A DNA stretch of 64,000 bases from Escherichia phage vB_EcoM_Schickermooser. The DNA lies in sequence record NC_048196.1; one strand, given 5' to 3'. This document shows, piece by piece, positions 1 to 64,000 of the stretch. Both the position numbers and the translations under genes were made by a program. The notes under the pieces were generated by a model. That model was given only the letters and a program-made list of their open reading frames with translations. It did not search any database and was not told where the DNA came from. Every line of letters starts with the position of its first letter. Position 1 is the first letter of the stretch.

Positions 1-25
1 ACGTACACAGAATAAGGGGTAATTA

Positions 26-3000
26 ATGGCAACATTCCCAACATATCCAGCAACGTCTCTCGAACAGGGCGTAGACCTGGTTATTTTCTCATCTAACCAA
101 CTCCATGATGTTATTAATGGAAGTGCTACAGAGAGTATTGAAACAGAATCAGGGTTGATACCAACCCTGAGAAAAGCCCTTGTTGACAACTTTTTCTTTA
201 AAAGCCCATTGGATTGGGCGCAAGGCACAAACGAAACAGTTTTTAACCAACTACGTTATTTTCAGAATGGGGTATTGAGCGGTTATTATTATGCTCCTAA
301 TGCTACATTGGTAAACCCAATCCCTATGCAAGGTACTCCAGTAGGAGATAACAACTGGGTATTGTGGGGATTGAAGACAGAACAATTGGCAACAGAAGTC
401 ACACCTTGGGTATATTCTGGTGCAACGGGTTATGAAACAGTAATTAGTCCTCCTTACATCTTTGATAGTGCTATTGTTACGATCAATGGTGTTATTCAGG
501 TTCTGGGGGAAGCTTTCCGTATAGAAGATAGTAAGATCATCTTATCTGAACCTTTGGGACACGATCCTGCAACAGGACTGCCAAACAAACTTTTTGCTTA
601 TATTGGCAAAATCGTAGCTTCAGCAGATACAGATCCTAATCTAGAGAACCGTCTTGTTAGTTTAGAAACAAAAACGGAAGAACTAACAGAAAGTATGGAT
701 AAAGTCCCTCTGCAAACTATTGCTCGTAAGTATGGTTTGTTAGATGATGAGGTGGCTTACGCAACAGCAGGTCAATCGTTAACAGGGATTAAAGCTCTAT
801 ATGATCCGGTAGCGCAGTCTTCCTACACATTACCTCCTAACATTACAGGCACTTTAACATCCCTGTCTGTTTCTGGAGTAATGACTTATTCTGGAGGATC
901 TGTAGACCTTTCTGCACTGGCTGTTGAGCGTGGACAGTTTGTTCATTTGCCTACAAGCTTTGGTAATAATGTAACTCTGACAGCTAAAAATCAGACGATT
1001 GGACGTGGCGCTGGTCGTTATCGTTGGGCTGGAAGTTTACCAAAAAGTATTTTGGCTTCTGATACATTGGAGACGAGCGGAGGATTAGGTCCAAATGCAT
1101 GGGTTCTGACTAATACAGAAGGACTGTTAACCCCTCGTGGTGGAACATACAACGATTTATTCGATGTTGTCTACTTGTCCGAATTTGCTAACAATACAAC
1201 TACCTATACCACACCAGAAGCAGCTTTCCAGGCGGCACTGTTAGCAGCAAAAGCTTCGAAAAGCAAGATTCTCGATGCTTACGGTTGCGATATGACTTTC
1301 ACGACAAGCTCTTTTGATATTCAAGGTATCACTTTGCGTGGGGGTGTGTTCCGTGGTCAACGCGACTATCGTGTGCAAAATGCTACGGTAGAAGGCACAA
1401 CTTTCCGTAACTCTCGTGTTATGTATTGGGGTGGTGCTGTGCGCATGTTCGATTGTTTATGGGATGGTGCTCCTCGCGCAGGTCAAGTTGGTAGCTTGGT
1501 ATTCCAAGGCAACCCAATATCAGGTACTTTTGAAATTGATAATTGTACTTTTAAAAACGGGTTATATGGCATTCTTCAACAAGGAACAGGGGAACCAGTA
1601 ACACGTGGTGTCTTCCGTAACCTTACCTTCATGGACATGCAAGGTGATGCAATAGAACTGAACGTCATCAATAAACATTATGACGATGGTTGTGTGATTG
1701 AGAATATTTACCTGTCTAATATCGATGGAACTAATGCTCCTATTCCTCTGTCGAACTGGGGTATCGGTATCGGTGTAGCTGGTAAAGGACCATATGGTTA
1801 CGGAATTCCTGATGATCAATATTGCAAGAATATTACAATTCGTAACGTTTTTGCAAAACGTTGCCGTCAGATTGTCCACGTAGAAGTTGGTCGTAATATT
1901 TCTATCGAAAACATTCATGGCGATCCAGATCAAACCGTATCTGTTGGGACAGGTTTGGCAACTGGCGCAGTTGTAATGTATGGAAGTAAAGATTTTACGA
2001 TTGACGGTGTTTATGGAGAGCCTAAAACAGACGGTAGCACACTTGCAAGTAATATCCGTATGATTTATTTGGAGTGGGGAACTAACGCAGTTCTGGACGA
2101 AGAGGGTAATCCGGTAGTTCCGGCACAGGGTAGACCTTCAAACCCATGTTTTAACTATTCTGTTCGTAACATTCACACCAAAACTGGGCGTGTTTTTGCG
2201 GGAGTTTCCGCTGGGCCAGGTTATGAAAACAGAGTTAGCTTTGAAAATATTCGTTGCGCTGCATTGCAGTTGTTCGGTATAGCTTCTTGGCTTTCAATGT
2301 CTAACATCACCTGTAATATCTTCGATTGTGTTGGTCAACCTGAATCTGGTCCAGGAACATTTTATGATGGATTCTTCCGTAGAGAAAAATCTGTTCTTGA
2401 AATGGTTAACGTAAACTGTTACCCAGATGGCAAGACGATGGTTACTGGTCGTCCACAGTGGAGCCGTTGCCGTTACTCGGATATTCATCGTGTCAACTGT
2501 AATGTTGAAGCTAATATGTATACCAATATCGCAGGTGGTATTGGAGCTATTGTAGGGACAACGGGCAAAGTTTATTACTTAGAGCCTAATCCTAGTCGAA
2601 ACATTGATGGAATGCATTTCCCAACAGGGAAAGAGTTTGACAAAGGTGATATGATAGTCAAAGCGGATAATACGTTCTTCCTTGTAACAACAAGTGGGGC
2701 ATATATTCCAGATATCCCAGCTTTCGGTATTCGAGCTACACAGGCAGGAGATACCTTCCTGACACAGAACTTGACTCCTAACGGGACAGCAACAAATGCT
2801 TCTTGGTTGTATCATTACCCTCTGTCAGCAGGGACACGTATCCGTATTCCTGGTGCTGGCGTAGGTGGAGCAGATTTGGACACAGTTATTACTCGTGCAC
2901 CTTATCAAGATAATGATACGTGGACTAACCCAGTTAAAATAGACATTGCAGATCCAATTGTAACGCCTACAAGTGCTGGAGTTAGAATTAAAACCATACC

Positions 3001-3079
3001 TAATGATTCCAGTAATGTTTCTGTAGGTAATACTGCGGTTATTCGCCCAACGCCAGTAGTAGATGTGCCAACAACCTAA
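26..3079 (+). CDS. tail fibre / tailspike-like structural protein (1017 aa)
   Basis: Long ORF with GGGG RBS about 8 nt upstream; Gly/Thr/Asn/Val-rich beta-rich composition; first of three adjacent fibre-like genes. Assignment by composition and context only. Confidence 0.6.
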   Translation: MATFPTYPATSLEQGVDLVIFSSNQLHDVINGSATESIETESGLIPTLRKALVDNFFFKSPLDWAQGTNETVFNQLRYFQNGVLSGYYYAPNATLVNPIPMQGTPVGDNNWVLWGLKTEQLATEVTPWVYSGATGYETVISPPYIFDSAIVTINGVIQVLGEAFRIEDSKIILSEPLGHDPATGLPNKLFAYIGKIVASADTDPNLENRLVSLETKTEELTESMDKVPLQTIARKYGLLDDEVAYATAGQSLTGIKALYDPVAQSSYTLPPNITGTLTSLSVSGVMTYSGGSVDLSALAVERGQFVHLPTSFGNNVTLTAKNQTIGRGAGRYRWAGSLPKSILASDTLETSGGLGPNAWVLTNTEGLLTPRGGTYNDLFDVVYLSEFANNTTTYTTPEAAFQAALLAAKASKSKILDAYGCDMTFTTSSFDIQGITLRGGVFRGQRDYRVQNATVEGTTFRNSRVMYWGGAVRMFDCLWDGAPRAGQVGSLVFQGNPISGTFEIDNCTFKNGLYGILQQGTGEPVTRGVFRNLTFMDMQGDAIELNVINKHYDDGCVIENIYLSNIDGTNAPIPLSNWGIGIGVAGKGPYGYGIPDDQYCKNITIRNVFAKRCRQIVHVEVGRNISIENIHGDPDQTVSVGTGLATGAVVMYGSKDFTIDGVYGEPKTDGSTLASNIRMIYLEWGTNAVLDEEGNPVVPAQGRPSNPCFNYSVRNIHTKTGRVFAGVSAGPGYENRVSFENIRCAALQLFGIASWLSMSNITCNIFDCVGQPESGPGTFYDGFFRREKSVLEMVNVNCYPDGKTMVTGRPQWSRCRYSDIHRVNCNVEANMYTNIAGGIGAIVGTTGKVYYLEPNPSRNIDGMHFPTGKEFDKGDMIVKADNTFFLVTTSGAYIPDIPAFGIRATQAGDTFLTQNLTPNGTATNASWLYHYPLSAGTRIRIPGAGVGGADLDTVITRAPYQDNDTWTNPVKIDIADPIVTPTSAGVRIKTIPNDSSNVSVGNTAVIRPTPVVDVPTT

Positions 3080-3086
3080 TGGAATA

Positions 3087-3110
3087 GAGGGGGATTCCCC
3101 CTCTTCTTCC
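3087..3110 (+). terminator. hairpin GAGGGGGA-TT-TCCCCCTC followed by TTCTTCC
   Basis: Perfect 8-bp GC-rich inverted repeat immediately after stop of 26..3079; U-tract interrupted by C so may be a partial terminator. Confidence 0.5.
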
Positions 3111-3140
3111 AATAGAATGGTCTAATGATAGGAGAGATAA

Positions 3141-5165
3141 ATGAATTTAACAAGACCTAATAGTGCGATAGCCGATCTGGTAGAAGCTACTTATCGAAAA
3201 CGTCGCAGCTTTGAGGCAGGTTTTACATTACGTAATTCCCGTGAAGTTTTGCTGTTAGCAGCAGAAGGGAATTATTACCAATGGAAAGGAACTTTTCCTA
3301 AAGTGGTTCCAGCAAACTCTACGCCAGCCACCACAGGTGGTATTTCTTCCCTTGCATGGCAAAGTGTTGGGACCGCTGATGATATAGCAATTATCAATGC
3401 CAAGTTTACGGCAATGCAGCAACAAATTGATGATCTGTCGGAAACAATACCTGAAGCTGGTAAATCGGCTTATCAGATCGCACTTGATAATGGTTTTGTT
3501 GGAACAGAAGCACAGTGGCTTGCCTCTTTGAAAGGGGATACTGGTGCTCAACTTAATATTAAAGGATCATTAGCAAGTACTAGTGAACTACCATCCACAG
3601 GTAACGTTGCAGGGGATGGTTATATCGTAGGTGATGTAATCTACGCTTGGGATGGTTCTGTTTGGAAACTTATTTCTTCTCTTGGGCCAGAAGGTAAATC
3701 AGCTTACGAGGTATGGTTGGCAGATGGTAATACAGGATCTGTTTATGATTTCCTTACCTCTATAAAAGGTGATAAAGGCGATGTTGGTCCTACAGGGCCA
3801 CAGGGAGCACCTGGTGTTAACGCCAACGGTTTTGATTATCGTGGAGATTTGCCTTCTACAAGTAACTTACCACAACCTAACTCTGAAAACGTAAGCCAAG
3901 CTTATTCTATCAATGGAAATCTTTATGTCTCTAATGGGACAGCTTGGGTCAACATGGGTAATATTGTTGGTCCTCAAGGTCCACAAGGTGAGGCAGGTAA
4001 AGACGGTCTAGATGGAACAGATGGAGATGAAGGGAAATCTGCATATCAAAGTTGGCTGGATGCTGGTAATGAAGGGACAGAAGTAGATTTTATTGCCTCG
4101 CTTAAAGGTCCAAAAGGAGACAAGGGTGATCAAGGAGAGCAAGGTCCACAAGGTGAATTAGGTCCACAAGGACCAGTAGGTGCAACAGGATCAGGCTTAG
4201 AGATTATCGGGGTTCTGAACAGCGAAGCTGAACTTCCTCCGACTGGAGAAGTAGGTGACGCATATAAAATTAATAATGATTTATATGTTTGGGTCCAAGA
4301 TGCTACGGAATGGATGAATGTTGGCAGTCTTGGAGGAACATCAATTACAGCTAAAGGTCATGTTCCGAACAGTGAAGCTCTCCCTGTTTACAATAACTAT
4401 GGTGATGCTTACTTAACTGAAGACACTAGTAATCTTTACATCTATACCTACGATCAAGACACCAATTCCGCATCTTTTGTTGACATGGGAAGTATTAAAG
4501 GCGACAAAGGTGAAAAAGGGGATAAAGGAGATAAGGGTGATCCTGGAACAAACGGAACCAACGGTACTGATGGGACCAACGGTAAGGATGGCGCACAGTG
4601 GTTTGTAGCAACAACTAATCCAGTCACAGGAGACGGTGTTATCAATGATTACGCCTTCAATACTACCACTGGAGCAGTATTTAAGAAAACAGATTCTTCT
4701 ACGTGGACACTTATAGGAACTCTTCCTAGTATACCAGAAGCCCCTCAAGACGGCTTGACGTATGGTCGTTCTGATGGAAACTGGATCGAACTATCAGGAT
4801 CAGATCCTACGGAAGCTATAACACCAACTAGAGTTACAGCAGGTTTCATGGAACTTGAAACAACTACTGCCAACTCTGGAGCATCTTGGACTCCTTCTGG
4901 AACTTCCAATATGTATGTTGTTACAGTAACTGACGCTCTGACAGTTGGAGCATGGCCTGGTGTCACTGGCTCTACAAAACCTAAAGCGTTTTCAGCAATG
5001 ATTTATTTGATTCAAGATACAACGGGACACACGGTTACACTAGATGCGTCTTATGGAGCACTAAATGATACAGAAATAGCAACTACTGCTAACGCAGTAA
5101 CAATTTTGCAATTAACGTATCCTGGTGTGGGTGATATCGTGGACATGGTTGTTGTAACACGATAA
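3141..5165 (+). CDS. collagen-like repeat tail fibre protein (674 aa)
   Basis: Four G-X-Y tracts (e.g. GDKGDVGPTGPQGAPG, GPQGPQGEAGKDGLDGTDGDEG, GPKGDKGDQGEQGPQGELGPQGPVGATG, GDKGEKGDKGDKGDPGTNGTNGTDGTNGKDG), each preceded by a repeated GKSAY(Q/E)xWL module; RBS GGAGAG upstream. Confidence 0.8.
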   Translation: MNLTRPNSAIADLVEATYRKRRSFEAGFTLRNSREVLLLAAEGNYYQWKGTFPKVVPANSTPATTGGISSLAWQSVGTADDIAIINAKFTAMQQQIDDLSETIPEAGKSAYQIALDNGFVGTEAQWLASLKGDTGAQLNIKGSLASTSELPSTGNVAGDGYIVGDVIYAWDGSVWKLISSLGPEGKSAYEVWLADGNTGSVYDFLTSIKGDKGDVGPTGPQGAPGVNANGFDYRGDLPSTSNLPQPNSENVSQAYSINGNLYVSNGTAWVNMGNIVGPQGPQGEAGKDGLDGTDGDEGKSAYQSWLDAGNEGTEVDFIASLKGPKGDKGDQGEQGPQGELGPQGPVGATGSGLEIIGVLNSEAELPPTGEVGDAYKINNDLYVWVQDATEWMNVGSLGGTSITAKGHVPNSEALPVYNNYGDAYLTEDTSNLYIYTYDQDTNSASFVDMGSIKGDKGEKGDKGDKGDPGTNGTNGTDGTNGKDGAQWFVATTNPVTGDGVINDYAFNTTTGAVFKKTDSSTWTLIGTLPSIPEAPQDGLTYGRSDGNWIELSGSDPTEAITPTRVTAGFMELETTTANSGASWTPSGTSNMYVVTVTDALTVGAWPGVTGSTKPKAFSAMIYLIQDTTGHTVTLDASYGALNDTEIATTANAVTILQLTYPGVGDIVDMVVVTR

Positions 5166-5167
5166 CA

Positions 5168-5194
5168 GAAGCCCCGAAAGGGGCTTTCTTTTTA
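5168..5194 (+). terminator. rho-independent terminator (AGCCCC-GAAA-GGGGCT + TTTCTTTTT)
   Basis: 6-bp GC stem, GAAA tetraloop, T-run, directly after stop of 3141..5165. Confidence 0.8.
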
Positions 5195-5206
5195 TGGAGG
5201 GTTTAA

Positions 5207-7882
5207 ATGTTTCCAATTCCAATATTTACTATTATGACCAGCACTGGTGTCGTTCCTCTGCCAGCAGGTATTGTTAAAAAAGTAATCACTCTAGATTACC
5301 CAGATAATGCTGGCAATTCTAATAGCAGTTTAGCAATTTTGCTTAATGATGGTAGATTGTTTACTCAAGGCGCAAACCTTTTTGGTGAGATTGCAGATGG
5401 AACTCGTAGTGCACGATTCAATAATTTCCACTTAGCTTCTACTGTAGTAGCGGATGTGTTTACCGCAGATCGTTGTTTTGTTATTAAAACTAACAGTGGG
5501 GGATGGCAATATTCAGGATTGACAGCAGGGTTGGTAGGATCTATAGCAGCAGGTGGTACGGATGCATGTGTAACCACTTGGACCAGCTTTCCATCTGTAA
5601 TAACAGGGACTATCTCTTTAGCCAATCTTAAAGAGGTTAAGGGAGGATATAACAATACTCTCTGGTTAATGAATAGTGGTGTTCTTTATGGATCGGGTCA
5701 AAACACAGTAGGCAGTTTAGGTGCAAGCACTACTAACGAAGTTTCTACTCCTCGTCAGATAACAAGCGCAGCAGTTGCTTTTGATGCAGGTTACAACCAA
5801 TGTTCTTATGTCAACAATGTGGGAACCTTGCGTGTTTGTGGAGCCAGTAAAGGTTTAGCAGGTAATAATAACACAACAACAGCTTTTGTCAATGCCAAGA
5901 TATCCGCTACTGAAACAGTGTATGTCAAAGATTACATCAATACAGTTTCCCAGACAATAGTTGTAGGAGATACCTCCGGTGGCACGGGTACAGTAAACTA
6001 CTTATATGTTAGATCTAATACAGAAACAACCTACACTAAACTGGATACCTTTGCAGCAGGTTTCTCAACATGGAAGTTTCCACCAAGCCGCCACTCTTTT
6101 TTCGTTGGGATTAATAATTCCTTGTGGGCTATTGGTAAGAACTACACTGCAAACTTAGGTTTGGGGTATGATTCTGCGAGCGGAGATCCACTCCAAGTGG
6201 GAAAACCAGTTAAACCTGAAGGAGTGGGTTCTTGGGATATAAACAAGCTCACAAGCGTTCATACGCTGAATATGGATGTTACTAACCAATTAGGTTATCA
6301 AGGAACCTTTTTCGTTTATAATGGAGATATGTATTATTCCGGTATTTGGAAAGATGGGAAAGCCTCGTATCTGTTCAATAGTGGTCTAAACTATAATAAA
6401 TTCACACCAATAGCAAGCTCCGTGATTACGGGCGATATTCTGGCAACTGGCTTAACTACAGATTCTTTAGGAATTTGTATTGTAGGTGGAACTAAACAGT
6501 TGACACATTCTGTTAGCCCAGAAGGAGGTAAACTTTTCAATATTAAATACACTTCTTCTGCCCCTGCAAACATGACAATATCATCTACTGGTTTAATGAC
6601 TTTCCATGCAGAAGGTGGTTTTGATGCAGGTATGACAGCCTTAAACGCTGAAGGAACAACTTTATCAGATACCTCTGGAGGATATGCTTCAACATTGAGC
6701 GTTTACACCCCTAGCTTATCTGCGATGGATGTAGGAACAACACAAACAATGGTAGCAGAAATAACGCCAACAGGAGCAGCAAGCTTACCTGGTATGGTTG
6801 TTGAGTATTTCTCTAATGACCCTACGGTAGCAACAGTTGACCCCGTTACAGGCGTTATTACAGCGGTTGCTGATGGGGATTGTCGTATCGGTTGTAGAGC
6901 AACTTATCAAGGTGTGGTAACTGCCGAAGATAGTTCTTATCTCGCAGTGAATGCTGTGGTGATTGTGATGGACTATGATTTGACGCAAGAAACTATTCCA
7001 ACGGATGTAAAGGTCAATAGGAGTAACCGTTATGCCAGGGCTTCTGGAGATATCCTTGTACCTACAGAGAGTTCTGCTCCCGTAGCACCTTTAGAATATG
7101 TTGGTACAACTCCACAAGGTAGACGTGTTGTAGCAGCCAACCGTACACATATCTTTATCAACAATAACTTGACAACAGCTTCCCCGTGGTTGAAGACGAA
7201 CTTGACAGTCACAGCATCAACAATCAACTCTCCGGTTGGAACTACGGCTAACACTTACAAGTTAACACCTTCTACAACTTCAGGACAACATATTTTATCA
7301 GCAGTGAATACAGCCTCTGATATTACAGCAGGTAAGCACTGGGCGGCATCCGTATTCTTGAAGACAGACGGGATCACTAAAGTTAAACTCAAATTGACTT
7401 CAGGAGATGAGATTAACGAAGGGACTTATGATCTTGTAGCTGGAACATTTACAGGTGCAGATGCAAACATAATCGATATGGGGAATGGTTGGTATCGTGT
7501 AATTCTACACAAAGTGACAGTTGCCAAACAAGCATCTATAACCTATGAGATTATAGCTTTGAATGCAAGTGGATCAGACACTTTCGCAGGAGATGGTACG
7601 GCAGGTCTTATTGCTTGGGTTCCACAGCTTGAGATGGGTGATATGACAAATCCAGTTTGGGCGGGGACACCATTTGTTTGTTCTTATGCACGAGACACTA
7701 CCAGTGCTGTTACCTTCACTATTCCTAAGAATGGACATACTGGCGTGGACATTTACCACACCGATGGTACTGTGCAACGAGAGGTCTTCACTGGTACAGC
7801 TACAACTTGGATGTTGACGTTCACCGCCGCAAGTGCGGATTGGGGATCGAAGTTCATTACAGGTTTGAAATATTACGACTAA
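5207..7882 (+). CDS. tail fibre protein with Ig-like (Big_2-type) domain (891 aa)
   Basis: Ser/Thr/Gly/Asn-rich fibre-like composition; segment AEITPTGAASLPGMVVEYFSNDPTVATVDPVTGVITAVADGDCRIGCRATYQGVVTAEDSSYLAVNAVV resembles bacterial Ig-like group 2 domains; GGAGGG RBS. Confidence 0.7.
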   Translation: MFPIPIFTIMTSTGVVPLPAGIVKKVITLDYPDNAGNSNSSLAILLNDGRLFTQGANLFGEIADGTRSARFNNFHLASTVVADVFTADRCFVIKTNSGGWQYSGLTAGLVGSIAAGGTDACVTTWTSFPSVITGTISLANLKEVKGGYNNTLWLMNSGVLYGSGQNTVGSLGASTTNEVSTPRQITSAAVAFDAGYNQCSYVNNVGTLRVCGASKGLAGNNNTTTAFVNAKISATETVYVKDYINTVSQTIVVGDTSGGTGTVNYLYVRSNTETTYTKLDTFAAGFSTWKFPPSRHSFFVGINNSLWAIGKNYTANLGLGYDSASGDPLQVGKPVKPEGVGSWDINKLTSVHTLNMDVTNQLGYQGTFFVYNGDMYYSGIWKDGKASYLFNSGLNYNKFTPIASSVITGDILATGLTTDSLGICIVGGTKQLTHSVSPEGGKLFNIKYTSSAPANMTISSTGLMTFHAEGGFDAGMTALNAEGTTLSDTSGGYASTLSVYTPSLSAMDVGTTQTMVAEITPTGAASLPGMVVEYFSNDPTVATVDPVTGVITAVADGDCRIGCRATYQGVVTAEDSSYLAVNAVVIVMDYDLTQETIPTDVKVNRSNRYARASGDILVPTESSAPVAPLEYVGTTPQGRRVVAANRTHIFINNNLTTASPWLKTNLTVTASTINSPVGTTANTYKLTPSTTSGQHILSAVNTASDITAGKHWAASVFLKTDGITKVKLKLTSGDEINEGTYDLVAGTFTGADANIIDMGNGWYRVILHKVTVAKQASITYEIIALNASGSDTFAGDGTAGLIAWVPQLEMGDMTNPVWAGTPFVCSYARDTTSAVTFTIPKNGHTGVDIYHTDGTVQREVFTGTATTWMLTFTAASADWGSKFITGLKYYD

Positions 7883-7883
7883 T

Positions 7884-7918
7884 AAAAAAGGGAACCCGCA
7901 AAGGTTCCCTTTTCTTTT
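7884..7918. terminator. bidirectional rho-independent terminator (A-run, GGGAACC-CGCAAA-GGTTCCC, T-run)
   Basis: Lies between convergent genes 5207..7882 (+) and 7946..8833 (-); hairpin flanked by A-run and T-run so it can terminate both strands. Confidence 0.8.
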
Positions 7919-7945
7919 ATAAAAACTCTTTATAAATCAATAAGA

Positions 7946-8833
7946 TCAGAATGGAATATCATCGTCGAAGTCCATTGGAGGTTCTTCTTGATTACTTGGA
8001 GTTGGTTCTGGTTGTGGTTCAGGTTTCTTAACTTCTTTCTTCTCTTCTTTCTTAGGCTGTTCTGCGGAACCACGAATGGCAGCAGCAACTTTATCAGACA
8101 GAGCCAGAACTTTACGAGCAGAATCAATCAGATCTTCTACAGAGACAGTCTTGATGGTATGGTCTTTACAAGCATTGAGAATAGCGTGACCAACAGATGC
8201 CCCAAGATCATAATCATTAATATCAACGCCACGAGATTCAGCAATTTCAGATTTCAGCGTGACAGTTGCAGATTGAACAACCCCAGCGATATCGAAAGCA
8301 TCGCCTTTAACACCATTACGAATCAGTTCCAGTGCACCATTTACTGCGTGACCAGTTTCCAGACCTACAGTATCACGTTTTTTATAGGACTGCTTAGGAG
8401 CAGCATCGTTGGAACCTTTATTGCCAGAAGATTTGTTAGACTTCTGAACACCATCGGTAGACAATACTGTAATACGAGATTTTTTAGTATTGTAGTAAGT
8501 TTTACCGCCTTTATTATCAACGCGATCAATATCAATACTTACTTCTACACCTTTTTCAATAGTGATCCAATTATCACCTTCTTTGACTTGCAGGTTTTCA
8601 TAACCTTCTTTCAGTTCAATGTCACCAAGAGAAATCCAAACACCTTTCTCATCTGGTTTAGCACCTTTCTCTTTCAGAACAAGAGAAGCTCGGTGAGTTG
8701 AAACAATCGTTTTTCCTTCCCAATGGAAGGTTTTAGGTTCAGCGAATTTATCCAGTTTAACGTAGTCTACGATACCAGTTGCATAAGTTACGGTTTTGCC
8801 TTTACGATCAGTTTCAGTATTAATTACGGACAT
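7946..8833 (-). CDS. ssb: single-stranded DNA-binding protein-like (295 aa) with E. coli SSB-type acidic C-terminal tail
   Basis: C-terminus ...PSNQEEPPMDFDDDIPF matches the E. coli SSB tip (PMDFDDDIPF) as I recall it; sits next to replication genes. N-terminal domain not recognisably a canonical OB fold by eye. Confidence 0.65.
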   Translation of the reverse strand: MSVINTETDRKGKTVTYATGIVDYVKLDKFAEPKTFHWEGKTIVSTHRASLVLKEKGAKPDEKGVWISLGDIELKEGYENLQVKEGDNWITIEKGVEVSIDIDRVDNKGGKTYYNTKKSRITVLSTDGVQKSNKSSGNKGSNDAAPKQSYKKRDTVGLETGHAVNGALELIRNGVKGDAFDIAGVVQSATVTLKSEIAESRGVDINDYDLGASVGHAILNACKDHTIKTVSVEDLIDSARKVLALSDKVAAAIRGSAEQPKKEEKKEVKKPEPQPEPTPSNQEEPPMDFDDDIPF

Positions 8834-8849
8834 TATTATCTCCTCTACA

Positions 8850-9242
8850 TTACATTAATTTTGCACAGAAAGAGCGGAGTCTTTCCATATCATCTTGCTC
8901 TAACAGGTATTTACCTTTACCTATTCCAACCCCAATTTCACCATTAGGAAAATGAACTATTTGCACTGGGAAACCTCCGAGTTTAATTGTGGCAGCTTTG
9001 CCTTCTTCGTCTATAACGTTTCGGATTGTATCTTGCAGTGAAATGAATTCTTTGTTTGTAACAGTGGTTTCAATTATTTCAGATGTTTCAACACGAGCAG
9101 TTAGCTTCTTGTTTCCACCTTGAATAACCAAAATTTGAAAATAAAAAGAGTTGTCAAGACCTACAACATTTTTCTCAACTAGTGTCAAACTGGTATAGTT
9201 TCCATAAACAGTTTCAACAGCTATCTTAGAACGTTCAGTCAT
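8850..9242 (-). CDS. hypothetical protein (130 aa)
   Basis: ORF in the minus-strand gene train, tightly spaced with neighbours. Confidence 0.5.
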   Translation of the reverse strand: MTERSKIAVETVYGNYTSLTLVEKNVVGLDNSFYFQILVIQGGNKKLTARVETSEIIETTVTNKEFISLQDTIRNVIDEEGKAATIKLGGFPVQIVHFPNGEIGVGIGKGKYLLEQDDMERLRSFCAKLM

Positions 9243-9287
9243 TGAATGCTATCCTATCATAAAATGTTTAATATTGTCAAGCTTTAA

Positions 9288-9884
9288 TTACCAAGGAATA
9301 TCATCTTCTTCTTCCGATTTGGTATCTACTTGAGGTGGACGTGGAACCTTAACCTCTTTAACAAAGCGAAGATATGGGAAACGCGTAGCGATTTTAATAA
9401 CATGTTTGGCATCTTCTCTAACATCTTTGTGCAAGAAGCAGATCCCTGTTTCCAAAGTTGTTTCAAAATCTTTAGAGTAATAACAATCCTTTCCATCAAA
9501 TGCAGCCTGGCAGATGGACAGATCAAACTCATTCAGAAAGGTTGTCATTACATTTGGGTCCATAATCATAAGGTTGCAAAGCTGACCATCACGTTCAAAT
9601 TCAAAAACGTGTTTAAGACCAGTAACACCCTCGTAGTTATCAGAAGCATCTTTGTTTCCTAGTTTACGAATATTAGTTCCCATCAAAGCAGATGCAATCA
9701 AGTCTTGTATTTGCTCTTCTGATCGATGTGCAGGAAGAGACGTGTAAAAATCCAGATCACGTCCAGCAATATCAAGAATACGCCAATCACGAACAGCACC
9801 GCCAGCCAAGACAGAATTAGGATCAGCGATCTTTAATACGGTAAGAATTTCTTTGGCAATATTGATTTGTTTTGATTTAGTCAT
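9288..9884 (-). CDS. hypothetical protein (198 aa), possible pol-beta-type nucleotidyltransferase motif, acidic C-terminal DDIPW tail
   Basis: Motif LAGGAVRDWRILDIAGRDLDFY resembles the GGxVRD...DxD head of CCA/poly(A) nucleotidyltransferases; C-terminus EEEDDIPW is SSB-tail-like. Confidence 0.45.
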   Translation of the reverse strand: MTKSKQINIAKEILTVLKIADPNSVLAGGAVRDWRILDIAGRDLDFYTSLPAHRSEEQIQDLIASALMGTNIRKLGNKDASDNYEGVTGLKHVFEFERDGQLCNLMIMDPNVMTTFLNEFDLSICQAAFDGKDCYYSKDFETTLETGICFLHKDVREDAKHVIKIATRFPYLRFVKEVKVPRPPQVDTKSEEEDDIPW

Positions 9885-10095
9885 TGATACGCTCCACAGT
9901 TACTTTAACAATATCGTCCATATTAATCTCATCTCCCAAGACTTCAATAACACCTTCCTCATAAAGTCGAGCACATTCTTCCCATACTTCTGCTTCCGTC
10001 ATTCCACCTTCAATCTTATTTGCAAGACCTTTAATAACATCTTCATTTTGTTCATCAATAAGAATTGAAACATTAAAGCTCACTAGTTTACGCAT
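9877..10095 (-). CDS. hypothetical acidic protein (72 aa)
   Basis: ORF overlapping the upstream gene by 8 nt (coupling-type arrangement). Confidence 0.45.
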   Translation of the reverse strand: MRKLVSFNVSILIDEQNEDVIKGLANKIEGGMTEAEVWEECARLYEEGVIEVLGDEINMDDIVKVTVERIND

Positions 10096-10272
10096 TGTTT
10101 TCTCCTTATACCTCTAAACGGAAAGTTTCTTTAGATACAAAATCGTATCCACCTTTTTCAAGCCAGCCATTGTAAACCTCATCGGCTTGAGACTCTATCA
10201 TAAAATACCGAGTGGTAACTTCGTCTCCGACAATACGCACAATTTTATAGCAAATCATGATACCATTTCCCA

Positions 10273-10464
10273 TTAATCTTCCTCCAGATCAATTTCATTA
10301 TAACAATGTATGCAGAAACCATCATTGTGCATATGTTGTTCATAAGACATATCTTTACCACAAGACCAACAACGGATATCCCCATCGTCCCATTCACGTT
10401 CTTCTTCACCTTCAAATTCATCTGGTAGGTAAGGCATACCAAGACAATCTAAATCGTAATGCAT
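10273..10464 (-). CDS. small Cys-rich zinc-ribbon-like protein (63 aa)
   Basis: Perfect RBS AGGAGG 4 nt upstream of ATG on minus strand; CxxC...HCY pattern (CWSCGKD...CIHCYNE). Confidence 0.55.
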   Translation of the reverse strand: MHYDLDCLGMPYLPDEFEGEEEREWDDGDIRCWSCGKDMSYEQHMHNDGFCIHCYNEIDLEED

Positions 10465-10475
10465 ATCTCCTCCTA

Positions 10476-10498
10476 TAAAGGGGCAGAAGCCCCTTATA
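10476..10498 (-). terminator. intergenic hairpin GGGGC-UUCU-GCCCC after DNA polymerase gene
   Basis: 5-bp GC stem just downstream of polymerase stop, followed by UUUAUA and then the RBS of the next gene; attenuator or processing site rather than a strong terminator. Confidence 0.4.
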
Positions 10499-10512
10499 AA
10501 ACAATGAGTTAA

Positions 10513-13110
10513 CTAGTGACAGGACGCCCAGGAGTTACCCACATCATATCCGGCAGTAAGCTGAACGTTAAGATTGTAAAATTCTCCAGCCTTAGTAACA
10601 GCTAAAGCAGCAAGTTCACCTGCCCGACTATAGGCTGTAAACCATCCACCTTTGGGAGATTCATGAATGTTAGCCCAAATTTGCCCTGTCTCTTTTTCCT
10701 TATTATGCTTCCATTCTTCGACTTTAGCAAGGCATTCTTTATCAATTTTCTTTTGTTCTTCAGGATCGTCTACTTTTTTCCAACCTAATGATTCGGGTGA
10801 AAACCATTTAAATTCTACAAGGTTACGAGAAACTTCAAGCTGGGCTTCATCGTGATATGCAATCATTTGTTGTACGAAGTCTTTATTCTTCCAGTCATCT
10901 TTAAAGAAGTCAACACTTAGTCCTTCTTCTTCGATCATATCATCATAAATAACCATTGCACGTTTAGCACAGATAACCCCACCGCTTTGGAACAGAGAGT
11001 TAAGAATCGCATGAGCAGAACGAGTAGGAACCTTACGACCGTCAATACCCAAAACATATTGTTTACCAGTCTTAACCCAGAAATCGTTTAAACGTTCTTT
11101 AAGACGCGCCAATGGGAATGCAGCTTCCCAGAAAGCATCGAACACCAATTGACCTGTAAACTTATCGCTACCAATTGTTTTAGCAACCTTGTCGGCTTGT
11201 GCACCATAGGTAATACCATACTTAACAGATTTAGCAGGACTACGTTCAAATTTACGTCCAATAGTTTCAGTGATACGTTTTGCCATCATTGTGTGAACAT
11301 CATTAGGTTTCTCTAACAACAGAGCGTTACAATATTCGTGTGGCTCCGGCTCGTATCGCCAACAGTAGTGTGATTCAATTTTTGCTTCCAAAGAGTCGAA
11401 GTCGTAGCCAATCTGGAAGTATTTAGGAACCTCTACACCAAACAAGTTACGCATCTCCCATCCAAACAAAGATGTGACACGAGGAATATTAGCTACAGAC
11501 CTATGCTTCATACGAGAGGTTGCAGCATCACATGTAGCGGCTGGTGTAGGAATACGCCCATCCGCCCTTACTGCGGCTAAGAAACCTTTATCATATTCTT
11601 GGTCTTCTTCATCTTCTTCCCAATCAGCACCACCACCTAAAATAGAGTTCCTACGATGCTTATACGTTAAGTATTCTACAATCTGTGTAGCATAAGGGAA
11701 TTTCTCACCCAAAGCTTGCAGGTTAGGACAGATTTCTTTTTCCTGACCTTTGGTAAAACATGGGTTAGTCAATACTTTAAGACCGCGACCTTTACCTTTT
11801 GCTATACGCTCTTGAATCTTCCTTTCCAAGGTTTCCGGTGTGCACTCCAGATGATCACAACGGTCCTGACAAAAATTAGAAGATAAAGTTTGCTCAACGT
11901 AAGCTCGAATACCTTTCTGAAGTTCTTCCTCGCTCTTTTTAATCTTGGTGCCAGATTTAAGAGTCAAATCTTTATCTTTATATTCCGATGGTACCCAACC
12001 TAATCCTACAAGCCAGTTTTTAATATGGGTTGTATCGTTTAATGTTGCAGGGATGTGAGGATCACATAAAGGCTCATCTGCTGCAACTGGCAGTTTCCAC
12101 TCTTTCCCCAACATAACTAACCACCAATCTCCATCCCTCTCTTCCAAATGACCATCATGTTTCTTAGCAAAATTGATCATATGGTTAGTTGGTTCTAAGT
12201 TCTTTTTAATTTGCAACTTAGGTGGAATAAAAGCTTTAAGATAACCTTTTGTTGCTGGTTTAGGTGGCAAAATAGGCTCAACGAGTAAACGAAGACGCTC
12301 CATTTCTGCATCCAAAAAAGCAAGGTTCTCTTCTGCTTGCTTCATGTTAAAAGCAAACCCACGGTGTTCCTGGCGCGTGATAATGTCTGCTACACGTTGT
12401 TCAAGTTCAAATGGACCTTCCCATTTATCATAATCACCCCATTCTTCCATGAGGTAATTATATACACTTGTGTTGGCTTTGTTATCATAGATACAGTAAT
12501 AAAGCATATCCGCAGCAAAAGTCTTAAATCGATCTTCTTCTGGAATCTCTTTACGGAAATCTATTTTTACATCACCGCCTGCTTTTCGAGAAAGTGCTGC
12601 CAAGCTATGTCCTGATTTGCCCTCAATCTTTCGATCTGGGTTTAACACTTTACTCAAAATCAAAGAGTCAATAAGTTTTACCTTATTTTTGCCCCACGTG
12701 TTATATTTAACACTGTAATCTAATCCATAAAACAGTTTTGTAGCCAACCAGTCATAGTTGATACCGTTGTGTGCCACAGCCATTTCAACCAAATATTCAG
12801 GCTTGTCTTTAAAATAACCTTCATGATTAATAAAGTCTGGGAAATCTTTTAGTTGAAAATGTGTGTAATCTTGCGCCACATATTCTTTAAGAACATACGT
12901 GTATTTACCATCTGATTCTTCATAAGGACGCCCGTCAAAAATATACTTAGGGCCATCGTGGAAAGCTACTATCTCTCCTGTTTCATGGTTCTCTAAGACA
13001 ATACAGTGCATTTGAAATGTGTCTTTGAGACGATAAGGACTAGCTAAATAATCGATAGTGTCATTATTCAACAATCCGTTTGCTTCAATATCCCATGTAA
13101 ACTTACTCAC
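10513..13110 (-). CDS. DNA polymerase, family A (865 aa)
   Basis: N-terminal 3'-5' exonuclease Exo I motif DIEANGL; polymerase motif B KSVKYGITYGA and motif C AYHDEAQLEV. Confidence 0.9.
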   Translation of the reverse strand: MSKFTWDIEANGLLNNDTIDYLASPYRLKDTFQMHCIVLENHETGEIVAFHDGPKYIFDGRPYEESDGKYTYVLKEYVAQDYTHFQLKDFPDFINHEGYFKDKPEYLVEMAVAHNGINYDWLATKLFYGLDYSVKYNTWGKNKVKLIDSLILSKVLNPDRKIEGKSGHSLAALSRKAGGDVKIDFRKEIPEEDRFKTFAADMLYYCIYDNKANTSVYNYLMEEWGDYDKWEGPFELEQRVADIITRQEHRGFAFNMKQAEENLAFLDAEMERLRLLVEPILPPKPATKGYLKAFIPPKLQIKKNLEPTNHMINFAKKHDGHLEERDGDWWLVMLGKEWKLPVAADEPLCDPHIPATLNDTTHIKNWLVGLGWVPSEYKDKDLTLKSGTKIKKSEEELQKGIRAYVEQTLSSNFCQDRCDHLECTPETLERKIQERIAKGKGRGLKVLTNPCFTKGQEKEICPNLQALGEKFPYATQIVEYLTYKHRRNSILGGGADWEEDEEDQEYDKGFLAAVRADGRIPTPAATCDAATSRMKHRSVANIPRVTSLFGWEMRNLFGVEVPKYFQIGYDFDSLEAKIESHYCWRYEPEPHEYCNALLLEKPNDVHTMMAKRITETIGRKFERSPAKSVKYGITYGAQADKVAKTIGSDKFTGQLVFDAFWEAAFPLARLKERLNDFWVKTGKQYVLGIDGRKVPTRSAHAILNSLFQSGGVICAKRAMVIYDDMIEEEGLSVDFFKDDWKNKDFVQQMIAYHDEAQLEVSRNLVEFKWFSPESLGWKKVDDPEEQKKIDKECLAKVEEWKHNKEKETGQIWANIHESPKGGWFTAYSRAGELAALAVTKAGEFYNLNVQLTAGYDVGNSWASCH

Positions 13111-13904
13111 TATTCCTCCTTTCTAATGTTCTCCAGAACCCACTGAAGTTCTTTTAAACTTAAACTTCTTACTCCCGCAGTTTTACTAGCTTCGGCTTTA
13201 AGTAACGGGTAAGCCTCAATGATACGCGTTTTAAGATCAGAAGTCAAGGCTTTTAAAAAATAGGTAGATGCTTCAGATAAAGAATCTTCTTCTGATAACA
13301 CTTTACCTGCACTTGCTCCCGCTCTCCTAACGGCTATGTCGTAGTCTTTACTGTTGCCTAATACGAATAGTCGATTTTCTCCTAAAACAACGGGAGAACG
13401 CTTCTCGTTGCGTTTAATCCATACCTGGAATACACAAGGAACATCCCAAGGTTCTCCATGAAGAATAAAAGATCCTTTTGGACATTCTTCTTCGTAAAGA
13501 AGATGCATGTGGGGATTTAGTTTGTGTGCAAAAAAGATTTTTTGAAATGTGCGAGGCAAGATAAAACAAATACCACCTTCGTTATCCAACATTTCAGCAC
13601 AATGGTTAAAGAACTTAATGGCAAGACTAGCATTTTTTCCAAACGGAGGATTACCGACAAAAGCAGTTACACTACCAACAGACTCAACAGATTGAGCTAA
13701 AAAATCTGCCTCAATACAATCTTCAAACTTAGGGTCAATATCAAAAGAAGTTATGTTTTTAAAACAAGAAGAGAAAGCTCCTTCTCCCGCAGATGGTTCT
13801 ACGTAGTTAGCTTCCTCTCCAAAAATTTCTTTGATCTTATCACATAAGAACCCCGCATAAGCGGGGTTAGTGTAATATTGATCAAGTGTGTTCAACTTGC
13901 TCAA
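13110..13904 (-). CDS. DNA methyltransferase (amino-methyltransferase, NPPF motif; 264 aa)
   Basis: Motif I-like EPSAGEGAF and catalytic motif IV VGNPPFGK; start overlaps polymerase stop. Confidence 0.7.
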   Translation of the reverse strand: MSKLNTLDQYYTNPAYAGFLCDKIKEIFGEEANYVEPSAGEGAFSSCFKNITSFDIDPKFEDCIEADFLAQSVESVGSVTAFVGNPPFGKNASLAIKFFNHCAEMLDNEGGICFILPRTFQKIFFAHKLNPHMHLLYEEECPKGSFILHGEPWDVPCVFQVWIKRNEKRSPVVLGENRLFVLGNSKDYDIAVRRAGASAGKVLSEEDSLSEASTYFLKALTSDLKTRIIEAYPLLKAEASKTAGVRSLSLKELQWVLENIRKEE

Positions 13905-13913
13905 TAGTCCTCC

Positions 13914-14345
13914 TTAGTTGTTAGCGAACTCAATAGTGAGGTCAACTTTACCATCGTCAGAAATAACCATGTTTTTGGTATTTTTAAAGATGATATCTAC
14001 TTTACCTTCACTTACACGACAGAATGCAACACCATCTGCAACTTTATCGATATAATATTTGTAAGAAAGAATACCCACTTTACTACGACCAGCACCTTTT
14101 GTGAAAGAAGGGCTTACATCGAAACGGAAACCTTTAGAAGAAACAACACGGTAAGAACGTCCAGTTGGAAGATGTTCAATAACAGAGACATTGTTCTCAA
14201 CAACTTTTACAGCAAACTCTTCAGGATGATCCTCAACAATCATATGTGGGATGGCAAATGCCAACGCTTGTTTGTGTTTAATAACACCAGCACCCAGAGC
14301 ACCAGCAGCTTTAACTTTTGCATTCAGATCGATTGTCATACGCAT
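13914..14345 (-). CDS. hypothetical protein (143 aa)
   Basis: ORF between methyltransferase and primase-helicase, same strand. Confidence 0.5.
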   Translation of the reverse strand: MRMTIDLNAKVKAAGALGAGVIKHKQALAFAIPHMIVEDHPEEFAVKVVENNVSVIEHLPTGRSYRVVSSKGFRFDVSPSFTKGAGRSKVGILSYKYYIDKVADGVAFCRVSEGKVDIIFKNTKNMVISDDGKVDLTIEFANN

Positions 14346-14423
14346 TTTTACTTCTCCTCTTGTTTGGTTGATGAGACAAGTATAAGTCCCTTCCGTAAAG
14401 TTGTCAACAGGTATTTTTAATAA

Positions 14424-14439
14424 AAGGGCCGAAGCCCTT
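14424..14439 (-). terminator. intergenic hairpin AAGGGC-CGAA-GCCCTT
   Basis: 6-bp stem at the 3' end of the primase-helicase gene on the minus strand; short U-tract. Confidence 0.35.
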
Positions 14440-16216
14440 AATAGTTGCTATCCGTAGGCAAATTAGCAGGATTGTTGAAATACTGCTCTTTGTCATGCAG
14501 AGTTGCAGTTCTAATGTCATAGTAAAACTGCCCTGCCGGACCCGTTTCCGAGAACTCACGGTTTTTTAGGATAAAGCAATGAGTCGTATTGCGTTCTACA
14601 GGGTCTTCAGCGGCTTTATCTCGTTCCAAAGCCAAGGTAATACCAGCACCTTTAGCCAAGAAACTACTACCCATTGCATCGTCCTCTGTTAAGTGTTCAT
14701 TGCCACCATTAGCTGACTTCTTAACGTGTGAGATGACGATAATAGTTATAGCATACTCTTTCATGATTCGCTTCAACCATGTTGCTAACTCTTCCTGGGC
14801 TTGAACATCCATACCAGAAAGCAAATCAGAATAAGGGTCGATAACAAGAATTGTTACTCCAAAATAGATGATCATCTCCAAAACTTTTTCTTTGATAGAC
14901 TCCACATCTGCTCCACGATCATCACACACATAAAAACGTGGTGATCCATCTTCTCTTTCGTAAAAATCTAGGATTTTTTCTTTATTCTCTTCCAAGATTT
15001 GAAATTTCTCTTCCGGTGTTTTCCTGTGTAGAGGAATATGCAAGAAAGAGGACAACAGGTTACGAGAATATTTCTTATAAGTTGCTTCCAAGGACAGAAT
15101 ACCTAGGGTATGTTCTGGGTGTGCAACGATAATATGTTTGGTGATCTCGTTCACCATCAAAGTTTTACCGATACTGGTCTTTGCCAGGATGACTGTAATC
15201 TCTTCCTCTACTAAACCACCACCCAGCATATTTGCAGCAACACGCATAAAAGGAGGCAAGGTAATCATCTTGGATTCCAAGCATTCTAATGCAGCTTCAT
15301 ACAAGACATTAGAAGCATAAACACCTGCTGGGGTGTATAGACGAGCACTCCAAAAAGCTTTTACGAAATCTTTTGCACGACCTTCTTCCAGATACTGATT
15401 GGCATCCTTAAGATCCATCTGCATACGGTAGACTTTGTTACGAGGCAGCACCTTAACAATATTTTCAAATGCCTCATTACCTGCTTTGTCATTATCCATG
15501 CAAACAATAATCTTCTTAAATTTTTCAAAGAAAGGATATTGTGCCTGAACTTGTTTATACATACTGGTTTCACCAGTTGTGCCACTAACTACTGCTGGAA
15601 GTTCATATTTGTTGTCCAAGTTTTCAGACAGCATTTGATAAGCTGCCAGAGCATCGTGTTCACCACCTGTAATTACCACAGTATGAGAACGGTCTGCAAA
15701 ACGAATTTGTCCAAAAAGATCTACATCTTTACCTACTTGACCAATAGGTTTACTGAAATCTTTAGGATGAATACGACGCTTAAAACCAACCAATTCTTTA
15801 CCGATAGTAGTCGGATATAAACAACTTTCTACTACCATCTGATCCCCTTCCTGACGGTATTCATAACGAACACCATAGAAAGATGAAACTTTTTCTTTAA
15901 TGCCTCGATAACCACGTGGGTTGGTTGATGTTTCTTGAACAATTTTACGATGAATCTGTTTATTAAATTCCGAACCCACAATCTCCTCCTCTTCTTCTAA
16001 AACTTCACCATTTTCTCGTAACCATTCTACGCTAGGAATAGTGTATTCACACGCAAAGCACTTAGCACCTTTATGCTCTCCATTAGAATCTAATCCATAA
16101 ACCATCAGGTTATTACGAGAGCGATCCTTGCCATTTTTCATGCAGCGCGGACAACCTGTATGCCCTTCCTTGCTAAGATCAACATCAAATCCATATTTAG
16201 TTATAATGTGCGACAC
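14438..16216 (-). CDS. bifunctional primase-helicase (T7 gp4-like; 592 aa)
   Basis: N-terminal zinc ribbon CPRCMKNG...CFACEY; C-terminal DnaB-like helicase Walker A ILAKTSIGKT and Walker B-like VLVIDPYSDL. Confidence 0.8.
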   Translation of the reverse strand: MSHIITKYGFDVDLSKEGHTGCPRCMKNGKDRSRNNLMVYGLDSNGEHKGAKCFACEYTIPSVEWLRENGEVLEEEEEIVGSEFNKQIHRKIVQETSTNPRGYRGIKEKVSSFYGVRYEYRQEGDQMVVESCLYPTTIGKELVGFKRRIHPKDFSKPIGQVGKDVDLFGQIRFADRSHTVVITGGEHDALAAYQMLSENLDNKYELPAVVSGTTGETSMYKQVQAQYPFFEKFKKIIVCMDNDKAGNEAFENIVKVLPRNKVYRMQMDLKDANQYLEEGRAKDFVKAFWSARLYTPAGVYASNVLYEAALECLESKMITLPPFMRVAANMLGGGLVEEEITVILAKTSIGKTLMVNEITKHIIVAHPEHTLGILSLEATYKKYSRNLLSSFLHIPLHRKTPEEKFQILEENKEKILDFYEREDGSPRFYVCDDRGADVESIKEKVLEMIIYFGVTILVIDPYSDLLSGMDVQAQEELATWLKRIMKEYAITIIVISHVKKSANGGNEHLTEDDAMGSSFLAKGAGITLALERDKAAEDPVERNTTHCFILKNREFSETGPAGQFYYDIRTATLHDKEQYFNNPANLPTDSNY

Positions 16217-16228
16217 TTTGTTCTCCTG

Positions 16229-16507
16229 TTAAAATGGTTCGTTAGTCTCCATCATATATTCTGCTTCTAGTTCTTCCATATGCTTTCTAAATTGGAAAGC
16301 AATTTCTGCTACAGTTACATTTAAATCTTTTTCAAAAACTTCTGTAGAGCCTTCATAAAAACGAATACCGTCAATTAAAAGCCCTCCGTGGTAATCCCAA
16401 TCACTTTCACGAGAAAGCGGGTTAGGCTCTTCATAATAGTAATCCACCTCCACGACTAAAGCTTTCCCGTTACGAGTGGTGTATTCAAAATCAAAAGTGT
16501 TAATCAT
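16229..16507 (-). CDS. hypothetical protein (92 aa)
   Basis: ORF in gene train; start abuts downstream gene. Confidence 0.5.
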   Translation of the reverse strand: MINTFDFEYTTRNGKALVVEVDYYYEEPNPLSRESDWDYHGGLLIDGIRFYEGSTEVFEKDLNVTVAEIAFQFRKHMEELEAEYMMETNEPF

Positions 16508-17451
16508 TATAGCTCCTCAAATAAAAGTCTACGACGCTCATTCAACACATCAATGTGATAATGAGTCCTGACATACTTAGCTAATGCTAATCCTTTCTCC
16601 ATGCAAACATCGGGAGCACTTAATAAGTATTCCGTAATATCTTTCCACTCGGAAGGTGTTTCAGCAAAGAATAACAAATCTTTAAACTCTTGTGTATGAT
16701 AATTCTCACGAGGAGAACAGATCAAAGGTAAACCCTTAGCACCTGCCTCAAGAATTTTAAGATTGCTTTTTGCATTATTAAACACGTTATCAATCAATGG
16801 CGCAAGACTGATTTGATGACCATCGTAAGATTCCATGTAGTTGGCATATGGTCTTACACCTTCATAAACACAAGTTGGTGCTACATTTTCTCTGATTACA
16901 GACCATTCACGACTACTTAAAACTTCAGAATCCCTACGAAAACCACATATTGTAAGATCTTTACCAAAATCGGGCAAGATAGCCAAATCTTGTTTATGTG
17001 TTTCACTTCCAGCCCAGACTAATGGAGTTTTGGAGTAGCGATCACGGGTCAACACAAATTGACCTTCCTCGTAAGGAAGTCCATTAGGGATTATGTGCAC
17101 ATTATCATTGTATTGTGAAAGTTCAACTTGCAAGGCAGGTGTCGTAGTTGTAACAAGATCACTGTGCTCTAAAAACCATTTTAAATGTTCACGAATACCT
17201 GATTCAAAAATACCTTCTAACATGTGTCCTTTTGGAATAACTAAAGAGTCATCCAAATCCATAACCATTTTAAAGCCTAGGTTTTTAAGGGCTAAAAAGC
17301 CCTCTTTACCTTTTGTTGGCACTCCGTTAAAAACGAAAACGTTGTGTTTAGGTTGTGAAGAGAACTGCCTTGAGTAAGGCAGCACTACCCTATGGAAATC
17401 GCAGACACTATAATTGATTCCGTTACGATTGTCAAGAATTATTTGTCCCAT
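16507..17451 (-). CDS. GT-B fold glycosyltransferase-like protein, paralog 1 (314 aa)
   Basis: C-terminal KSNLKILEAGAKGLPLICS resembles the GT1/GT4 motif (LEA.A.G.P.I); paralogous to 17459..18445. Confidence 0.45.
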   Translation of the reverse strand: MGQIILDNRNGINYSVCDFHRVVLPYSRQFSSQPKHNVFVFNGVPTKGKEGFLALKNLGFKMVMDLDDSLVIPKGHMLEGIFESGIREHLKWFLEHSDLVTTTTPALQVELSQYNDNVHIIPNGLPYEEGQFVLTRDRYSKTPLVWAGSETHKQDLAILPDFGKDLTICGFRRDSEVLSSREWSVIRENVAPTCVYEGVRPYANYMESYDGHQISLAPLIDNVFNNAKSNLKILEAGAKGLPLICSPRENYHTQEFKDLLFFAETPSEWKDITEYLLSAPDVCMEKGLALAKYVRTHYHIDVLNERRRLLFEEL

Positions 17452-17458
17452 ACTTCAC

Positions 17459-18445
17459 CTACAAACTTTCAATAACCTGGCGTCGCAATTCGTTTGCATC
17501 TGCCAGATTATAATGTGTTCGAACATGTTCCGCTAAGAACAAGCCGCGATCTTCCCGATAGTTCGGATTGCGAAGAAGCTTAACAATTTCGTAATGCCAT
17601 TCTGCTTTATTCTCTGCATAAGCAACAGCGCGAGCATCTACAGGGTTAAAATAAGGTAATACCTTAGAACAAACAATCGGAATACCTTTTGCCCCAGCTT
17701 CAAGGATTTTGAGATTACTTTTACAATTATTAAAATCATTATCTACCAAAGGAGCTATAGCAATAGCATGACTTTCGTAAACACTCATGTAATTATCTAA
17801 ATCTTTTACAGCAGCTTTATATTTGGCATTTGGTAAATTTCTACGGATCTTAATCCACTCTTGCCCTGTGATACTCTGCGAAGCTTCATACCCCGCAATA
17901 GTAAGAAGTTCATCATCAAAAGTGTTAGAGACTAGTCGTAAATCAGGTTCATGACTAGCACCTCCAGCCCATACAATAGGGGTACCGGATGAACGGTCAT
18001 TTGACAAAGTAAATTGTCCGCTATCAAAAGGAAGTGCATTTCGGATTACAACAACATTTCTATTTAAATGACGGATTTTATATGCCAAATATTCCGTAGT
18101 CACAATGACCACATCAGCAAGCTTAACCATAGCCACAATAGCGTGAGTGTTTGACTCATATAAACTTGCTAAATAATGTTCTGGATTAAGTTGGTAGAAA
18201 TCATCTAAATCTACAACAATCTTAACACCTTGACGTTTCAGGGACAGAACATATTCTGCACCTTTAGAATGAATACGGTTAAACACGACAACATCTTTCT
18301 TAGGCTGAAAATTATTGTTGTTAAATGGTATAACAATACGATGATAATCACAACCGCTGTGAGGTTTTGCATCAATTTTCAGTTTAGTCCATTTTTTATT
18401 TGACATGTGCCAGTGCCTCCTCATAAGAAATTCGGATTTTCCCAT
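17459..18445 (-). CDS. GT-B fold glycosyltransferase-like protein, paralog 2 (328 aa)
   Basis: Shares KSNLKILEAGAKGIPIVCS, PIVWAG and other blocks with 16507..17451. Confidence 0.45.
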   Translation of the reverse strand: MGKSEFLMRRHWHMSNKKWTKLKIDAKPHSGCDYHRIVIPFNNNNFQPKKDVVVFNRIHSKGAEYVLSLKRQGVKIVVDLDDFYQLNPEHYLASLYESNTHAIVAMVKLADVVIVTTEYLAYKIRHLNRNVVVIRNALPFDSGQFTLSNDRSSGTPIVWAGGASHEPDLRLVSNTFDDELLTIAGYEASQSITGQEWIKIRRNLPNAKYKAAVKDLDNYMSVYESHAIAIAPLVDNDFNNCKSNLKILEAGAKGIPIVCSKVLPYFNPVDARAVAYAENKAEWHYEIVKLLRNPNYREDRGLFLAEHVRTHYNLADANELRRQVIESL

Positions 18446-19079
18446 TTTTAATATCTTCTAAAGACGCTTTATATTCTTCCCAGTTAATGCCAATAGCAGC
18501 TTCTTTCTCTTCTTTTGTCAGGTTAGCAAAAGGCATAGGATTGTTTCCAAAAACATCGTCTGGGTGGATATAAGCCATGATACGAAGTGGACAAGGTATT
18601 GCCTGAATACCCTGATTCAAACCAGCAGCTTTCAAACGGTGTACCCATTCAGCATCTTCAAAACCATAGCCGTGAGTGTAAGGGCGGAAATAACCCATCT
18701 TCTCAACAACGGCACGAGAATACATTGCAAATTGACACATTGCAAGCTCCCAGAGAATAACTTCTCCTTTACTCCCAACAACTTTATCTTTGAAATACTC
18801 CGGCATACCAAAGAAATCCCATCCTCCAGAGACAGCTTGATCTACAAAATATGTTTCCCATCCCTCCATGATTGGGTAGCAATCGTCGTCAAAAATAAAC
18901 CAATAATCATAACCTTCTTCATAAAACTGGTGCATAAGTTCATTCCTGGCGTAAGCTACACCTTTACGATCTGGATCGTTGAATACTCGAAAATCTGCAT
19001 GTGGATCTGTTACAAGATAGTCTTTAAGTGGACGGACACCTACAGTGATAACACCCACTCCGATTTTAATATTTTCCAT
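18396..19079 (-). CDS. GT-A type (DxD) glycosyltransferase-like protein (227 aa)
   Basis: GVAYARNEL and WFIFDDDCYP (DxD) motifs typical of GT-A fold enzymes; 3' end overlaps next gene by about 50 nt. Confidence 0.4.
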   Translation of the reverse strand: MENIKIGVGVITVGVRPLKDYLVTDPHADFRVFNDPDRKGVAYARNELMHQFYEEGYDYWFIFDDDCYPIMEGWETYFVDQAVSGGWDFFGMPEYFKDKVVGSKGEVILWELAMCQFAMYSRAVVEKMGYFRPYTHGYGFEDAEWVHRLKAAGLNQGIQAIPCPLRIMAYIHPDDVFGNNPMPFANLTKEEKEAAIGINWEEYKASLEDIKNGKIRISYEEALAHVK

Positions 19080-19087
19080 TTTCTCTC

Positions 19088-19651
19088 CTAGATAGTTTTA
19101 CTGTGATCGTGACAGTGTAATAAATGATGTATAGACCGTTGAGGATTTGTTTGACCTAATCTGTAAATGTGAAACAGATACATTCCCCGCATCAATCCTA
19201 ACCTCTTTCCTTTTTCATGTAAAGTGCGAGAGAAAATTAAGTCGAATTGGATAGATTTTTCTTCGAAAGGAATTTCATTCCACAATGATTTTCTAAAAAG
19301 CAAAAAGAAACCTGCCAGAGGTGTTCCGAAAGGAACTTCTTCAACACTCACTTTATGATATTCTCTTGCAATCTTAGCATATTCTATATGGTTTAGAATG
19401 TCTGGATCATCGTTAATTTGGTTAGAGAAAAGCTGATAACCACTACCTAACCTGTTACAAGTTGCACCTATTACATCAAAAGGCGGGTTTGACATAACAA
19501 GCTCTTCAAGCATAGATGGTTGATCAGGTAGGAGGAACATCGTATCGGTATCTCTTAAACACACCCAACTATCATCTGGAAGAACGGCAATAGCTTCATT
19601 GATAGCCTTGCCGATATTTCCTGTCAGATAGGGAGTAATATAATAAATCAT
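19088..19651 (-). CDS. hypothetical protein, possible DxD glycosyltransferase-like (187 aa)
   Basis: N-terminal YYITPYLTGNIGKAINEAI...CLRDTDTMF with a DTD motif; weak assignment. Confidence 0.35.
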   Translation of the reverse strand: MIYYITPYLTGNIGKAINEAIAVLPDDSWVCLRDTDTMFLLPDQPSMLEELVMSNPPFDVIGATCNRLGSGYQLFSNQINDDPDILNHIEYAKIAREYHKVSVEEVPFGTPLAGFFLLFRKSLWNEIPFEEKSIQFDLIFSRTLHEKGKRLGLMRGMYLFHIYRLGQTNPQRSIHHLLHCHDHSKTI

Positions 19652-19667
19652 TCTCCCCTCCGTTATA

Positions 19668-19859
19668 TTAACTGTCAGCTACAATCCCACGTTTAATCAT
19701 TTCTTGTTGGATTTGGATGACACGATCTCGTGCTTCCATATATTCTTTAAAAGATTCTTGTAGATGGTCACGAGCTACATCCCGTAGTTTAATCAGTTTG
19801 TCGTTTGTCACTTCTTGAAGAGAGATCTCGCCAGTTTCATTGGTCCCAAGCGTTTTCAT
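19668..19859 (-). CDS. hypothetical protein (63 aa)
   Basis: Small ORF in gene train. Confidence 0.4.
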   Translation of the reverse strand: MKTLGTNETGEISLQEVTNDKLIKLRDVARDHLQESFKEYMEARDRVIQIQQEMIKRGIVADS

Positions 19860-20115
19860 TTACAACCTCCTTAATAGCTACTGCACAGTTCTTACAAATA
19901 CATTGACCTTTGTTCTTAGAAATTTCAATGTAAGGTTCATTTTCGTTTTCTCCGCGTCGTGAATCGTATATTACAGTATTGAAGCAGACAACGCAAATGT
20001 TTTTAATAACGACATATTTTTGCACTTTTTGTTTAGTGCGAAAATTGACTTCAATGACTTCTCCCATCAGTGAATCTCCCCTAAAATGTTGTTTTGAGAC
20101 ATTACTGCGGAGCAT
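19837..20115 (-). CDS. small zinc-finger-like protein (92 aa)
   Basis: CVVCFN...CICKNC pattern (two CxxC pairs). Confidence 0.45.
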   Translation of the reverse strand: MLRSNVSKQHFRGDSLMGEVIEVNFRTKQKVQKYVVIKNICVVCFNTVIYDSRRGENENEPYIEISKNKGQCICKNCAVAIKEVVNENAWDQ

Positions 20116-20414
20116 TCTACAGCATCATGAGTCCTTGCAAAACGCTCCCACAACACAGCATCTACTTTAAGAACCATACAAGGATAAATACTGTCGTTGA
20201 TCATATCAATGCTATATTTATCTACATCCTTTTCATCTTCCATAAACAAAGTAGCGTATGCTTCCAAATGTTTACGGGTGTAGTATACGTCCTCTTCGGT
20301 AAGACCGACAACCAGGTAACTTGCTACAACAACAGTATTATCTTCTTGCATTTTAACTCCCCTTTGGTAGATAGAAACCATGCACTTTATCTCGATAAAC
20401 AAGACGCATATCAC
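20067..20414 (-). CDS. hypothetical protein (115 aa)
   Basis: ORF overlapping both neighbours; true start may be internal. Confidence 0.4.
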   Translation of the reverse strand: MICVLFIEIKCMVSIYQRGVKMQEDNTVVVASYLVVGLTEEDVYYTRKHLEAYATLFMEDEKDVDKYSIDMINDSIYPCMVLKVDAVLWERFARTHDAVECSAVMSQNNILGEIH

Positions 20415-20874
20415 GCTCCCAGTGTGTCCTTATATTCCGTTTCTTGAAGTATAGAGCACCTTTAGTAACATCTAAAACAGACCGCAATTCAGGAAAATGT
20501 TTCTCTAAATAAAGTAAACGCTCCGCTATTGCTTTTGCTTCCTGCCACTTATCTTTCTCTGTCACGTTAAAAGTTTTCGCATATGAGAATTGCCCTTTCT
20601 GGAACAAGACTCCCTTGACTGTGTTAGGGAAGTAGGCATCATTTCTTCTGTTGATTACCACATTCCCAACGGCATTCATTCCTTTTTTACCCAGACCGCG
20701 ACCTTCTGCGTAAATTGCACAAGCTAATAGAATTTTATCATTATATTGCTTTGTACATTTGTGAACTACTTTAGCGGTTTTTACGTTTGCAGCTTCGGCT
20801 TTCGCCACAACAGGTGTAAATGTAAAAGCAGTTAAGGATAGTAACGCAACTGTTACAAAGTTTTTTATCAGCAA
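20353..20874 (-). CDS. SleB-family cell wall hydrolase-like protein with N-terminal signal peptide (173 aa)
   Basis: TTG start with GGAGG RBS; hydrophobic signal-like N-terminus (VTVALLSLTAFTFTPVVAKA); central ACAIYAEGRG...VINRRND block resembles SleB-type hydrolases. Confidence 0.6.
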   Translation of the reverse strand: MLIKNFVTVALLSLTAFTFTPVVAKAEAANVKTAKVVHKCTKQYNDKILLACAIYAEGRGLGKKGMNAVGNVVINRRNDAYFPNTVKGVLFQKGQFSYAKTFNVTEKDKWQEAKAIAERLLYLEKHFPELRSVLDVTKGALYFKKRNIRTHWERDMRLVYRDKVHGFYLPKGS

Positions 20875-20906
20875 ATTTTGCCTCCTTTTTAAGTTAACGA
20901 ACTTCT

Positions 20907-20935
20907 AGTATAACACGATAGAGGCTTTATTGCAA
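20907..20935 (-). promoter_or_regulatory. sigma70-like promoter (TTGCAA-17-TATACT) for the hydrolase gene
   Basis: Minus-strand reading gives TTGCAA, 17-nt spacer, TATACT, then GGAGG RBS and the TTG start. Confidence 0.45.
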
Positions 20936-20956
20936 GAGGGGGGATTTCTCCCCCTC
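20936..20956 (-). terminator. hairpin GAGGGGG-loop-CCCCCTC downstream of TerD-like gene
   Basis: 7-bp G/C inverted repeat in the intergenic gap after stop of 20975..21577; no strong U-tract. Confidence 0.4.
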
Positions 20957-20974
20957 AAAATCATTTGTTAATTA

Positions 20975-21577
20975 TTATGGACATTCATACCATTCTTTTT
21001 TACCACCGAAGGCCATCACCACATCGCAAATATCCAGACCAGCTTTACCTACACCATATGCTTTCAGCTTCCATTCTCCATCTTCACGAACCAGGGAAGC
21101 CACGTGGCAGATTGTGTTGCCAGCTACTTCAGGAGCCAGGAAGTCAAAATCCAGAATTTCCACATTACGCTCGGAGTCGAAGATTTTAAGCATACCTTCA
21201 GAAGCATGACCAAAACGTTTCAGACCTGTATCATCATCAATAGTCAGAACAAAGGCAATCTCTTGTGCATCAGGAGAGATTTTAGCCAGAGTAATATCAA
21301 TCTGCTCCATGCTGCCAGTTCCATCACGAACATCGTCACCAGCAAAGGTAGAACGTTCAGGATCAAACTTATTAGCATAGCAAACCAGATGACGTGCAGA
21401 CAGCATTTCAGGATTGCCAGCGGCATTGTGACGACAAACCAGTGCACTTACATCCAGATCCAGTTTAGAATCAGATTTCCAAGAGAATTCCAGGCGTAGT
21501 TCTTTCAGAGCCGGAGCAACTTTCTTCAGGGAAATTTTTTCGCTAGAGCCTTTTTTCAGGGAAATTTTATCAGTCAT
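20975..21577 (-). CDS. TerD-domain protein (200 aa)
   Basis: N-terminal (K)ISLKK motifs and Ca-binding-like GDDVRDGTGSMEQIDI block as in TerD/TerE proteins; size about 190-200 aa. Confidence 0.75.
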   Translation of the reverse strand: MTDKISLKKGSSEKISLKKVAPALKELRLEFSWKSDSKLDLDVSALVCRHNAAGNPEMLSARHLVCYANKFDPERSTFAGDDVRDGTGSMEQIDITLAKISPDAQEIAFVLTIDDDTGLKRFGHASEGMLKIFDSERNVEILDFDFLAPEVAGNTICHVASLVREDGEWKLKAYGVGKAGLDICDVVMAFGGKKEWYECP

Positions 21578-21592
21578 CTTTTGTCTCCTCTA

Positions 21593-21862
21593 TTATTTAA
21601 GTGTAATACCAGTTACAGTCAATTCTACTTCCAAAAGCTTAGATGTGTTTTGGATTGCTACTAATTGTGCATGATGGTTTAGTTCTACAGCAGAATAATC
21701 ATTTTCCCCATCATCTACTTTTAAATAAACAATTACTTCACTAAGGTCTAAACCATTTTCGTCAAATGCATTTTCATAGACGAAAGTATCTCCTACATCC
21801 AAATCTTTAATGGTAAGGCATCGTTTATTTACTTTTTGCTCATCAATTTCGAAGTTTAACAC
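21593..21862 (-). CDS. hypothetical protein (89 aa), paralog of 22884..23228
   Basis: Shares DLxVGDTFxYxxAFDExGLD...VTxITLK with the 114-aa ORF. Confidence 0.5.
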   Translation of the reverse strand: MLNFEIDEQKVNKRCLTIKDLDVGDTFVYENAFDENGLDLSEVIVYLKVDDGENDYSAVELNHHAQLVAIQNTSKLLEVELTVTGITLK

Positions 21863-22091
21863 TTCTTCCTCCTAATGTTATCTCCGGTTTGTATATACGA
21901 AGAATTATAGCATTTTCATTTTCTTTGTCAACCCATTCTTCATAATCAGGCCATACATGAATCTCTACTCTACTTACAATATCTTCCATCCGCACAGTCC
22001 CAATGAAATATTCTTTGAGACTGCGCATAATGAAAGCTTCTCTCTCGCGCCAATAATTTTCTACGACTTGAGAGGCAAGCTCGTCGATCAT
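21843..22091 (-). CDS. hypothetical protein (82 aa)
   Basis: ORF overlapping both neighbours by a few codons. Confidence 0.45.
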   Translation of the reverse strand: MIDELASQVVENYWREREAFIMRSLKEYFIGTVRMEDIVSRVEIHVWPDYEEWVDKENENAIILRIYKPEITLGGRSVKLRN

Positions 22092-22882
22092 TTTTTAGCA
22101 CCTACTTTAACAACCCACTCTCCGAACTCTTCAGATAAGAGTTTGTCATAAAGCTCTGAATCTGTCAAGTCTAAATCTTTAATGCCAATAAAACCAACAT
22201 TGTCATAAGCATTTGCCAGTTCTTTCAGGAAGCTGAACTTCTCATTACCAACGCCAACCATGAACCAATAGATAGGCTTATTCTTATTCTCTTCAATAAG
22301 ACGACGAACAGCACTAGGATCACCATTCTCACCGTCTGTCTGGAAGAATACAACGCCAGGAGTAACATCAGCACCTGGTTCAGATACAGCTACAACTTTT
22401 TCACGCTCTACCGATACTGTTTCAGTTTTACCAAGCAGACGATTAAAGAAGCCTTTCTTTGGAGCCTCCTCTTGTACCACTTGTTTAGTGGTAACATATT
22501 TGGTAACAGTGCCAAAATACTCATCGTAGATATCTGCCATTACAGGGGCGTAATTTGTTCCACCTCCGATACGAACATTACGCATACATTTACCAACGTA
22601 GTCATCGTAAACGTCTGCTGTTGCTGGAGTAAGCTCTTGAGAACTCGTATTGAAGGCCCACATGTCAATTTGTTCATTATCGTCGAACAGCATACCAAAA
22701 GGAAGCAGTTTACCTACAAAATCACTCACTACCCCACGAGTATATAGACCATGCATACTACCAGAAATATCTAGAGCACATGCTACACGAAGAACAATCT
22801 TACCTTCGTTCAGGTTCTTATTCTTTTTCAGAGAGAAAGCAAGGTTTTCTTGACGTTTTTTCAGGCTGATTTTCTCGGACAT
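22088..22882 (-). CDS. von Willebrand factor A (vWA) domain protein, TerY-like (264 aa)
   Basis: MIDAS motif DISGSM after a TerD-like N-terminal KISLKK segment; sits within the Ter-like gene set. Confidence 0.7.
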   Translation of the reverse strand: MSEKISLKKRQENLAFSLKKNKNLNEGKIVLRVACALDISGSMHGLYTRGVVSDFVGKLLPFGMLFDDNEQIDMWAFNTSSQELTPATADVYDDYVGKCMRNVRIGGGTNYAPVMADIYDEYFGTVTKYVTTKQVVQEEAPKKGFFNRLLGKTETVSVEREKVVAVSEPGADVTPGVVFFQTDGENGDPSAVRRLIEENKNKPIYWFMVGVGNEKFSFLKELANAYDNVGFIGIKDLDLTDSELYDKLLSEEFGEWVVKVGAKK

Positions 22883-22883
22883 A

Positions 22884-23228
22884 TTATTTCTCCTTCTTAA
22901 GTGTAATATTGGTAACTTCTAAATCTACTTCCACCATATTTGTATCTGGTGGGATGCAATGAGTATAGCCTCGTTGTGCTAGTGATCCATTAATACAGAT
23001 CGCACTGTTTGTGGAATTTTTAATGAACACCAAGTTACGGTAGGTATCCAACCCTGCGTCTTCATAGGCATCATAATACATGAATGTGTCCCCTATGCCA
23101 AGGTCTTCGAAAGCAATAGGTAAATCCTGACACTTTTCTTCTTGAATATTGAATCTAAACACGCATACCTCCTCTACCAATTTTGAAGCCCAAATCGTAA
23201 GCTTCCTTAGTGATCTTTTGTAACTCAC
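22884..23228 (-). CDS. hypothetical protein (114 aa), paralog of 21593..21862
   Basis: Shares LGIGDTFMYYDAYEDAGLD...VTNITLK with the 89-aa ORF. Confidence 0.5.
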   Translation of the reverse strand: MSYKRSLRKLTIWASKLVEEVCVFRFNIQEEKCQDLPIAFEDLGIGDTFMYYDAYEDAGLDTYRNLVFIKNSTNSAICINGSLAQRGYTHCIPPDTNMVEVDLEVTNITLKKEK

Positions 23229-23718
23229 TTATAGGAAGTGTTACAAGAGGATCATCTTCTTCAATTTCCATCTTGTCATCTTCTGTTTCAATGAGAGTAT
23301 TATGCACTTTGTGATAAGGGTTGTCAACACGTTTAAACTTATTCTTTTCTGTGCTGAAAAAACAATCTGGATCTTCTTCGCCATCACCCCAACCTTGGTT
23401 AGGATCTCCGTCAGATTGTTCTGTAGGGATTTCACCTGTAAAATACTCTTCCAGCACCATAGCGATACCGTCCCTTGGATTCGAGGAATGCATTAAATCA
23501 CAAACCTTACCCCAATCCATAGCCCATTCGAACCGTTCACGAACGCCATTTTCATCCTCCTTTCCAGAGAAAACACAACCATAACTATCATAGTTGCCAT
23601 ACATCTCTTCAATAACAACACCATCCTTCAAAAGAAAGAGATAGCAAGGTGATCCGTCGAAAGAAGTAGAAAGGGCAGCTTTGCCCGATTCCTTACACAA
23701 AAAGCTAAAACAACCCAT
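23155..23718 (-). CDS. hypothetical acidic protein (187 aa)
   Basis: ORF with acidic Asp/Glu-rich C-terminal half; overlaps downstream ORF so start or stop may differ. Confidence 0.45.
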   Translation of the reverse strand: MGCFSFLCKESGKAALSTSFDGSPCYLFLLKDGVVIEEMYGNYDSYGCVFSGKEDENGVRERFEWAMDWGKVCDLMHSSNPRDGIAMVLEEYFTGEIPTEQSDGDPNQGWGDGEEDPDCFFSTEKNKFKRVDNPYHKVHNTLIETEDDKMEIEEDDPLVTLPISELQKITKEAYDLGFKIGRGGMRV

Positions 23719-23915
23719 TACAAACCCTCCTTCAGATTATCAAGAGCTACAGTGGTTTCACAAAATTCTCCATACGCTTTATGATGTTCTAGAAAAGCTT
23801 CAGGTCCACCCCAATCATTATCTTGTGTATTCCAACCATCAATAAAAGCATCTTCAATGATTGTGATCAGTTCCTGTCGAGTCAACGTAATGGTATCAGG
23901 TTTTGGATTATGCAT
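23718..23915 (-). CDS. hypothetical protein (65 aa)
   Basis: Small ORF in gene train. Confidence 0.4.
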   Translation of the reverse strand: MHNPKPDTITLTRQELITIIEDAFIDGWNTQDNDWGGPEAFLEHHKAYGEFCETTVALDNLKEGL

Positions 23916-24077
23916 CTTCTTTCTCCTCTAAAATATGAAACCCATAGCTACAATAGTCCTGAAAGGTTTCGTGTGCAAGATCTTCTATATCCTCTTGAGA
24001 CATATCATCTTCAATTTCGATATCCACAACCTCATTGCATCCACACCAAGCAGTTTCAATATTCACTCGTAAAGTTT

Positions 24078-24275
24078 TCATTCTTCTTCCTCATTGAAGT
24101 CAATATCTGCAAGGAGTTGAAATTTACGGAAGTTACGACAACCTTCATAAATATAACAATCACGACAAACTGCTAGAACACTTGGGGGATATATGCCTCC
24201 CATCGGTGCGAATCGTTTTTCGTCATCATAACGGACACCAATGTCTTCATCAATTATATAGATACGGATTCTCAT
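24078..24275 (-). CDS. hypothetical small Cys-containing protein (65 aa)
   Basis: Start overlaps TelA-like gene stop; CRDCYIYEGC motif. Confidence 0.4.
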   Translation of the reverse strand: MRIRIYIIDEDIGVRYDDEKRFAPMGGIYPPSVLAVCRDCYIYEGCRNFRKFQLLADIDFNEEEE

Positions 24276-25384
24276 TTACCAAGCCCTCGTTTCACAGCAG
24301 CTACCATCCCGTCTTCCAGAGATTGAACTTCATTAATATAATCAACACGAGCAGCACGGGCTTCCGTATTGATGCGGTTAGTTTCTTCCAACATCTTAAC
24401 CAAGTTTTCCTGATCGTGACGCAGAGTTTCAATATCCAACACTTGACGGTTAGCCAGTGCTGCTGCTTCGATCTGATTCTGTGTGGCAAGATCGCTACCC
24501 AGTTTAATTGCCAGGTTAAATTCATCAAGAACGTTATTCTGCGTCTCTGCTGCTTTCATTTGACGTAAGCTCTCGATATACATTGAGAAGTTAGCAGAGT
24601 AAGCAGGAATAACATTATTTACTATGTTACGCGCAGATCGCATTAAGCTTGCAGAAACTTTTTGCATACCTTGCACACGTGGTCCCATTTGGACACACAG
24701 TAGGCGCAATGCTTTTAAATCGGCAATACGAATCTCCAGAAGATCCAAAGTATCTCGGATCACTTGTCGCTGTTCTACTGCATCTTCTGGAAGAGCAGCC
24801 AAAGCTTGTTCTTCTTTTTCATAGGTTGCTGTTAGAAGCTGCATATCTCGGTTCAAACTTGCAGCATATTGTCCAATAGCTTGATGCAGTTTTTCAAGAT
24901 ATACCAAGGAATCTTCTTCTTTGCGAATATCCATTTGAAGGTTCTTTACCAACTCTTCAATACGGTTATTAACATTATCAAACTCCCCAAACAGGTCTTC
25001 TTTCATACCCATAACTTTTTTAATGAGTTTAGTAATACCTTTGCTTTGTTTAATAGAGTTTGGATCAAGTTGTTTTGCCTGTTTAATCAAAGCTGTGAGT
25101 CGTTCACTCATCTGATCGCCTTGATTACTACGTTGATGTTTTAATACCTCGGCATTCAAGGAACGCAAGGTTGTCCCTGCCTCTGCCCCGATCTCTTCGA
25201 TCTCTTGTCGGGTCATAGAAGGCAAAACTGGGACTTCTTGCGGTGCGGCTGGTGCATAAACAGGACTGGCATCTAATACGCTTGGAGCGAATACAGATTT
25301 ACTTGCATCTGTTGTTGCAGTGAATACACTCATTTCAGACTTCTTCTGACCACCAGTAGCTGCTTTTAAAAACGGACTTGTCAT
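24272..25384 (-). CDS. TelA-like (toxic anion resistance / KlaA family) protein (370 aa)
   Basis: Size, largely helical coiled-coil composition and position in a TerC/TerD/vWA neighbourhood; assignment partly contextual, no sharp motif recognised. Confidence 0.5.
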   Translation of the reverse strand: MTSPFLKAATGGQKKSEMSVFTATTDASKSVFAPSVLDASPVYAPAAPQEVPVLPSMTRQEIEEIGAEAGTTLRSLNAEVLKHQRSNQGDQMSERLTALIKQAKQLDPNSIKQSKGITKLIKKVMGMKEDLFGEFDNVNNRIEELVKNLQMDIRKEEDSLVYLEKLHQAIGQYAASLNRDMQLLTATYEKEEQALAALPEDAVEQRQVIRDTLDLLEIRIADLKALRLLCVQMGPRVQGMQKVSASLMRSARNIVNNVIPAYSANFSMYIESLRQMKAAETQNNVLDEFNLAIKLGSDLATQNQIEAAALANRQVLDIETLRHDQENLVKMLEETNRINTEARAARVDYINEVQSLEDGMVAAVKRGLGK

Positions 25385-25971
25385 TCTTCATTCTCCTCTT
25401 CTGCATCTCTTATGTATGGTGAAACACCGTATTCTTTAGCTACTTTAACCCAATCGTCCCATTTATACAACCATAATTTTCCTTCTGTTCCTTCTTTATC
25501 TGATTTTAACCACATATTAGGTTGCTTACCTGGATACATGCGATTAGGTTTACGATTATACCCTCTAACACATCTTGTCGCAAACCTATCCACCAAAACA
25601 AGAACATATTTATATTCATGGTTCAACGGCTCTTTGGAAGTAGCTTTAGGGTTTGCCCCTAATTCTGCTGCCAGTTTTTGCCAATGAGCACCGTGCCGAC
25701 TAAACTTACCCATACAACCATCAATAGCATGAGCAATTTCGTGCTTCATTGTATCCACGATCATATCTCTTGTAGAGTTCTTATGCAAGTGCCAATTTAC
25801 AACAACAATTTTATCTCGGTAGTTGCACCAACCGAAAGAGTTATTCACTTTGTTTCTAACGCAAGCTTTATATCCTGCTTCACGTAACATGTTGTAGTAA
25901 ACAGGAAAATCTTCTTTTATTTCCTGCATCACTTCCCACCACAAGAGTTGCAAGTCTCTCTCGGTATACAT
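25381..25971 (-). CDS. SprT-like zinc metallopeptidase-domain protein (196 aa)
   Basis: HExxH motif in MKHEIAHAIDGCMGKFSRHGAHWQKLAAELG, resembling SprT-like domains. Confidence 0.55.
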   Translation of the reverse strand: MYTERDLQLLWWEVMQEIKEDFPVYYNMLREAGYKACVRNKVNNSFGWCNYRDKIVVVNWHLHKNSTRDMIVDTMKHEIAHAIDGCMGKFSRHGAHWQKLAAELGANPKATSKEPLNHEYKYVLVLVDRFATRCVRGYNRKPNRMYPGKQPNMWLKSDKEGTEGKLWLYKWDDWVKVAKEYGVSPYIRDAEEENEE

Positions 25972-25974
25972 AAC

Positions 25975-26568
25975 TTACACCTTAAAAGTGAAATGCGTGG
26001 TCGTGGCTTCAAAATCAGGGCCAGATAAACGTGCACTGAAATCTGAAATATTTGTAATTAAAAAGCTTTTATGCATACCCAACACAGCCACGCTTTCAAT
26101 ATCTTCTACTAACATTTCAATCATGTTAGAAACATGGCTGAACGTAGTGTTTTGTTTTTTGATGGTGTAGAAAGAAAGATTCCCACCTGCTGTATAAGAT
26201 ACTTCTTCAAAATCTTTAATCGTATACTGTGTCCCATCAGTAAAGAAAATGGTAGCTTTATTAGTAGCACGTTTCTTGTTTTTTGGTCCTTTTTTACGTT
26301 TACTGCGAGTAGGAAAACCATTTGGGAATACCGTAGCTACAAATTCTTCAGGAGAAACCTCCTTACCGAAATCATAACCATAAGAAACAGCATCTATAAA
26401 CTCATCGTCCTCATTTTTAAAATAATGGAAATAGGGCCAATTTGAAAGATTATCAAGCATCTTATGCTCGTCCACAGCAGAGAATGTATCCCTCAAAGCG
26501 CGTGTGATTTGCAAAGCATTAGGCAACCTTTTAACACCTACGATGGAAGTACGAATAGAAATTGTCAT
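25975..26568 (-). CDS. hypothetical protein (197 aa)
   Basis: ORF in gene train. Confidence 0.5.
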   Translation of the reverse strand: MTISIRTSIVGVKRLPNALQITRALRDTFSAVDEHKMLDNLSNWPYFHYFKNEDDEFIDAVSYGYDFGKEVSPEEFVATVFPNGFPTRSKRKKGPKNKKRATNKATIFFTDGTQYTIKDFEEVSYTAGGNLSFYTIKKQNTTFSHVSNMIEMLVEDIESVAVLGMHKSFLITNISDFSARLSGPDFEATTTHFTFKV

Positions 26569-26582
26569 TGTTTTTCTCCTTA

Positions 26583-27020
26583 TTAACGTCGCTTGCTACG
26601 AGATGAACTCTTTTTACTTAAAGGGCTATTGTAAGATTTACGAGTTGTATAGCTACTATTTGTTTTAAAAGTTTGTCTCGGCTTTTCATAAGTTTTTATC
26701 TCTTGTTTAGGCTTACTATAAAAATTAGTTTTCGGTTTAGGTGTGTTATAATGTTTATTAATAATCGTTCTGTTATCGTTATAATCCCCGCCGCTACGAT
26801 TACTACTACCGCTCATCATATGTCCTAACAACATACCTGTAGCAAACTCACCAACACCGCTACTACTAGAACCGCCACCATTGTTGATAATAGTTGTATC
26901 TCCGTCAGATCCTTGTTGAGCGTATTGTTGAGGAGGTTGTTGATATTGTGTAGGATTTGTTTCATCCTCGCAAGCTGTTAAAAAGATACAACCAATTAAA
27001 ATCAGGGCTAGTTTTTTCAT
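26583..27020 (-). CDS. putative lipoprotein, Gly/Ser-rich with basic C-terminus (145 aa from internal start)
   Basis: MKKLALILIGCIFLTAC... signal peptide with lipobox LTAC; RBS GAGGAAAG upstream of internal ATG at 27020; ORF track's longer start at 27095 is less likely. Confidence 0.5.
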   Translation of the reverse strand: MKKLALILIGCIFLTACEDETNPTQYQQPPQQYAQQGSDGDTTIINNGGGSSSSGVGEFATGMLLGHMMSGSSNRSGGDYNDNRTIINKHYNTPKPKTNFYSKPKQEIKTYEKPRQTFKTNSSYTTRKSYNSPLSKKSSSRSKRR

Positions 27021-27207
27021 ATTTGCTTTCCTCGTTTTGACTATTAATACATCTGTGTTTGAAATCTCCAGAGAAGCAATAAAGCTGCTCTCCATCTCGG
27101 TATAAACTCACTTTACTGCCGTTGATTACGCTTGTCAATACAAAAATTACAACAAACAACCCTATTGCAAAACAAATATTTTCAAACACAACCAACAAGT
27201 ATTTCAT
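26962..27207 (-). CDS. hypothetical small membrane protein (81 aa)
   Basis: Hydrophobic segment FAIGLFVVIFVLTSV; overlaps lipoprotein start by about 59 nt, so extent uncertain. Confidence 0.35.
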   Translation of the reverse strand: MKYLLVVFENICFAIGLFVVIFVLTSVINGSKVSLYRDGEQLYCFSGDFKHRCINSQNEESKYEKTSPDFNWLYLFNSLRG

Positions 27208-27554
27208 TTTAAAAATACCTCATCATCAGTTTCATTATCCCAGAAGAACAAATCCCAACCATTAGGATCATTCCACTTGGCGGTTGGAGAAGTCCAAATT
27301 TGTTCGATATCAATATTCAAAACTTCGCCGTTTCGTTTTGAAACAGCCTTGGTTAATTCCCAACGAGATACAGGTTCTACCTCTCCTGAACCACTCCCAC
27401 AACAAGCTACTACATTAGGAGGAAGGTTAATTGGATCTTTGGTCACAATCATAACGCTTACCCCAGGGTAAACTTTTGAAAGATAATCTGAAACGTAATC
27501 AACATCACCAGGTAAATCCCAAACAAGTTTTTGAATTTCATCGAAATTGCTCAT
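27204..27554 (-). CDS. hypothetical protein (116 aa)
   Basis: ORF in gene train. Confidence 0.5.
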   Translation of the reverse strand: MSNFDEIQKLVWDLPGDVDYVSDYLSKVYPGVSVMIVTKDPINLPPNVVACCGSGSGEVEPVSRWELTKAVSKRNGEVLNIDIEQIWTSPTAKWNDPNGWDLFFWDNETDDEVFLK

Positions 27555-27596
27555 AAGTCTCTCCTATAAAATAGCCTCCCGAAGGAGGCTCATCTA

Positions 27597-28571
27597 TTAA
27601 ACAGCAGCTTGTTCTTTTTCAGGGAAGATAAAGCTTGCAATAACACCAAGAGCTAATGTGCCTAGAACAATCATCAGACTTACGTTAGGGGAAATATCAT
27701 GCGGAAGGAATGACCACTTGGCATGAAGTGTTTCACCGAACGGGTGATACATAAGTTTAGCACCAACAAACACCAGAACCACAGCAACAGCTTTCTCTAA
27801 GTGAACCAAATATTTCACAGCTACACTTAACACAAAGAAAAGTGCACGTAAACCAAGAACAGCCATCAGCATTGCAGAATAAACTAGCAGAGGTTCTTGT
27901 GTCACACCGATCACAGCCGGAACTGAATCAAAAGAGAAGACAATATCTGTAAGCTCAATAACAAACACACAAAGAAGAGCAGGAGTTGCATATTTAATAC
28001 CATTCTTAATGGTAATGAACTTTTCACCATCCAGTGCATTGTGCACAGGCAGAACTTTACCTACTAAACGAACAGCCCAATGCTTAGAGTAATCAATATC
28101 CTCTTCTTCGTCACAACCTTTGATGATAGCCACGGCAGACCAAGCTACAATCAAACCGAACAACACTTGGACCGACCAATGAAGGTTAAACAAAGCGGTC
28201 CCTGCTGCAACAAAAATACCTCGGAAAACAATGGCTCCTGCAATCCCCCAAAGTAAAATCTTATGTTGGAGATGTGTGCTCTTAATTCCAAAGCTTGCAA
28301 AAATTGCCATGAACACCATCAGGTTATCTACAGAAAGACTCTTTTCCAACACATAGCCGCTTAGGAAAAGCGCGGCAAACTCTTTACCATGTTCTACCCA
28401 AATGAATGCGTAATATCCTAAAGCTAAAGCAATCCAAAAAACAGACCAAAGCAAAGCAGATTTAATTCCAATTTCTTTATTCTCTTTATGACCAAAGAAA
28501 TCGATACCAATAGACAATGCTAAAATACCAACTAAAACAACTACATCAATAATTGGGAAACCAAGTTGCAT
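27597..28571 (-). CDS. TerC-family integral membrane protein (324 aa)
   Basis: Multiple TM helices; hallmark TerC blocks LEKSLSVDNLMVFMAIF and ELTDIVFSFDSVPAV. Confidence 0.8.
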   Translation of the reverse strand: MQLGFPIIDVVVLVGILALSIGIDFFGHKENKEIGIKSALLWSVFWIALALGYYAFIWVEHGKEFAALFLSGYVLEKSLSVDNLMVFMAIFASFGIKSTHLQHKILLWGIAGAIVFRGIFVAAGTALFNLHWSVQVLFGLIVAWSAVAIIKGCDEEEDIDYSKHWAVRLVGKVLPVHNALDGEKFITIKNGIKYATPALLCVFVIELTDIVFSFDSVPAVIGVTQEPLLVYSAMLMAVLGLRALFFVLSVAVKYLVHLEKAVAVVLVFVGAKLMYHPFGETLHAKWSFLPHDISPNVSLMIVLGTLALGVIASFIFPEKEQAAV

Positions 28572-28650
28572 TCTTTTCTCCTCTCTTTGCGGGGAACTAT
28601 TCCCCGCTTCATGTGATATATCTTACTCTTTTTAAGAACTATGTCAACAC

Positions 28651-28872
28651 TTATTTTGTTGAATGAGAGGAAAAGATTCCTCGTAATACAGCCAGAATAA
28701 ACGAAACACAAACCACGGTCCAGAAGGTTACTGGAACAGTGATATCTGCATGACCCATAACTTCAGCAACATAGTTGTAAGCCAGCAACAGTAACCAAGC
28801 TGGAATCAAACTAAGCATAAAAGCAATAACAAAAAAGCTTACCACTGCAACAATACCTGCAAAAACACCCAT
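28651..28872 (-). CDS. small 2-TM membrane protein (73 aa)
   Basis: Two hydrophobic helices (GIVAVVSFFVIAFMLSLIPAWLLLLAY; VTFWTVVCVSFILAVL). Confidence 0.5.
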   Translation of the reverse strand: MGVFAGIVAVVSFFVIAFMLSLIPAWLLLLAYNYVAEVMGHADITVPVTFWTVVCVSFILAVLRGIFSSHSTK

Positions 28873-28884
28873 ACTAATCTCCTC

Positions 28885-29370
28885 TTAAAGTTTATAAATA
28901 GTCACATCGTGACCAGCTTTTACTAAAGTTTCTTTGATCATGACTTCAATGATAGCCCAATTACCTCCAGCATGACCTGCACCTATCATAGGTAGACCAA
29001 TCTTATGTGCTGGCTGATCTCCTTTATCGTAATTGTGTAAGTCCATTGCCATAGCTGCAAGAGCATCATACAGCGCATCATAATCTAGTTGACGACCTTT
29101 ACTATTGTATCCATAACGATACTGTCCATAAAGGTTGTATACCATAGGGTTAGGATAATCTTCTGGTTCCCCTAAACTAAAAGAACCAAGCTTTTTCTGG
29201 TTTCCTGCTCCTGTAGCTAAATCTGCTTCGTATGCATATGGAAACGCATATTTTATTTGTGGGGCAATACCTGCCCCCATATTACACATACAGTTGCAAC
29301 AATGAGCAATAACAGTTACTTCACCTGTTTTAGCGGCATCAATAAGATTACCTGTTTTCATTTTAAGCAT
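28885..29370 (-). CDS. macro-domain (ADP-ribose binding/processing) protein (161 aa from internal start)
   Basis: LIDAAKTGEVTVIAHCCNCMCNMGAGIA and IGLPMIGAGHAGGNW resemble the two Gly-rich macro-domain motifs; RBS AAGGAG upstream of ATG at 29370; ORF-track start 29445 would overlap the upstream gene. Confidence 0.5.
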   Translation of the reverse strand: MLKMKTGNLIDAAKTGEVTVIAHCCNCMCNMGAGIAPQIKYAFPYAYEADLATGAGNQKKLGSFSLGEPEDYPNPMVYNLYGQYRYGYNSKGRQLDYDALYDALAAMAMDLHNYDKGDQPAHKIGLPMIGAGHAGGNWAIIEVMIKETLVKAGHDVTIYKL

Positions 29371-29383
29371 TTTTAGCTCCTTA

Positions 29384-30211
29384 TTACAGAATGTGTTGTT
29401 TTGTGTAACGATCCAAGAATTCAAAGTTTTCAGCATACTTTGCAATTCGATTGTAGCCTTCAGCTAAACAGCCGAAGAAAAGTTGTTCCACATAGTAGTG
29501 TGGCAATTGGCTAAGAATGATTTTGAAGTCTTCATGATTTTGGCCCATAAGATACTTAATAGGACGAACAAGGCACTGTGCATCACGTTCTTCATTAATC
29601 ATTTTAACAAACGCTTCTGGTGTATTAATGTAGTTAAAATTCAGTTTAGCTTCAGTATCTGCTTGATTACCTTCGTATTTTGCAAAATACAAGAAGTAAA
29701 CATCATTTTTAACTTGATTTTCATCAAGAATCTCAATCAGTTTGTCTTCATGCGTTCCGGTGATATTTACATCATCAATGAACACCAACTTCTTATCACC
29801 CCAGAATTCTTTGTTGCAGTAGAATGTATCCCCATCAATAAGTTTCTTACGACTAGCTTTATCCAAGAAGCCATAATCGTTAATATAACTAACTTTACGA
29901 TGAATAATATCCAGTTCTGCTGAACGACCTTGATCATATTGTGCTTGCAACATATTAAAGTAATTAATAAAATGATCTGTCATCATTGTTGCAGCATTAT
30001 GCACATGGTTATAAGGAGAAGGAATGATAACAAATTGTTCCCCAATATGTTTCATTGCCACTTGAGCAAAAAACTGAAGTGCCAATTCTTTACCCATACG
30101 ACGCGCAGCTTGGTTACTGCCAAATTTCAATTTTGAATAATCTTTGATATCAAAAGTAGCAGTTTCCAGGTCATCAAATTTATTTGCAAAAATTTGAGTT
30201 TGATTACGCAT
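29384..30211 (-). CDS. phosphoribosyltransferase (PRTase)-domain protein (275 aa)
   Basis: PRPP-binding-type motif KKLVFIDDVNITGTHEDK. Confidence 0.55.
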   Translation of the reverse strand: MRNQTQIFANKFDDLETATFDIKDYSKLKFGSNQAARRMGKELALQFFAQVAMKHIGEQFVIIPSPYNHVHNAATMMTDHFINYFNMLQAQYDQGRSAELDIIHRKVSYINDYGFLDKASRKKLIDGDTFYCNKEFWGDKKLVFIDDVNITGTHEDKLIEILDENQVKNDVYFLYFAKYEGNQADTEAKLNFNYINTPEAFVKMINEERDAQCLVRPIKYLMGQNHEDFKIILSQLPHYYVEQLFFGCLAEGYNRIAKYAENFEFLDRYTKQHIL

Positions 30212-30881
30212 TTACAATTTCTCCTCTTTTAAGTTTCTCTAGTAAGTCGTTAGGGTTCTTAATATGACAGAAGTTAATCCCTATGTCAACACATTTTCCA
30301 TCAAATTCTTCGCTGTCCCCAACATGTAAAATCTCTTCAGCCTTCAAAGGAATGCTTGAATATGTGGCGGTCCTAACAAAGAATCTAGGATCTGGTTTAC
30401 ACAACAGATGTTCGTCTGAAAAATGCATAAATTCAAAACAATTCCAACTGTCAAACATACAAGCACGACGCAAAATATCCCCAGATATGAAATTAGTATT
30501 GCTTTTAATACTAAGATCATATTTACCAGACAAGTATAGCAAACAAACTGGCAAATCTAAAGCAATATGTGGAGGAAATTTAAGAAACCATTGTTCACAC
30601 TCAAAACGCATTTGTGCAGATTCTACAGGGGTTAAACCTATCTTTCTTCCCAACATGTTCCATGCATATGCTACGCCTTCTGCACACCCATTTAGTGCAG
30701 CATTATCCATAATTTCTTTGGCATCTTTATATGCTTCTTTTGCGGCACGTTCAGACATTCTACCATATGTGGCAATAGTGTGCGTACGTGCATCTGCATA
30801 GTTTTGATTGGCAGAAATAAGAGTATTCCATACATCAAAAGAGATATGTTTTATTGTCATATTAGGCCCACCATGCATCAA
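30204..30881 (-). CDS. HAD-superfamily hydrolase-like protein (225 aa)
   Basis: Motif I-like ISFDVWNTL near N-terminus and C-terminal HVGDSEEFDGK; overlaps PRTase gene start by 8 nt. Confidence 0.45.
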   Translation of the reverse strand: MMHGGPNMTIKHISFDVWNTLISANQNYADARTHTIATYGRMSERAAKEAYKDAKEIMDNAALNGCAEGVAYAWNMLGRKIGLTPVESAQMRFECEQWFLKFPPHIALDLPVCLLYLSGKYDLSIKSNTNFISGDILRRACMFDSWNCFEFMHFSDEHLLCKPDPRFFVRTATYSSIPLKAEEILHVGDSEEFDGKCVDIGINFCHIKNPNDLLEKLKRGEIVNA

Positions 30882-31467
30882 GATTTAAGTTACTGTCTAC
30901 CACAACTTGCTCTATGTGGTAGCCTTTTATCTGTATCCCACTGTTCAAGAGCATACCATATGCCTCATTGAAACGCAACTTATCTTCTGCGGAATATAAG
31001 CGAGCATTGTAAAATCGGTAATCAAGTTCTTCAGCATTAGAAGAAATACGGAAGAAGTTTGTTTCTACTTCAGGATCACTTGCTGAAGTTTTAATGTGAA
31101 CTTCTCCGTAATTTTCTTTGCTTAGATCCATGAAAAGAACACAGGCAACATGTTTGAACATTCGTTCTAGTTTGTAACGAACAACATTGAAACCTGCATT
31201 CTCAAGTTTTTCTACACATTGCAACATTAACGTAGTGTCGAGATCGCTTTGATACTTTGTTAACATACGATCACGTTGAGACTTTGTATCCCGATGTAAA
31301 TCAATTGTTGTGCATTTGGCACCAATGATCTTAGCTGCTTTCATCAACTCTTCAGAACTAACGTTAGATAAAGTAAGATGAAAATGGGCTTTCCACACTT
31401 TTTGAGTAGGGACACCAAAAGATTTATCCCCACTATTCGGCATGTTAACTACTACACTATGTTGCAT
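30862..31467 (-). CDS. hypothetical protein (201 aa)
   Basis: ORF overlapping the HAD-like gene; no motif recognised. Confidence 0.5.
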   Translation of the reverse strand: MQHSVVVNMPNSGDKSFGVPTQKVWKAHFHLTLSNVSSEELMKAAKIIGAKCTTIDLHRDTKSQRDRMLTKYQSDLDTTLMLQCVEKLENAGFNVVRYKLERMFKHVACVLFMDLSKENYGEVHIKTSASDPEVETNFFRISSNAEELDYRFYNARLYSAEDKLRFNEAYGMLLNSGIQIKGYHIEQVVVDSNLNLDAWWA

Positions 31468-31482
31468 TACTTATCTCCTCAC

Positions 31483-31707
31483 TTAAAATGGAAGTCTTTG
31501 AAGTTCATCTCCTCCGATATCAAGTAATTTAGCAACATCTCGATCAGAAAGCAACTCTTTTCTTTGTAAAATATCCACAAGGGTTGCAAGAATCTCCTTA
31601 ACGTCTCGATCACTGTTCTTCAAAAGTTCTCCCGCTGTTCCTACCTTGTCTCCTACAGCAAAGTATGTAACCATACAACCTCCTACGCTAATCTGATTGC
31701 CAACCAC
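31483..31707 (-). CDS. hypothetical protein (74 aa)
   Basis: Small ORF overlapping nrdG 3' end. Confidence 0.4.
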   Translation of the reverse strand: MVGNQISVGGCMVTYFAVGDKVGTAGELLKNSDRDVKEILATLVDILQRKELLSDRDVAKLLDIGGDELQRLPF

Positions 31708-32158
31708 TCGCCGTTTTGGTCCATAATCTTTGATTATCTGATCCTCTGAAAGGTTTTGTGGTTGGATTGTTTATTTCATACTTTCCGTCTACAATAATGT
31801 CAACAAGATTTTTAATATACAAAGGCACTTCCTCAAAAGTATATCCTGTATACACCATTATATCTTTGCTTGACCCATAAACGTCTCTAACCTTTTCTAT
31901 AAGGTTTTTAACATTGTAAATATTCTGCGGATCTAATGGTTCTCCTCCTAAAATTGTTAAACCTTTTACAAACGGTCTTGACAAATCTTTTAAAACTTGT
32001 TCTACATTTTCGTTAGTGAACGGTTTCCCATAAGAATAAGACCAGGCTTTCTGGTTAAAACAGCCACGACAACCGTGGCTACAACCACTAACCCAGAGGG
32101 AGCACCTAACTCCCTCACCATTAATAAGATCTACAGGTTCATATCCTGCAAAATTCAA
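31688..32158 (-). CDS. nrdG: anaerobic ribonucleotide reductase activating protein (radical SAM; 156 aa)
   Basis: Radical-SAM cluster motif CSHGCRGC (CxxxCxxC) near N-terminus; immediately downstream of nrdD with 4-nt overlap. Confidence 0.8.
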   Translation of the reverse strand: MNFAGYEPVDLINGEGVRCSLWVSGCSHGCRGCFNQKAWSYSYGKPFTNENVEQVLKDLSRPFVKGLTILGGEPLDPQNIYNVKNLIEKVRDVYGSSKDIMVYTGYTFEEVPLYIKNLVDIIVDGKYEINNPTTKPFRGSDNQRLWTKTASGWQSD

Positions 32159-33969
32159 AGATGTTTCTCCCTTTGCAAAACTTCCTGCATTTTACCTTTG
32201 TTATAAGGCCGTGAATTAGGGGCAGAAAGATACCCTGATACACGTCTAACTACAGAAATAGTTTCTTCTTCATGGTTGCCACAATTAGGACACTCAAACC
32301 CTTTAGCCGTTGCCTTAAATTCTCCATGAAAACCACACTTAAAGCATTGATCCACGGGCTGATTAATACCAAAATAGTGAATATGTTCATAAGCGTAGTC
32401 TACTAAAGTCTCCAAAGCTTCTAAGTTATTCTTTAAGTTTGATGTTTCGACATAACTTATGTTACCACCATTGCTAATCTGTGCAAAACCTGCTTCATAA
32501 TCCCATTTTTCAAAAGGATTTGTTACCAACCATACAGGTTGATGAAAAGAATTAGTAAGATAGTCTCTTTCTACCAGACCTGGATATTTTTCATTTAAAG
32601 CTGTTGCAAATTTATAGCACAAGGATTCTGCTGGAGTTCCATAAAGACTAAATGCCAACTTAGATCGTTCTTTAAACACAGCACACACATCTTTCATATG
32701 TTGCAGAATGTTTTTACCTAGTTCCTTTTTATCTTTTTCCTCTGGATAAAGAATTTCCAAGGCTTCGGCAAGACCTACATAACCAATACTAATAGAAGCA
32801 TAACCACCTTCAAACAAAACACCAATTTCATCGTTGGCATTTAAACGCGCTAAAGCACCTTCCATGAAAAGAATAGGGTTTTCAGATGCTTTGGTATGTC
32901 TAATACGGTTTACACGTAGCATGTGAGCATCGTAGGCTATCTCCATATGTTTATTAAGAAGATCGGTGAAAGATTCTCCTTTACTTCTCGCTTCCGCAGC
33001 AATCAGAGGCAAGTTGATAGAAACTACTCCAAGGTTGAATCGTCCATCATATTTTTCTCCTTGTTCGGTGGCATAGTACGACAAAAAGGAACGACAACCC
33101 ATACTCGTAACGGTACCATCTGCTGATCCCGTAACTTCTTTGTTCAAAGGAACAGAAATAAAATCTGGATAAATACGATCAGCACAACATGCCAAAGCTT
33201 GTTGCTTAAGGTCGTAGTTAGGATCACTAGGTTTCATGTTAACACCTTCTTGTAAAAAGAAAATAACTTTAGGGAATACAGGCGTTACATGATCTTTGCC
33301 TAGACCGTTACTATGCACTTTAAGATAGTTAGCTGTGATCATTCTGCCAAAAACAGAGGTATCCAGACCCATACTGATTGTAATAAAAGGAGATTGTCCA
33401 TTAACACTCATTAAAGTGTTAACCTGATACAAGAGAGTTTGCATAGCGTCATATACATCTTGTTCGGTCATTTCTAGAGCTTCTTTCCTTGCATAACAAC
33501 CGTAGCGACGTTTGGTTATCTCCATGTTTTTAAGGAAACTGGCTTCAACATAAGGACTAAGACCTTTATCAATGTGAGCACACGTCTGACCTCCATACTG
33601 ACTGGAGGCAACAGCTTGGATGATTTGAGTTAGCACTGTAGTAGCTACTCCAATAGATTTTGGTTTTTCTATCTGTGCAGCACCGATCTTAAAACCATTC
33701 TCTAACATATCTTGATAATTAACAAGACAACAGTTTGTAAGAGGAGAGAGCAGATAATCCAAGTCGTGAATATGTCCAAAACCTTCTGTATGCCATTCTG
33801 ACAAGTTTTTTGGCAGTATCTGTGTCATTGCCATATGTTTGCTTAAAATCCCCGCCAAGAGATCCCTATGCGTGTTAACGAGGTGGGAAGGTTTGTTTGC
33901 ATTCTCTCTGGTGTATGTTTCTGAAGTGCGATCTAAAAAAGAAAAAACATCTTGGTACAAATCTTTCAT
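32155..33969 (-). CDS. nrdD: anaerobic ribonucleoside-triphosphate reductase (class III RNR; 604 aa)
   Basis: C-terminal Zn ribbon CFKCG...CPNCG and glycyl-radical motif RRVSGYL...NKGKMQEVLQREKHL; size matches NrdD. Confidence 0.9.
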   Translation of the reverse strand: MKDLYQDVFSFLDRTSETYTRENANKPSHLVNTHRDLLAGILSKHMAMTQILPKNLSEWHTEGFGHIHDLDYLLSPLTNCCLVNYQDMLENGFKIGAAQIEKPKSIGVATTVLTQIIQAVASSQYGGQTCAHIDKGLSPYVEASFLKNMEITKRRYGCYARKEALEMTEQDVYDAMQTLLYQVNTLMSVNGQSPFITISMGLDTSVFGRMITANYLKVHSNGLGKDHVTPVFPKVIFFLQEGVNMKPSDPNYDLKQQALACCADRIYPDFISVPLNKEVTGSADGTVTSMGCRSFLSYYATEQGEKYDGRFNLGVVSINLPLIAAEARSKGESFTDLLNKHMEIAYDAHMLRVNRIRHTKASENPILFMEGALARLNANDEIGVLFEGGYASISIGYVGLAEALEILYPEEKDKKELGKNILQHMKDVCAVFKERSKLAFSLYGTPAESLCYKFATALNEKYPGLVERDYLTNSFHQPVWLVTNPFEKWDYEAGFAQISNGGNISYVETSNLKNNLEALETLVDYAYEHIHYFGINQPVDQCFKCGFHGEFKATAKGFECPNCGNHEEETISVVRRVSGYLSAPNSRPYNKGKMQEVLQREKHL

Positions 33970-34040
33970 TATTAATCCTTATTTTGTGAGTAGAACTATT
34001 ATTCTACCTCTTCCAACCGAAAAAAGCTTTGAGGGAAATC

Positions 34041-34066
34041 AAAAAAGGCGCAAAGTGCGCCTTTAA
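34041..34066 (-). terminator. rho-independent terminator (GGCGC-loop-GCGCC with T6 run on minus strand)
   Basis: Minus-strand reading AAAGGCGCACUUUGCGCCUUUUUU directly after stop of 34073..35488. Confidence 0.75.
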
Positions 34067-34072
34067 GTTTTA

Positions 34073-35488
34073 TCATTTGGAGAGGAATTGTCTTCCCATG
34101 ATCTTACCGTTCTTCACAGCGGTCCCATCGTGTCCATTGTAATCCCAGGTTCCATCGATATTACGCAAGAAGCTATCACGAACAGTATAGGCTTTACCGT
34201 TCTCTACTTTACTTTCTTCCACAATGATTGCCATAACAAGCTTATTTTCAATTTCGGTAGTAACCGATTCTTTGATACCCTCTGTAACTTCACGATCATA
34301 TTGGATATAAACTCGCTCCTCGGTTACTTGCACGTCTACCACATTTTTAAATGTGTAGGTCTGTTGCGTAGTGTAGAGGACACGAACGACACTCTTCTTA
34401 CCTACCGGAGGCTTCTTACGAGGCTTACGGTAACGTGGTTTAGGGTTGTTAGTTGGAAGCCAACCAACAATATCCCGATCATATCCAACATGACCCCAAG
34501 TGAAATGCGTAGCCGATCCACTATCCGTAGTTCCGTCACGAAAGAGAACTTCTACGTGACCACCACAAGGGCGGTGTCCACCATTATTATAGTTGTATTT
34601 TGCCGTGCGCGGGAGAATGAAGTATTCTTTAATCGCCCACTCTTCCAGATTGTCGATATTCCAAGTGAATACTGTTCCCTTAGCAACATCTGTTTGACCA
34701 TTGTTGAAGCGAACCTGCACGAAATCTTCTGAAGGCATAACACCTGTGTTCGGCAGATATTCAAATGCAGTATCTTCCGCTACAAACTGTTCTTCCTCTT
34801 GCTCCTCAATACTTGGCACAGGCGCAGCTTCATCGTATTTCGCAGCAAACATATTTTTAAATTCTTGAGCCGTGACTTCTACAAGGCCGCGATCACCAGT
34901 AGCAGCAGAGTGTGGGCGTGGTAAATCCCCAACTTCAATATGCATTGCATCTAAGCCTGCTTGACGATCAAAGAAGATAACCTTGCGGAATTGTTTATCT
35001 TTATATTGTGGCAGTTCATACATACTTGGATCGATTGTCTTCAAACGTTCAGCATCTTCTGGCTTCCAGAAGCTTTTACCTGTTGCAAATCTAAAGTCTA
35101 CCAGTAGTTTAACAACATCTCCTAATGATAAACTATCTGCATCTACGAAAACGTCTTCGATTCCCAATAACCCTGATTTCTTAAGAATCAGATCTAACAT
35201 GTAACCTCCTGTGGTTTGTTCTGCATCTGGATAACGATCAACACTGGTGCTGGTTACACCGTTTATTTCACCAGTGGAGGCATTGTAGGAAATATATGGG
35301 AAGGTCATATCGTTCATTGCAAAATCACCTGAACAGGTTGGATCATCTTCTCCCTCCCAGCCATACACCTTCACAATACCTTCACACAATTTGTCATACA
35401 CACCAGCGCGACGTGCTGCTTCAGCAACTTCCTGTTTACGGGCAAATTTATTAATCATGATTCCTCCTGTTAATTGCCATAGATGCAC
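34073..35488 (-). CDS. hypothetical protein (471 aa)
   Basis: Long ORF; no motif recognised; true start may be the internal Met (MINKF...). Confidence 0.55.
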   Translation of the reverse strand: MHLWQLTGGIMINKFARKQEVAEAARRAGVYDKLCEGIVKVYGWEGEDDPTCSGDFAMNDMTFPYISYNASTGEINGVTSTSVDRYPDAEQTTGGYMLDLILKKSGLLGIEDVFVDADSLSLGDVVKLLVDFRFATGKSFWKPEDAERLKTIDPSMYELPQYKDKQFRKVIFFDRQAGLDAMHIEVGDLPRPHSAATGDRGLVEVTAQEFKNMFAAKYDEAAPVPSIEEQEEEQFVAEDTAFEYLPNTGVMPSEDFVQVRFNNGQTDVAKGTVFTWNIDNLEEWAIKEYFILPRTAKYNYNNGGHRPCGGHVEVLFRDGTTDSGSATHFTWGHVGYDRDIVGWLPTNNPKPRYRKPRKKPPVGKKSVVRVLYTTQQTYTFKNVVDVQVTEERVYIQYDREVTEGIKESVTTEIENKLVMAIIVEESKVENGKAYTVRDSFLRNIDGTWDYNGHDGTAVKNGKIMGRQFLSK

Positions 35489-36005
35489 GAGGTTCGGCTA
35501 TGGCTGTTGCATAAATATATGGATGACCTTGTGGAGAAGTTCTCATCCCAAACGAACCTAATTCTAACCCATACATATCTTCCACGTCAAGACCAATATC
35601 TGTCTCTATGATTTGAGTTTGAACTTTGTAATACGTCCAAAAGAAATAGCGCATAGTTTCGGCATATTCTTTGACGGACGCTCCTGGATAAAACTCAATA
35701 ATTTCCAACTTTAAGAAAATGTTAAAATGAGCATCATCCAACTCTTCTTCTGTTCGGTAGCAAGGTGTTAGAGCCATATAAGGATGATCTGTTGAAAATT
35801 CAAACCCATCTTTCTCCATCTGAAGGAAAGACTGCTCTGCACTAGCTACGTAGAACTTACCATTAGGATGCCCCAAGGGGCGATCCTCTTTACCTTCTGG
35901 TAATGTATATGCAAGGATATCCGCATCTACAAGATAAGGGACTTCCAACATCTCCGCAAATCGCCCGTAGTAATCAATAGCTTGAGCAATAACAGCTACG
36001 TTCAT
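35451..36005 (-). CDS. hypothetical protein (184 aa)
   Basis: ORF in gene train. Confidence 0.5.
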   Translation of the reverse strand: MNVAVIAQAIDYYGRFAEMLEVPYLVDADILAYTLPEGKEDRPLGHPNGKFYVASAEQSFLQMEKDGFEFSTDHPYMALTPCYRTEEELDDAHFNIFLKLEIIEFYPGASVKEYAETMRYFFWTYYKVQTQIIETDIGLDVEDMYGLELGSFGMRTSPQGHPYIYATAIAEPRASMAINRRNHD

Positions 36006-36253
36006 GATCTTCCTCCTGTGCGGAAAGCGCGTTTAGTAATGTTGGACATAATGATTAAATCTTGTAAAGTCATATCTGGGAACTGTTGTTCTAAAACTCC
36101 CTCAACAGCACCTATAATATCTGATAATTCAACAAGTTGCATTATTTTGCAATCCTGTTCAACAGCATCAAAAAGTTCTTCTACTTCCTCTTTAATCTTT
36201 TCTATGCTGCCATAAGGTTGTTTCTTAATGTCTGTTATGTGATACCCCGCCAT
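36002..36253 (-). CDS. hypothetical protein (83 aa)
   Basis: Start overlaps helicase stop (coupling-type). Confidence 0.45.
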   Translation of the reverse strand: MAGYHITDIKKQPYGSIEKIKEEVEELFDAVEQDCKIMQLVELSDIIGAVEGVLEQQFPDMTLQDLIIMSNITKRAFRTGGRS

Positions 36254-37846
36254 TTAACGATCCTCTCTGATTTGATTAATCTTACGAGCAAGGGCAGCTA
36301 TAAGCTTATCTTCTTCGGATACAGGAGCCGTGCTCTTACCTAAACGATGCATGTCTAGAATCTCTTGAACAGTCCGGTTCCATTGTAGACATTTAATACA
36401 ACGTGTATGTGCAACATACAGAAGGTTTCGTTCTGATTCTTCAAGACCTACCCACTCACCCTTCTTATCATAATTAGAAGGGAAGTCATTTGCAACAATA
36501 ACCTGATCCCATTCCAAACCTTTTGATTTGTGGGCTGTAGTTAAAGTAACTTTAGCCGTTGGAGAGTTACGGTGCATACGTAAAGTGTATGCAATATTAT
36601 TAGCTTTACCAGAAACAACAATGTTTAAAAGTCGTTTTGCATCAGGATCTGATTCTGCACACTCTACAAATTCTTCCCAAGAAGTGTAAGGTAGAACTGT
36701 CTCATGCTTAACTTTGTCCAAATCACCTCTACGTAAAGCATTAACACTATCAACCATAGAAATGAAATCTTTGGTATCTACGTTAATAATAATCTCTTCT
36801 CCGTTAGCGATTCGGTCCATAGCTTCGAGCAACAGAGTCAAATTCTTACGGAAAATAATGGTGTAAGGTTTACTATAATCTACTACATCAGAATGAAAAC
36901 TTCCAGTGACAGTATCATAACCTTTGCCTACCAGCGGATGCTTCAGAGGTGAGCGATCAGAAAGGATCGCATTGGCAATGTCCGCAACTTTAGGACCAAA
37001 GCGAAAACAAGCTGTCAGAGGCAACTCAACCCCATATGTAGCCGTTTGCTTCATCATGTTCTGGCTTCCACGGAACTGATAAATACTCTGAAATTCATCA
37101 CCCACAACAACAATACGTTTAGCCGATTTAGCATTGCGAAGGATAGACAGGAATGCAGGGTTAACATCCTGGAATTCATCTCCAAAAATAATATCGTATC
37201 CTAAATCTTCTTTACTCAATTCAAAGAGTTTCACATAGGTGTCATGAGTCATAATGGTTTCTGATTTAGGATCAATACGCTCACGCCAAAGTTGCTTCGC
37301 ATATTTAACAACTTCATTAATAAGTTTTTGTTCGTTGATGTTCTTACGTTTAAGATCTGACATATGCACTTTAGGAAAATGTTTATGTCCAATATGTTCA
37401 TCGTCAGAAAACTCATATTTAGCTAAAGTTTGTTTTACCATTAGCCCGATCATTGCACGAGTCAGTAGCACTTTACCATTCTTATCAATCAAATTCTGAA
37501 TCTTGAATTTTTTGGCAATCTCACTACCAGTTCCAGCTACGTTAACATATTGACCTTCTGGACGAGACAATTTGTGTCGAAGGTTTTGTGGAAGACGTTG
37601 GTAACAGATTGAATGTAGCGTTCGGCACATAACGTTAGGCGGCATTTTACGTCGAGCTTCCTCTGCCATACTTTTGTTAAACGCCAAGTATAGAATACTA
37701 TCATTTGTGCCATTAGCCAACATATATAGTGTTGACGTTTTACCTGATCCAGATTTAGCTTGAATTGTAACGAAACGATTTTCTTTATACCCGCTTTCAA
37801 TAGCGTATTGTTCCTCGGTAGGTGTAAAACTCAATTGTGTAGACAC
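36254..37846 (-). CDS. UvrD/Rep-type superfamily 1 DNA helicase (530 aa)
   Basis: Walker A AKSGSGKTSTL; Walker B IIFGDEFQD; motif III VVVGDEFQSIYQFRGS; motif VI TAHKSKGLEWDQVIV. Confidence 0.8.
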   Translation of the reverse strand: MSTQLSFTPTEEQYAIESGYKENRFVTIQAKSGSGKTSTLYMLANGTNDSILYLAFNKSMAEEARRKMPPNVMCRTLHSICYQRLPQNLRHKLSRPEGQYVNVAGTGSEIAKKFKIQNLIDKNGKVLLTRAMIGLMVKQTLAKYEFSDDEHIGHKHFPKVHMSDLKRKNINEQKLINEVVKYAKQLWRERIDPKSETIMTHDTYVKLFELSKEDLGYDIIFGDEFQDVNPAFLSILRNAKSAKRIVVVGDEFQSIYQFRGSQNMMKQTATYGVELPLTACFRFGPKVADIANAILSDRSPLKHPLVGKGYDTVTGSFHSDVVDYSKPYTIIFRKNLTLLLEAMDRIANGEEIIINVDTKDFISMVDSVNALRRGDLDKVKHETVLPYTSWEEFVECAESDPDAKRLLNIVVSGKANNIAYTLRMHRNSPTAKVTLTTAHKSKGLEWDQVIVANDFPSNYDKKGEWVGLEESERNLLYVAHTRCIKCLQWNRTVQEILDMHRLGKSTAPVSEEDKLIAALARKINQIREDR

Positions 37847-37860
37847 GTATTTCTCCTCTC

Positions 37861-38376
37861 TTAATAAAAACTCTTGACAATCCTCATCATTTCCTTAGCT
37901 CTGCTGGCATAAGGTTCTTTTAGATTAGGTGGCAAATGTGCATTAATGTACCCCATTTGTTTTTCCCATGTCCACTTATCTTTAAATCTTGGCATGGTGT
38001 CTCCTGCTAAACTGTTTTCTTTTCGTGTTTGAATAATCCAATTACATGGAAAATGCACACCACCTTTACGGAAGGGAATATAATGTCCCAATGTGAATGC
38101 CTTATTGTTCTTTAAACGTCCAGCTAAATTAAGATTAACAATAAGACTACGAAACACGTAGTATTGATAAAGATTGTCAACAGTATATACAGAGTAGTAT
38201 GCTCTAAGTGCATTATCTCTACTAAGATTACCAACATCCAAACTGCACCAGTTTAAATTACTTGGATCGTAGTTGTGATTATCAATCCATTCTTCTCTTT
38301 CCTCAAATTCTGCATTAACAGCAGACTGCCCTGCTGTAGATACAAAAAGAGAATTTGCATCAAAGAACATACTCAC
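37861..38376 (-). CDS. hypothetical protein (171 aa)
   Basis: ORF in gene train. Confidence 0.5.
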   Translation of the reverse strand: MSMFFDANSLFVSTAGQSAVNAEFEEREEWIDNHNYDPSNLNWCSLDVGNLSRDNALRAYYSVYTVDNLYQYYVFRSLIVNLNLAGRLKNNKAFTLGHYIPFRKGGVHFPCNWIIQTRKENSLAGDTMPRFKDKWTWEKQMGYINAHLPPNLKEPYASRAKEMMRIVKSFY

Positions 38377-38383
38377 TCCCCCT

Positions 38384-38737
38384 TTAGTTTACATCGTTTA
38401 GAGCATTACCAATCTTTAAGATAATAACATCATTAAGAGCTTCTTCTCCATTAAGACCAGAGAAAGCAGGAGTAACGAAAGTTACCATATAATAATGGTC
38501 TTCTTGTAGGATTGCGATAACGCCGTCTAGTTTAACATCTCCTGTGAAACGAAAAACTTTCAACTTTTGTTCTAAAGGGAGATCTCCTTCAACATTTAAA
38601 ACCATATCTCCGACACCAAACTTTTCTGCCCCGATGTAGATGTAAGCTTGGTCCTCTTTTTTATGATAATACAGTGTTGCTTGTTTGTCTTGTAGTGTTG
38701 TGATACCAAACACATCTACATCAATAATATTTTTCAA
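38384..38737 (-). CDS. hypothetical protein (117 aa)
   Basis: ORF in gene train. Confidence 0.5.
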   Translation of the reverse strand: MKNIIDVDVFGITTLQDKQATLYYHKKEDQAYIYIGAEKFGVGDMVLNVEGDLPLEQKLKVFRFTGDVKLDGVIAILQEDHYYMVTFVTPAFSGLNGEEALNDVIILKIGNALNDVN

Positions 38738-38748
38738 AAATTCTCCTC

Positions 38749-39291
38749 TTATTTTGTGTTGACCTTATTTCGCATTAACCTGTGGGATACAGAGTTGCGA
38801 GATCTGTTTAGAACCTTACCAATCCCTGCATGACTATACCCTTCACTATTTAACTTTTCAAGAATCTGGTCTTCTTCCTCTGTCCAGTAGCGGCGTTTAG
38901 CTTGTCTATCATCCACACCATACATGATAGGTTGCTTTACATCCATCACTTTTAGCAATCTGACAGCCTCTTCCGCTTTCTCTTTTTTGAAACGGAGATA
39001 AGGGATTAAATTCTCAAGCAATCTTATCACACTTTCTCTGCTGCTAACATTGATATTATACATCAAATTATCATATTTTTCAGCCCAAGCTACGCGCGAT
39101 GTGAAAGAGACAGTATATCCATAACTTTCCAACTCTTTAGCCAAATCGGTCATTTCTTCTGCCGATCTCTCGTGTTGTGTAAGGTTTACTGTGTAGGAGT
39201 CTGAAGTCTCCCTGTTTCTGCTTATAATAGACCCATCACAATCTATGCAACCTGCGTAGTAAGCATAAAACAGTTGTTCTTTTATGTCCAC
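38749..39291 (-). CDS. LAGLIDADG-like motif protein with C-terminal helix-turn-helix (180 aa)
   Basis: N-terminal YAGCIDCDGSI resembles LAGLIDADG; C-terminal EEEDQILEKLNSEGYSHAGIGKVLNRSRNSVSHRL resembles a sigma-70 region 4 / HTH. Confidence 0.4.
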   Translation of the reverse strand: MDIKEQLFYAYYAGCIDCDGSIISRNRETSDSYTVNLTQHERSAEEMTDLAKELESYGYTVSFTSRVAWAEKYDNLMYNINVSSRESVIRLLENLIPYLRFKKEKAEEAVRLLKVMDVKQPIMYGVDDRQAKRRYWTEEEDQILEKLNSEGYSHAGIGKVLNRSRNSVSHRLMRNKVNTK

Positions 39292-39295
39292 AATA

Positions 39296-39658
39296 TTAAC
39301 CTAAACACATACGTGCGATCAGACCCTGGATGAGTTTATCTGCTTCTTCGCGATCATAGTCGGTATCTTCTATACCACCATCTTCGTCACGATAAACTTT
39401 ACCTTCCAGGTACCCAGCATCGATCAAACCAATAATCAAATCGAACTGCCAGCAAGAGTTACCGAAAGGACGTTTTCCACTGAAACTGTCTTCTTCTTCC
39501 CAAAGTGTAGAGAGCAGTCGTCTGAAATATTCACGCACAGTAACAGTGCCAAGATCATCGTCTTCAAAAACAACATCTAAAGCATCTGGTTCAGCTTTCT
39601 CTACAACAGGCACATAACGTTGACCATTAATAACAACATCTACAATCGTTTCTCTCAT
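39296..39658 (-). CDS. hypothetical acidic protein (120 aa)
   Basis: ORF in gene train. Confidence 0.5.
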   Translation of the reverse strand: MRETIVDVVINGQRYVPVVEKAEPDALDVVFEDDDLGTVTVREYFRRLLSTLWEEEDSFSGKRPFGNSCWQFDLIIGLIDAGYLEGKVYRDEDGGIEDTDYDREEADKLIQGLIARMCLG

Positions 39659-40017
39659 TTTTCCTCCTTCTTGTATTCTAAGAACATGTCAACTTCATAA
39701 GCTGTCCGTTCATCAAATTTGCTAGGATCTACTAAAATAAAAAGTTGTTTATTTATATCTTGAAACTCTTTTACTACAATGTAAAGGTGTTTCTTACAAG
39801 AGAAGCTTGTTGCTTGATAAGCATCACCCCAATTATCCACACCTTTTAATGTTTCTACATACTTACATTTTATTTTATCTTTACCATCTTGGTAAAGTGC
39901 TTCACCTCCGAACCATGTGAAGAATTTAGTGCGATCTGCCCCAACCTTAAAGCCGTCACGAGCAAAAACACCAGTAGAGGCTAGTAACAGCAAGGCAAAC
40001 AGCACTTTTCTCATCAC
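39655..40017 (-). CDS. putative secreted protein (120 aa)
   Basis: N-terminal signal peptide MMRKVLFALLLLASTGVFA. Confidence 0.5.
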   Translation of the reverse strand: MMRKVLFALLLLASTGVFARDGFKVGADRTKFFTWFGGEALYQDGKDKIKCKYVETLKGVDNWGDAYQATSFSCKKHLYIVVKEFQDINKQLFILVDPSKFDERTAYEVDMFLEYKKEEK

Positions 40018-40325
40018 ATCTCCTCGTCGGACTTCAAGGCTTTAGAGAATACTACATTAAACATTTCACCGCAACCATTATTAACATAATACATGATGTA
40101 ATTATCATCTTCATCTACAGGCGCACGATACTCCAATTCATAACTATACAAATTAGAATTACTTGTGCAACCTTGTGGATACCAAAAGTAAAGTTCACCC
40201 CAAGATTCTACCCATTTAAGACCAGTCCGATCTTCAAACACCAATGTAGAAGGGTTTTCTGAATCTTTCACAGCTTCTTCATACTGTTGATGTACCATGA
40301 CTGCTAATGACAATGTACTCATCAC
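40014..40325 (-). CDS. hypothetical protein (103 aa)
   Basis: ORF; likely true start is ATG at 40322. Confidence 0.5.
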   Translation of the reverse strand: MMSTLSLAVMVHQQYEEAVKDSENPSTLVFEDRTGLKWVESWGELYFWYPQGCTSNSNLYSYELEYRAPVDEDDNYIMYYVNNGCGEMFNVVFSKALKSDEEM

Positions 40326-40495
40326 GCCTCCAAATAGTGTTTACAAATGACAAAACGCCATGTTTGTTTGTAATAGTCTCTTTTTTCAAGAGCCTCTTTG
40401 TAAGAGGGTATACGTTGCGACAGAAGCATCCATTCACAATCTGCACCCATTCTTCCATAAAGCGCGTAACGGATGTTACTTTGTTTATCTCCCAT
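40322..40495 (-). CDS. hypothetical small protein (about 57 aa; not in ORF track)
   Basis: Hand-translated: ATG at 40495 preceded by AGGAGG; stop TGA overlaps the ATG of the next gene (TGATG). Confidence 0.4.
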   Translation of the reverse strand: MGDKQSNIRYALYGRMGADCEWMLLSQRIPSYKEALEKRDYYKQTWRFVICKHYLEA

Positions 40496-40538
40496 AAATG
40501 CCTCCTTAATCTTGTTTACAAGTATACCCTCTAATTAG

Positions 40539-40736
40539 TTACACTTTTTCCCAAGTACCAAAAGCACAGGAAGGGTAGATTCCAACTTGAGGGTTTCCGT
40601 TATCATCTTTGAAAGTAAAACTGTTGTTGTCTTTATCAAGAACTGTAGAATAAATCTTACCAACAGTAACGCAGTTGGAAGCTTGACCCAGTTCAGTAAG
40701 AGTAAGACATTTCATTTTCTGTTTCTTTGTAGCCAT
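40539..40736 (-). CDS. hypothetical protein (65 aa)
   Basis: Small ORF. Confidence 0.4.
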   Translation of the reverse strand: MATKKQKMKCLTLTELGQASNCVTVGKIYSTVLDKDNNSFTFKDDNGNPQVGIYPSCAFGTWEKV

Positions 40737-40818
40737 TTATAAAGTCTCCTTAGTAAGTGAATCTTTATTCTACACAAAGAGCTTTGCACATGTCAAGTAA
40801 CTCTTTGTGAGATTAATC

Positions 40819-41088
40819 TTAATGATTGATGATGTTGATGACGATCTTAGTTTCAACCTTAGCCCAACAGGAATCTGCTTCATTAAAACGACTATTTGCA
40901 ATGTATTCTCCTGCACGAGAACCTGTTAAGCAAACTGCACCTGTATCTGTAGCTAAGTAGTAGTCCCGTTCTTGTTCATTTACTTCTGAGTTGTAGTAAT
41001 AGAAAACAGACATAGGTTCAATTTCAGATAAACGGTATAACTTTGGAACAGGGGATTTCTCGATAAACTCAACAGAAGTTTTACTCAT
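40819..41088 (-). CDS. hypothetical protein (89 aa)
   Basis: Small ORF. Confidence 0.45.
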   Translation of the reverse strand: MSKTSVEFIEKSPVPKLYRLSEIEPMSVFYYYNSEVNEQERDYYLATDTGAVCLTGSRAGEYIANSRFNEADSCWAKVETKIVINIINH

Positions 41089-41321
41089 TTGTTTTCTCCT
41101 AGATCTAAACTAATTAAGAAGTCACGAAGGATGATCATTTGTTCTGTAGATAATGATAATACACCTTCTCCATAAATATCACCAGACCATTCAGCAGTTA
41201 GATCTAGTGTACCAGTACCAGGAAACCAATCAATAGTGATCTGATTACCATTAGAGTCAGGTAGTATTTCACTGACTAACATAACACACTCTCCTATTAT
41301 TGTTCTTGATCTTACGATCAT
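41085..41321 (-). CDS. hypothetical protein (78 aa)
   Basis: Small ORF with stop overlapping next start. Confidence 0.45.
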   Translation of the reverse strand: MIVRSRTIIGECVMLVSEILPDSNGNQITIDWFPGTGTLDLTAEWSGDIYGEGVLSLSTEQMIILRDFLISLDLGENK

Positions 41322-41451
41322 CTACCGATAAGAACAAGTACTTAAATCTCTGTTCTTCGAACATCTAACGATAGAGATTAATCTATTACATAATCTATAC
41401 TCGCTATCGCTCGACCCTTCGGGGTTAGGGTAGCATATTTTTTGAAAAAAG

Positions 41452-41808
41452 TCAACACTTATTTTTGGTAAGTAGATAAATCAATTGTTCACCTGCTTCT
41501 GGTGCATATAGTGCTTTAGTATCGAAGTCAAAGAAGTGAGTGACTCCTGTTACTTTGGATGCCTGAATAGATAATCGTGCAAGCTTAAGCAGATTATCCA
41601 TTTCTGCAATCTTTGCACGAAACACTGCACGTGTAGCGTCAAAAGCTGCATGTGGCATGTATTTACGATTTAGACTACTACGTTTAAATTTACGATAATC
41701 TGCAATGATCTTGTTACGTTCTTTGTTCAAGTGCTTTACCAGTGCAGTGTATACATGTGGTTCTTTGTTAGCCATTGTTAATCTCCTCTTCATATGTTGG
41801 TAGTGCAT
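41452..41808 (-). CDS. hypothetical basic protein (118 aa)
   Basis: ORF. Confidence 0.5.
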   Translation of the reverse strand: MHYQHMKRRLTMANKEPHVYTALVKHLNKERNKIIADYRKFKRSSLNRKYMPHAAFDATRAVFRAKIAEMDNLLKLARLSIQASKVTGVTHFFDFDTKALYAPEAGEQLIYLLTKNKC

Positions 41809-41980
41809 GGTATGCGATCACAGGTGCCAAGTCAAAATAAAAATGACCATTGATAACAGCTATCGTGCCATTGCGTGTTTTGTTAACTTCACAGAATCCC
41901 TTCTTGCCGTTTGCCATGATTACAAGCCACTCTCCGATAGGAACATCCTCGGTACCAGATACTTTAATCCATCCACTCAC
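41768..41980 (-). CDS. hypothetical protein (70 aa)
   Basis: Small ORF. Confidence 0.4.
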   Translation of the reverse strand: MSGWIKVSGTEDVPIGEWLVIMANGKKGFCEVNKTRNGTIAVINGHFYFDLAPVIAYHALPTYEEEINNG

Positions 41981-42234
41981 TTTACTTCCCCTTTGTAATC
42001 GGACACTATACCAGGTCTTACTTTTGCCTTAAGATGTTTCAACTCTACCATAGGAGTTGCCACTTGTATAGGGCTAACTTCAACCTTGTAGATAGTATAT
42101 TCATAAGTCGCATATTTACCGATGGAATGCAAATACTTAATTGCGTGTTCAGGGGAATCTGCTTCAACATACCCTAAATCTTTCGTAGTACGACCTTCGG
42201 TATCGCCTTCAGTGGTTACGTGATAAAGTGTCAT
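41977..42234 (-). CDS. hypothetical protein (85 aa)
   Basis: Small ORF. Confidence 0.45.
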   Translation of the reverse strand: MTLYHVTTEGDTEGRTTKDLGYVEADSPEHAIKYLHSIGKYATYEYTIYKVEVSPIQVATPMVELKHLKAKVRPGIVSDYKGEVK

Positions 42235-42554
42235 AAAACCTCCTTCTGGTTGGCTGCTTCAATCATAACGTTAAGAGTCTCCATACCGCTTTCAACTGCT
42301 TGAGCAATCTCTTGGAACACTGTTTTCTTAAAGATGTATAAAGATCCTGCCTGTAAGCGTTGCACACAGCATAAGAGGGTTTGGTGATCCATAACAAAGT
42401 CTCCATAAGCACAATCAATTTTCCCTGTGATTGGGTTGTCTCGTGAGCGAGGATCGTATTCTAATGTGATATGCGTTACACCAGGTAAAGTAACAAACTG
42501 ACAACGGATGTTGACACGTGGTGCAATTGACACGCTAAACAAACTGTTTGACAT
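42231..42554 (-). CDS. hypothetical protein (107 aa)
   Basis: ORF. Confidence 0.5.
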   Translation of the reverse strand: MSNSLFSVSIAPRVNIRCQFVTLPGVTHITLEYDPRSRDNPITGKIDCAYGDFVMDHQTLLCCVQRLQAGSLYIFKKTVFQEIAQAVESGMETLNVMIEAANQKEVL

Positions 42555-42697
42555 TTAAACCTCCTCGTAGTAAGGCAAAGCTTTGATCAGCTGTTCTGAA
42601 GTGCCATTCTCTGTCCATGTAACCCCGTTGTCAAGAGAAACATACCCTTTCTTATCGATAAATTTACGGAGACAACCAGTGAACTTGTTTTTGTAGA

Positions 42698-43132
42698 TCA
42701 TTTCTTCTTTCCTTTCTTTAATTTGTTGTGACCTTTACCCTTATAAAGCTTGTGATTACGAGCAGATGGGTTATTTTGGTTCTCCAGTCGGCTAACAGGT
42801 GTATTCCAAAGATTTCCTGCTACAAAAGATGCTGCCACAAGTTCTTCCAGGTATACAAAATCCAAAGCAGGTATCTTTGTTTCCCTCATCTTGCGTTCTA
42901 CATTAGACAACACGCCTTCTTCCTTGCTGTCTTCTTTTTCAATTACAGACCAACCCTCTTCCTGCCAAGCTTCCCCTCTGAACCAAGTTTCCATGTTATA
43001 ACCTTGTTCGTCGAGAATAACACCATCTCGCATCTCAAACCATTCACCACCGCAAAAATAACTGTGCTCAACACGTCTACCTTCCTTCATTGCTTCTTTA
43101 GCTTCGGTCCAAGTCAGTTTGATGTTTTGCAT
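42698..43132 (-). CDS. hypothetical protein (144 aa), first gene of the minus-strand block
   Basis: GAGGAG RBS; preceded by a TTGACA-16-TAAGAT promoter on the minus strand. Confidence 0.5.
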   Translation of the reverse strand: MQNIKLTWTEAKEAMKEGRRVEHSYFCGGEWFEMRDGVILDEQGYNMETWFRGEAWQEEGWSVIEKEDSKEEGVLSNVERKMRETKIPALDFVYLEELVAASFVAGNLWNTPVSRLENQNNPSARNHKLYKGKGHNKLKKGKKK

Positions 43133-43162
43133 TTGTTTTCTCCTCTTGTTTTGTATGAGTTG

Positions 43163-43190
43163 ATCTTAACAGGACTAAAAAGCATGTCAA
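43163..43190 (-). promoter_or_regulatory. sigma70-like promoter TTGACA-16-TAAGAT driving the minus-strand block
   Basis: Minus-strand reading TTGACATGCTTTTTAGTCCTGTTAAGAT. Confidence 0.55.
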
Positions 43191-43193
43191 TAC

Positions 43194-43222
43194 TTGATCT
43201 GAAATTATTTTCAGGTATCATA
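43194..43222 (+). promoter_or_regulatory. candidate divergent plus-strand promoter (TTGATC-16/17-TATCAT)
   Basis: Weaker hexamers upstream of 43247 gene; back-to-back with the minus-strand promoter. Confidence 0.35.
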
Positions 43223-43246
43223 TATGAACATTAACAAGAGAGGTAG

Positions 43247-43540
43247 ATGATGAACATTACTTTAGCAACTAAGAATATTTCTGAGACAATTAACGGTTTT
43301 GGTGTCATTGTAGCCTTACACGGTAACAACGAGAAATGGTTGGCTTCTTTTGAAGAGGATCGTCAGCACAACATTATTTTAGATGCTCCTATAAAAGTTA
43401 TGCATATCGTTGGTGAAAGCAAAGTGCTCACTTCCTCCCGTTCAAAAGAACAAATTACAAATGAATTAGTAAAACTGCTTGACAATGTTCTTAACATGTT
43501 TGATAATGCACCCATCGATACAAAACGTGTCTTAATGTGA
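43247..43540 (+). CDS. hypothetical protein (97 aa)
   Basis: First plus-strand ORF after strand switch; AGAGG RBS. Confidence 0.5.
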   Translation: MMNITLATKNISETINGFGVIVALHGNNEKWLASFEEDRQHNIILDAPIKVMHIVGESKVLTSSRSKEQITNELVKLLDNVLNMFDNAPIDTKRVLM

Positions 43541-43552
43541 GAGGAGAACCAA

Positions 43553-43840
43553 ATGTATTATTCACAAAATGAAGTAGCAAACATTAAACTGGCAGTTGGC
43601 GATCTTATTGTGTCACCTAACTACCATTGGGATAACACAGACTTGGTTGAAGTAGTAACTCATGTTGGGTTTGAGGGTGTTGTGCTCTACACCCTGGGTG
43701 GAGGTGTTGTTGGGGAAATGGAACGTTATACAACGACCAAGAAACTGGTAAGTTCTTATCGTATGTTCTTGCATCAAGGCTCAGAAGAGTATGCAACCTT
43801 CTTGTTGAAATTGGACGCAGATCGGGAGAAGGCACGATGA
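43553..43840 (+). CDS. hypothetical protein (95 aa)
   Basis: GAGGAG RBS. Confidence 0.5.
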   Translation: MYYSQNEVANIKLAVGDLIVSPNYHWDNTDLVEVVTHVGFEGVVLYTLGGGVVGEMERYTTTKKLVSSYRMFLHQGSEEYATFLLKLDADREKAR

Positions 43841-44193
43841 AAATTGTACACGATGAAATTCAAATAGAAGAAAGTGACCTGATGGATTTGGATGCAGCTT
43901 TGGGGAAGGTAATCTATGCAGGAATTAAAGCCTTCCGTGAGAAGGCAAACAATAGCACGTTTGTCATGATCCCCACTAAACTGATGCGTGTTTTGTATCC
44001 AAATAGAAGTGCGCCGTATACAGATGAAGAAGAGGAGACAGGTAGAAGAGAGTGGTTAAATATTTTAGAAAAGATGGAGAATGCTTTTATTGATAGTGGT
44101 AATCCAGAAATCGTGTATGCTGAAGATCAAAGGAAGGCACGGTTAGAGGGCCGTCTTTTATTCGCTAGTTATTTTGATAATCTTTGGAGCTAA
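43837..44193 (+). CDS. hypothetical protein (118 aa)
   Basis: ATGA overlap with upstream gene. Confidence 0.5.
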   Translation: MKIVHDEIQIEESDLMDLDAALGKVIYAGIKAFREKANNSTFVMIPTKLMRVLYPNRSAPYTDEEEETGRREWLNILEKMENAFIDSGNPEIVYAEDQRKARLEGRLLFASYFDNLWS

Positions 44194-44372
44194 ATATGTC
44201 TGAATTCTTCACAATGGCTTTCTTAGGGATCTATCTGATTATTAGTGCTGTTGGCTTAATCATGTCTCTAATAGAGGAAATGGGAATTAAGTGGAATTGT
44301 GCATTCGGTATAGCTCTTATGCTCACTCCGGTTTGGATCTACATCTGCAAAACAGTTGAACTCATTGGTTAA
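44184..44372 (+). CDS. small membrane protein (62 aa)
   Basis: Two hydrophobic segments. Confidence 0.45.
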   Translation: MELNMSEFFTMAFLGIYLIISAVGLIMSLIEEMGIKWNCAFGIALMLTPVWIYICKTVELIG

Positions 44373-44382
44373 TGGAGGTAAT

Positions 44383-44721
44383 ATGTTTAGTAAAGAAATG
44401 AGAGAGGTGATCGCTACTCTGGTAGTAGATCATGGTGTTGAAGTTGAGCGTCACGTTTGGAAAGATGAGCCTCCTTTCTTTGATTTGGCATCACGGGCTA
44501 AAAGTCACATGTATCTCCTTGAAGATGATAAGGATTTTATTCTGCGTATGCGTTATGATCGAGAGTTTAGAATTCCTCTTGACACAGATCCTGATGATGT
44601 AGTATTGTGGTTGGCAGAGCATTTCGCATTTAACGCTCTACATGGAAGAAGTTTTGGTAATGAACGTTGGGATACTATTTGTCGTAAACATAATATTGAA
44701 CCAGAATACGGGAGTCTTTAA
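44383..44721 (+). CDS. hypothetical protein (112 aa)
   Basis: GGAGG RBS before ATG at 44383 (ORF-track start 44356 is a likely over-extension). Confidence 0.5.
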   Translation: MFSKEMREVIATLVVDHGVEVERHVWKDEPPFFDLASRAKSHMYLLEDDKDFILRMRYDREFRIPLDTDPDDVVLWLAEHFAFNALHGRSFGNERWDTICRKHNIEPEYGSL

Positions 44722-44972
44722 TGCTAAGTATCAAACCTAAAATGATTACTGAAGATCAAAAAGATTACATTTATAAATGTGGTCGGGTGTGGAAAGAATA
44801 CACTAAAGGTAATGAAGTTATTGTAGTTACGGAACATGCTATTTCTTTATCAGATCTTTTTGGTGATTATTTGCAAGTCATTAAAATTGGTATTGACAGA
44901 GGTTTGGTGCAGGTGTTAACATTATCCCAAGTTGAAGCAGAACACTTAGACAAAATCATTGTCGAGTTCTAA
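44721..44972 (+). CDS. hypothetical protein (83 aa)
   Basis: Small ORF. Confidence 0.5.
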   Translation: MLSIKPKMITEDQKDYIYKCGRVWKEYTKGNEVIVVTEHAISLSDLFGDYLQVIKIGIDRGLVQVLTLSQVEAEHLDKIIVEF

Positions 44973-44985
44973 GAGGAGAAAGAAT

Positions 44986-45150
44986 ATGATCTCTTTAGAA
45001 TCAATAGCTTTTAAGAAGGGGTATACCGCAGGGTTCAAGTTTGGTATGTTTAATAAAGTAAATCCATATTGTCCAATGACACACAAAAAGGAATTCGAAG
45101 AATGGGAAGATGGATTTTCTAAAGGCTATCAGGCAAAAGGTTGGTTGTAA
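44986..45150 (+). CDS. hypothetical protein (54 aa)
   Basis: GAGGAG RBS before ATG at 44986. Confidence 0.45.
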   Translation: MISLESIAFKKGYTAGFKFGMFNKVNPYCPMTHKKEFEEWEDGFSKGYQAKGWL

Positions 45151-45159
45151 GGAGAGAAT

Positions 45160-45324
45160 ATGATTTTAAACTTCATCATCAACTTGTGTTTGACATTGGG
45201 GTTACTCTGTGCAATAGTATCCCCTTTGGTTGGTGAATATTGTTCTGAACTGGCGATGTTTATAGTTCTTGGTGCGGCTATTGCTAATATGTTTGTCGCT
45301 GCGATTTGTATGTTGTGGGAATAG
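45160..45324 (+). CDS. small hydrophobic membrane peptide (54 aa; not in ORF track)
   Basis: Hand-translated MILNFIINLCLTLGLLCAIVSPLVGEYCSELAMFIVLGAAIANMFVAAICMLWE; GGAGAG RBS. Confidence 0.4.
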   Translation: MILNFIINLCLTLGLLCAIVSPLVGEYCSELAMFIVLGAAIANMFVAAICMLWE

Positions 45325-45335
45325 GAGGGAAGTTT

Positions 45336-45692
45336 ATGAAAAAACTAATCTTAGCCACATTGCTGGCTACCGTAAGCTTCACCACTTACGCTCAAAAATT
45401 TGTAGCAGTTAAAACAGATATTGGTAAAGATGTTGTGATCACAGGCAACAAGTTTTACTATACACCTGGGAATGGTGTTCTAGAAGAGTGTAAAGATGTT
45501 GAGGCATATACGGGAAAAGAAGATAACACGGAACGTCCTTTTTATTCGATTATAGCTACTTGCAAAAATGAAATAGTAGCTATTAAACAATACAAAGATG
45601 CCCCTGGAGGAGAGTACTTATTAGTCAAGAATATTAAGAGTGAAAAAACTGCAAAGTTTACAGTAATTATTTTAAAAGGAGAAACGTTCTAA
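45336..45692 (+). CDS. putative secreted protein (118 aa)
   Basis: GGAGGG RBS; signal peptide MKKLILATLLATVSFTTYA. Confidence 0.5.
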   Translation: MKKLILATLLATVSFTTYAQKFVAVKTDIGKDVVITGNKFYYTPGNGVLEECKDVEAYTGKEDNTERPFYSIIATCKNEIVAIKQYKDAPGGEYLLVKNIKSEKTAKFTVIILKGETF

Positions 45693-46831
45693 TGAAATAC
45701 ACTATTTTTGGAGATGTAGCTGTTGTAAATAAGGAATATGGCGTTGAAGCTAATAAACTTCCTGCTGGAGTTTGGGTTGTCAACTGCGATCCGCACGGTA
45801 ACTACTCTTTAGTGCGTGGTGAAAGTTTCTCTCTTCCGAACACTCTTTATGGGGAAACTAAAAATCGCGCCGCACATGTTATTAAAACATTTGCTCGTCG
45901 TAGTAAAGAAGGTAAAAATACTGGGGTGTTACTGACAGGGACAAAAGGCAGTGGTAAGACGATGTTAGCTAAACTGATTAGCATGTCTCTAATGTCCACA
46001 GAAGGTTTAGGTATTCCAACCATTTTGGTTACACAGCCTTACACAGATGCTGGCTTCTTAGAATTTATGAGTAAAATTACAGATCGTGCTGTTGTTTTAT
46101 TTGACGAATTTGATAAAGTGTACGCTAAGAAAGAAGATCAGGAAGCACTGTTGACCTTGTTGGATGGAACAGGAAGTGGGAATAAACTTTACATCCTCAC
46201 TAAAAATAGTGGTTATATCTCGGAATATTTTGTAAACCGTCCTAGTCGTATCTACTACAGTTTCAATTACGATAAACTGTCTAGTGAAACTATGTTAGAT
46301 TACTTGGATAAGAACTTGGTAAATAAAAAGCACGTAGATAACTTCCAACGTTTATGGGATGTTAGCACAGAGTTGTCTTTCGATGTTATTCAAGGCATTG
46401 TAGAAGAATTGAATTTCTATCCAAAAATGACTTTTAAAGAATGTCTTGAAATGATGGGTATTTCTTTAGGGAACGATGCTAAATGGAATGTGGCTTCTAT
46501 CGTAGCTAATGGCAAAACCTTGAAGGTGAATTGGATCAATAACTGGCACGACTTCACCCCTACTAAGTTTTTGTCGGGTGCTTGTTCCCTGAACATCTAT
46601 CTACAAAGTTTGAAAGATGATGAAGTGGAAGCAATGGAAACCAACAGTTATGTTATCCTGGATGAAGATGGTGATCCACATATTGATCTATGTGCAACGG
46701 CTGATGGTCTAACTTGTGATCTGATTGAAGGTGGTAAGATTCTGGTTATGAGCACTACACCAGGAAACACTTTGCGAGTGGTGCTGGAGCCTGTAACACA
46801 ACGTTCCACTACGCTTGGTAGCGTGTTCTAA
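45692..46831 (+). CDS. P-loop NTPase (AAA-like ATPase; 379 aa)
   Basis: Walker A GVLLTGTKGSGKTMLAKL and Walker B VVLFDEFDKV. Confidence 0.65.
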   Translation: MKYTIFGDVAVVNKEYGVEANKLPAGVWVVNCDPHGNYSLVRGESFSLPNTLYGETKNRAAHVIKTFARRSKEGKNTGVLLTGTKGSGKTMLAKLISMSLMSTEGLGIPTILVTQPYTDAGFLEFMSKITDRAVVLFDEFDKVYAKKEDQEALLTLLDGTGSGNKLYILTKNSGYISEYFVNRPSRIYYSFNYDKLSSETMLDYLDKNLVNKKHVDNFQRLWDVSTELSFDVIQGIVEELNFYPKMTFKECLEMMGISLGNDAKWNVASIVANGKTLKVNWINNWHDFTPTKFLSGACSLNIYLQSLKDDEVEAMETNSYVILDEDGDPHIDLCATADGLTCDLIEGGKILVMSTTPGNTLRVVLEPVTQRSTTLGSVF

Positions 46832-46835
46832 TAAA

Positions 46836-46860
46836 GATGCCCCGCAAGGGGCATTTGTTA
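46836..46860 (+). terminator. rho-independent terminator (ATGCCCC-GCAA-GGGGCAT + TTTGTT)
   Basis: 7-bp stem with GCAA tetraloop right after ATPase stop. Confidence 0.7.
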
Positions 46861-46919
46861 TGGAGGGATTTTAGTTATTCTTTTGTTGTAGGCTCGCACT
46901 AATAGCTAAAGGGGGAGGT

Positions 46920-48380
46920 GTGCCAAAAATAGTCACTTGGGAACAATATAAAACAGATATAAAACAAGCTTATCAAGGTAAGTCTTGGACTGTTGTAGAT
47001 TATATTGAGCCGTGGAACGGCAATAAAACTAAACTCAGATGCATCTGTGCTCTGCATGGAGAATGGAAAACAACAAGCATAAATACCGCTAAACTAGGGA
47101 GGGGTTGTCCAGAATGCGGTAGGGAGATTATAAGTAAAGCAGTATCTATAAACAAATCAAAAACCTGGGAGCAATATAAAGAAGAAGTGCAAACCACTTA
47201 CAATCAGGCAGGTAAGTTTTGGACTGTTACAGGATGGCACGGAGAATGGAAAGGATGGAATACTAAACTGGTTTGTTGTTGTGCTTTACATGGGGAGTGG
47301 AGGTCTACTTCTATATCTTCTGCGAAAAACGGGAGTGGATGCAGGAAGTGTATGGGAGAAGCAAACAGAGAAAGAACATCGATTGCATGGGAGAAACATA
47401 AAGAAGAAGTAGAAGAAGCTTATAAAGAAAAACCCTGGATTGTTAGAGGCTATGTGGAACCGTGGAACGGTTCCCGCACTAAGTTGATTTGTGAGTGTAA
47501 GGTTCATGGTCAATGGTGCACTACCACTGTAAACAGTGCTAAACAAGGGACTGGATGCTACAGTTGTCAAAGAGAAATGACGAAACAAAGGAATACTATG
47601 GAGGATAAACAACATGTTGAAGATTTTATAAAAGCTTGTCCTGATAATGTAGAGCGTAAATATTATCGTAGCGATAGAGTAGATAGATTAGGTCGTCAGG
47701 TTTACTGGATTGTAGAATGTCCTATATGTGCAGAGGATGATTATTGTAAAGAAGGCTTATGCGATAATAAATTTGAGATGAAGATGAGTCATTTGAAAAG
47801 GGGTGGCCTTCCTTGCCGTTGTTCTAAATATTATCATTACACTCCTGAACAATGGGCCTACCGTATGACCAAAGCTTGCCAGGAACGAGGGGATCAATTT
47901 ATAGGATTCATTGATAAGGTAAGCAATAACAGCAAGTTTAAATATCTATGTAGGGAGCATGGAGAGCAAACGATCACACCTACCGATTATCTCAATGGGA
48001 AAGGTTGTCCAGGCTGTAAGAACAGAAATATGCAAGAATTTTACATCAATATTATTCTTGATGAGTACGGAGAAGACACGGGAGCTTACAAGTTGGGGAT
48101 TGCAAAGGACAGTGATATCAGGATCAAAGGGCAGAATGCAAACAACAATTACTCTATGCGCCGTATAGCATTGTTCGATCTGCCGTCCTACCAAGCTTGC
48201 AGGGCGTTAGAGAGTAAGCTAAAGTCTAAGACTGATCAGATTCTACCGTCTATTGGCTGTGTAGAACGCTTGCACATGAAAGATGGTCATAGTGAAACCT
48301 TCCTGCGCGAGGATTTGGCTATCGTCTTAAGTGCTATCAACCAAGCAGGTGGAATAATGAGAGAGGAGGAAACATGTTAG
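46920..48380 (+). CDS. Cys-rich tandem-repeat protein with possible C-terminal GIY-YIG-like nuclease region (486 aa)
   Basis: GTG start with AAAGGGGGAGG RBS; three ~70-aa repeats each with WEQYK...W(T/I)V...PWNG..TKL.C.C..HGEW..T...SAK.G.GC..C; C-terminal EFYINIIL...YKLGIAKD is loosely GIY-YIG-like. Confidence 0.6.
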   Translation: MPKIVTWEQYKTDIKQAYQGKSWTVVDYIEPWNGNKTKLRCICALHGEWKTTSINTAKLGRGCPECGREIISKAVSINKSKTWEQYKEEVQTTYNQAGKFWTVTGWHGEWKGWNTKLVCCCALHGEWRSTSISSAKNGSGCRKCMGEANRERTSIAWEKHKEEVEEAYKEKPWIVRGYVEPWNGSRTKLICECKVHGQWCTTTVNSAKQGTGCYSCQREMTKQRNTMEDKQHVEDFIKACPDNVERKYYRSDRVDRLGRQVYWIVECPICAEDDYCKEGLCDNKFEMKMSHLKRGGLPCRCSKYYHYTPEQWAYRMTKACQERGDQFIGFIDKVSNNSKFKYLCREHGEQTITPTDYLNGKGCPGCKNRNMQEFYINIILDEYGEDTGAYKLGIAKDSDIRIKGQNANNNYSMRRIALFDLPSYQACRALESKLKSKTDQILPSIGCVERLHMKDGHSETFLREDLAIVLSAINQAGGIMREEETC

Positions 48381-48739
48381 TTGACGTTCAAATTATGCGC
48401 AACGAAAGAATGGACTTCTTTGAAGCAGTAGAGAAACATCTGATCAGATGGGACTATGAATTTGTTCCTGCTGGATGTGGACCAGTAGAGCATTTAGCGG
48501 AAGACGACGATGTATACATGATCATTCGTCAAGTGTACCAGACAGACCAGTGTGAAGAAACTCCCGAACTGATTTTGTTTGAGTGTAAAGATCTTGCAAA
48601 ATATTTTGACTATGGCGGAAAAGAGGGTCATAATCTCTCCAGATACAATAAACGTCTACTTATCTTAGACTACATGCGGAACAACAAACACAAACTCATC
48701 GACGCAGACGCAGTTTATGGCTACTGGTGGATGGACTAA
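48374..48739 (+). CDS. hypothetical protein (121 aa)
   Basis: GAGGAGG RBS. Confidence 0.5.
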   Translation: MLVDVQIMRNERMDFFEAVEKHLIRWDYEFVPAGCGPVEHLAEDDDVYMIIRQVYQTDQCEETPELILFECKDLAKYFDYGGKEGHNLSRYNKRLLILDYMRNNKHKLIDADAVYGYWWMD

Positions 48740-48752
48740 CAAAGGAGAAACT

Positions 48753-48932
48753 ATGGCACGTTTAGCAGATCATGAAATCTTTAAACCTATTCTGAACCAC
48801 TATGATGAACTTAAAGCAGTGTTGGATTGTTATAGAGAGGATGAAGAACGTTTGGAAGTCAATCTTAAGATAGTTCTGATGAAAGCTTTTCAAGACGGGC
48901 AAGCTAAAGTTTTAGAAGGCATGAAAAAATGA
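48753..48932 (+). CDS. hypothetical protein (59 aa)
   Basis: AGGAG RBS before ATG at 48753. Confidence 0.45.
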   Translation: MARLADHEIFKPILNHYDELKAVLDCYREDEERLEVNLKIVLMKAFQDGQAKVLEGMKK

Positions 48933-49471
48933 GAATAACTGATGAATATGTATTCTTCTTTTCACATAAAGATGTGTTTAGTAATTGGTATATTGCACCC
49001 TTTACAGAAACTGAACCAGGTTACAATGAGACTTTCTGTTGTGTTGAGCAATATATGATGTGGCGTAAGGCTTTGCTGTTCAAGGATCATGCGATTGCAG
49101 CAGCTATCCTTGATCACTCAACTATACGTGACAACGAGAGGAAACAAGCATACTACAAACGTATGGGTCGAGCGGTATCTGGTTTTAATAATAATATGTG
49201 GGAAGAGAACCGTGAGCGTATTGTTATGCGGGGCTTATGCTTGAAATATGTACAGAATCCAGATTTGTATGCAGACTTACACCTTTACCAATACAAAACG
49301 TTTGTTGAAGCAAGTCCTTACGATAAGGTTTACGGTATTGGAATGGGAATGTATGAACCAGGGGTGCTAAACCCTGCTACCTGGAAAGGGCAGAATCTTT
49401 TAGGCAAATATCATAATAAACTGATCGAAATACTTTTCCCAGACAAAATACCGCAAAGACGATATTTGTGA
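48929..49471 (+). CDS. NADAR (YbiA-like) domain protein (180 aa)
   Basis: Hallmark blocks FFFSHKDVFSNWY..PF, FCCVEQYMMWRKALLF and EASPYDKVYGIG as in YbiA/NADAR N-glycosidases. Confidence 0.75.
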   Translation: MRITDEYVFFFSHKDVFSNWYIAPFTETEPGYNETFCCVEQYMMWRKALLFKDHAIAAAILDHSTIRDNERKQAYYKRMGRAVSGFNNNMWEENRERIVMRGLCLKYVQNPDLYADLHLYQYKTFVEASPYDKVYGIGMGMYEPGVLNPATWKGQNLLGKYHNKLIEILFPDKIPQRRYL

Positions 49472-49526
49472 TATTTTAACTTTTTTCATTTTTAGAACAA
49501 AGGTGTCACTTTGTAGCACAGAAATA

Positions 49527-49562
49527 AGGCTCCTACAGCACCGTAGAGAGCCTGTTATTTTG
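49527..49562 (+). terminator. rho-independent terminator after NADAR gene
   Basis: GGCTCCTAC-AGCACC-GTAGAGAGCC stem followed by TGTTATTTTG. Confidence 0.55.
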
Positions 49563-49715
49563 TCCTATACAAACCCTTGTCTTTTTCAGTTTGCATCACT
49601 AGGATTCGATCTGAGTGGGTTCCTGAAGGTTTACCAATAAGATTAAAGGTTATATCAAATTCCCACTATCTTTTATCTCAAAAATCCCTCAAATTATTTA
49701 AACTTTTTAAGAATT

Positions 49716-49900
49716 TACAAAAGTGAAAGTTGAAAACCAAAATTTAAAGTTTAGGAAAATTATCTTAAAATGTTAGATACAAAACAAAACTCAAAAGTCA
49801 AGGAAAATTTTAAAAATTTTGCGCGCCCACAGTATTTAAAGTTTTTTTGCTTTTACAAAAATGAAAGTACAAAAGCAAAATTTAAAGTTTACAAAAATTT
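49716..49900. repeat. degenerate A-rich tandem repeats (~68-bp period, about 3 copies)
   Basis: TACAAAAGTGAAAGTTGAAAACCAAAATTTAAAGTTTAGGAAAATT recurs as TACAAAAATGAAAGTACAAAAGCAAAATTTAAAGTTTACAAAAATT, with a partial copy between. Confidence 0.6.
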
Positions 49901-49941
49901 TTATGCAGGTGAAAATGAGAAGAGTTCTCATATGGAAATGC

Positions 49942-50021
49942 AAATGATAATGATTCGCATTTAAGTTTATAAATGAGAATGATTGTCATTTACCTTATTA
50001 AATAAGAATCAATCTCATTTA
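49942..50021. repeat. three 22-bp iteron-like direct repeats at 29-bp spacing
   Basis: AAATGATAATGATTCGCATTTA (49942), AAATGAGAATGATTGTCATTTA (49971), AAATAAGAATCAATCTCATTTA (50000); each is an internal imperfect palindrome; first copy loosely resembles a Fur box. Confidence 0.65.
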
Positions 50022-50280
50022 GAGAATGACGCGCAGGGGCGGTGTTTGTCTCGCGCTCCCGTGTCCCCTCGCCATGTAATAAGAATAACAGATCCAGCCA
50101 GGAAAGCAAGCGATTATTTTATCTTTACATTTCTTTACAAATATATAGCGCCCAGCCTACCGGCGATCAACCTTCCAACCAGTGCCCCCTGGTATGTTAG
50201 CCCCGCCTTTACGCCGTGGGGGTGGCGCTTCCTCTTCTGTATGTAAAACAGTATAAGCCCGATCCCTGGGCTTGTCAAGA

Positions 50281-50544
50281 TTATTTTTTGTTTTCTTGCC
50301 AGGATAGGACACCTAACCAAAAATACATATCGCCCCGCGCCCCTGGTGGTATCTTGCTTTCCCCGCCGCCACTGCAAGCCCATAGATAACCATTTGCGAA
50401 CGTATCAAAATGATCTATTTCTTCCACCCTATGATCGCCCAGGTTGAGAACTGTTTCAACCTTTAAGCCCGTTGCGCTTGCTACCTGGTGCACCGTGCCG
50501 CCTTGCCAGCCCAATGAGTGCATAAGGTGTAATGTAGTTGTCAT
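50281..50544 (-). CDS. possible ORF (87 aa) in GC-rich intergenic segment
   Basis: Only candidate ORF in an otherwise non-coding GC-rich stretch; no convincing RBS; may not be a gene. Confidence 0.2.
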   Translation of the reverse strand: MTTTLHLMHSLGWQGGTVHQVASATGLKVETVLNLGDHRVEEIDHFDTFANGYLWACSGGGESKIPPGARGDMYFWLGVLSWQENKK

Positions 50545-50652
50545 GGTATCGCCCTTTCTTTGTTGTGCGCCCTGGTTGGCGCGGTAGAAAGATAATAGCC
50601 CTTTTCTTTATATATAGCAAGCAAAAAGAAAATAAAAAAGATTGAAAAATGG

Positions 50653-50711
50653 TTGACGTTAACCAGACGGCGGCGTAGTATTCATCTTGTAGGGCGGCAA
50701 TGGTGCCGCTC
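50653..50711 (+). promoter_or_regulatory. promoter-hairpin cassette (TTGACG-17-TAGTAT, hairpin GGGCGGCAATGGTGCCGC)
   Basis: First copy of the repeated unit; hairpin starts 8 nt after the -10 hexamer. Confidence 0.6.
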
Positions 50712-50730
50712 ACTATTTGGAGTTAAGATC

Positions 50731-50928
50731 ATGGCAACATTGCACATTGTGGCGAAAGCTGGACAAATCAACGTAGTGGTAAACGGTTTTACTGAGTTCA
50801 GTCACCCCCAGGATGATCATGAAACGGTTTTATCTTTCATTGATTCCCTGTTAGAAATGGGAGTCATTACAGAAGACCAGCACGCTACAAAATGCAAGCG
50901 CGTTAATCAAATTGCAGGAATAGAATAA
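50731..50928 (+). CDS. hypothetical small protein (65 aa)
   Basis: GGAG RBS; ORF-track N-terminal extension LVGRQWCRS is translation of the hairpin. Confidence 0.5.
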   Translation: MATLHIVAKAGQINVVVNGFTEFSHPQDDHETVLSFIDSLLEMGVITEDQHATKCKRVNQIAGIE

Positions 50929-50934
50929 AAACTA

Positions 50935-50993
50935 TTGACAACAAACAACAACCTGATAAGATGTATCACATAGGGCGGGAAGTGGTTTCCCGC
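50935..50993 (+). promoter_or_regulatory. promoter-hairpin cassette (TTGACA-16-TAAGAT, hairpin GGGCGGGAAGTGGTTTCCCGC)
   Basis: Consensus hexamers at canonical spacing; GC-rich stem-loop 8 nt downstream of -10. Confidence 0.65.
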
Positions 50994-51018
50994 TCGTAAC
51001 AGAAGAGAGATTATCATC

Positions 51019-51291
51019 ATGGCATCATATAGCGCAACAATGATCGTAGCTGGCACAACTGGTAAACCTATGAGCGGTGGCGGATCTTTCGCTAATATCA
51101 ATATTGACGGGCGTTTATCCCTGGACGCAGCGATCGCTATTGCACGGGAAACATTTAAGAAAGAATGTAATTTCAACAAGCAAGATTATCTCGGTTTCGC
51201 TATTGAAAAAACCGCGCGCTTTGTTGATTATAAAAGCCCGAAAATGGTTGATACTACACTAAAAGCGCAAGATGTAGCGTTTTTGCTTTAA
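51019..51291 (+). CDS. hypothetical small protein (90 aa)
   Basis: AGAGAG RBS; follows cassette. Confidence 0.55.
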   Translation: MASYSATMIVAGTTGKPMSGGGSFANINIDGRLSLDAAIAIARETFKKECNFNKQDYLGFAIEKTARFVDYKSPKMVDTTLKAQDVAFLL

Positions 51292-51294
51292 GGC

Positions 51295-51350
51295 TTGACA
51301 TTAACGAATAATTTGTTAATATGTTACATAAAGCGGGAATAGTTCCCGCT
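51295..51350 (+). promoter_or_regulatory. promoter-hairpin cassette (TTGACA-16-TAATAT, hairpin AGCGGGAATAGTTCCCGCT)
   Basis: Variant hairpin without the TAGGG lead. Confidence 0.6.
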
Positions 51351-51367
51351 ATTTGTAAGGTGGTAGA

Positions 51368-51625
51368 ATGTTTTACATCAAATTAAAAGGTCACGTGATC
51401 GCGTTCAAAGATAACGCTTTTTACAGATTAGCAAAATATGCGTTAATACATCCCCACTATGTTTATATAAGGGGGCGTGATGAAATAAATATCTTTGATC
51501 AAACAACATGCGAGAACATCGAGATCCGCAAGGTTGGCGTACGTGATTATCGTACATCTTTCTACCCTTGCAAGGATTCAGCAAGTCTTTTTAAAGTATG
51601 CCAATTGTTGAAAAAAGGTGGTTAA
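51368..51625 (+). CDS. hypothetical small protein (85 aa)
   Basis: AAGGTGG RBS. Confidence 0.55.
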   Translation: MFYIKLKGHVIAFKDNAFYRLAKYALIHPHYVYIRGRDEINIFDQTTCENIEIRKVGVRDYRTSFYPCKDSASLFKVCQLLKKGG

Positions 51626-51626
51626 T

Positions 51627-52184
51627 ATGGGCCGCGAATATGTGATCCAGTCTTGGGTAAAACATGAAGCAGATGATCCGCGCATCATTCCCGATCATCT
51701 TGTCGATGAATCCACGGGCTATAGCGGGGAGCAAATAGGTAACAGATTAGCACGTAGTAACGGCAACGTAAAAGCGCGTTATGTGCGCCCTGGTTGGCTG
51801 GCAAATGGTAACGCTGATTTATCCAGTGCGGAAGATGCGAGCGACGGCGCGAAAGATAATCCTTTGTACAAAGTTGATCCGGCTTTTCGTGTCCTGGATG
51901 AATACCCCAGCAAGATAGCGGCGCTTGATGAAGCACTAGAAAGTAAGCGCATCACCTGGACCGCTTACAACATGGCAAAAAACGTACTTGATGGTAAACT
52001 GATTCAAGCGGAGAGAAAATTAGCCAAAATTGCAGCCATAGCCCAGGAGGAAGACGAGGAGACAACGGAAGAGGAAGAGTACGAAGAGATCCCGCCGTTG
52101 TTGTGTGTTGATGCTTTTCCTGATTATCAGCCGACAGAGGAAGAAAAAAGGATCGCCCTAGAAAACTTTGAAAATAGTCTTTGA
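51627..52184 (+). CDS. hypothetical protein with acidic C-terminal region (185 aa)
   Basis: GGTGG RBS before ATG at 51627; acidic tract QEEDEETTEEEEYEE. Confidence 0.55.
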   Translation: MGREYVIQSWVKHEADDPRIIPDHLVDESTGYSGEQIGNRLARSNGNVKARYVRPGWLANGNADLSSAEDASDGAKDNPLYKVDPAFRVLDEYPSKIAALDEALESKRITWTAYNMAKNVLDGKLIQAERKLAKIAAIAQEEDEETTEEEEYEEIPPLLCVDAFPDYQPTEEEKRIALENFENSL

Positions 52185-52239
52185 CATATCGCCGCCACTA
52201 GCATAATATTTACCACGTAGGGCGGCAATGGTGCCGCTC
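52181..52239 (+). promoter_or_regulatory. promoter-hairpin cassette (TTGACA-17-TAATAT, hairpin GGGCGGCAATGGTGCCGC)
   Basis: -35 overlaps stop codon of upstream gene. Confidence 0.6.
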
Positions 52240-52266
52240 ATAGTGAAATTATACAAGAGGCTTACA

Positions 52267-52362
52267 ATGATTAATAAAGAAAATAGCTTGACGGTTGGAA
52301 CGATTAACGGTATCATTCTAGCCGTTCCATTTTGGATTGTAGTAGCGGCTATTATTTTCTAA
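52267..52362 (+). CDS. small hydrophobic peptide (31 aa; not in ORF track)
   Basis: Hand-translated MINKENSLTVGTINGIILAVPFWIVVAAIIF; AAGAGG RBS; sits between two cassettes. Confidence 0.4.
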   Translation: MINKENSLTVGTINGIILAVPFWIVVAAIIF

Positions 52363-52370
52363 AAATATTC

Positions 52371-52431
52371 TTGACAACGTTTTTTAATCTGATAAGATGT
52401 ATCACATAGGGCGGCGGAATACTTCCCCGCC
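52371..52431 (+). promoter_or_regulatory. promoter-hairpin cassette (TTGACA-16-TAAGAT, hairpin GGGCGGCGGAATACTTCCCCGCC)
   Basis: Same architecture. Confidence 0.65.
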
Positions 52432-52452
52432 AAAACAAAAAAGGGTAACACA

Positions 52453-52815
52453 ATGAGCAAGCAAATCAATACTATCATGTTTAATCTGGTATCTTTCCGT
52501 GAAGATATGAAAAATTTACCACGTGAAACGGTTGATATTCATGTTTCAGCTTATCGCGCCCTTATTGACATGTTACCGCTAAAACGTGATCAACATGCCG
52601 CTAACATGATGCTTAATGCTATGCTTAAAAAGATGATTCAAACGGATCTCATCCTGGCGTATGAGTATCAAGGGCGCTTATATGCTACTTACAACAAGGC
52701 GGTACCTGGTCTGGGAAGTACCGAAGAGTTGCACGGCTTAAACCTGGATCAGAACACTTGGGATAGTATGCGCCGCGTTATGGTATGGGCCGAAAGCGGT
52801 AAAATTTACGAATAA
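52453..52815 (+). CDS. hypothetical protein (120 aa)
   Basis: AAGGG RBS. Confidence 0.55.
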   Translation: MSKQINTIMFNLVSFREDMKNLPRETVDIHVSAYRALIDMLPLKRDQHAANMMLNAMLKKMIQTDLILAYEYQGRLYATYNKAVPGLGSTEELHGLNLDQNTWDSMRRVMVWAESGKIYE

Positions 52816-52820
52816 AACGG

Positions 52821-52877
52821 TTGACACTGTTTAAAATTCTGGTATAGTTTATCACGTAGGGCGGCAATGGTGCCGCC
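52821..52877 (+). promoter_or_regulatory. promoter-hairpin cassette (TTGACA-17-TATAGT, hairpin GGGCGGCAATGGTGCCGCC)
   Basis: Same architecture. Confidence 0.65.
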
Positions 52878-52897
52878 AACAATAAAAGGTTAACATC

Positions 52898-53077
52898 ATG
52901 ACTATCATTGCAAAAACTGAGATTATAGGTTTAGATTCGATCCTCCTGGCTTATGAGGAAACTTTAAAAATGTATGTAGTGACCTATGGTGATTATGTGC
53001 GTGAATACGAATACATTGATCTTGCTTTCGAATGTTACATTCGCCAGGTCAATAAAGCCTATAACGATTATCGTTAA
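52898..53077 (+). CDS. hypothetical small protein (59 aa; not in ORF track)
   Basis: Hand-translated MTIIAKTEIIGLDSILLAYEETLKMYVVTYGDYVREYEYIDLAFECYIRQVNKAYNDYR; AAGG RBS. Confidence 0.45.
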   Translation: MTIIAKTEIIGLDSILLAYEETLKMYVVTYGDYVREYEYIDLAFECYIRQVNKAYNDYR

Positions 53078-53096
53078 AAGTTTTAGTCTTATACTA

Positions 53097-53148
53097 TTGA
53101 CAATGAGTGATAGTATAAGCATAATAACTTTTATCGGGAATACTTCCC
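53097..53148 (+). promoter_or_regulatory. promoter-hairpin cassette variant (TTGACA-17-CATAAT, hairpin GGGAATACTTCCC)
   Basis: Shorter stem. Confidence 0.5.
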
Positions 53149-53173
53149 ACTAACCAAAAAAGAGAGTAATATC

Positions 53174-53539
53174 ATGGCTATTAATATCAATGTTTCCTCT
53201 TATGCTACCCTGGCTGACACGGCTAAAATTGAATTGTCCAGCATTGAGGCGGTGCATATTAGCGCCCGTCGTTGGTTTCAACAGTCCTACGGTAACACAT
53301 ATTTTTCTTTAATGGTTGACGTTGAGATCGGCGGTAAACTGATCGAGGTGGTTAACGTTCCGTTTCAATATGGCTATGGTGATCATTTTGATACCGTCGC
53401 CCTGGAAGAATTTAGCAAGGTTATCAACCTTGAGGGCAAGGAATTTTCACGCGGCGCGTATCTTTCCCGTTTTTGCCGTGACAATGGGATCACTGTATAC
53501 AGTCATGCAAGCGATGTAAAACGTAAAAAAGATTTATAA
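53174..53539 (+). CDS. hypothetical protein (121 aa)
   Basis: AGAGAG RBS. Confidence 0.55.
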   Translation: MAININVSSYATLADTAKIELSSIEAVHISARRWFQQSYGNTYFSLMVDVEIGGKLIEVVNVPFQYGYGDHFDTVALEEFSKVINLEGKEFSRGAYLSRFCRDNGITVYSHASDVKRKKDL

Positions 53540-53545
53540 AAAGCA

Positions 53546-53604
53546 TTGACAGCACGAATAAAAAGAGTAAACTGTATTACATAGAGAGCGGGAACACTTC
53601 CCGC
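53546..53604 (+). promoter_or_regulatory. promoter-hairpin cassette (TTGACA-16-TAAACT, hairpin GCGGGAACACTTCCCGC)
   Basis: Same architecture. Confidence 0.6.
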
Positions 53605-53628
53605 CTCACTGAAAAAGAGAGAAAAATC

Positions 53629-53868
53629 ATGGCTAAATCTAAAATGTACAACGGTCACAAAAACAAAACTCATTGGAATGTAAGCCTGTGGATTAATAAC
53701 GATGAGGGATTGTATCGGTTTGCACTGGGATTGATCAATGAGTGCGGTAATAAAGATCAGGCGGCTGATTTAATGTGCTACCGTTTGAAACAGGATGGAA
53801 TCACTACAACGCCAGACGGCTTTAAGTATAGTAAAACTGCAATCCGCGCCGCTATGGTTGGAATGTAA
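53629..53868 (+). CDS. hypothetical small protein (79 aa)
   Basis: AGAGAGA RBS. Confidence 0.55.
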   Translation: MAKSKMYNGHKNKTHWNVSLWINNDEGLYRFALGLINECGNKDQAADLMCYRLKQDGITTTPDGFKYSKTAIRAAMVGM

Positions 53869-53963
53869 AGGAGACATAAAAATGAAACATCGTTCGACCT
53901 ATCTCACAAAACGTTTTAGCTTAGATCATAAATTGGGCTATTACGGAAGAAATAGAAAATAAT

Positions 53964-54023
53964 TTGACAACGTTTAAAATTAGTGTAAGATGTATCACAT
54001 AGGGCGGGAAGTGGTTTCCCGCC
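53964..54023 (+). promoter_or_regulatory. promoter-hairpin cassette (TTGACA-16-TAAGAT, hairpin GGGCGGGAAGTGGTTTCCCGCC)
   Basis: Near-identical to the 50935 copy. Confidence 0.65.
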
Positions 54024-54045
54024 AACAACAGAGAGATTAAAGATT

Positions 54046-54273
54046 ATGGCTATCAATATTGTTCGCGTATCCGGCACCGTTGGCACTTCCCAGGTTGTAG
54101 CAGTTGTAACAAACAAAAAGATTAATGATGTATGTGAGATCTTGAATAAGTGGGCTATTGCTAATTTTGGGGAATATGCAAGCGTCGAGTACATCGAATC
54201 CTACCAGGTGCCAACCATCAGCCTGACCGATCTCAACGTTGATCGCCTGTTATGCCTGGATGAATTAATCTGA
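54046..54273 (+). CDS. hypothetical small protein (75 aa)
   Basis: AGAGAG RBS. Confidence 0.55.
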   Translation: MAINIVRVSGTVGTSQVVAVVTNKKINDVCEILNKWAIANFGEYASVEYIESYQVPTISLTDLNVDRLLCLDELI

Positions 54274-54282
54274 AAAAGATTG

Positions 54283-54340
54283 TTGACACGGGAAAGAAAA
54301 AGAGTAAACTGTATTACGTAGGGCGGCAATAGTGCCGCTC
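54283..54340 (+). promoter_or_regulatory. promoter-hairpin cassette (TTGACA-16-TAAACT, hairpin GGGCGGCAATAGTGCCGC)
   Basis: Same architecture. Confidence 0.65.
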
Positions 54341-54363
54341 ACAACAGAAGAGAGATTATCACG

Positions 54364-54576
54364 ATGGCTAATATCCGCACACTGTTAAAAAATGCAAGTC
54401 AAGTTTTATTTTCTGATCACGATCATTTTAATAAAGATATTACAGGCGTGAAGAATATCAAAGATGTAAAAAGTGTTATGGGTATATATTGCAATGTTAA
54501 ACGTGTTGGAACGTTCGGTGATAAAGTATTGTACCAATCAGGTGATTACAATTTTACTTTGACGATTATTTCATAA
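54364..54576 (+). CDS. hypothetical small protein (70 aa)
   Basis: AGAGAG RBS. Confidence 0.55.
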   Translation: MANIRTLLKNASQVLFSDHDHFNKDITGVKNIKDVKSVMGIYCNVKRVGTFGDKVLYQSGDYNFTLTIIS

Positions 54577-54581
54577 AACGC

Positions 54582-54643
54582 TTGCAATACTGCAAAAATA
54601 AAGTAAACTGTATTACATCAAGGCGGCGGAATGGTCCACCGCC
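54582..54643 (+). promoter_or_regulatory. promoter-hairpin cassette (TTGCAA-16-TAAACT, hairpin GGCGGCGGAATGGTCCACCGCC)
   Basis: Same architecture. Confidence 0.6.
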
Positions 54644-54667
54644 TAACAAAGAGAAGAGGAAAATATT

Positions 54668-54835
54668 ATGATCACTTTCGCTACCCGTGAAGCCGCTCGC
54701 AACGTTGCACGTAAAGTTAACGCCGCCAACCTGGGCGCTACGCTTAAAGCCCCTGTAAAAGATGAATCAGGAAAATGGATCTTCCCTGGTCTACGTCATG
54801 CTGACAAGTTAGGTACTTTAAGCCTTAAAAAATAA
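54668..54835 (+). CDS. hypothetical small basic protein (55 aa; not in ORF track)
   Basis: Hand-translated MITFATREAARNVARKVNAANLGATLKAPVKDESGKWIFPGLRHADKLGTLSLKK; AGAGGA RBS. Confidence 0.45.
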   Translation: MITFATREAARNVARKVNAANLGATLKAPVKDESGKWIFPGLRHADKLGTLSLKK

Positions 54836-54838
54836 TCG

Positions 54839-54876
54839 TTGACTTTTCGTTATAGCGCCTTATAATGGGCGCTATA
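54839..54876 (+). promoter_or_regulatory. promoter TTGACT-16-TATAAT with inverted repeat TATAGCGCC/GGCGCTATA flanking the -10
   Basis: Consensus -10 embedded between 9-bp inverted repeat arms (54851-54859 and 54868-54876); operator-like. Confidence 0.55.
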
Positions 54877-54913
54877 GAGAAGAGAAACCAATCACCAGAA
54901 AGAGAGAAAGAAA

Positions 54914-55132
54914 ATGGCAATCCGTAAAATTAAAGTTGTTTGCATTGAATCAACTGGTGGCGCTTTTGTAGTTGGTCAGAAATATAATGCGGTTTTAATG
55001 GGCATGGATTGGAAGGTTAAAGGTCTTGATGGTTACGAATACGGCACTACTCTCGGATTGCGTGGTCGAATCGGATACGTGAGCTTAGACAACAAAGAAA
55101 AATTTGTTTTCGATATTGTTGTGAGTAAATAG
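54914..55132 (+). CDS. hypothetical small protein (72 aa)
   Basis: AGAGAGA RBS. Confidence 0.55.
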   Translation: MAIRKIKVVCIESTGGAFVVGQKYNAVLMGMDWKVKGLDGYEYGTTLGLRGRIGYVSLDNKEKFVFDIVVSK

Positions 55133-55211
55133 CATGAATTGCTAAAGACTAATCTGCAAATTGCTGTATTATCAACTAATTGAAACGAAACACATAAAGA
55201 GAAAAAACATT

Positions 55212-55433
55212 ATGATCACTTTCGCTATTGTCGCCGTTGTTGCTGGTCAAGTTTACGTAAACGATACATTCACCACAGAAGACAAGGCCGCAGGAGATAT
55301 AACCGCCGTTTACAATGAGTGCAAGGCAGTAGAAAGGATGTTAGCGCCTTGTATGCTAATGAGTGAACGCCAGGACGGAATAACAGTATTTACTAACATT
55401 GAAACAGGGTACCAAATGGTAGTAACAAAATAA
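55212..55433 (+). CDS. hypothetical small protein with hydrophobic N-terminus (73 aa)
   Basis: AAGAGA RBS before ATG at 55212; N-terminus MITFA shared with 54668 ORF. Confidence 0.5.
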   Translation: MITFAIVAVVAGQVYVNDTFTTEDKAAGDITAVYNECKAVERMLAPCMLMSERQDGITVFTNIETGYQMVVTK

Positions 55434-55436
55434 AGC

Positions 55437-55493
55437 TTGACACCGATTTAATTTTTAGTAAACTGTTACACGTAGGGCGGGAATAGTTCCCGC
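55437..55493 (+). promoter_or_regulatory. promoter-hairpin cassette (TTGACA-16-TAAACT, hairpin GGGCGGGAATAGTTCCCGC)
   Basis: Same architecture. Confidence 0.65.
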
Positions 55494-55512
55494 TCAAAAA
55501 GAGAGAAAGACC

Positions 55513-55866
55513 ATGAAAGCACAAAATGCAATTAAAGAGTACATCCTTGCCGCTATCGATTTTAATGATTACGGTATTACAACCGAAAAAGAGAAGATCG
55601 CGGAATTGATGCGCCGTTTTAATTCCGAGTACTGGTACCCTGATAACCAATCACGTTTTAATTATAGTATTGTTAAAGCACTTGCATCATGGTTACAAGG
55701 TTTGCCATCAGATATCAATATCGCTTTCGAATATTGGGAAATTGATCGCTTGTTAACATCCTGGGGATACATTAAAGAGAATAGCAGCGATGATAAAATC
55801 CAACGAGAAAGGGAAAATTATTGGCTTTATATTGCAGGCGTGATCCTTGCTTGCTCTTATGAATGA
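55513..55866 (+). CDS. hypothetical protein (117 aa)
   Basis: AGAGAGA RBS. Confidence 0.55.
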   Translation: MKAQNAIKEYILAAIDFNDYGITTEKEKIAELMRRFNSEYWYPDNQSRFNYSIVKALASWLQGLPSDINIAFEYWEIDRLLTSWGYIKENSSDDKIQRERENYWLYIAGVILACSYE

Positions 55867-55872
55867 TAAACC

Positions 55873-55927
55873 TTGACAATTTTACAAAACAGTTTAAATT
55901 AACAATATAGCGGCAATGGTGCCGCTC
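55873..55927 (+). promoter_or_regulatory. promoter-hairpin cassette variant (TTGACA-17-AAATTA, hairpin AGCGGCAATGGTGCCGCT)
   Basis: Weak -10 but conserved hairpin. Confidence 0.5.
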
Positions 55928-55945
55928 ATATGAAGAGGAAACAAA

Positions 55946-56092
55946 ATGAATACATCTAATCGCGCAGAAAAAATTCAATCTTCCAAGATCCGCAAGGCCT
56001 GGAACGAGGAAGTGATCCGCAAAGGCGACAAGCGTAATAAAACAAAGCGCGGGAAGAGTGACAAATATAATTGGATGGATTTAGAGGATTAA
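55946..56092 (+). CDS. hypothetical small basic protein (48 aa; not in ORF track)
   Basis: Hand-translated MNTSNRAEKIQSSKIRKAWNEEVIRKGDKRNKTKRGKSDKYNWMDLED; GAGGAA RBS. Confidence 0.45.
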   Translation: MNTSNRAEKIQSSKIRKAWNEEVIRKGDKRNKTKRGKSDKYNWMDLED

Positions 56093-56098
56093 CATAAC

Positions 56099-56127
56099 AA
56101 GGGCGCATCAAGCGCCCTTTCTTTTTA
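56099..56127 (+). terminator. rho-independent terminator (GGGCGC-ATCAA-GCGCCC + TTTCTTTTT)
   Basis: 6-bp GC stem followed by T-run. Confidence 0.8.
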
Positions 56128-56147
56128 CATGTAGAGGATAAACAAAA

Positions 56148-56333
56148 ATGACTTTAAACGAGCTTAAAACAGCCTACAACGCAACATTAAAAATAGCCGT
56201 GCGTTACCGTGATGCGTATGGTTTTATCGCGCAGGGCGTGATCCTGGGCTTTTCTGACGATGGTTTGATCTATGTTGATGCACATCACAACAAGGTTAAA
56301 CCTGAAAACGTCATTAGCATAAAATATCTTTAA
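56148..56333 (+). CDS. hypothetical small protein (61 aa)
   Basis: GAGGA RBS. Confidence 0.5.
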   Translation: MTLNELKTAYNATLKIAVRYRDAYGFIAQGVILGFSDDGLIYVDAHHNKVKPENVISIKYL

Positions 56334-56338
56334 AAACG

Positions 56339-56395
56339 GTTGACAGCATAACCAAGTATGATAAGATGTATCACGTAGGGCGGGAATAGTTCCCG
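56339..56395 (+). promoter_or_regulatory. promoter-hairpin cassette (TTGACA-16-TAAGAT, hairpin GGGCGGGAATAGTTCCCG)
   Basis: Same architecture. Confidence 0.65.
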
Positions 56396-56418
56396 ACCAC
56401 ATAAAAGAGAAAAACATT

Positions 56419-56631
56419 ATGACCACTATCACAACAAAACAAGAAAAAATTATTACAGACATTGCCGCAGTAGCCGCTATTGCTATTATTGGTACCTACT
56501 ATGACACCGCGCGACCTTCCTCCTTACATGAGATCGCCGCCGTTGCATCAGTTGGCGTACTGTTTTACGTTGGTAAACGCTATTTATCACCAATGATTAA
56601 CAAGCTGACACCGTGGAAAAATAAAGGTTGA
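56419..56631 (+). CDS. small membrane protein (70 aa)
   Basis: AGAGA RBS; hydrophobic segment IAAVAAIAIIGTYY. Confidence 0.55.
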   Translation: MTTITTKQEKIITDIAAVAAIAIIGTYYDTARPSSLHEIAAVASVGVLFYVGKRYLSPMINKLTPWKNKG

Positions 56632-56682
56632 TCCTGTTTTATATTGTGTTATAGTTATCGTGTAGGGCGGCAATGGTGCCGC
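56628..56682 (+). promoter_or_regulatory. promoter-hairpin cassette (TTGATC-16-TATAGT, hairpin GGGCGGCAATGGTGCCGC)
   Basis: Same architecture. Confidence 0.6.
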
Positions 56683-56702
56683 GCCCCTTTGAGGATGCAA
56701 TC

Positions 56703-56987
56703 ATGCGTAAAGCTAACACCGTGCTAATGTTTTCCCTGATTAATAATGCCGCTTACTTGTCCAACATGACGCAGGAGGGTAACACATTAACGGCAACATT
56801 CACCAATAAGCTTGACCGAGTGATCATAATCTCACTGAAAACAGTTAGTAAAGGCTTTTACTCGTTAGCTTATCATTGTATCACTGACACCGACGAGACA
56901 AGCCAGGACTATAGCGCCCCTTTCCCTGAATCAATGGCACGGGAGATCATCGCCGCCGTTGTAAATGATGGTTTGTTTACTGCATAA
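56703..56987 (+). CDS. hypothetical protein (94 aa)
   Basis: GAGGA RBS before ATG at 56703; ORF-track start 56673 runs through the hairpin. Confidence 0.55.
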   Translation: MRKANTVLMFSLINNAAYLSNMTQEGNTLTATFTNKLDRVIIISLKTVSKGFYSLAYHCITDTDETSQDYSAPFPESMAREIIAAVVNDGLFTA

Positions 56988-57004
56988 AATAATTCAGAAA
57001 AGGC

Positions 57005-57061
57005 TTGCAATAATTTTCAGACCGTGTATATTTAATTCATAGGGCGGCGGGAATAGTTCCC
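57005..57061 (+). promoter_or_regulatory. promoter-hairpin cassette (TTGCAA-16-TATATT, hairpin GGCGGGAATAGTTCCC)
   Basis: Same architecture. Confidence 0.55.
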
Positions 57062-57084
57062 TAAGCAAACGAGAGGATTACACG

Positions 57085-57204
57085 ATGAGCAAGTATACAG
57101 TAGAATACACGGTAGAAAATCCGGCAGTATCCGAAGGTAAAAAGATGACATTTGCCATCAGTATAATCGCTTTCGTTATCACTATCTTATCAATCATCTT
57201 ATAA
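57085..57204 (+). CDS. small membrane peptide (39 aa; not in ORF track)
   Basis: Hand-translated MSKYTVEYTVENPAVSEGKKMTFAISIIAFVITILSIIL; GAGAGGA RBS. Confidence 0.4.
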   Translation: MSKYTVEYTVENPAVSEGKKMTFAISIIAFVITILSIIL

Positions 57205-57214
57205 GGTGCGTACT

Positions 57215-57376
57215 ATGAAAACAACAGACATTATCAAAGAGATCGCCCTTGCCGCTGACGTTGAGATCGAGGAAGTGATCGCGCTCAACCTTACAGAAAA
57301 CGATCTGCGCAACTATGAAGCGGAAAGCGTGAAAGCAAGCGGCGCGGTCCTGGCATATAATCCGGCTAACAAGTAA
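57215..57376 (+). CDS. hypothetical small acidic protein (53 aa; not in ORF track)
   Basis: Hand-translated MKTTDIIKEIALAADVEIEEVIALNLTENDLRNYEAESVKASGAVLAYNPANK; AAGG RBS. Confidence 0.4.
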   Translation: MKTTDIIKEIALAADVEIEEVIALNLTENDLRNYEAESVKASGAVLAYNPANK

Positions 57377-57385
57377 GGGGATAAC

Positions 57386-57496
57386 ATGAATCCGAAAGAT
57401 ATGCAAGCATGGAAAGGGTACGACGATCTAAGCGCCTTGCGCAATAAGTCAAGCCGTAACCTTAGACGATTGCAAGCAAAGAAAAAGAAAAAATAG
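57386..57496 (+). CDS. hypothetical small basic peptide (36 aa; not in ORF track)
   Basis: Hand-translated MNPKDMQAWKGYDDLSALRNKSSRNLRRLQAKKKKK; AAGGGG RBS. Confidence 0.35.
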   Translation: MNPKDMQAWKGYDDLSALRNKSSRNLRRLQAKKKKK

Positions 57497-57497
57497 T

Positions 57498-57555
57498 TTG
57501 ACAAGTCCGCTTAATCTGATAATATGTATCTTGTAGGGCGGCAATGGTGCCGCTC
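57498..57555 (+). promoter_or_regulatory. promoter-hairpin cassette (TTGACA-16-TAATAT, hairpin GGGCGGCAATGGTGCCGC)
   Basis: Same architecture. Confidence 0.65.
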
Positions 57556-57574
57556 ACAAGAAGAGAGAAAAATC

Positions 57575-57859
57575 ATGAAAATCACAAAAAGCCTAACTAA
57601 TTATGCAGCACGTCGCGGATTATGTTTAACCGTTGAAAACTTAGGGAAAGAAGACTTTTTGTGTTTTTGGGAGCTTGAAAACGATTGCGAGTGGATGTTT
57701 TCCTATTCTATCTGCGAAGATCAAAACGGTTGTTTGTTAACCTGGCGCGGTAATATTTATTTACCGGAAGAAATTAAAGAGGAATTACCAGGTACGATCA
57801 TGACAGAGAGACAGCTTAAGGAAATGATTAATTTTGTATGGCAAAACATTAAAAAATAA
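57575..57859 (+). CDS. hypothetical protein (94 aa)
   Basis: AGAGAGA RBS before ATG at 57575. Confidence 0.55.
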   Translation: MKITKSLTNYAARRGLCLTVENLGKEDFLCFWELENDCEWMFSYSICEDQNGCLLTWRGNIYLPEEIKEELPGTIMTERQLKEMINFVWQNIKK

Positions 57860-57860
57860 T

Positions 57861-57921
57861 TTGACAGCAGGCAAACAACGTAGTAAAGTTTACCACATAG
57901 GGCGGCGGAATGGTCCACCGC
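57861..57921 (+). promoter_or_regulatory. promoter-hairpin cassette (TTGACA-17-TAAAGT, hairpin GGGCGGCGGAATGGTCCACCGC)
   Basis: Same architecture. Confidence 0.65.
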
Positions 57922-57944
57922 TCACAACAGAAGAGAAACAAATC

Positions 57945-58115
57945 ATGATCCCGACTATGTTTTATGTATCGCGCAAAGGTCACAATATTTTTTGGTCTGA
58001 AGATTTAAATGAAGCCATGACGTTTGCCCGTGATCGTGTCGCTATCGGTGGCGTTAACATCACCGTAACCGATGAAAACGGCATTGAATACTATAACGGC
58101 AACGATGAAGAGTAA
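57945..58115 (+). CDS. hypothetical small protein (56 aa)
   Basis: AGAGA RBS before ATG at 57945. Confidence 0.5.
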   Translation: MIPTMFYVSRKGHNIFWSEDLNEAMTFARDRVAIGGVNITVTDENGIEYYNGNDEE

Positions 58116-58122
58116 TCAACAA

Positions 58123-58140
58123 GGCGGGATTAATCCCGCC
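58123..58140 (+). promoter_or_regulatory. perfect palindrome GGCGGGATTAATCCCGCC (hairpin or operator)
   Basis: 18-bp perfect palindrome between two genes; no following T-run, so not a canonical terminator. Confidence 0.45.
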
Positions 58141-58159
58141 TGTATTAAAGGGTAATATA

Positions 58160-58297
58160 ATGAAAACTTTCAACGCAACAGCCTCGACAATTGGTTATAT
58201 TATTACAGTGCAAGCCGTTGACCTGGTAGCGGCAGCAAACAAGATTAAAAAGATGATCCCAACAGGCAGCGAATTTTCCGTTTGGGAAGTAAAATAA
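58160..58297 (+). CDS. hypothetical small protein (45 aa; not in ORF track)
   Basis: Hand-translated MKTFNATASTIGYIITVQAVDLVAAANKIKKMIPTGSEFSVWEVK; AAGGG RBS. Confidence 0.4.
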   Translation: MKTFNATASTIGYIITVQAVDLVAAANKIKKMIPTGSEFSVWEVK

Positions 58298-58300
58298 ATC

Positions 58301-58358
58301 TTGACAATAGTTTATTACTTGATAGAATGTATTTCGTAGGGCGGCAATAGTGCCGCTC
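58301..58358 (+). promoter_or_regulatory. promoter-hairpin cassette (TTGACA-16-TAGAAT, hairpin GGGCGGCAATAGTGCCGC)
   Basis: Same architecture. Confidence 0.65.
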
Positions 58359-58379
58359 ACAACTAAAAGAGAAATCATC

Positions 58380-58574
58380 ATGGCGCTTAAAAAATTAACA
58401 AGCAATACTCGTTGGGATGAAATCGACGGGGAAGTATACATTTTCGCCCGTAAACCAGGTGATCAAAAATGGTCAAAGGCTTTTACTTGCCACCCTGCAA
58501 CAATAGATCTAATAAAAAGTAAAGGTTTACGTGAAGCAGTAGCAAGGAGTTTACTGATCCCTTGTAAAAAATAG
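58380..58574 (+). CDS. hypothetical small protein (64 aa)
   Basis: AAGAGA RBS before ATG at 58380. Confidence 0.55.
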   Translation: MALKKLTSNTRWDEIDGEVYIFARKPGDQKWSKAFTCHPATIDLIKSKGLREAVARSLLIPCKK

Positions 58575-58637
58575 TTTGACAATACGCGGTTATCTGGTAA
58601 AGTGTACGACATAGGGCGGGGCAATAAGGCAACGCCC
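58575..58637 (+). promoter_or_regulatory. promoter-hairpin cassette (TTGACA-17-TAAAGT, hairpin GGGCGGGGCAATAAGGCAACGCCC)
   Basis: Variant, longer hairpin. Confidence 0.55.
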
Positions 58638-58655
58638 ACTAATGAGGGTAAAATC

Positions 58656-58760
58656 ATGTTAGAGAAAATTTTCACGGTTGTAATAGTGGGCTTGGCGTTA
58701 TCGGTTGGAGTGGTTGCAACTATGGCTAATATGATCCTATCTTCCCACGGTATCGGTTAA
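58656..58760 (+). CDS. small membrane peptide (34 aa; not in ORF track)
   Basis: Hand-translated MLEKIFTVVIVGLALSVGVVATMANMILSSHGIG; GAGGG RBS. Confidence 0.4.
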   Translation: MLEKIFTVVIVGLALSVGVVATMANMILSSHGIG

Positions 58761-58770
58761 GGTGAAACAA

Positions 58771-58986
58771 ATGATCACGAACAAAACAGGCAAAACGGAA
58801 TTTTTACGCGGCTTACAAGTTGGTAAGCCTGAGATCTGGCATTGCACGAAGTCCGCGCATAATGAAATGAAAGATTTCACCGCTACTTTACAACGTGTTA
58901 AAATATCTATTACGCAGAAAAAAGCCTTGTTAGTAGTAGAAAACGAGATCCCGCAAACTATTATTATTGTCGAGCGTACAGCATGA
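58771..58986 (+). CDS. hypothetical small protein (71 aa)
   Basis: Start ATG 58771 or GTG 58762. Confidence 0.5.
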   Translation: MITNKTGKTEFLRGLQVGKPEIWHCTKSAHNEMKDFTATLQRVKISITQKKALLVVENEIPQTIIIVERTA

Positions 58987-59369
58987 AAACAGAAATCATT
59001 ATTGAAATCATCAACGGTTATAAAGAAGCCTTTATTTTTGCTGAATCAGCCAGGGATCATGAAGGTGATTTTATTGATAACTTAGACGATTATGATTTTT
59101 CTCCTGGCGCGGATGAACGGATCGCCCAGGATGTAACAGCCTTTATTAATGCTAATCTTGCCGCTATCTCTGAGGCAATGAGCGACGGCGCAACAGCCAA
59201 CCAGATCGGGAATGATTTACATTTTACCCGTAACGGTCACGGCGTAGGATTTTGGGATCGCCCTGAAATATACACCACTAACACGGCGAACCGCCTAACA
59301 AATGCAGCTAAGTTTATGCCGAACGTGTCGGCTTACATTGGTGAAGATAATTTGATTTATATTGAATAA
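58983..59369 (+). CDS. hypothetical acidic protein (128 aa)
   Basis: ATGA overlap with upstream ORF. Confidence 0.55.
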   Translation: MKTEIIIEIINGYKEAFIFAESARDHEGDFIDNLDDYDFSPGADERIAQDVTAFINANLAAISEAMSDGATANQIGNDLHFTRNGHGVGFWDRPEIYTTNTANRLTNAAKFMPNVSAYIGEDNLIYIE

Positions 59370-59375
59370 AAAGTA

Positions 59376-59433
59376 TTGACACAGATCGCCAGTGTGATAA
59401 TATTTACCACGTAGGGCGGCAATGGTGCCGCTC
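59376..59433 (+). promoter_or_regulatory. promoter-hairpin cassette (TTGACA-16-TAATAT, hairpin GGGCGGCAATGGTGCCGC)
   Basis: Same architecture. Confidence 0.65.
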
Positions 59434-59452
59434 CCCGAAAAAGGTAAACATT

Positions 59453-59644
59453 ATGAAAACTATCTCCTACCTGGAATCGAATAACATGTTTTTTGCGCCC
59501 GTTGATGAAATCATCGAGGCTTTAAACAATGAAGAGGGGATCAATGGTTTATCTTATAGCGAGCTTTTAGGAATGGTTGCAGCAAATGAAGAGCTTGCTT
59601 ACTATGTTGAAAATTTTGATGAAGCTGTAATCTTTACAAAATAA
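59453..59644 (+). CDS. hypothetical small acidic protein (63 aa)
   Basis: AAGG RBS. Confidence 0.55.
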   Translation: MKTISYLESNNMFFAPVDEIIEALNNEEGINGLSYSELLGMVAANEELAYYVENFDEAVIFTK

Positions 59645-59647
59645 TCC

Positions 59648-59704
59648 TTGATCTAATCTCTTAGATAACTTATATTTAATGCGTAGGGCGGCAATGGTGC
59701 CGCC
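59648..59704 (+). promoter_or_regulatory. promoter-hairpin cassette (TTGATC-17-TATATT, hairpin GGGCGGCAATGGTGCCGCC)
   Basis: Same architecture. Confidence 0.6.
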
Positions 59705-59722
59705 GATAATGAGGAAAACAAA

Positions 59723-60022
59723 ATGGAAACTATCGCTATTGTTACCGTAGAAAAACTGGTTGTTGGTGACGTATTCGCGTTAATGGTGCCTAACAGCAGC
59801 AAGCTGGGCGCTTATGAAGTGATGGACCATAAAAATGAATCATTTGGCGACGGTTGCACAATGGCGGTAAAATCTTTGAAGGATGGAATCACCCGCCAGG
59901 CTAACTGGCACAAAGGGAACCAGGTCGGTTTAATATCCGCTAATTTCTTGCCAGAAGAGCAAACGTTAGACCAACTATCAGGCGGTAAGACGTTAGCCGA
60001 ACTACTGGAAACAGCGATCTAA
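59723..60022 (+). CDS. hypothetical protein (99 aa)
   Basis: GAGGAA RBS. Confidence 0.55.
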   Translation: METIAIVTVEKLVVGDVFALMVPNSSKLGAYEVMDHKNESFGDGCTMAVKSLKDGITRQANWHKGNQVGLISANFLPEEQTLDQLSGGKTLAELLETAI

Positions 60023-60030
60023 TCAACAAA

Positions 60031-60046
60031 GGGGCGGCAACGCCCC
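60031..60046 (+). terminator. hairpin GGGGCG-GCAA-CGCCCC (no U-tract)
   Basis: 6-bp GC stem with GCAA tetraloop after gene stop; function uncertain. Confidence 0.35.
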
Positions 60047-60067
60047 ACATCAGGAAGGGAAAAGATT

Positions 60068-60304
60068 ATGAGTATTGCAACAGTATTAACCGCCGTTAAA
60101 ACCGCTGAATCATCCGGCTTACATGTTGAGCTTATAGATCAACCAGGTGGCGATCTCCTTGTCCAGGTTTACCCGCCGAAAGTAGGGGATGATTATTATT
60201 GGGCTTATTCTGATACGTTCGAACAAGTAGACACGAAAGCGGTAACAGCCTTTATTTTAAAAGCCGTTGAAGAAAATAACTTTCATCATAACATCAATCA
60301 ATAA
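60068..60304 (+). CDS. hypothetical protein (78 aa)
   Basis: AGGAAGGG RBS. Confidence 0.5.
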   Translation: MSIATVLTAVKTAESSGLHVELIDQPGGDLLVQVYPPKVGDDYYWAYSDTFEQVDTKAVTAFILKAVEENNFHHNINQ

Positions 60305-60339
60305 CGCCCCATTAAACGCAATAGGAAGAGGATAGACAC

Positions 60340-60630
60340 ATGAAAAAGATGATCGCAGTAGTTGCCCTGGTTGTTGGTATTAACGCGCCTGTAATGGCTA
60401 ACGATTTGCCGGAATCGATCACGTTAACCGATATCAACGCAGTAAACCGGATCGGTGTTAATTATCGCCTATGCCTTGCCGCTAAAACTTTTAAGGACGG
60501 GGAAACAGAATACCACGGATTCGAGGGAGTCCGGTGCGGTGAGCTTGCACGCGACCTTAAGGAAGATCCAGACCTTGAGGCCATACCGATGACCGTAAAC
60601 GGTAAAGCTTACGTAAACCGCCAACAATGA
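60340..60630 (+). CDS. putative secreted protein (96 aa)
   Basis: GGAAGAGG RBS; signal peptide MKKMIAVVALVVGINAPVMA. Confidence 0.55.
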   Translation: MKKMIAVVALVVGINAPVMANDLPESITLTDINAVNRIGVNYRLCLAAKTFKDGETEYHGFEGVRCGELARDLKEDPDLEAIPMTVNGKAYVNRQQ

Positions 60631-60641
60631 GAAAGGTAATC

Positions 60642-60761
60642 ATGACAATGGGGATCATAGTAGCAACGCTGGCGCTAATCCCCTTCCTGATTAGATATGT
60701 GATAGTAGATCTGGTCCTGGTTATTAGTGACCTGCTATCTTCCATCGGCACACTATTTTAA
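60642..60761 (+). CDS. small membrane peptide (39 aa; not in ORF track)
   Basis: Hand-translated MTMGIIVATLALIPFLIRYVIVDLVLVISDLLSSIGTLF; AAGG RBS. Confidence 0.4.
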   Translation: MTMGIIVATLALIPFLIRYVIVDLVLVISDLLSSIGTLF

Positions 60762-60770
60762 GGGTACATC

Positions 60771-60962
60771 ATGAACGTGGAACAAGTTAGAAAGGTATTA
60801 GCAGCGTTACGCTATCACAACTATAGCAAGGTTAAGAATGATCCTGATTATGTGGATTCAAGCCTGGAAGAAGACACATTGCAAGCTATAAGCCATATGC
60901 AAGAATTGCTTAAGCGTATGACAGAGAAAAACAGATCTGATTATATAGGTGACGAGATCTAA
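60771..60962 (+). CDS. hypothetical small protein (63 aa)
   Basis: AAGGG RBS. Confidence 0.5.
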   Translation: MNVEQVRKVLAALRYHNYSKVKNDPDYVDSSLEEDTLQAISHMQELLKRMTEKNRSDYIGDEI

Positions 60963-60968
60963 AATAGC

Positions 60969-61026
60969 TTGCACAATGTATCTGATAGTGTAAGATGTAT
61001 CACGTAGGGCGGCAATGGTGCCGCTC
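60969..61026 (+). promoter_or_regulatory. promoter-hairpin cassette (TTGCAC-16-TAAGAT, hairpin GGGCGGCAATGGTGCCGC)
   Basis: Same architecture. Confidence 0.6.
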
Positions 61027-61046
61027 ACAACTGGAAGGAAAACACC

Positions 61047-61250
61047 ATGACTACAGCTAACCGCCTGATCGCCGTCCTGAACAAAGCAAAGGCTAACCGC
61101 CTGGATGTTCAAATCAAAGAGCAAGCAAATGGCGAGATCCTTGCTACGGTGTCCGATGGCGGTTATGTATCGGAATCATTTTTATCAGGGAGCTTAGATC
61201 ATCTTGTTTGGAAATTAGAAATTACCGTGGAGGATATGCAGATCATCTAA
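61047..61250 (+). CDS. hypothetical small protein (67 aa)
   Basis: GGAAGGA RBS. Confidence 0.55.
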   Translation: MTTANRLIAVLNKAKANRLDVQIKEQANGEILATVSDGGYVSESFLSGSLDHLVWKLEITVEDMQII

Positions 61251-61255
61251 TCTTT

Positions 61256-61288
61256 ACAAAACAGGGCTTGTTTTTGTCCTGTTTTTTG
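61256..61288 (+). terminator. terminator-like hairpin AACAGG...CCTGTT followed by T6
   Basis: Inverted repeat with large loop followed by TTTTTTGTT. Confidence 0.5.
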
Positions 61289-61424
61289 TTATGCTTATTG
61301 AACGGGCGGCACTGGCAACGGGGGAGGTAATCACCGGACGACCCCGCTATATATTGATAGCTAACACCTATCAAACAACAAAACATCAAAGAGATAAACT
61401 ATCAAATCTTTACAATTCTACCTA

Positions 61425-61483
61425 TTGACACCGGATCACCCTTATATTATTATTTATCACGTAGGGCGGGAATGTTTCCCGCC
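61425..61483 (+). promoter_or_regulatory. promoter-hairpin cassette (TTGACA-17-TATTAT, hairpin GGGCGGGAATGTTTCCCGCC)
   Basis: Same architecture. Confidence 0.65.
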
Positions 61484-61501
61484 TGATTTAGGAGTCACAT
61501 C

Positions 61502-61735
61502 ATGATCGAACAAATTAAAAGCACTAAACCGAACGTTAACGGCAATGTTTCACACTTTATCGGTGATAATGAAAAAGGCACACCATACGCCGCCGTAACC
61601 GTTCAACCGAACGGGGATTATTGGTTTACCGTTTACGGATCTTATTCCTTTGGACGTTCGGCACATGATAAGATCTTGCAAGCGGTTAAGCCTACAGGGA
61701 AGAATATCACAGCAGAAAAATTTTATAAAAAATAG
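61502..61735 (+). CDS. hypothetical small protein (77 aa)
   Basis: AGGAG RBS. Confidence 0.55.
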   Translation: MIEQIKSTKPNVNGNVSHFIGDNEKGTPYAAVTVQPNGDYWFTVYGSYSFGRSAHDKILQAVKPTGKNITAEKFYKK

Positions 61736-61736
61736 C

Positions 61737-61796
61737 TTGCTTTATACACCCTGTTAACTTATAGTTATTGCGTAGGGCAAGCAATACAGCAAGCCC
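61737..61796 (+). promoter_or_regulatory. promoter-hairpin cassette variant (TTGCTT-17-TATAGT, TAGGGCAAGCAATACAGCAAGCCC)
   Basis: Degenerate copy: only a 4-bp stem remains. Confidence 0.45.
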
Positions 61797-61813
61797 ACAA
61801 AGAGGAAAAGAAG

Positions 61814-62182
61814 ATGAGCAAATCAGCAATTAAAGCAGTTGAAAAAGCGCAAGAAGTGATCGCAACGTCCACCACTGGCGCAAAGGTTAATCTCGTTGGT
61901 TATCTGACAGATGAAACTATCCGTAAAAATTGGCGCAACGCTGATTTACTGGCTTGCTTATTGATTAATAGTGTCGCTGATGCTTTCCAGTGTGAAACAG
62001 CCGAGAGCTTGGAGGAAAACTTGTTTGATAATATGGATCAAGCCATTGAAACCTATATACAGTCAAACCTGGATAGCTGGAACAGTAAAACATGGCCTGA
62101 CAGCTTACGCGATACAACTGATCAACTGATCCGCCTTGCCTTGATGGTTGAACGCGATAACGTTCACAACCGCACAAAGTAA
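61814..62182 (+). CDS. hypothetical protein (122 aa)
   Basis: AGAGGAAAAG RBS. Confidence 0.55.
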   Translation: MSKSAIKAVEKAQEVIATSTTGAKVNLVGYLTDETIRKNWRNADLLACLLINSVADAFQCETAESLEENLFDNMDQAIETYIQSNLDSWNSKTWPDSLRDTTDQLIRLALMVERDNVHNRTK

Positions 62183-62190
62183 GATTATAC

Positions 62191-62215
62191 AAGGGCGCGC
62201 ACTAAGCGCCCTTTA
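62191..62215 (+). terminator. terminator-like hairpin AAGGGCGC-GCACTAA-GCGCCCTT
   Basis: 8-bp GC-rich stem; weak U-tract; shares the GGGCGC core with terminators at 56099 and 62757. Confidence 0.55.
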
Positions 62216-62241
62216 ACGTAAAGAGATGTAAATAATGCGCT

Positions 62242-62276
62242 ATCCCCTATTGACAGGGGATCGGCGTTATATTATA
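62242..62276 (+). promoter_or_regulatory. promoter TTGACA-17-TATATT with palindrome ATCCCCT-ATTGAC-AGGGGAT spanning the -35
   Basis: Inverted repeat 62242-62261 encloses the -35 hexamer; operator-like. Confidence 0.5.
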
Positions 62277-62323
62277 TTTAACTCACTGGCAGCAAACAAC
62301 GAAATGAAACAAAGGATAACAAC

Positions 62324-62743
62324 ATGAACATTAAATCAAATAATCCGGCTTACTCTTTCGATAATGCTTTTTGTCACGGGAGCGCCGCTAAAGGCTTCGA
62401 AATTGATGGTAAGCTGGTTATTGTGAACGTTGACGGGGAAGAGGTTGCAGTATATCCGGCAAACGATGTTAAAAGCCGTTTACAGTGCCGCATGGATGTT
62501 ACCGCGTATCAGCTTGATCCGATCCGTGTAGTTGCCCTGGTCCTGGAGGAAGAGATCAAAGCAATGCATCATAGCAATAAGTTTATTGGTGACGCGCAGG
62601 ACAATATGAAAGTATGCCGCAGTAAAGTTAACGAAGCATTGAAAGAATACGGTTTTAAGGATCTGATGATTAAACGTGATGAAAAATTCCGTTTTCGTAA
62701 TGACCTGGCGAACCGGATCTACTCAATCTATGAAGCGTTATAA
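62324..62743 (+). CDS. hypothetical protein (139 aa)
   Basis: AAGG RBS; last recognisable gene before the non-coding terminal region. Confidence 0.55.
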   Translation: MNIKSNNPAYSFDNAFCHGSAAKGFEIDGKLVIVNVDGEEVAVYPANDVKSRLQCRMDVTAYQLDPIRVVALVLEEEIKAMHHSNKFIGDAQDNMKVCRSKVNEALKEYGFKDLMIKRDEKFRFRNDLANRIYSIYEAL

Positions 62744-62756
62744 TCGACAACAAAAC

Positions 62757-62786
62757 AAGGGGCGCACCAAGCGCCCTTTCTTTTTG
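62757..62786 (+). terminator. rho-independent terminator (AGGGGCGC-ACCAA-GCGCCCT + TTCTTTTT)
   Basis: Strong GC stem plus T-run immediately after the last gene. Confidence 0.8.
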
Positions 62787-63367
62787 CCCGAACAATGTTG
62801 ATAGATTCCACCTATGAAAAACCGACACAGAACAAAATTGCATAATTTGCGCTATCGAGCTAATCAACCATTAAACGAATAACCATACACCCCAGGGCAA
62901 CAGGCTGTTAGAGAGCTATTTAGAGCGGTTAAAATCGATCAACAACCAACAACAAACCATCAAAAACACGCTTTTCCTTCCTTTCCAGTGCAATGATAAC
63001 CATTATCATCTACCCTTGCGTATCTATGCAATATAAGTGCATAACTATAATGTTGATAATAGTTCGCAACAACTAACCAACCAACAACCTAAAACAATAA
63101 GCAAACTAATCATAATCAAAGGAATAATAGAAAGATGATTGATAACGATAAACAATCAAACCATGATGAATACTAAGCAAGATAACGATAACACGACAAA
63201 ACAACCAACTAACTAACGATAACAAACGAAACCATTAAAATAATAATTATTAGCAAAATAGTGCCTGAATGAAATCATTACAAAACGAATCATTCCCAGA
63301 GTCATCATTAGCACGCTATGCCGGACACATAGCGAGCTAATAATAAGCCAACTACACCCCAACAATC

Positions 63368-63422
63368 ATAACCATCGGTGATGGTTATTTCTTGTTACTG
63401 CGTAGCTTGCAATAATTGCAAG
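63368..63422. repeat. palindromes in non-coding terminal region (ATAACCATCGGTGATGGTTAT; CTTGCAATAATTGCAAG)
   Basis: 21-bp perfect palindrome at 63368-63388 and 17-bp near-palindrome at 63406-63422. Confidence 0.5.
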
Positions 63423-64000
63423 CGTAATGACGCTTACACTTATTGCGCTGGCTTATTATTAGCATTATATGTAATTACCAAGATCATAACATTAGCGCAA
63501 TAACAATAATCATTGTAATAATTATGTAAGGAAATAATTAGCATGGCAATAATTATGGGGGCAATGGGAGGATGATTATCATCATTCCGATACATTGCAC
63601 ACTATGCACATAATAGAATAAAAGTCAATAATTTTGGGGGCGAAATGTTACCGCCACAGGCGGGAATGTTGAGCAAGTTCTCTTAAACGTAAATAAAATC
63701 AGAAAATTCTTGATTTATTTTAGTTTATATGTTAATAAACGTTTAAATAATAATCATTCTCATATAAATAATAGTCCGTCTGTCATGAGCGGGATTAGTT
63801 GACATTGTTCCGTCATATGATGAAGTTGCCAAACCATTGATAAATAAGTGTTTGTGTGATTTATAATCAAGTGGCCCACCTTGTCGCTACGTTGGCATGA
63901 GCCTTGCATAAGTCATTGAATACGAATGATAATTATTCTCATTCGCATGATATTTGGGAATTGTCGCTGCGTGGACCTGACGGCCCGAAAATTCGCGTTA

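Follow-up and report, generated by a model that had tools for sequence, protein, structure and literature searches.

The short gap between the leftward replication/Ter block and the rightward small-gene block of the Escherichia phage vB_EcoM_Schickermooser (NC_048196.1) is very probably a compact bidirectional early-promoter region, from which the σ70 polymerase of the host would fire leftward from about position 43156 and rightward from about position 43228. All positions are those of the window, a 64,000-nucleotide stretch of the genome. Each block needs a promoter in the gap because the genes diverge from it, and back-to-back promoters at this divergent strand switch had been proposed in the initial annotation; that reading holds, and comparative evidence strengthens it. 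The two promoters do not overlap: their -35 hexamers are 3 nt apart, the predicted starts are 43156 and 43228, and the genes begin at 43132 on the minus strand and at 43250 on the plus strand. The feature is genuine, but it is an ordinary one that was to be expected, divergent σ70 promoter pairs being common.

In the deposited records only ribosome-binding sites are marked at the gap, and a literature search for transcriptomes or experimental transcription-start data of Phapecoctavirus or Stephanstirmvirinae returned none. The value for annotation is that two of the four transcription blocks now have a defined head in phAPEC8/ESCO13-like phages, which are therapeutic candidates, and that the start-site predictions are precise enough to be tested by 5'-end mapping.

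Borders of the gap and flanking genes

The source genome belongs to Phapecoctavirus and, being phAPEC8/ESCO13-like, is 99.8 % identical to phage ESCO13. The gap had originally been placed at 43133-43246, and of these two borders the left one stands, since the minus-strand genes stop at 43132. The 144-aa minus-strand gene has its start codon at 43130-43132, the list of open reading frames and the ESCO13 annotation concur on this, and the next gene is on the plus strand. The right border has to be moved, as the plus-strand start is ATG 43250 and not 43247. It is this second ATG that is used in the ESCO13 and phAPEC8_ev052 annotations; in phi92-type relatives no other ATG aligns, and the Shine-Dalgarno sequence AGAGAGG (43237-43243) precedes it by 6 nt. 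Because the conserved plus-strand start is ATG 43250, the gap extends over 43133-43249 and measures 117 bp (table 1). Homologous gaps of 88-119 bp are present in all Stephanstirmvirinae examined.

The first protein of the minus block gave no Pfam hit, and its N-terminal part alone is conserved in Justusliebigvirus. The DUF7325 gene, which is the first of the plus block, keeps the same position in phi92 (gp216), ECGD1, PsgM04F and Tr1. The label replication/Ter block proved to be accurate in both of its parts: PolA, a primase-helicase, NrdD and a UvrD-type helicase are encoded there, together with TelA, TerC, a vWA-TerF-like protein and a Ter-associated PRTase. The strand switch near position 7900 is convergent, as had been described, and a symmetric hairpin (A4-stem-T4) is present there at 7886-7913. 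The possibility that a terminal repeat or an end of the genome is close to the gap was rejected: the record of phiWec186 begins about 1 kb away and gave two matches, but its ends share only a 148-bp assembly overlap. In an Rfam search of 42000-64000 no family reached the gathering score.

Table 1. Features of the divergent gap and the genes that border it, in window positions
Feature	Position	Strand	Remarks
First minus-block gene, 144 aa, ESCO13 gp182 homologue	42698-43132	-	phrog_22208 and phrog_3474, both of unknown function
Divergent intergenic gap	43133-43249	.	117 bp; between minus-strand replication/Ter block and plus-strand small-gene block
Predicted minus leader	43133-43156	-	24 nt, unstructured; putative +1 is A 43156, 7 nt after the -10; fold 0.0 kcal/mol
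Minus extended -10: TGt (43171-43169), then TAAGAT (43168-43163)	43163-43171	-	16-nt spacer to the -35
Minus -35 hexamer TTGACA	43185-43190	-	6/6 to consensus; 5/6 columns invariant in 9 representative sequences
Plus -35 hexamer TTGATC	43194-43199	+	3 nt from the minus -35; TTGA invariant
UP-element-like A/T tract AAAATAATTTC	43201-43211	-	10 nt upstream of the minus -35; 9/11 to AAAWWTWTTTT
Plus -10 hexamer TATCAT	43216-43221	+	16-nt spacer; T-A-n-n-n-T invariant
Predicted plus leader	43228-43249	+	22 nt; putative +1 is A 43228; Shine-Dalgarno AGAGAGG 43237-43243; fold -1.3 kcal/mol
First plus-block gene, 96 aa, ESCO13 gp181 homologue, DUF7325	43250-43540	+	PF24011, E = 6.5e-24

Promoters and their conservation

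The position-weight scan carries real signal, as is seen from the co-orientation of its top sites. Genome-wide, 40 of the 45 top-scoring sites point along their own gene block, and among the sites of at least 12 bits the co-oriented and anti-oriented ones number 13 and 0, 29 and 3, and 13 and 1 in the three non-structural blocks. A consensus scan of 41.0-45.5 kb gave 16 promoter-like sites against 13.2 ± 4.3 in shuffled sequence, which is no excess, so low-stringency matches alone mean little. The footprint panel was built from GenBank phage records, because an IMG/VR scan with the first minus-strand protein gave only 3 loci. It consists of 18 sequences from about six lineages of Stephanstirmvirinae, namely Phapecoctavirus, the PsgM04F/phiWec186 group, two Justusliebigvirus groups, Citrobacter Tr1 and Klebsiella KP13-26. 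In all 18 sequences the best plus-strand and minus-strand promoters are found at homologous positions, with 16-nt spacers and with 3-4 nt between the -35s, and the key positions of the promoters stay fixed while spacers and leaders drift and are only about 60 % identical. Comparative footprinting supports both promoters; given about six independent lineages, shared ancestry could be responsible for part of the conservation. Of the two Dam sites (GATC), one (43162-43165) overlaps the minus -10 and the other (43196-43199) the plus -35; neither is conserved in relatives.

On the minus strand, the promoter TTGACA-16-TAAGAT named by the initial annotation was recovered at 43190→43163, where it agrees with the consensus in 10 of 12 positions and has a TGn extended -10 in addition. 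Its score of 13.33 bits is the 37th highest when both strands of the 151-kb composite genome (about 303,000 positions) are scanned, and was reached by only 6 of 5000 dinucleotide-preserving shuffles of the gap. Citrobacter Tr1 and Klebsiella KP13-26 have a -35 that ends in T (TTGACT); among the nine representatives neither the TG nor the T-A-n-n-n-T varies, and the spacer is 16 nt in 18 of 18 sequences. Judged by the UP-element consensus, AAAWWTWTTTT, and by the position of UP elements relative to the -35, the A/T tract upstream of this promoter resembles such an element. It sits, with 0-3 mismatches, 10-12 nt upstream of the minus -35 in every lineage, and just 0.37 % of genomic 11-mers have two or fewer mismatches to the consensus. 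On the other strand, the same tract is part of the spacer of the plus promoter. The Shine-Dalgarno sequence GAGGAG in the minus leader (43145-43140) is invariant in five of its six columns. Membership in a repeated family of extended promoters was rejected: with up to 3 mismatches allowed, TTGACATGCTTTT occurs 45 times where 41 occurrences would be expected, and no second copy of the 22-nt leader is present in the window.

The plus-strand promoter that had been described as the weaker one corresponds to TTGATC-16-TATCAT (43194-43221), with 9 of 12 consensus positions and 9.23 bits. This score was reached by 735 of 5000 gap shuffles (about 15 %) and is not, taken alone, beyond chance; the promoter is convincing solely through its conservation. 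Among relatives the -35 occurs as TTGACC, TTGATT, TTGACT and TTGACA, and the -10 is TATTAT in Tr1 and TAAGAT in KP13-26. Justusliebigvirus has a weaker -10, TACTCT, but has gained a TGG extended -10, so that the poor hexamer is compensated, whereas the good one (TATCAT) is without TG. The scores range from 8.8 to 13.3 bits across lineages, and it is in the most distant ones that the promoter nears consensus (TTGACT-16-TATTAT and TTGACA-16-TGgTAAGAT). Another plus-strand candidate, TTAACA-17-AATACT (43166-43194, 7.0 bits), scores below TTGATC-16-TATCAT and was rejected as an overlap artefact, being the complement of the minus -10 and -35.

A stronger plus-strand promoter, TTGACA-17-GATAAT (43479-43507, 12.6 bits), lies 46 nt ahead of the second plus gene, within the first one, and most of the downstream expression may therefore not depend on the promoter in the gap. 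This raises the alternative that only the minus promoter is functional, the plus match being a by-product of the constraints upstream of it and the plus block using internal promoters such as the one just described. The result of the shuffles and the coincidence of the plus spacer with the UP-like tract would agree with such a view. However, the conserved DUF7325 gene with its strong Shine-Dalgarno sequence would then have no other co-oriented promoter upstream, and every lineage retains TTGA, T-A-n-n-n-T and the fixed 16-nt spacer. The near-consensus form of the promoter in the most distant lineages and the gain of TG that offsets the loss in the -10 point in the same direction, and constraint on the minus promoter does not predict these features of conservation. 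We therefore consider it very unlikely that the minus promoter acts alone.

Proposed function of the promoter pair

With two functional promoters, the bidirectional reading takes the following form. After entry of the phage DNA, the host RNA polymerase with σ70 would initiate near 43156 in the leftward direction and near 43228 in the rightward one. The first of these promoters is predicted to be strong owing to its UP-like tract, consensus -35, 16-nt spacer and TGn-extended -10, and would serve the 35-kb replication/Ter block, which begins with small genes. The presumably weaker rightward promoter (TTGATC-16-TATCAT) would serve the small-gene block, of which DUF7325 is the first gene. Each leader is short and free of structure and carries a strong Shine-Dalgarno sequence. 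As the -35s are 3 bp apart and the predicted starts about 72 bp apart, each spacer fills the -40 to -55 region of the other promoter. We infer that a physical coupling of the two promoters is likely, either by competition for binding of polymerase or by the negative supercoiling behind a departing polymerase.

The gap and the origin of replication

The gap had also been put forward as a candidate origin, with whole-genome GC skew as the proposed check. When this analysis was run, the cumulative skew turned at all four strand switches, which makes it uninformative on the origin. In the three non-structural blocks the skew of the sense strand amounts to 0.147, 0.142 and 0.159 regardless of orientation, and because it is equal in oppositely facing blocks it reports the direction of transcription only. 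That GC skew follows transcription has already been reported for rV5 (PMC3606486). Iterons or initiator repeats were not found in the gap beyond short two-copy matches, and DnaA boxes with at most one mismatch were not found within ±300 bp of it. Nor is its A/T content exceptional: the maximum per 40-nt window is 77.5 %, and 116 regions genome-wide reach at least 80 %. Just two 40-mers in the 151 kb reach 95 % A/T or more, and both are in the other divergent junction (ESCO13 56079-56558), which also carries clustered GTACT repeats. Origin-like features are far stronger in that junction than in the gap.

On the one hand, the cumulative GC skew has a local minimum at the gap, the gap adjoins the block of replication genes, and promoter-dependent origins require little beyond a promoter and an easily melted stretch. 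An origin that is or overlaps the gap could be primed by transcription from either promoter, as in the T7 primary origin or T4 oriF/oriG, with which it would share a promoter beside replication genes. On the other hand, in the T7 primary origin and T4 oriF/oriG the promoter is paired with an A/T-rich unwinding region, whereas the gap has no such region and its 117 bp are wholly used by two promoters and two leaders. With the skew explained by transcription and the A/T-richest 40-mers and GTACT repeats located elsewhere, an origin in the gap appears extremely improbable. The gap leaves the list of origin candidates, and the other divergent junction is indicated instead; in rV5-like phages the replication origin has yet to be defined (PMC3606486).

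The gap and regulation

The suggestion that the divergent point is a control switch was not borne out either, as no conserved operator was found in the gap and the flanking proteins are unlike DNA-binding regulators. In a regulated switch, a phage or host DNA-binding protein at the promoters would pick the direction of firing, as CI/Cro do at λ PR/PRM, and the back-to-back geometry of the gap resembles that system. A perfect 6-bp palindrome, CTGAAA-TTAT-TTTCAG (43199-43214), is present in the spacer of the plus promoter and could be taken for an operator. However, it is degraded in phi92 (5/6) and lost in PsgM04F, and its conserved core AAAT is better explained as the UP-like tract, which keeps a fixed distance from the minus -35. 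The wide differences in plus-promoter strength between lineages would also suit regulation, but no repeated operator-like motif was found in the gap, and the flanking proteins (DUF7325, a phage Tudor domain, DUF7247 and Pfam-less proteins) gave no helix-turn-helix or repressor-like hit. Moreover, this group of phages is strictly lytic and has many other σ70-like promoters. A regulated switch is for these reasons quite unlikely.

Comparison with known systems

At λ PR/PRM two divergent σ70 promoters start about 70-80 bp apart, and the stronger one hinders open-complex formation at the weaker. The gap also has two divergent σ70 promoters, with a similar distance between the predicted starts. However, in λ the operator is repeated three times and two repressor genes lie alongside, whereas neither a conserved operator nor a regulator gene was found at the gap, and the phage is lytic. 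A second likeness is to the E. coli ilvY/ilvC type of pair, in which negative supercoils behind a strong promoter can activate a weak divergent partner (PMC4469952); the gap likewise has a presumably strong promoter and a close, weak divergent partner. The coupling of the chromosomal pair has been shown experimentally (summarised in PMC4469952), whereas for the gap it is what we infer.

In rV5, back-to-back σ70 promoters were expected by the authors at an analogous divergent junction, and were found there (Kropinski et al. 2013, PMC3606486). These promoters, predicted and annotated between genes 10 and 11, are TTGACT-17-TATAGT leftward and TTGACA-17-TACGAT rightward. Like Schickermooser, rV5 is a large lytic myovirus with four alternating transcription blocks and with GC-skew turns that match the strand switches. 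However, it belongs to another subfamily, Vequintavirinae, and its junction is flanked by unrelated genes (a fucosyltransferase and an Srd-like HNH protein). The rV5 gap is 184 bp long and its -35s are separated by 13 nt, whereas in Schickermooser the figures are 117 bp and 3 nt; blastn gave no alignable sequence.

The third comparison concerns the T4-like phages. Over 92 nt, the minus cassette of the gap shares 74 % identity with a promoter-leader cassette that is present in Mosigvirus WFK and in phage PTE-Eco05; for 118 promoter cassettes of the phage's own genome, identity to this T4-like cassette is 0.685 at most. In the T4-like phages the cassette directly follows an annotated terminator, a position typical for early promoters (PMC2839356). 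Homology of the gene that follows it to the first minus-strand gene was rejected, as BLASTP gave no alignment; the regulatory part alone is common to both. The PeSLs (promoter-early stem-loops) of T4-type phages are conserved regulatory cassettes of about 100 bp that comprise an A/T tract, a near-consensus σ70 early promoter, a short leader, a Shine-Dalgarno sequence and a start codon (Arbiol et al. 2010, PMC2839356), and by definition they also have a stable G/C stem-loop, either inside the promoter or beside it (PMC2839356). The minus cassette similarly unites an A/T tract, a σ70 promoter, a Shine-Dalgarno sequence and a start codon. It differs in lacking the stem-loop, the place of which is taken by the divergent promoter: no hairpin was found within the gap, and the leaders fold at 0.0 and -1.3 kcal/mol. 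A further difference is that PeSLs have been described in T4-like phages only.

Elsewhere in the same genome, at 50.6-61.5 kb, there are about 20 PeSL-like promoter-hairpin cassettes, which fit the idea of cassette exchange. Their hairpins were folded copy by copy; the RNAalifold consensus consists of 4 pairs only, MAFFT having misregistered stems of unequal length.

A more far-reaching proposal would make the promoter pair an interlocked unit, in which the spacers act as mutual UP regions, one polymerase is accommodated at once and the ratio between the two blocks is hard-wired, and would make its minus half a mobile cassette shared by Stephanstirmvirinae and T4-like phages. We regard this combination as unlikely; if true, the shuffling of PeSL-type regulatory cassettes would reach beyond the T4 group. 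The wider interest of the gap is modest, and its T4-like resemblance and the PeSL-like array downstream are possibly more interesting, since they bear on the shuffling of small early genes in large lytic phages.

Position and limits of the gap

The non-coding gap between the minus-strand replication/Ter block and the plus-strand small-gene block is a real, expected and ordinary feature of this genome, and the observation of divergent promoters at this strand switch is confirmed with a correction of 3 nt. Around the gap, 41500-45500 matches Escherichia phage ESCO13 and a dozen further Phapecoctavirus genomes at 99.8 % identity; these are phAPEC8-like lytic E. coli myoviruses of ~150 kb in the Stephanstirmvirinae. 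Joining the window to the remainder of ESCO13 gives a composite genome of 151,410 bp with four transcription blocks of alternating direction, whose junctions are two convergent and two divergent, the gap being one of the divergent pair. The label of the replication/Ter block is borne out by PolA, a DnaB/Toprim primase-helicase, NrdD, a UvrD-type helicase and the tellurite-resistance-like (Ter) gene set located inside it. The strand switch near 7900 is convergent, as had been claimed, and carries a symmetric hairpin whose flanks could let intrinsic termination work both ways.

The minus-strand gene start at 43132 (144 aa) agrees with the ORF list and with two independent deposited annotations. 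A plus-strand gene follows on the other side, as described in the initial annotation; its start is moved from 43247 to the annotated 43250, the second of two adjacent ATGs, which is the sole one aligning in phi92-type relatives and lies 6 nt past the Shine-Dalgarno sequence AGAGAGG. Therefore the gap is 117 bp long. The gene on its minus side varies by lineage (183 aa in phi92, 55 aa in ECGD1), and the gap still aligns throughout. The flanking proteins match DUF7325, a phage Tudor domain or DUF7247, or have no Pfam match, and their function is unassigned.

Several small peculiarities were seen in and around the gap. The first 10 nt of the plus gene, ATGAACATTA, also occur in its leader. The copy in the leader begins 5' of the predicted transcription start and would give a mini-ORF of 8 codons that ends at 43250; relatives lack this repeat. 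The minus-side gene is three codons longer close to its N-terminus in phAPEC8 (L020) and an IMG/VR contig (L003), where GATGTTTTG (9 nt) is duplicated in tandem just inside the gene start. In phiWec186 (LC739535), an extra gene with its own TTGTCAAC...TTGACA back-to-back motif is inserted just 3' of the DUF7325 gene; the 148-bp identical overlap between the ends of this record (L018/L019) was considered as a terminal repeat and rejected as an assembly artefact.

Features of the window and of other genomes (bare coordinates are window positions; L-numbers are pieces of other phage genomes)
Feature	Position	Strand	Remark
Structural genes	end at 7882	plus
Convergent-junction hairpin	7886-7913		AAAAGGGAACC-cgcaaa-GGTTCCCTTTT
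Replication/Ter genes	7946-43132	minus
Ter gene set	22088-30211	minus
vWA-TerF-like	22088-22882	minus
TelA	24272-25384	minus
SprT-like protein	25381-25971	minus
TerC	27597-28571	minus
ComF-like PRTase	29384-30211	minus
T4-like match	43123-43211	minus
Gap	43133-43249
Predicted minus start	43156	minus	A
GATC (Dam) site	43162-43165		3' end of minus -10
Minus promoter	43190->43163	minus	TTGACA-16-TAAGAT
Plus promoter	43194-43221	plus	TTGATC-16-TATCAT
GATC (Dam) site	43196-43199		plus -35
Palindrome	43199-43214		CTGAAA-TTAT-TTTCAG
UP-like tract	43211->43201	minus	AAAATAATTTC
Direct repeat, 10 nt	43224-43233, 43250-43259		ATGAACATTA
Predicted plus start	43228	plus	A
Small genes	start 43250	plus	~39 kb
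Internal promoter	43479-43507	plus	TTGACA-17-GATAAT
ORF-poor stretch	49472-50650
Cassette array, single small genes	50,653-61,500	plus	~20 genes
Array -35 starts	50653, 50935, 51295, 52181, 52371, 52821, 53097, 53546, 53964, 54283, 55437, 55873, 56340, 56628, 57498, 57861, 58301, 58576, 59376, 59648, 61425	plus
Nucleotide-metabolism and recombination genes	outside window	minus
Other divergent junction	ESCO13 56079-56558 (L017 6079-6558)		480 bp, non-coding, outside window
GTACT repeats, five, clustered	L017 6333-6364		other divergent junction
High-A/T tracts	L017 ~6366-6410, ~6461-6505		other divergent junction
T4-like cassette, Mosigvirus WFK	L011 1501-1587
T4-like cassette, PTE-Eco05	L025 601-688

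The two promoters and their conservation

Bare consensus matches prove little: scanned for the consensus at low stringency, 41.0-45.5 kb gives 16 promoter-like sites, no excess over shuffled sequence (13.2 +/- 4.3). A log-odds scan, which scored both hexamers from assumed frequencies, penalised the spacer and rewarded a TG, was run over both strands of the composite genome; 40 of its 45 top-scoring sites are co-oriented with their own gene block, and at 12 bits or more the co-oriented sites outnumber the anti-oriented ones in each of the three non-structural blocks (13/0, 29/3 and 13/1). By these counts the scan carries biological signal. The minus promoter, found as originally described and with a TGn extended -10 as well, scores 13.33 bits (rank 37 of ~303,000 positions), and the candidate for the weaker plus promoter 9.23 bits (top 0.09 %). 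Of 5000 dinucleotide-preserving shuffles of the gap, 6 reach the minus score and 735 the plus score; therefore the minus promoter stands on its own sequence and the plus promoter does not.

Support for the plus promoter comes from conservation. The homologous gap was compared in 18 genomes of about six lineages (the window with phAPEC8; PsgM04F with phiWec186 and the IMG/VR contig; the phi92 and ECGD1 groups of Justusliebigvirus; Citrobacter phage Tr1; Klebsiella phage KP13-26), and in all 18 the best plus and minus promoters occupy homologous positions, with spacers of 16 nt and -35 hexamers 3-4 nt apart. In nine representatives, the invariant columns are five of six in the minus -35, both TG bases, TTGA of the plus -35 and T-A-n-n-n-T of each -10; the minus Shine-Dalgarno sequence is mostly invariant, and the plus one has 2/7 invariant columns and 80 % mean identity. 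Identity in these representatives is ~75 % in the plus spacer, which contains the UP-like tract, and in the minus leader, and only ~60 % in the remaining minus spacer, the 3 nt separating the -35s and the plus leader. The most distant lineages keep the plus promoter near consensus (TTGACT-16-TATTAT in Tr1, TTGACA-16-TGgTAAGAT in KP13-26); in Justusliebigvirus a poor -10, TACTCT, is preceded by TGG, whereas the good TATCAT of the window has no TG. As read from the alignment, this variation matches what selection for promoter function would predict, a pattern not predicted from constraint by the opposite promoter alone, and the promoter interpretation of the gap is well supported by conservation. 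The two Dam sites overlapping promoter elements are not kept in phi92, ECGD1, PsgM04F, Tr1 or KP13-26, and the overlap is probably incidental.

Inside the first plus-strand gene lies a further, near-consensus candidate promoter (11/12, 12.6 bits), 46 nt 5' of the second plus gene (start 43553). Given this promoter, the plus genes beyond the first may have little need of the weak one in the gap.

Leaders, upstream tracts and possible interplay

With +1 set 7 nt past each -10, the predicted starts are 72 bp apart; for Phapecoctavirus or Stephanstirmvirinae the literature search yielded neither mapped start sites nor transcriptomes. The predicted leaders (24 nt minus, 22 nt plus) are A-rich, unstructured (0.0 and -1.3 kcal/mol predicted fold energy) and end in a strong Shine-Dalgarno sequence. 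The distal UP-element consensus, AAAWWTWTTTT, has a canonical position; AAAATAATTTC matches it in 9/11 positions, 10 nt 5' of the minus -35 and within the spacer of the plus promoter. A similar tract with 0-3 mismatches recurs 10-12 nt 5' of the minus -35 in every lineage; across the genome, only 0.37 % of 11-mers come within two mismatches of the consensus. An A5 tract from the spacer of the minus promoter lies ~13-17 nt 5' of the plus -35. Since each spacer holds the upstream tract of the other promoter, the two are interdigitated, each in the upstream-contact region of the other.

Two outcomes are possible by analogy. Closely spaced back-to-back promoters interfere with each other in lambda PR/PRM, and the gap promoters could do likewise. 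Alternatively, the weak plus partner could be activated by negative supercoiling behind the strong minus one, as a weak divergent partner is in ilvY/ilvC (summarised in PMC4469952).

Is the gap a switch or an origin?

The proposal of a control switch was not borne out. Of the single palindrome in the gap, phi92 has a degraded form and PsgM04F has none; its conserved core is better explained by the UP-like tract, and no DNA-binding domain is recognisable among the flanking proteins.

The suggested origin fared no better. The proposed GC-skew check does place a minimum at the gap, but every turn of the cumulative G-C curve is a strand switch (maxima at window ~7,900 and composite ~82,500, minima at window ~43,000 and composite ~119,000). 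Because sense-strand skew hardly differs among the three non-structural blocks, whatever their direction (0.147, 0.142 and 0.159), skew reflects transcription only, a conclusion likewise reached by the authors of the rV5 paper (PMC3606486). The gap holds no repeat family, only short two-copy matches, no DnaA box was found within +/-300 bp, and its A/T content peaks at 77.5 % in 40-nt windows, below a threshold of 80 % that 116 genome regions reach. A promoter-primed replication origin at the gap would be compatible with the sequence, but nothing positive supports it.

The only two 40-mers of at least 95 % A/T in 151 kb, in tracts of ~45 bp, both lie in the other divergent junction, where the GTACT repeats are also clustered. 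By its sequence that junction looks much more origin-like than the gap and is much the better candidate for an origin or an unwinding element.

Possibly related cassettes

Two leads are more novel than the gap itself: a resemblance to T4-like phages and an array of repeated cassettes. In blastn the gap alone also matches T4-like genomes, those listed being Mosigvirus and other Straboviridae of 164-169 kb, at one place per genome (~75 % identity, E 5e-6 or weaker; E 3e-6 for phage WFK in a separate search). In WFK and PTE-Eco05 the match is upstream of a 72-aa ORF, and in WFK it sits between this ORF and an annotated terminator hairpin. An A/T tract, ACATGCTTTT across the -35 and spacer start, an extended -10 (TGTTA..AT) and an identical 22-nt leader with Shine-Dalgarno sequence, CAAAACAAGAGGAGAAAACAAA, are shared; the proteins downstream are unrelated. 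Identity over 92 nt is 74 %, compared with 70-73 % for the true orthologues in Tr1 and KP13-26, 0.546 +/- 0.039 for random 92-mers and 0.555 +/- 0.044 (maximum 0.685) for 118 strong, -35-anchored promoter cassettes of the phage's own genome. The resemblance could reflect cross-family horizontal exchange or strong convergence.

The array belongs to the small-gene block, whose first part is separated from it by ~1.2 kb without a sizeable ORF; this stretch has several 40-mers of at least 85 % A/T (49462-49904), and the ESCO13 annotation of the matching region has one small minus-strand ORF only. Each gene of the array is preceded by one repeated cassette, in the order A-rich tract, TTGACA, 16-17 nt spacer, TAnnnT, ~8 nt, hairpin, Shine-Dalgarno sequence and ATG. 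The hairpins have conserved G/C (TAGGGCGG...CCGCYC), a mean of -14.1 kcal/mol versus -3.8 +/- 2.8 for random 38-mers, compensating variation in the upper stems, no T-run and no match to Rfam families. Because this hairpin is absent in the gap, the gap promoters form a different promoter class in the same block.

Comparison with known systems

The array cassettes fit the definition of promoter-early stem-loops (PeSLs) of T4-type phages and fall into the subclass whose stem-loop comes after the -10 (PMC2839356); no description of PeSLs outside T4-like phages was found in the searchable literature. The minus cassette of the gap has the look of a regulatory unit of the PeSL kind, shared with T4-like phages but without the stem-loop.

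For rV5, four transcription units were proposed, with bidirectional promoters expected at both divergent junctions and reported between genes 10 and 11; 33 sigma-70-like promoters, 11 of which have an extended -10, were also noted (PMC3606486). The gap between these genes holds TTGACT-17-TATAGT leftward and TTGACA-17-TACGAT (annotated P11) rightward, the same back-to-back architecture as here, although its -35s are 13 nt apart, the genes on either side are unrelated and the two gaps do not align in sequence. The promoter pair of the gap is therefore of a kind already known and expected from rV5, and it is better supported here.

What the first reader, a model, noticed from the sequence alone, without database searches (positions are those of the whole stretch)
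48929..49471. NADAR (YbiA-like) domain gene; with the macro-domain gene it points to ADP-ribosylation-related counter-defence
The 180-aa ORF carries the hallmark NADAR blocks (FSNWY, EQYMMWRKA, EASPYDKVYGIG). NADAR enzymes have been reported to remove ADP-ribose from guanine bases in DNA and so can reverse DarT-type toxin modifications. A macro-domain protein, another ADP-ribose-processing fold, is encoded at 28885..29370. Together they suggest this phage may counter ADP-ribosylating defence systems such as DarTG, or processes an ADP-ribose-derived metabolite made by the adjacent PRTase/HAD enzymes.
Basis: partly seen in the sequence, partly recalled or inferred. Interest (0 to 1): 0.7.

Follow-up and report, generated by a model that had tools for sequence, protein, structure and literature searches.

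The report
Phage NADAR enzyme, likely anti-DarT1 factor

Summary
The ORF at 48929..49471 (+, 180 aa) is real and is a clear NADAR protein. It scores Pfam PF08719 at E=3e-35. Its AlphaFold model (pLDDT 95) matches the Phytophthora NADAR:ADP-ribose structure 8BAU. All ADP-ribose-contacting and catalytic residues are present (E40, K47, K77, R81, W91, R95, E127, D132).

The window is a Phapecoctavirus (phAPEC8-like) coliphage. The protein is 56% identical to bas60_0111 of phage Bas60 (PaulScherrer, sister genus Justusliebigvirus) and lies in the same gene order. I take bas60_0111 to be AdfN^Bas60. That protein was shown in 2025 to neutralise the DarT1 toxin and to rescue phages from DarTG1, but not from DarTG2.

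The gene is under strong purifying selection (dN/dS 0.04-0.14).

The macro-domain gene (28885..29370, minus strand) is also real. It belongs to the TARG1/DarG/SCO6735 class and is 39% identical to T4 Tk.4 (AdfM, an anti-DarTG2 factor). It lies 19.5 kb away on the other strand, inside a Ter-like cluster. The PRTase and HAD genes flank the macro gene, not the NADAR gene.

Verdict: observation confirmed and interpretation supported. This is a new member of a known kind, of low-to-moderate interest.

The parts
48929..49471 (+). NADAR-domain gene (180 aa), probable AdfN-type DNA ADP-ribosylglycohydrolase
   Evidence: ORF. Pfam PF08719 at E=3e-35. AF2 pLDDT 95.3. Foldseek to 8BAU at E=1.5e-9, TM 0.78. 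56% identical to Bas60 bas60_0111.
49046..49048 (+). Codon for E40, equivalent to PnNADAR E43, E. coli C7 NADAR E88 and T4 AdfN E36 (distal-ribose contact, catalytic)
   Evidence: Alignments. Invariant in 65 homologues. Residue roles from PMC11543638 and PMC11825919.
49067..49069 (+). Codon for K47, equivalent to PnNADAR K50, E. coli C7 NADAR K95 and T4 AdfN K43 (phosphate/adenine contact, essential)
   Evidence: residue roles.
49307..49309 (+). Codon for E127, equivalent to PnNADAR E125. This is the Glu of YbiA-type and stand-alone NADARs; T4-type AdfN has His here.
   Evidence: residue roles.
49527..49563 (+). Terminator-like hairpin plus U-run that closes the transcription unit after the NADAR gene
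   Evidence: Fold of -23.5 kcal/mol, z=-3.8. Annotated as a rho-independent terminator at the equivalent site of phage ASO2A. My simple consensus scan missed it.
48753..48932 (+). Small upstream ORF (59 aa from the ATG at 48753, unknown function). Its stop overlaps the NADAR start (ATGA), which suggests translational coupling.
   Evidence: Sequence; phrog_22330; annotated in ASO2A and SF1-1.
48374..48739 (+). 121-aa ORF of unknown function in the same gene string
   Evidence: phrog_24465. Absent from the Justusliebigvirus locus.
46920..48380 (+). CapR-domain endonuclease-like gene (486 aa, five repeats). It is the conserved upstream neighbour of the NADAR gene in both genera.
   Evidence: Pfam PF21817 at E=1.4e-28 with 5 matched stretches; phrog_681; gene order.
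28885..29370 (-). Macro-domain gene (161 aa from the ATG at 29370) of the TARG1/DarG/SCO6735 class. It is unlinked to the NADAR gene and is a candidate AdfM-type companion.
   Evidence: 39% identical to T4 Tk.4 at E=7e-21. Model pLDDT 93. Foldseek hits to TARG1, BT1257 and DarG.

Best explanation
The gene encodes a catalytically intact, stand-alone NADAR ADP-ribosylglycohydrolase. During infection it removes ADP-ribose that a host DarT1-type toxin has attached to the N2 of guanine in phage DNA, which restores replication. In other words it is an orphan, antitoxin-like anti-DarT factor (AdfN) of the Bas60 type. Shown here: the gene, the NADAR domain and fold, a complete active site, the likely counterpart relationship and shared gene order with the Bas60 protein, and purifying selection. 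Taken from the literature: the activity of AdfN^Bas60 and of NADARs in general. Inferred: that this 56%-identical protein has the same substrate and the same role in vivo.
For: The NADAR profile matches strongly. The AF2 model (pLDDT 95.3) matches PnNADAR:ADPr 8BAU (TM 0.78) and YbiA 2B3W. Every residue that contacts ADP-ribose in 8BAU, or that is needed in E. coli C7 NADAR, has a conserved or conservative counterpart: E40, K47, K77 (the Lys needed for in-vivo DarT1 rescue), G80, R81, V83, F86, W91, R95, E127, D132 and Y135. The window is a Phapecoctavirus. Bas60 is phage PaulScherrer of the sister genus Justusliebigvirus, and its only detected NADAR gene, bas60_0111, is 56% identical over 172 aa at E=3e-67. 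The gene order ATPase, CapR endonuclease, NADAR, then about 1 kb without genes is shared. AdfN^Bas60 neutralised DarT1 in E. coli and restored RB69, T5 and Bas25 on DarTG1 hosts, but did not restore T5 on a DarTG2 host (PMC11825919). dN/dS among five Phapecoctavirus alleles is 0.04-0.14, and no key residue varies. About 69 phage records carry a copy that is at least 80% identical, roughly as many as match the surrounding locus at 90% or more. The gene sits among small genes of unknown function. None of the plus-strand ORFs of 83 aa or more scanned between 42.7 and 62.7 kb has an ADP-ribosyltransferase or riboflavin domain. It is therefore an orphan, as described for AdfN.
Against: No experiment exists on this protein or on any Phapecoctavirus. 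In-vitro guanine-ADPr hydrolysis is common to all NADAR families, but rescue from DarT1 in vivo is not: YbiA and T4 gp30.3 failed in uninfected cells (PMC11125620). 44% of residues differ from AdfN^Bas60, and codons 51-92, next to the ADP-ribose site, are unusually variable. I could not see the paper's accession table. Equating AdfN^Bas60 with bas60_0111 therefore rests on it being the only NADAR homologue found in that genome and on its BASEL annotation. NCBIfam's TIGR02464, named for a riboflavin-intermediate N-glycosidase, also matches above its cut-off.
Confidence: 0.68

Rival explanations
1. It is a broad-spectrum remover of ADP-ribose from nucleic-acid bases. On this view DarT1 is only one of its targets. 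It would also clear cytidine- and guanosine-linked ADP-ribose from DNA and RNA placed by other toxins (pierisin/ScARP-like enzymes, or defence ADP-ribosyltransferases not yet described).
For: In sequence the protein is closest to stand-alone NADARs (43-48% to bacterial ones, E=2e-12 to PnNADAR) rather than to DarG1 or T4-type NADARs. [quoted passage not shown] All NADARs tested remove guanosine-ADPr from RNA (PMC11833690). The AdfN authors raise the same possibility.
Against: No cytidine- or RNA-guanine-ADP-ribosylating anti-phage system is known in E. coli. This rival overlaps the best explanation rather than excluding it.
Confidence: 0.15
2. It is a hydrolase of small ADP-ribose-derived molecules. 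It would degrade soluble signals or toxins (cADPR-like or other N-glycosidic ADPr derivatives) made by host NAD+-based immunity, rather than repair DNA.
For: Iyer et al. [quoted passage not shown] Homologues of the window's macro gene lie beside NAMPT/NUDIX or Prs/NAPRTase genes in other phage contigs.
Against: That prediction predates the biochemistry. Every NADAR tested since then acts on base-linked ADPr in nucleic acids. The likely Bas60 counterpart rescues phages from a DNA-modifying toxin. The NADAR gene itself has no NAD-metabolism neighbours.
Confidence: 0.08
3. It is a YbiA-type housekeeping N-glycosidase that destroys reactive early intermediates of riboflavin synthesis. This is what the GenBank labels 'GTP cyclohydrolase II' and 'N-glycosidase' imply.
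For: TIGR02464 'riboflavin biosynthesis intermediates N-glycosidase' matches at 115 bits against a cut-off of 73.7. The protein has the Glu (E127) typical of YbiA-type proteins.
Against: Identity to E. coli YbiA is only 29% over 96 aa. A phmmer search of the PDB did not retrieve YbiA (2B3W) even at E<=1. No riboflavin genes lie nearby. The 'GTP cyclohydrolase II' labels probably derive from RibA-fusion proteins; one record's note reads 'Uncharacterized domain COG3236 / GTP cyclohydrolase II' and another cites a riboflavin biosynthesis model. The AdfN authors place the Bas60 type outside the YbiA group.
Confidence: 0.05
4. The NADAR and macro proteins work in one pathway with the PRTase and HAD enzymes, processing a ribosylated metabolite of the phage's Ter-like system.
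For: The macro gene is flanked by PRTase_3 and HAD genes within a cluster that also holds TerD, vWA-TerF, TelA and TerC. This arrangement is conserved in Justusliebigvirus. Phage Ter systems with PRTase and HAD 'signal biosynthesis' genes have been described (PMC7824862).
Against: The NADAR gene is 19.5 kb away, on the other strand and in a different transcription unit. T4 has homologues of both proteins without any Ter, PRTase or HAD genes near the two loci examined. Nothing links the NADAR gene to that cluster. At most, this idea concerns the macro protein.
Confidence: 0.03

Closest known systems
AdfN^Bas60 (anti-DarT factor NADAR of phage Bas60/PaulScherrer; taken to be bas60_0111, QXV83846.1; Johannesman et al. 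2025, PMC11825919)
   Same: It is 56% identical over the full NADAR domain. Both are about 180 aa with no N-terminal extension. They share the Glu-Lys-Glu active-site set, a lineage-specific insertion after helix 2, and the position after the ATPase and CapR-endonuclease genes and before a stretch of about 1 kb without genes. Both phages belong to the subfamily Stephanstirmvirinae.
   Different: The genus differs (Phapecoctavirus against Justusliebigvirus). Two small ORFs are inserted between the endonuclease and NADAR genes. 44% of residues differ. The window protein is untested.
AdfN^T4 (gp30.3), the T4-type 'phage NADAR' family
   Same: Both are orphan phage NADARs. The equivalents of the catalytic Glu and Lys are conserved (T4 E36 and K43, window E40 and K47). 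The proposed role is the same.
   Different: No BLAST-detectable similarity exists between them. T4 has His where the window protein has E127. T4 AdfN needs a T-even context to work and is closest to DarG1. These look like separate acquisitions.
DarG1, the DarT1-associated NADAR antitoxin (E. coli C7; G. lovleyi 8BAT)
   Same: The fold and the reaction (hydrolysis of guanine-N2-ADP-ribose) are the same. The equivalents of E88, K95 and K115 are present.
   Different: The window protein has no DarT partner and no N-terminal extension. It has Glu rather than the DarG1-specific Asp arrangement. The sequences are too far apart for phmmer or Foldseek to list 8BAT.
Stand-alone 'NADAR' family (P. nicotianae NADAR 8BAU; bacterial NADARs of Burkholderia, Kofleriaceae and others)
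   Same: This family gives the best structural and sequence match: 8BAU at E=2e-12 and TM 0.78, and bacterial homologues at 43-48% identity. It shares the EASPYD and WKGxNLLG motifs.
   Different: These are cellular or prophage proteins of unknown biological role. No toxin neighbour was seen in the two bacterial contexts I inspected.
E. coli YbiA (riboflavin-intermediate N-glycosidase, 2B3W)
   Same: It belongs to the same superfamily and fold (TM 0.66-0.70), and both match the TIGR02464 domain model.
   Different: Identity is 29% over 96 aa. YbiA is a housekeeping gene of a LexA-controlled operon and failed to rescue cells from DarT1 in vivo.
For the macro gene: T4 Tk.4 (AdfM) and Streptomyces SCO6735 (5E3B)
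   Same: It is 39% identical to Tk.4 and its best PDB sequence hit is SCO6735. All three have Gln (GQY, TQF, GQH) at the position of the DarG catalytic Lys80. SCO6735 Q85 is essential, and that enzyme removes thymidine-linked ADPr and rescues cells from DarT. Tk.4 is required for T4 growth on DarTG2 hosts.
   Different: The window macro lies inside a Ter/PRTase/HAD cluster. SCO6735 K34 and K89 are not conserved in it. Its Pfam Macro score is just below the cut-off. It is untested.

Membership tests
NADAR superfamily (Pfam PF08719) | Profile match above the curated threshold across the whole domain | tested here: met
   122.3 bits against 35.1, E=3e-35, profile positions 3-154 of 163.
NADAR superfamily (Pfam PF08719) | NADAR alpha+beta fold | tested here: met
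   AF2 pLDDT 95.3 and pTM 0.88. The only significant Foldseek hits in the PDB are 8BAU (TM 0.78) and YbiA 2B3W.
NADAR superfamily (Pfam PF08719) | Catalytic and ADPr-binding residues (PnNADAR E43, K50, R79, W89, R93, E125, D130) | tested here: met
   The window equivalents are E40, K47, R81, W91, R95, E127 and D132. E40, K47, W91, E127 and D132 are invariant in 65 homologues.
NADAR superfamily (Pfam PF08719) | Hydrolysis of guanine-linked ADP-ribose | not testable with these tools
   This needs an enzyme assay.
AdfN, Bas60 type (phage orphan anti-DarT1 NADAR) | Counterpart of the tested protein (sequence plus gene order) | tested here: met
   56% identity at E=3e-67. A single NADAR hit per genome. 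Shared neighbours.
AdfN, Bas60 type (phage orphan anti-DarT1 NADAR) | Orphan status: no cognate DarT or other ADP-ribosyltransferase gene beside it | tested here: met
   The neighbours are an AAA ATPase, a CapR endonuclease and small ORFs of unknown function.
AdfN, Bas60 type (phage orphan anti-DarT1 NADAR) | Neutralises DarT1 and restores plating on DarTG1 hosts but not on DarTG2 hosts | not testable with these tools
   Shown only for AdfN^Bas60, AdfN^Bas32 and AdfN^T4.
T4-type phage NADAR (AdfN^T4 family) | His replacing the conserved Glu, and sequence relatedness to gp30.3 | tested here: not met
   The window protein has E127 and shows no BLAST similarity to gp30.3.
DarG1 antitoxin NADAR | Encoded next to DarT1, with an N-terminal extension | tested here: not met
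   No DarT gene is nearby. The protein is 180 aa and the NADAR domain starts at residue 11.
YbiA-type N-glycosidase | Match to TIGR02464 above its cut-off | tested here: met
   115.2 bits against 73.7. This is a domain-level model that also covers non-YbiA NADARs.
YbiA-type N-glycosidase | Close similarity to E. coli YbiA, or linkage to riboflavin genes | tested here: not met
   29% identity over 96 aa. 2B3W was not retrieved by phmmer at E<=1. No rib genes lie nearby.
AdfM / DarG2-like macrodomain (for the 28885..29370 gene) | Macro fold of the TARG1/DarG (ALC1-like) class | tested here: met
   Model pLDDT 93. Top Foldseek hits are TARG1, BT1257, DarG, Poa1p and SCO6735. NCBIfam antitoxin_DarG matches at E=1.7e-8 over the macro part only, far below its full-length cut-off.
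AdfM / DarG2-like macrodomain (for the 28885..29370 gene) | Catalytic Lys of DarG (K80) | tested here: not met
   Gln occupies this position, as in SCO6735 (Q85, essential) and T4 Tk.4. This fits the Gln-type subgroup, which still cleaves thymidine-ADPr.
AdfM / DarG2-like macrodomain (for the 28885..29370 gene) | Protection from DarTG2 | not testable with these tools
   Shown for T4 Tk.4 and the chimallivirus AdfM only.

The most novel reading that the evidence does not exclude
The NADAR of Phapecoctavirus and Justusliebigvirus is not a DarT1 specialist. It would be a general eraser of base-linked ADP-ribose (guanine and cytosine, on DNA and RNA). Together with the Gln-type macro enzyme, which acts on thymine, it would give these phages cover against every known base-ADP-ribosylating toxin. 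The unusually variable segment at codons 51-92, beside the substrate cleft, would then record an ongoing arms race with such toxins.
Probability: 0.2. Interest if true: 0.5.

Novelty: new member of a known kind. Interest (0 to 1): 0.27.

Why it matters
The result gives a specific, testable function to a gene that most Phapecoctavirus GenBank records label 'hypothetical protein' or, wrongly, 'GTP cyclohydrolase II'. These phages are used in therapy and biocontrol work on pathogenic E. coli, Shigella and Klebsiella. Knowing that they probably carry anti-DarTG1 and possibly anti-DarTG2 enzymes helps to predict host range on strains with DarTG systems. It does not open a new biological question. 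The mechanism and the phage-encoded orphan-antitoxin idea were published in 2023-2025.

Tried and rejected
- I looked for tRNA genes (none) and Rfam families (none credible) in the gene-poor stretch downstream.
- I tried to read the accession table of the AdfN paper, but no supplement is held.
- I tested whether the window protein is related to T4 AdfN. It shows no BLAST similarity, so it is not a T4-type phage NADAR.
- I checked whether NARP3 or other NAD+-reconstitution work involves NADAR. It does not.
- I looked for an ADP-ribosyltransferase, DarT, riboflavin or NAD-metabolism gene near the NADAR gene. Pfam scans found none in the upstream ATPase, endonuclease and two small ORFs, in the minus-strand ORF at 50281..50544, or in 19 plus-strand ORFs of 83 aa or more between 42.7 and 62.7 kb.
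- I inspected the genomic context of the closest bacterial NADARs, in Burkholderia and Kofleriaceae. No conserved partner or toxin was present, so this was uninformative.
- I searched the paper library for any work linking Phapecoctavirus to NADAR or DarTG. None was found.
- My simple terminator scan missed the hairpin after the gene. Folding and the annotation of a relative support it.

Full report
**1. Observation**

The ORF 48929..49471 (+) exists as described: ATG start, 180 aa, TGA stop. The three quoted motifs are at residues 17-21, 40-48 and 127-138. The protein matches Pfam NADAR (PF08719) at E=3e-35, with 122 bits against a cut-off of 35, over nearly the whole profile. It also matches TIGR02464 above its cut-off and phrog_1017.

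The start codon overlaps the stop of a small upstream ORF (ATGA). A hairpin followed by a U-run lies 56 nt downstream of the stop codon (-23.5 kcal/mol, z=-3.8). A close relative annotates a terminator at the same site.

**2. What the window is**

An 8-kb stretch around the gene is 99% identical to several Escherichia phages of the genus Phapecoctavirus (phAPEC8-like, subfamily Stephanstirmvirinae). Their records label this gene 'hypothetical protein' or 'GTP cyclohydrolase II'. The second label is wrong. It probably derives from RibA-NADAR fusion proteins; one record's note reads 'Uncharacterized domain COG3236 / GTP cyclohydrolase II' and another cites a riboflavin biosynthesis model.

**3. 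The protein**

An AlphaFold2 model built on 65 homologues has pLDDT 95.3. Its only significant PDB matches are the Phytophthora nicotianae NADAR:ADP-ribose complex 8BAU (E=1.5e-9, TM 0.78) and E. coli YbiA.

I mapped the HMMER alignment to 8BAU onto the residue roles described by Schuller et al. 2023. The correspondences are:

| Window residue | PnNADAR residue | Note |
|---|---|---|
| E40 | E43 | |
| K47 | K50 | |
| K77 | K75 | Equivalent to E. coli C7 K115, needed for DarT1 rescue in vivo |
| G80, R81 | G78, R79 | |
| V83 | V81 | |
| F86 | Y84 | |
| N88 | D86 | |
| W91 | W89 | |
| R95 | R93 | |
| E127 | E125 | |
| D132 | D130 | |
| Y135 | W133 | |

E40, K47, W91, E127 and D132 are invariant across 65 homologues. 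The active site is therefore complete.

The Glu at position 127 sets the protein apart from T4-type phage NADARs, which have His there. The lack of an N-terminal extension and of a DarT neighbour sets it apart from DarG1. Identity to E. coli YbiA is only 29% over 96 aa. Stand-alone bacterial NADARs are 43-48% identical. 'YbiA-like' is therefore only loosely correct.

**4. Link to a characterised protein**

Johannesman et al. (Nat Commun 2025, PMC11825919) showed that phage NADARs act as orphan antitoxin-like anti-DarT factors (AdfN). Besides T4 gp30.3, they tested AdfN^Bas32 and AdfN^Bas60. Both neutralised DarT1 in E. coli. Both restored RB69, T5 and Bas25 on DarTG1 hosts. Neither restored T5 on a DarTG2 host.

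Bas60-62 are the phi92-like phages, now classified as Justusliebigvirus, the sister genus of Phapecoctavirus. Bas60 is phage PaulScherrer. Its single detected NADAR gene, bas60_0111, is annotated 'putative YbiA-like N-glycosidase'.

The window protein is 56% identical to bas60_0111 over 172 residues (E=3e-67). The two share a lineage-specific insertion. Both occupy the same position: AAA ATPase, then CapR-domain endonuclease, then NADAR, then a gene-poor, repeat-bearing stretch of about 1 kb. The Phapecoctavirus locus has two extra small ORFs before the NADAR gene. I conclude that the window gene is the Phapecoctavirus counterpart of AdfN^Bas60. The paper's accession table was not available to me, so equating AdfN^Bas60 with bas60_0111 is an inference.

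**5. Evidence of function in this lineage**

Five Phapecoctavirus alleles give pairwise dN/dS of 0.04-0.14 with dS of 0.2-1.2. Variable residues cluster in codons 51-92, where pN/pS is about 0.3 and pS about 0.75. None of the key residues varies.

About 69 phage records carry a copy that is at least 80% identical. That is about as many as match the surrounding locus at 90% or more, so the gene is close to universal in the genus. The wider family occurs in 717 phage records, mostly large myoviruses. This agrees with the survey of Iyer et al. 2022.

**6. Surroundings**

The NADAR gene lies in a plus-strand array of small genes of unknown function. Neither an ADP-ribosyltransferase gene nor any riboflavin or NAD-metabolism gene is nearby. 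The window holds one NADAR gene and one macro gene.

**7. The macro gene**

Its Pfam score is marginal (20.8 against 22). Other evidence is clear:

- Sequence hits to SCO6735 (5E3B, E=4e-12), BT1257, the DarG macrodomain and TARG1.
- phrog_335 at E=2.4e-54.
- A pLDDT-93 model whose top structural matches are TARG1, BT1257, DarG, Poa1p and SCO6735.

These place it in the TARG1/DarG class. It has Gln where DarG has its catalytic Lys80. The same is true of SCO6735, whose Q85 is essential; that enzyme removes thymidine-linked ADP-ribose and rescues cells from DarT.

The protein is 39% identical to T4 Tk.4 (E=7e-21). A 2025 preprint named Tk.4 AdfM, because T4 needs it to grow on DarTG2 hosts. Chimallivirus AdfM is a second example. 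T4 therefore already provides the precedent of one phage carrying both a NADAR (anti-DarTG1) and a macro (anti-DarTG2) factor.

However, the window's macro gene sits inside a minus-strand Ter-like cluster. In window order this runs TerD, vWA-TerF, TelA, SprT-like, TerC, macro, PRTase_3, HAD, an ORF with no family match (30862..31467), NrdG and NrdD, with several other unassigned ORFs between the named genes. The cluster is conserved in Justusliebigvirus and resembles the phage Ter systems described by Iyer et al. 2021. Homologous macro genes in other phage contigs lie beside NAMPT/NUDIX or Prs/NAPRTase genes. A metabolite-processing role for the macro protein therefore cannot be excluded. Nothing ties the NADAR gene to that cluster.

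**8. Mechanism and rivals**

Most likely (about 0.68), the protein is an AdfN-type enzyme that removes DarT1-placed ADP-ribose from guanine in phage DNA. The rivals are:

- A broader base-de-ADP-ribosylase, also active on cytosine and on RNA (0.15).
- A hydrolase of soluble ADPr-derived signals (0.08).
- A YbiA-type riboflavin-intermediate N-glycosidase (0.05).
- A shared pathway with the PRTase and HAD enzymes (0.03).

The main uncertainty is that in-vitro activity is general among NADARs, whereas in-vivo DarT1 rescue is not.

**9. Novelty and score**

The enzyme family, its chemistry, its use by phages as an orphan antitoxin, and the activity of the sister-genus protein are all published. 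No paper in the searchable library links Phapecoctavirus to NADAR or DarTG. The window gene is thus an untested new member of a known kind. I give 0.27.

Noticed in passing
window 49650-50020: An AT-rich stretch (22-26% GC) lies just after the NADAR terminator and carries iteron-like repeats. There are four 19-nt palindromic units (AAATGAGAAnnnTTCTCAT) at exactly 29-nt spacing (49913, 49942, 49971, 50000), a 72-nt repeat present twice and a 29-nt repeat present three times. A GC-rich block (about 50% GC, 50030-50560) follows. The equivalent place is annotated 'repeat_region' in phage muut, and tuntematon has two 'repeat_region' features within the matched 8-kb stretch. This could be a replication origin or a regulatory region.
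   Followed up: partly
window 20975-31467 (minus strand): The phage carries a Ter-like stress-response cluster. Named genes, in window order, are TerD, vWA-TerF-like, TelA, SprT-like, TerC, macro, ComF-like PRTase_3 and HAD hydrolase, ending next to NrdG/NrdD; several ORFs with no family match lie among them. The arrangement is conserved in Justusliebigvirus PHB05.
   Followed up: partly
window 48929-49471 and GenBank relatives: Many Phapecoctavirus and Justusliebigvirus records annotate this NADAR gene as 'GTP cyclohydrolase II'. One record calls it 'DNA methyltransferase'. These are annotation errors, probably arising from RibA-NADAR fusion proteins.
   Followed up: yes
window 49079-49204 (NADAR codons 51-92): The NADAR gene is much more diverged between Phapecoctavirus genomes (dS 0.5-0.8 against ASO2A and others) than the 8-kb region overall (96.5% nucleotide identity). 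Amino-acid changes are concentrated in codons 51-92, where synonymous differences are near saturation. This points to allele exchange or relaxed or diversifying pressure on the segment next to the ADP-ribose site.
   Followed up: partly
window 46920-48380: The upstream neighbour is a 486-aa protein with five CapR-homology (zinc-ribbon-like) repeats and an endonuclease-type PHROG match. Its length varies widely among relatives (CDS of about 1.0 to 1.46 kb). It always directly precedes the NADAR gene string, which would fit a mobile or homing-type element.
   Followed up: no
L017:1-4911 and L019:4001-7865: Homologues of the window's macro protein in other large phage contigs lie beside NAD+-salvage genes. 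One contig has NUDIX, NAMPT and two tandem macro genes. Another has DUF4326, a Prs-like PRTase and NAPRTase, an arrangement resembling the described NAD+-reconstitution pathways.
   Followed up: no
window 16507-18445 (minus strand): Two adjacent glycosyltransferase-like genes (weak Glyco_trans_1 hits) sit among the DNA replication genes (primase-helicase, family A DNA polymerase). They might relate to DNA or surface modification.
   Followed up: no
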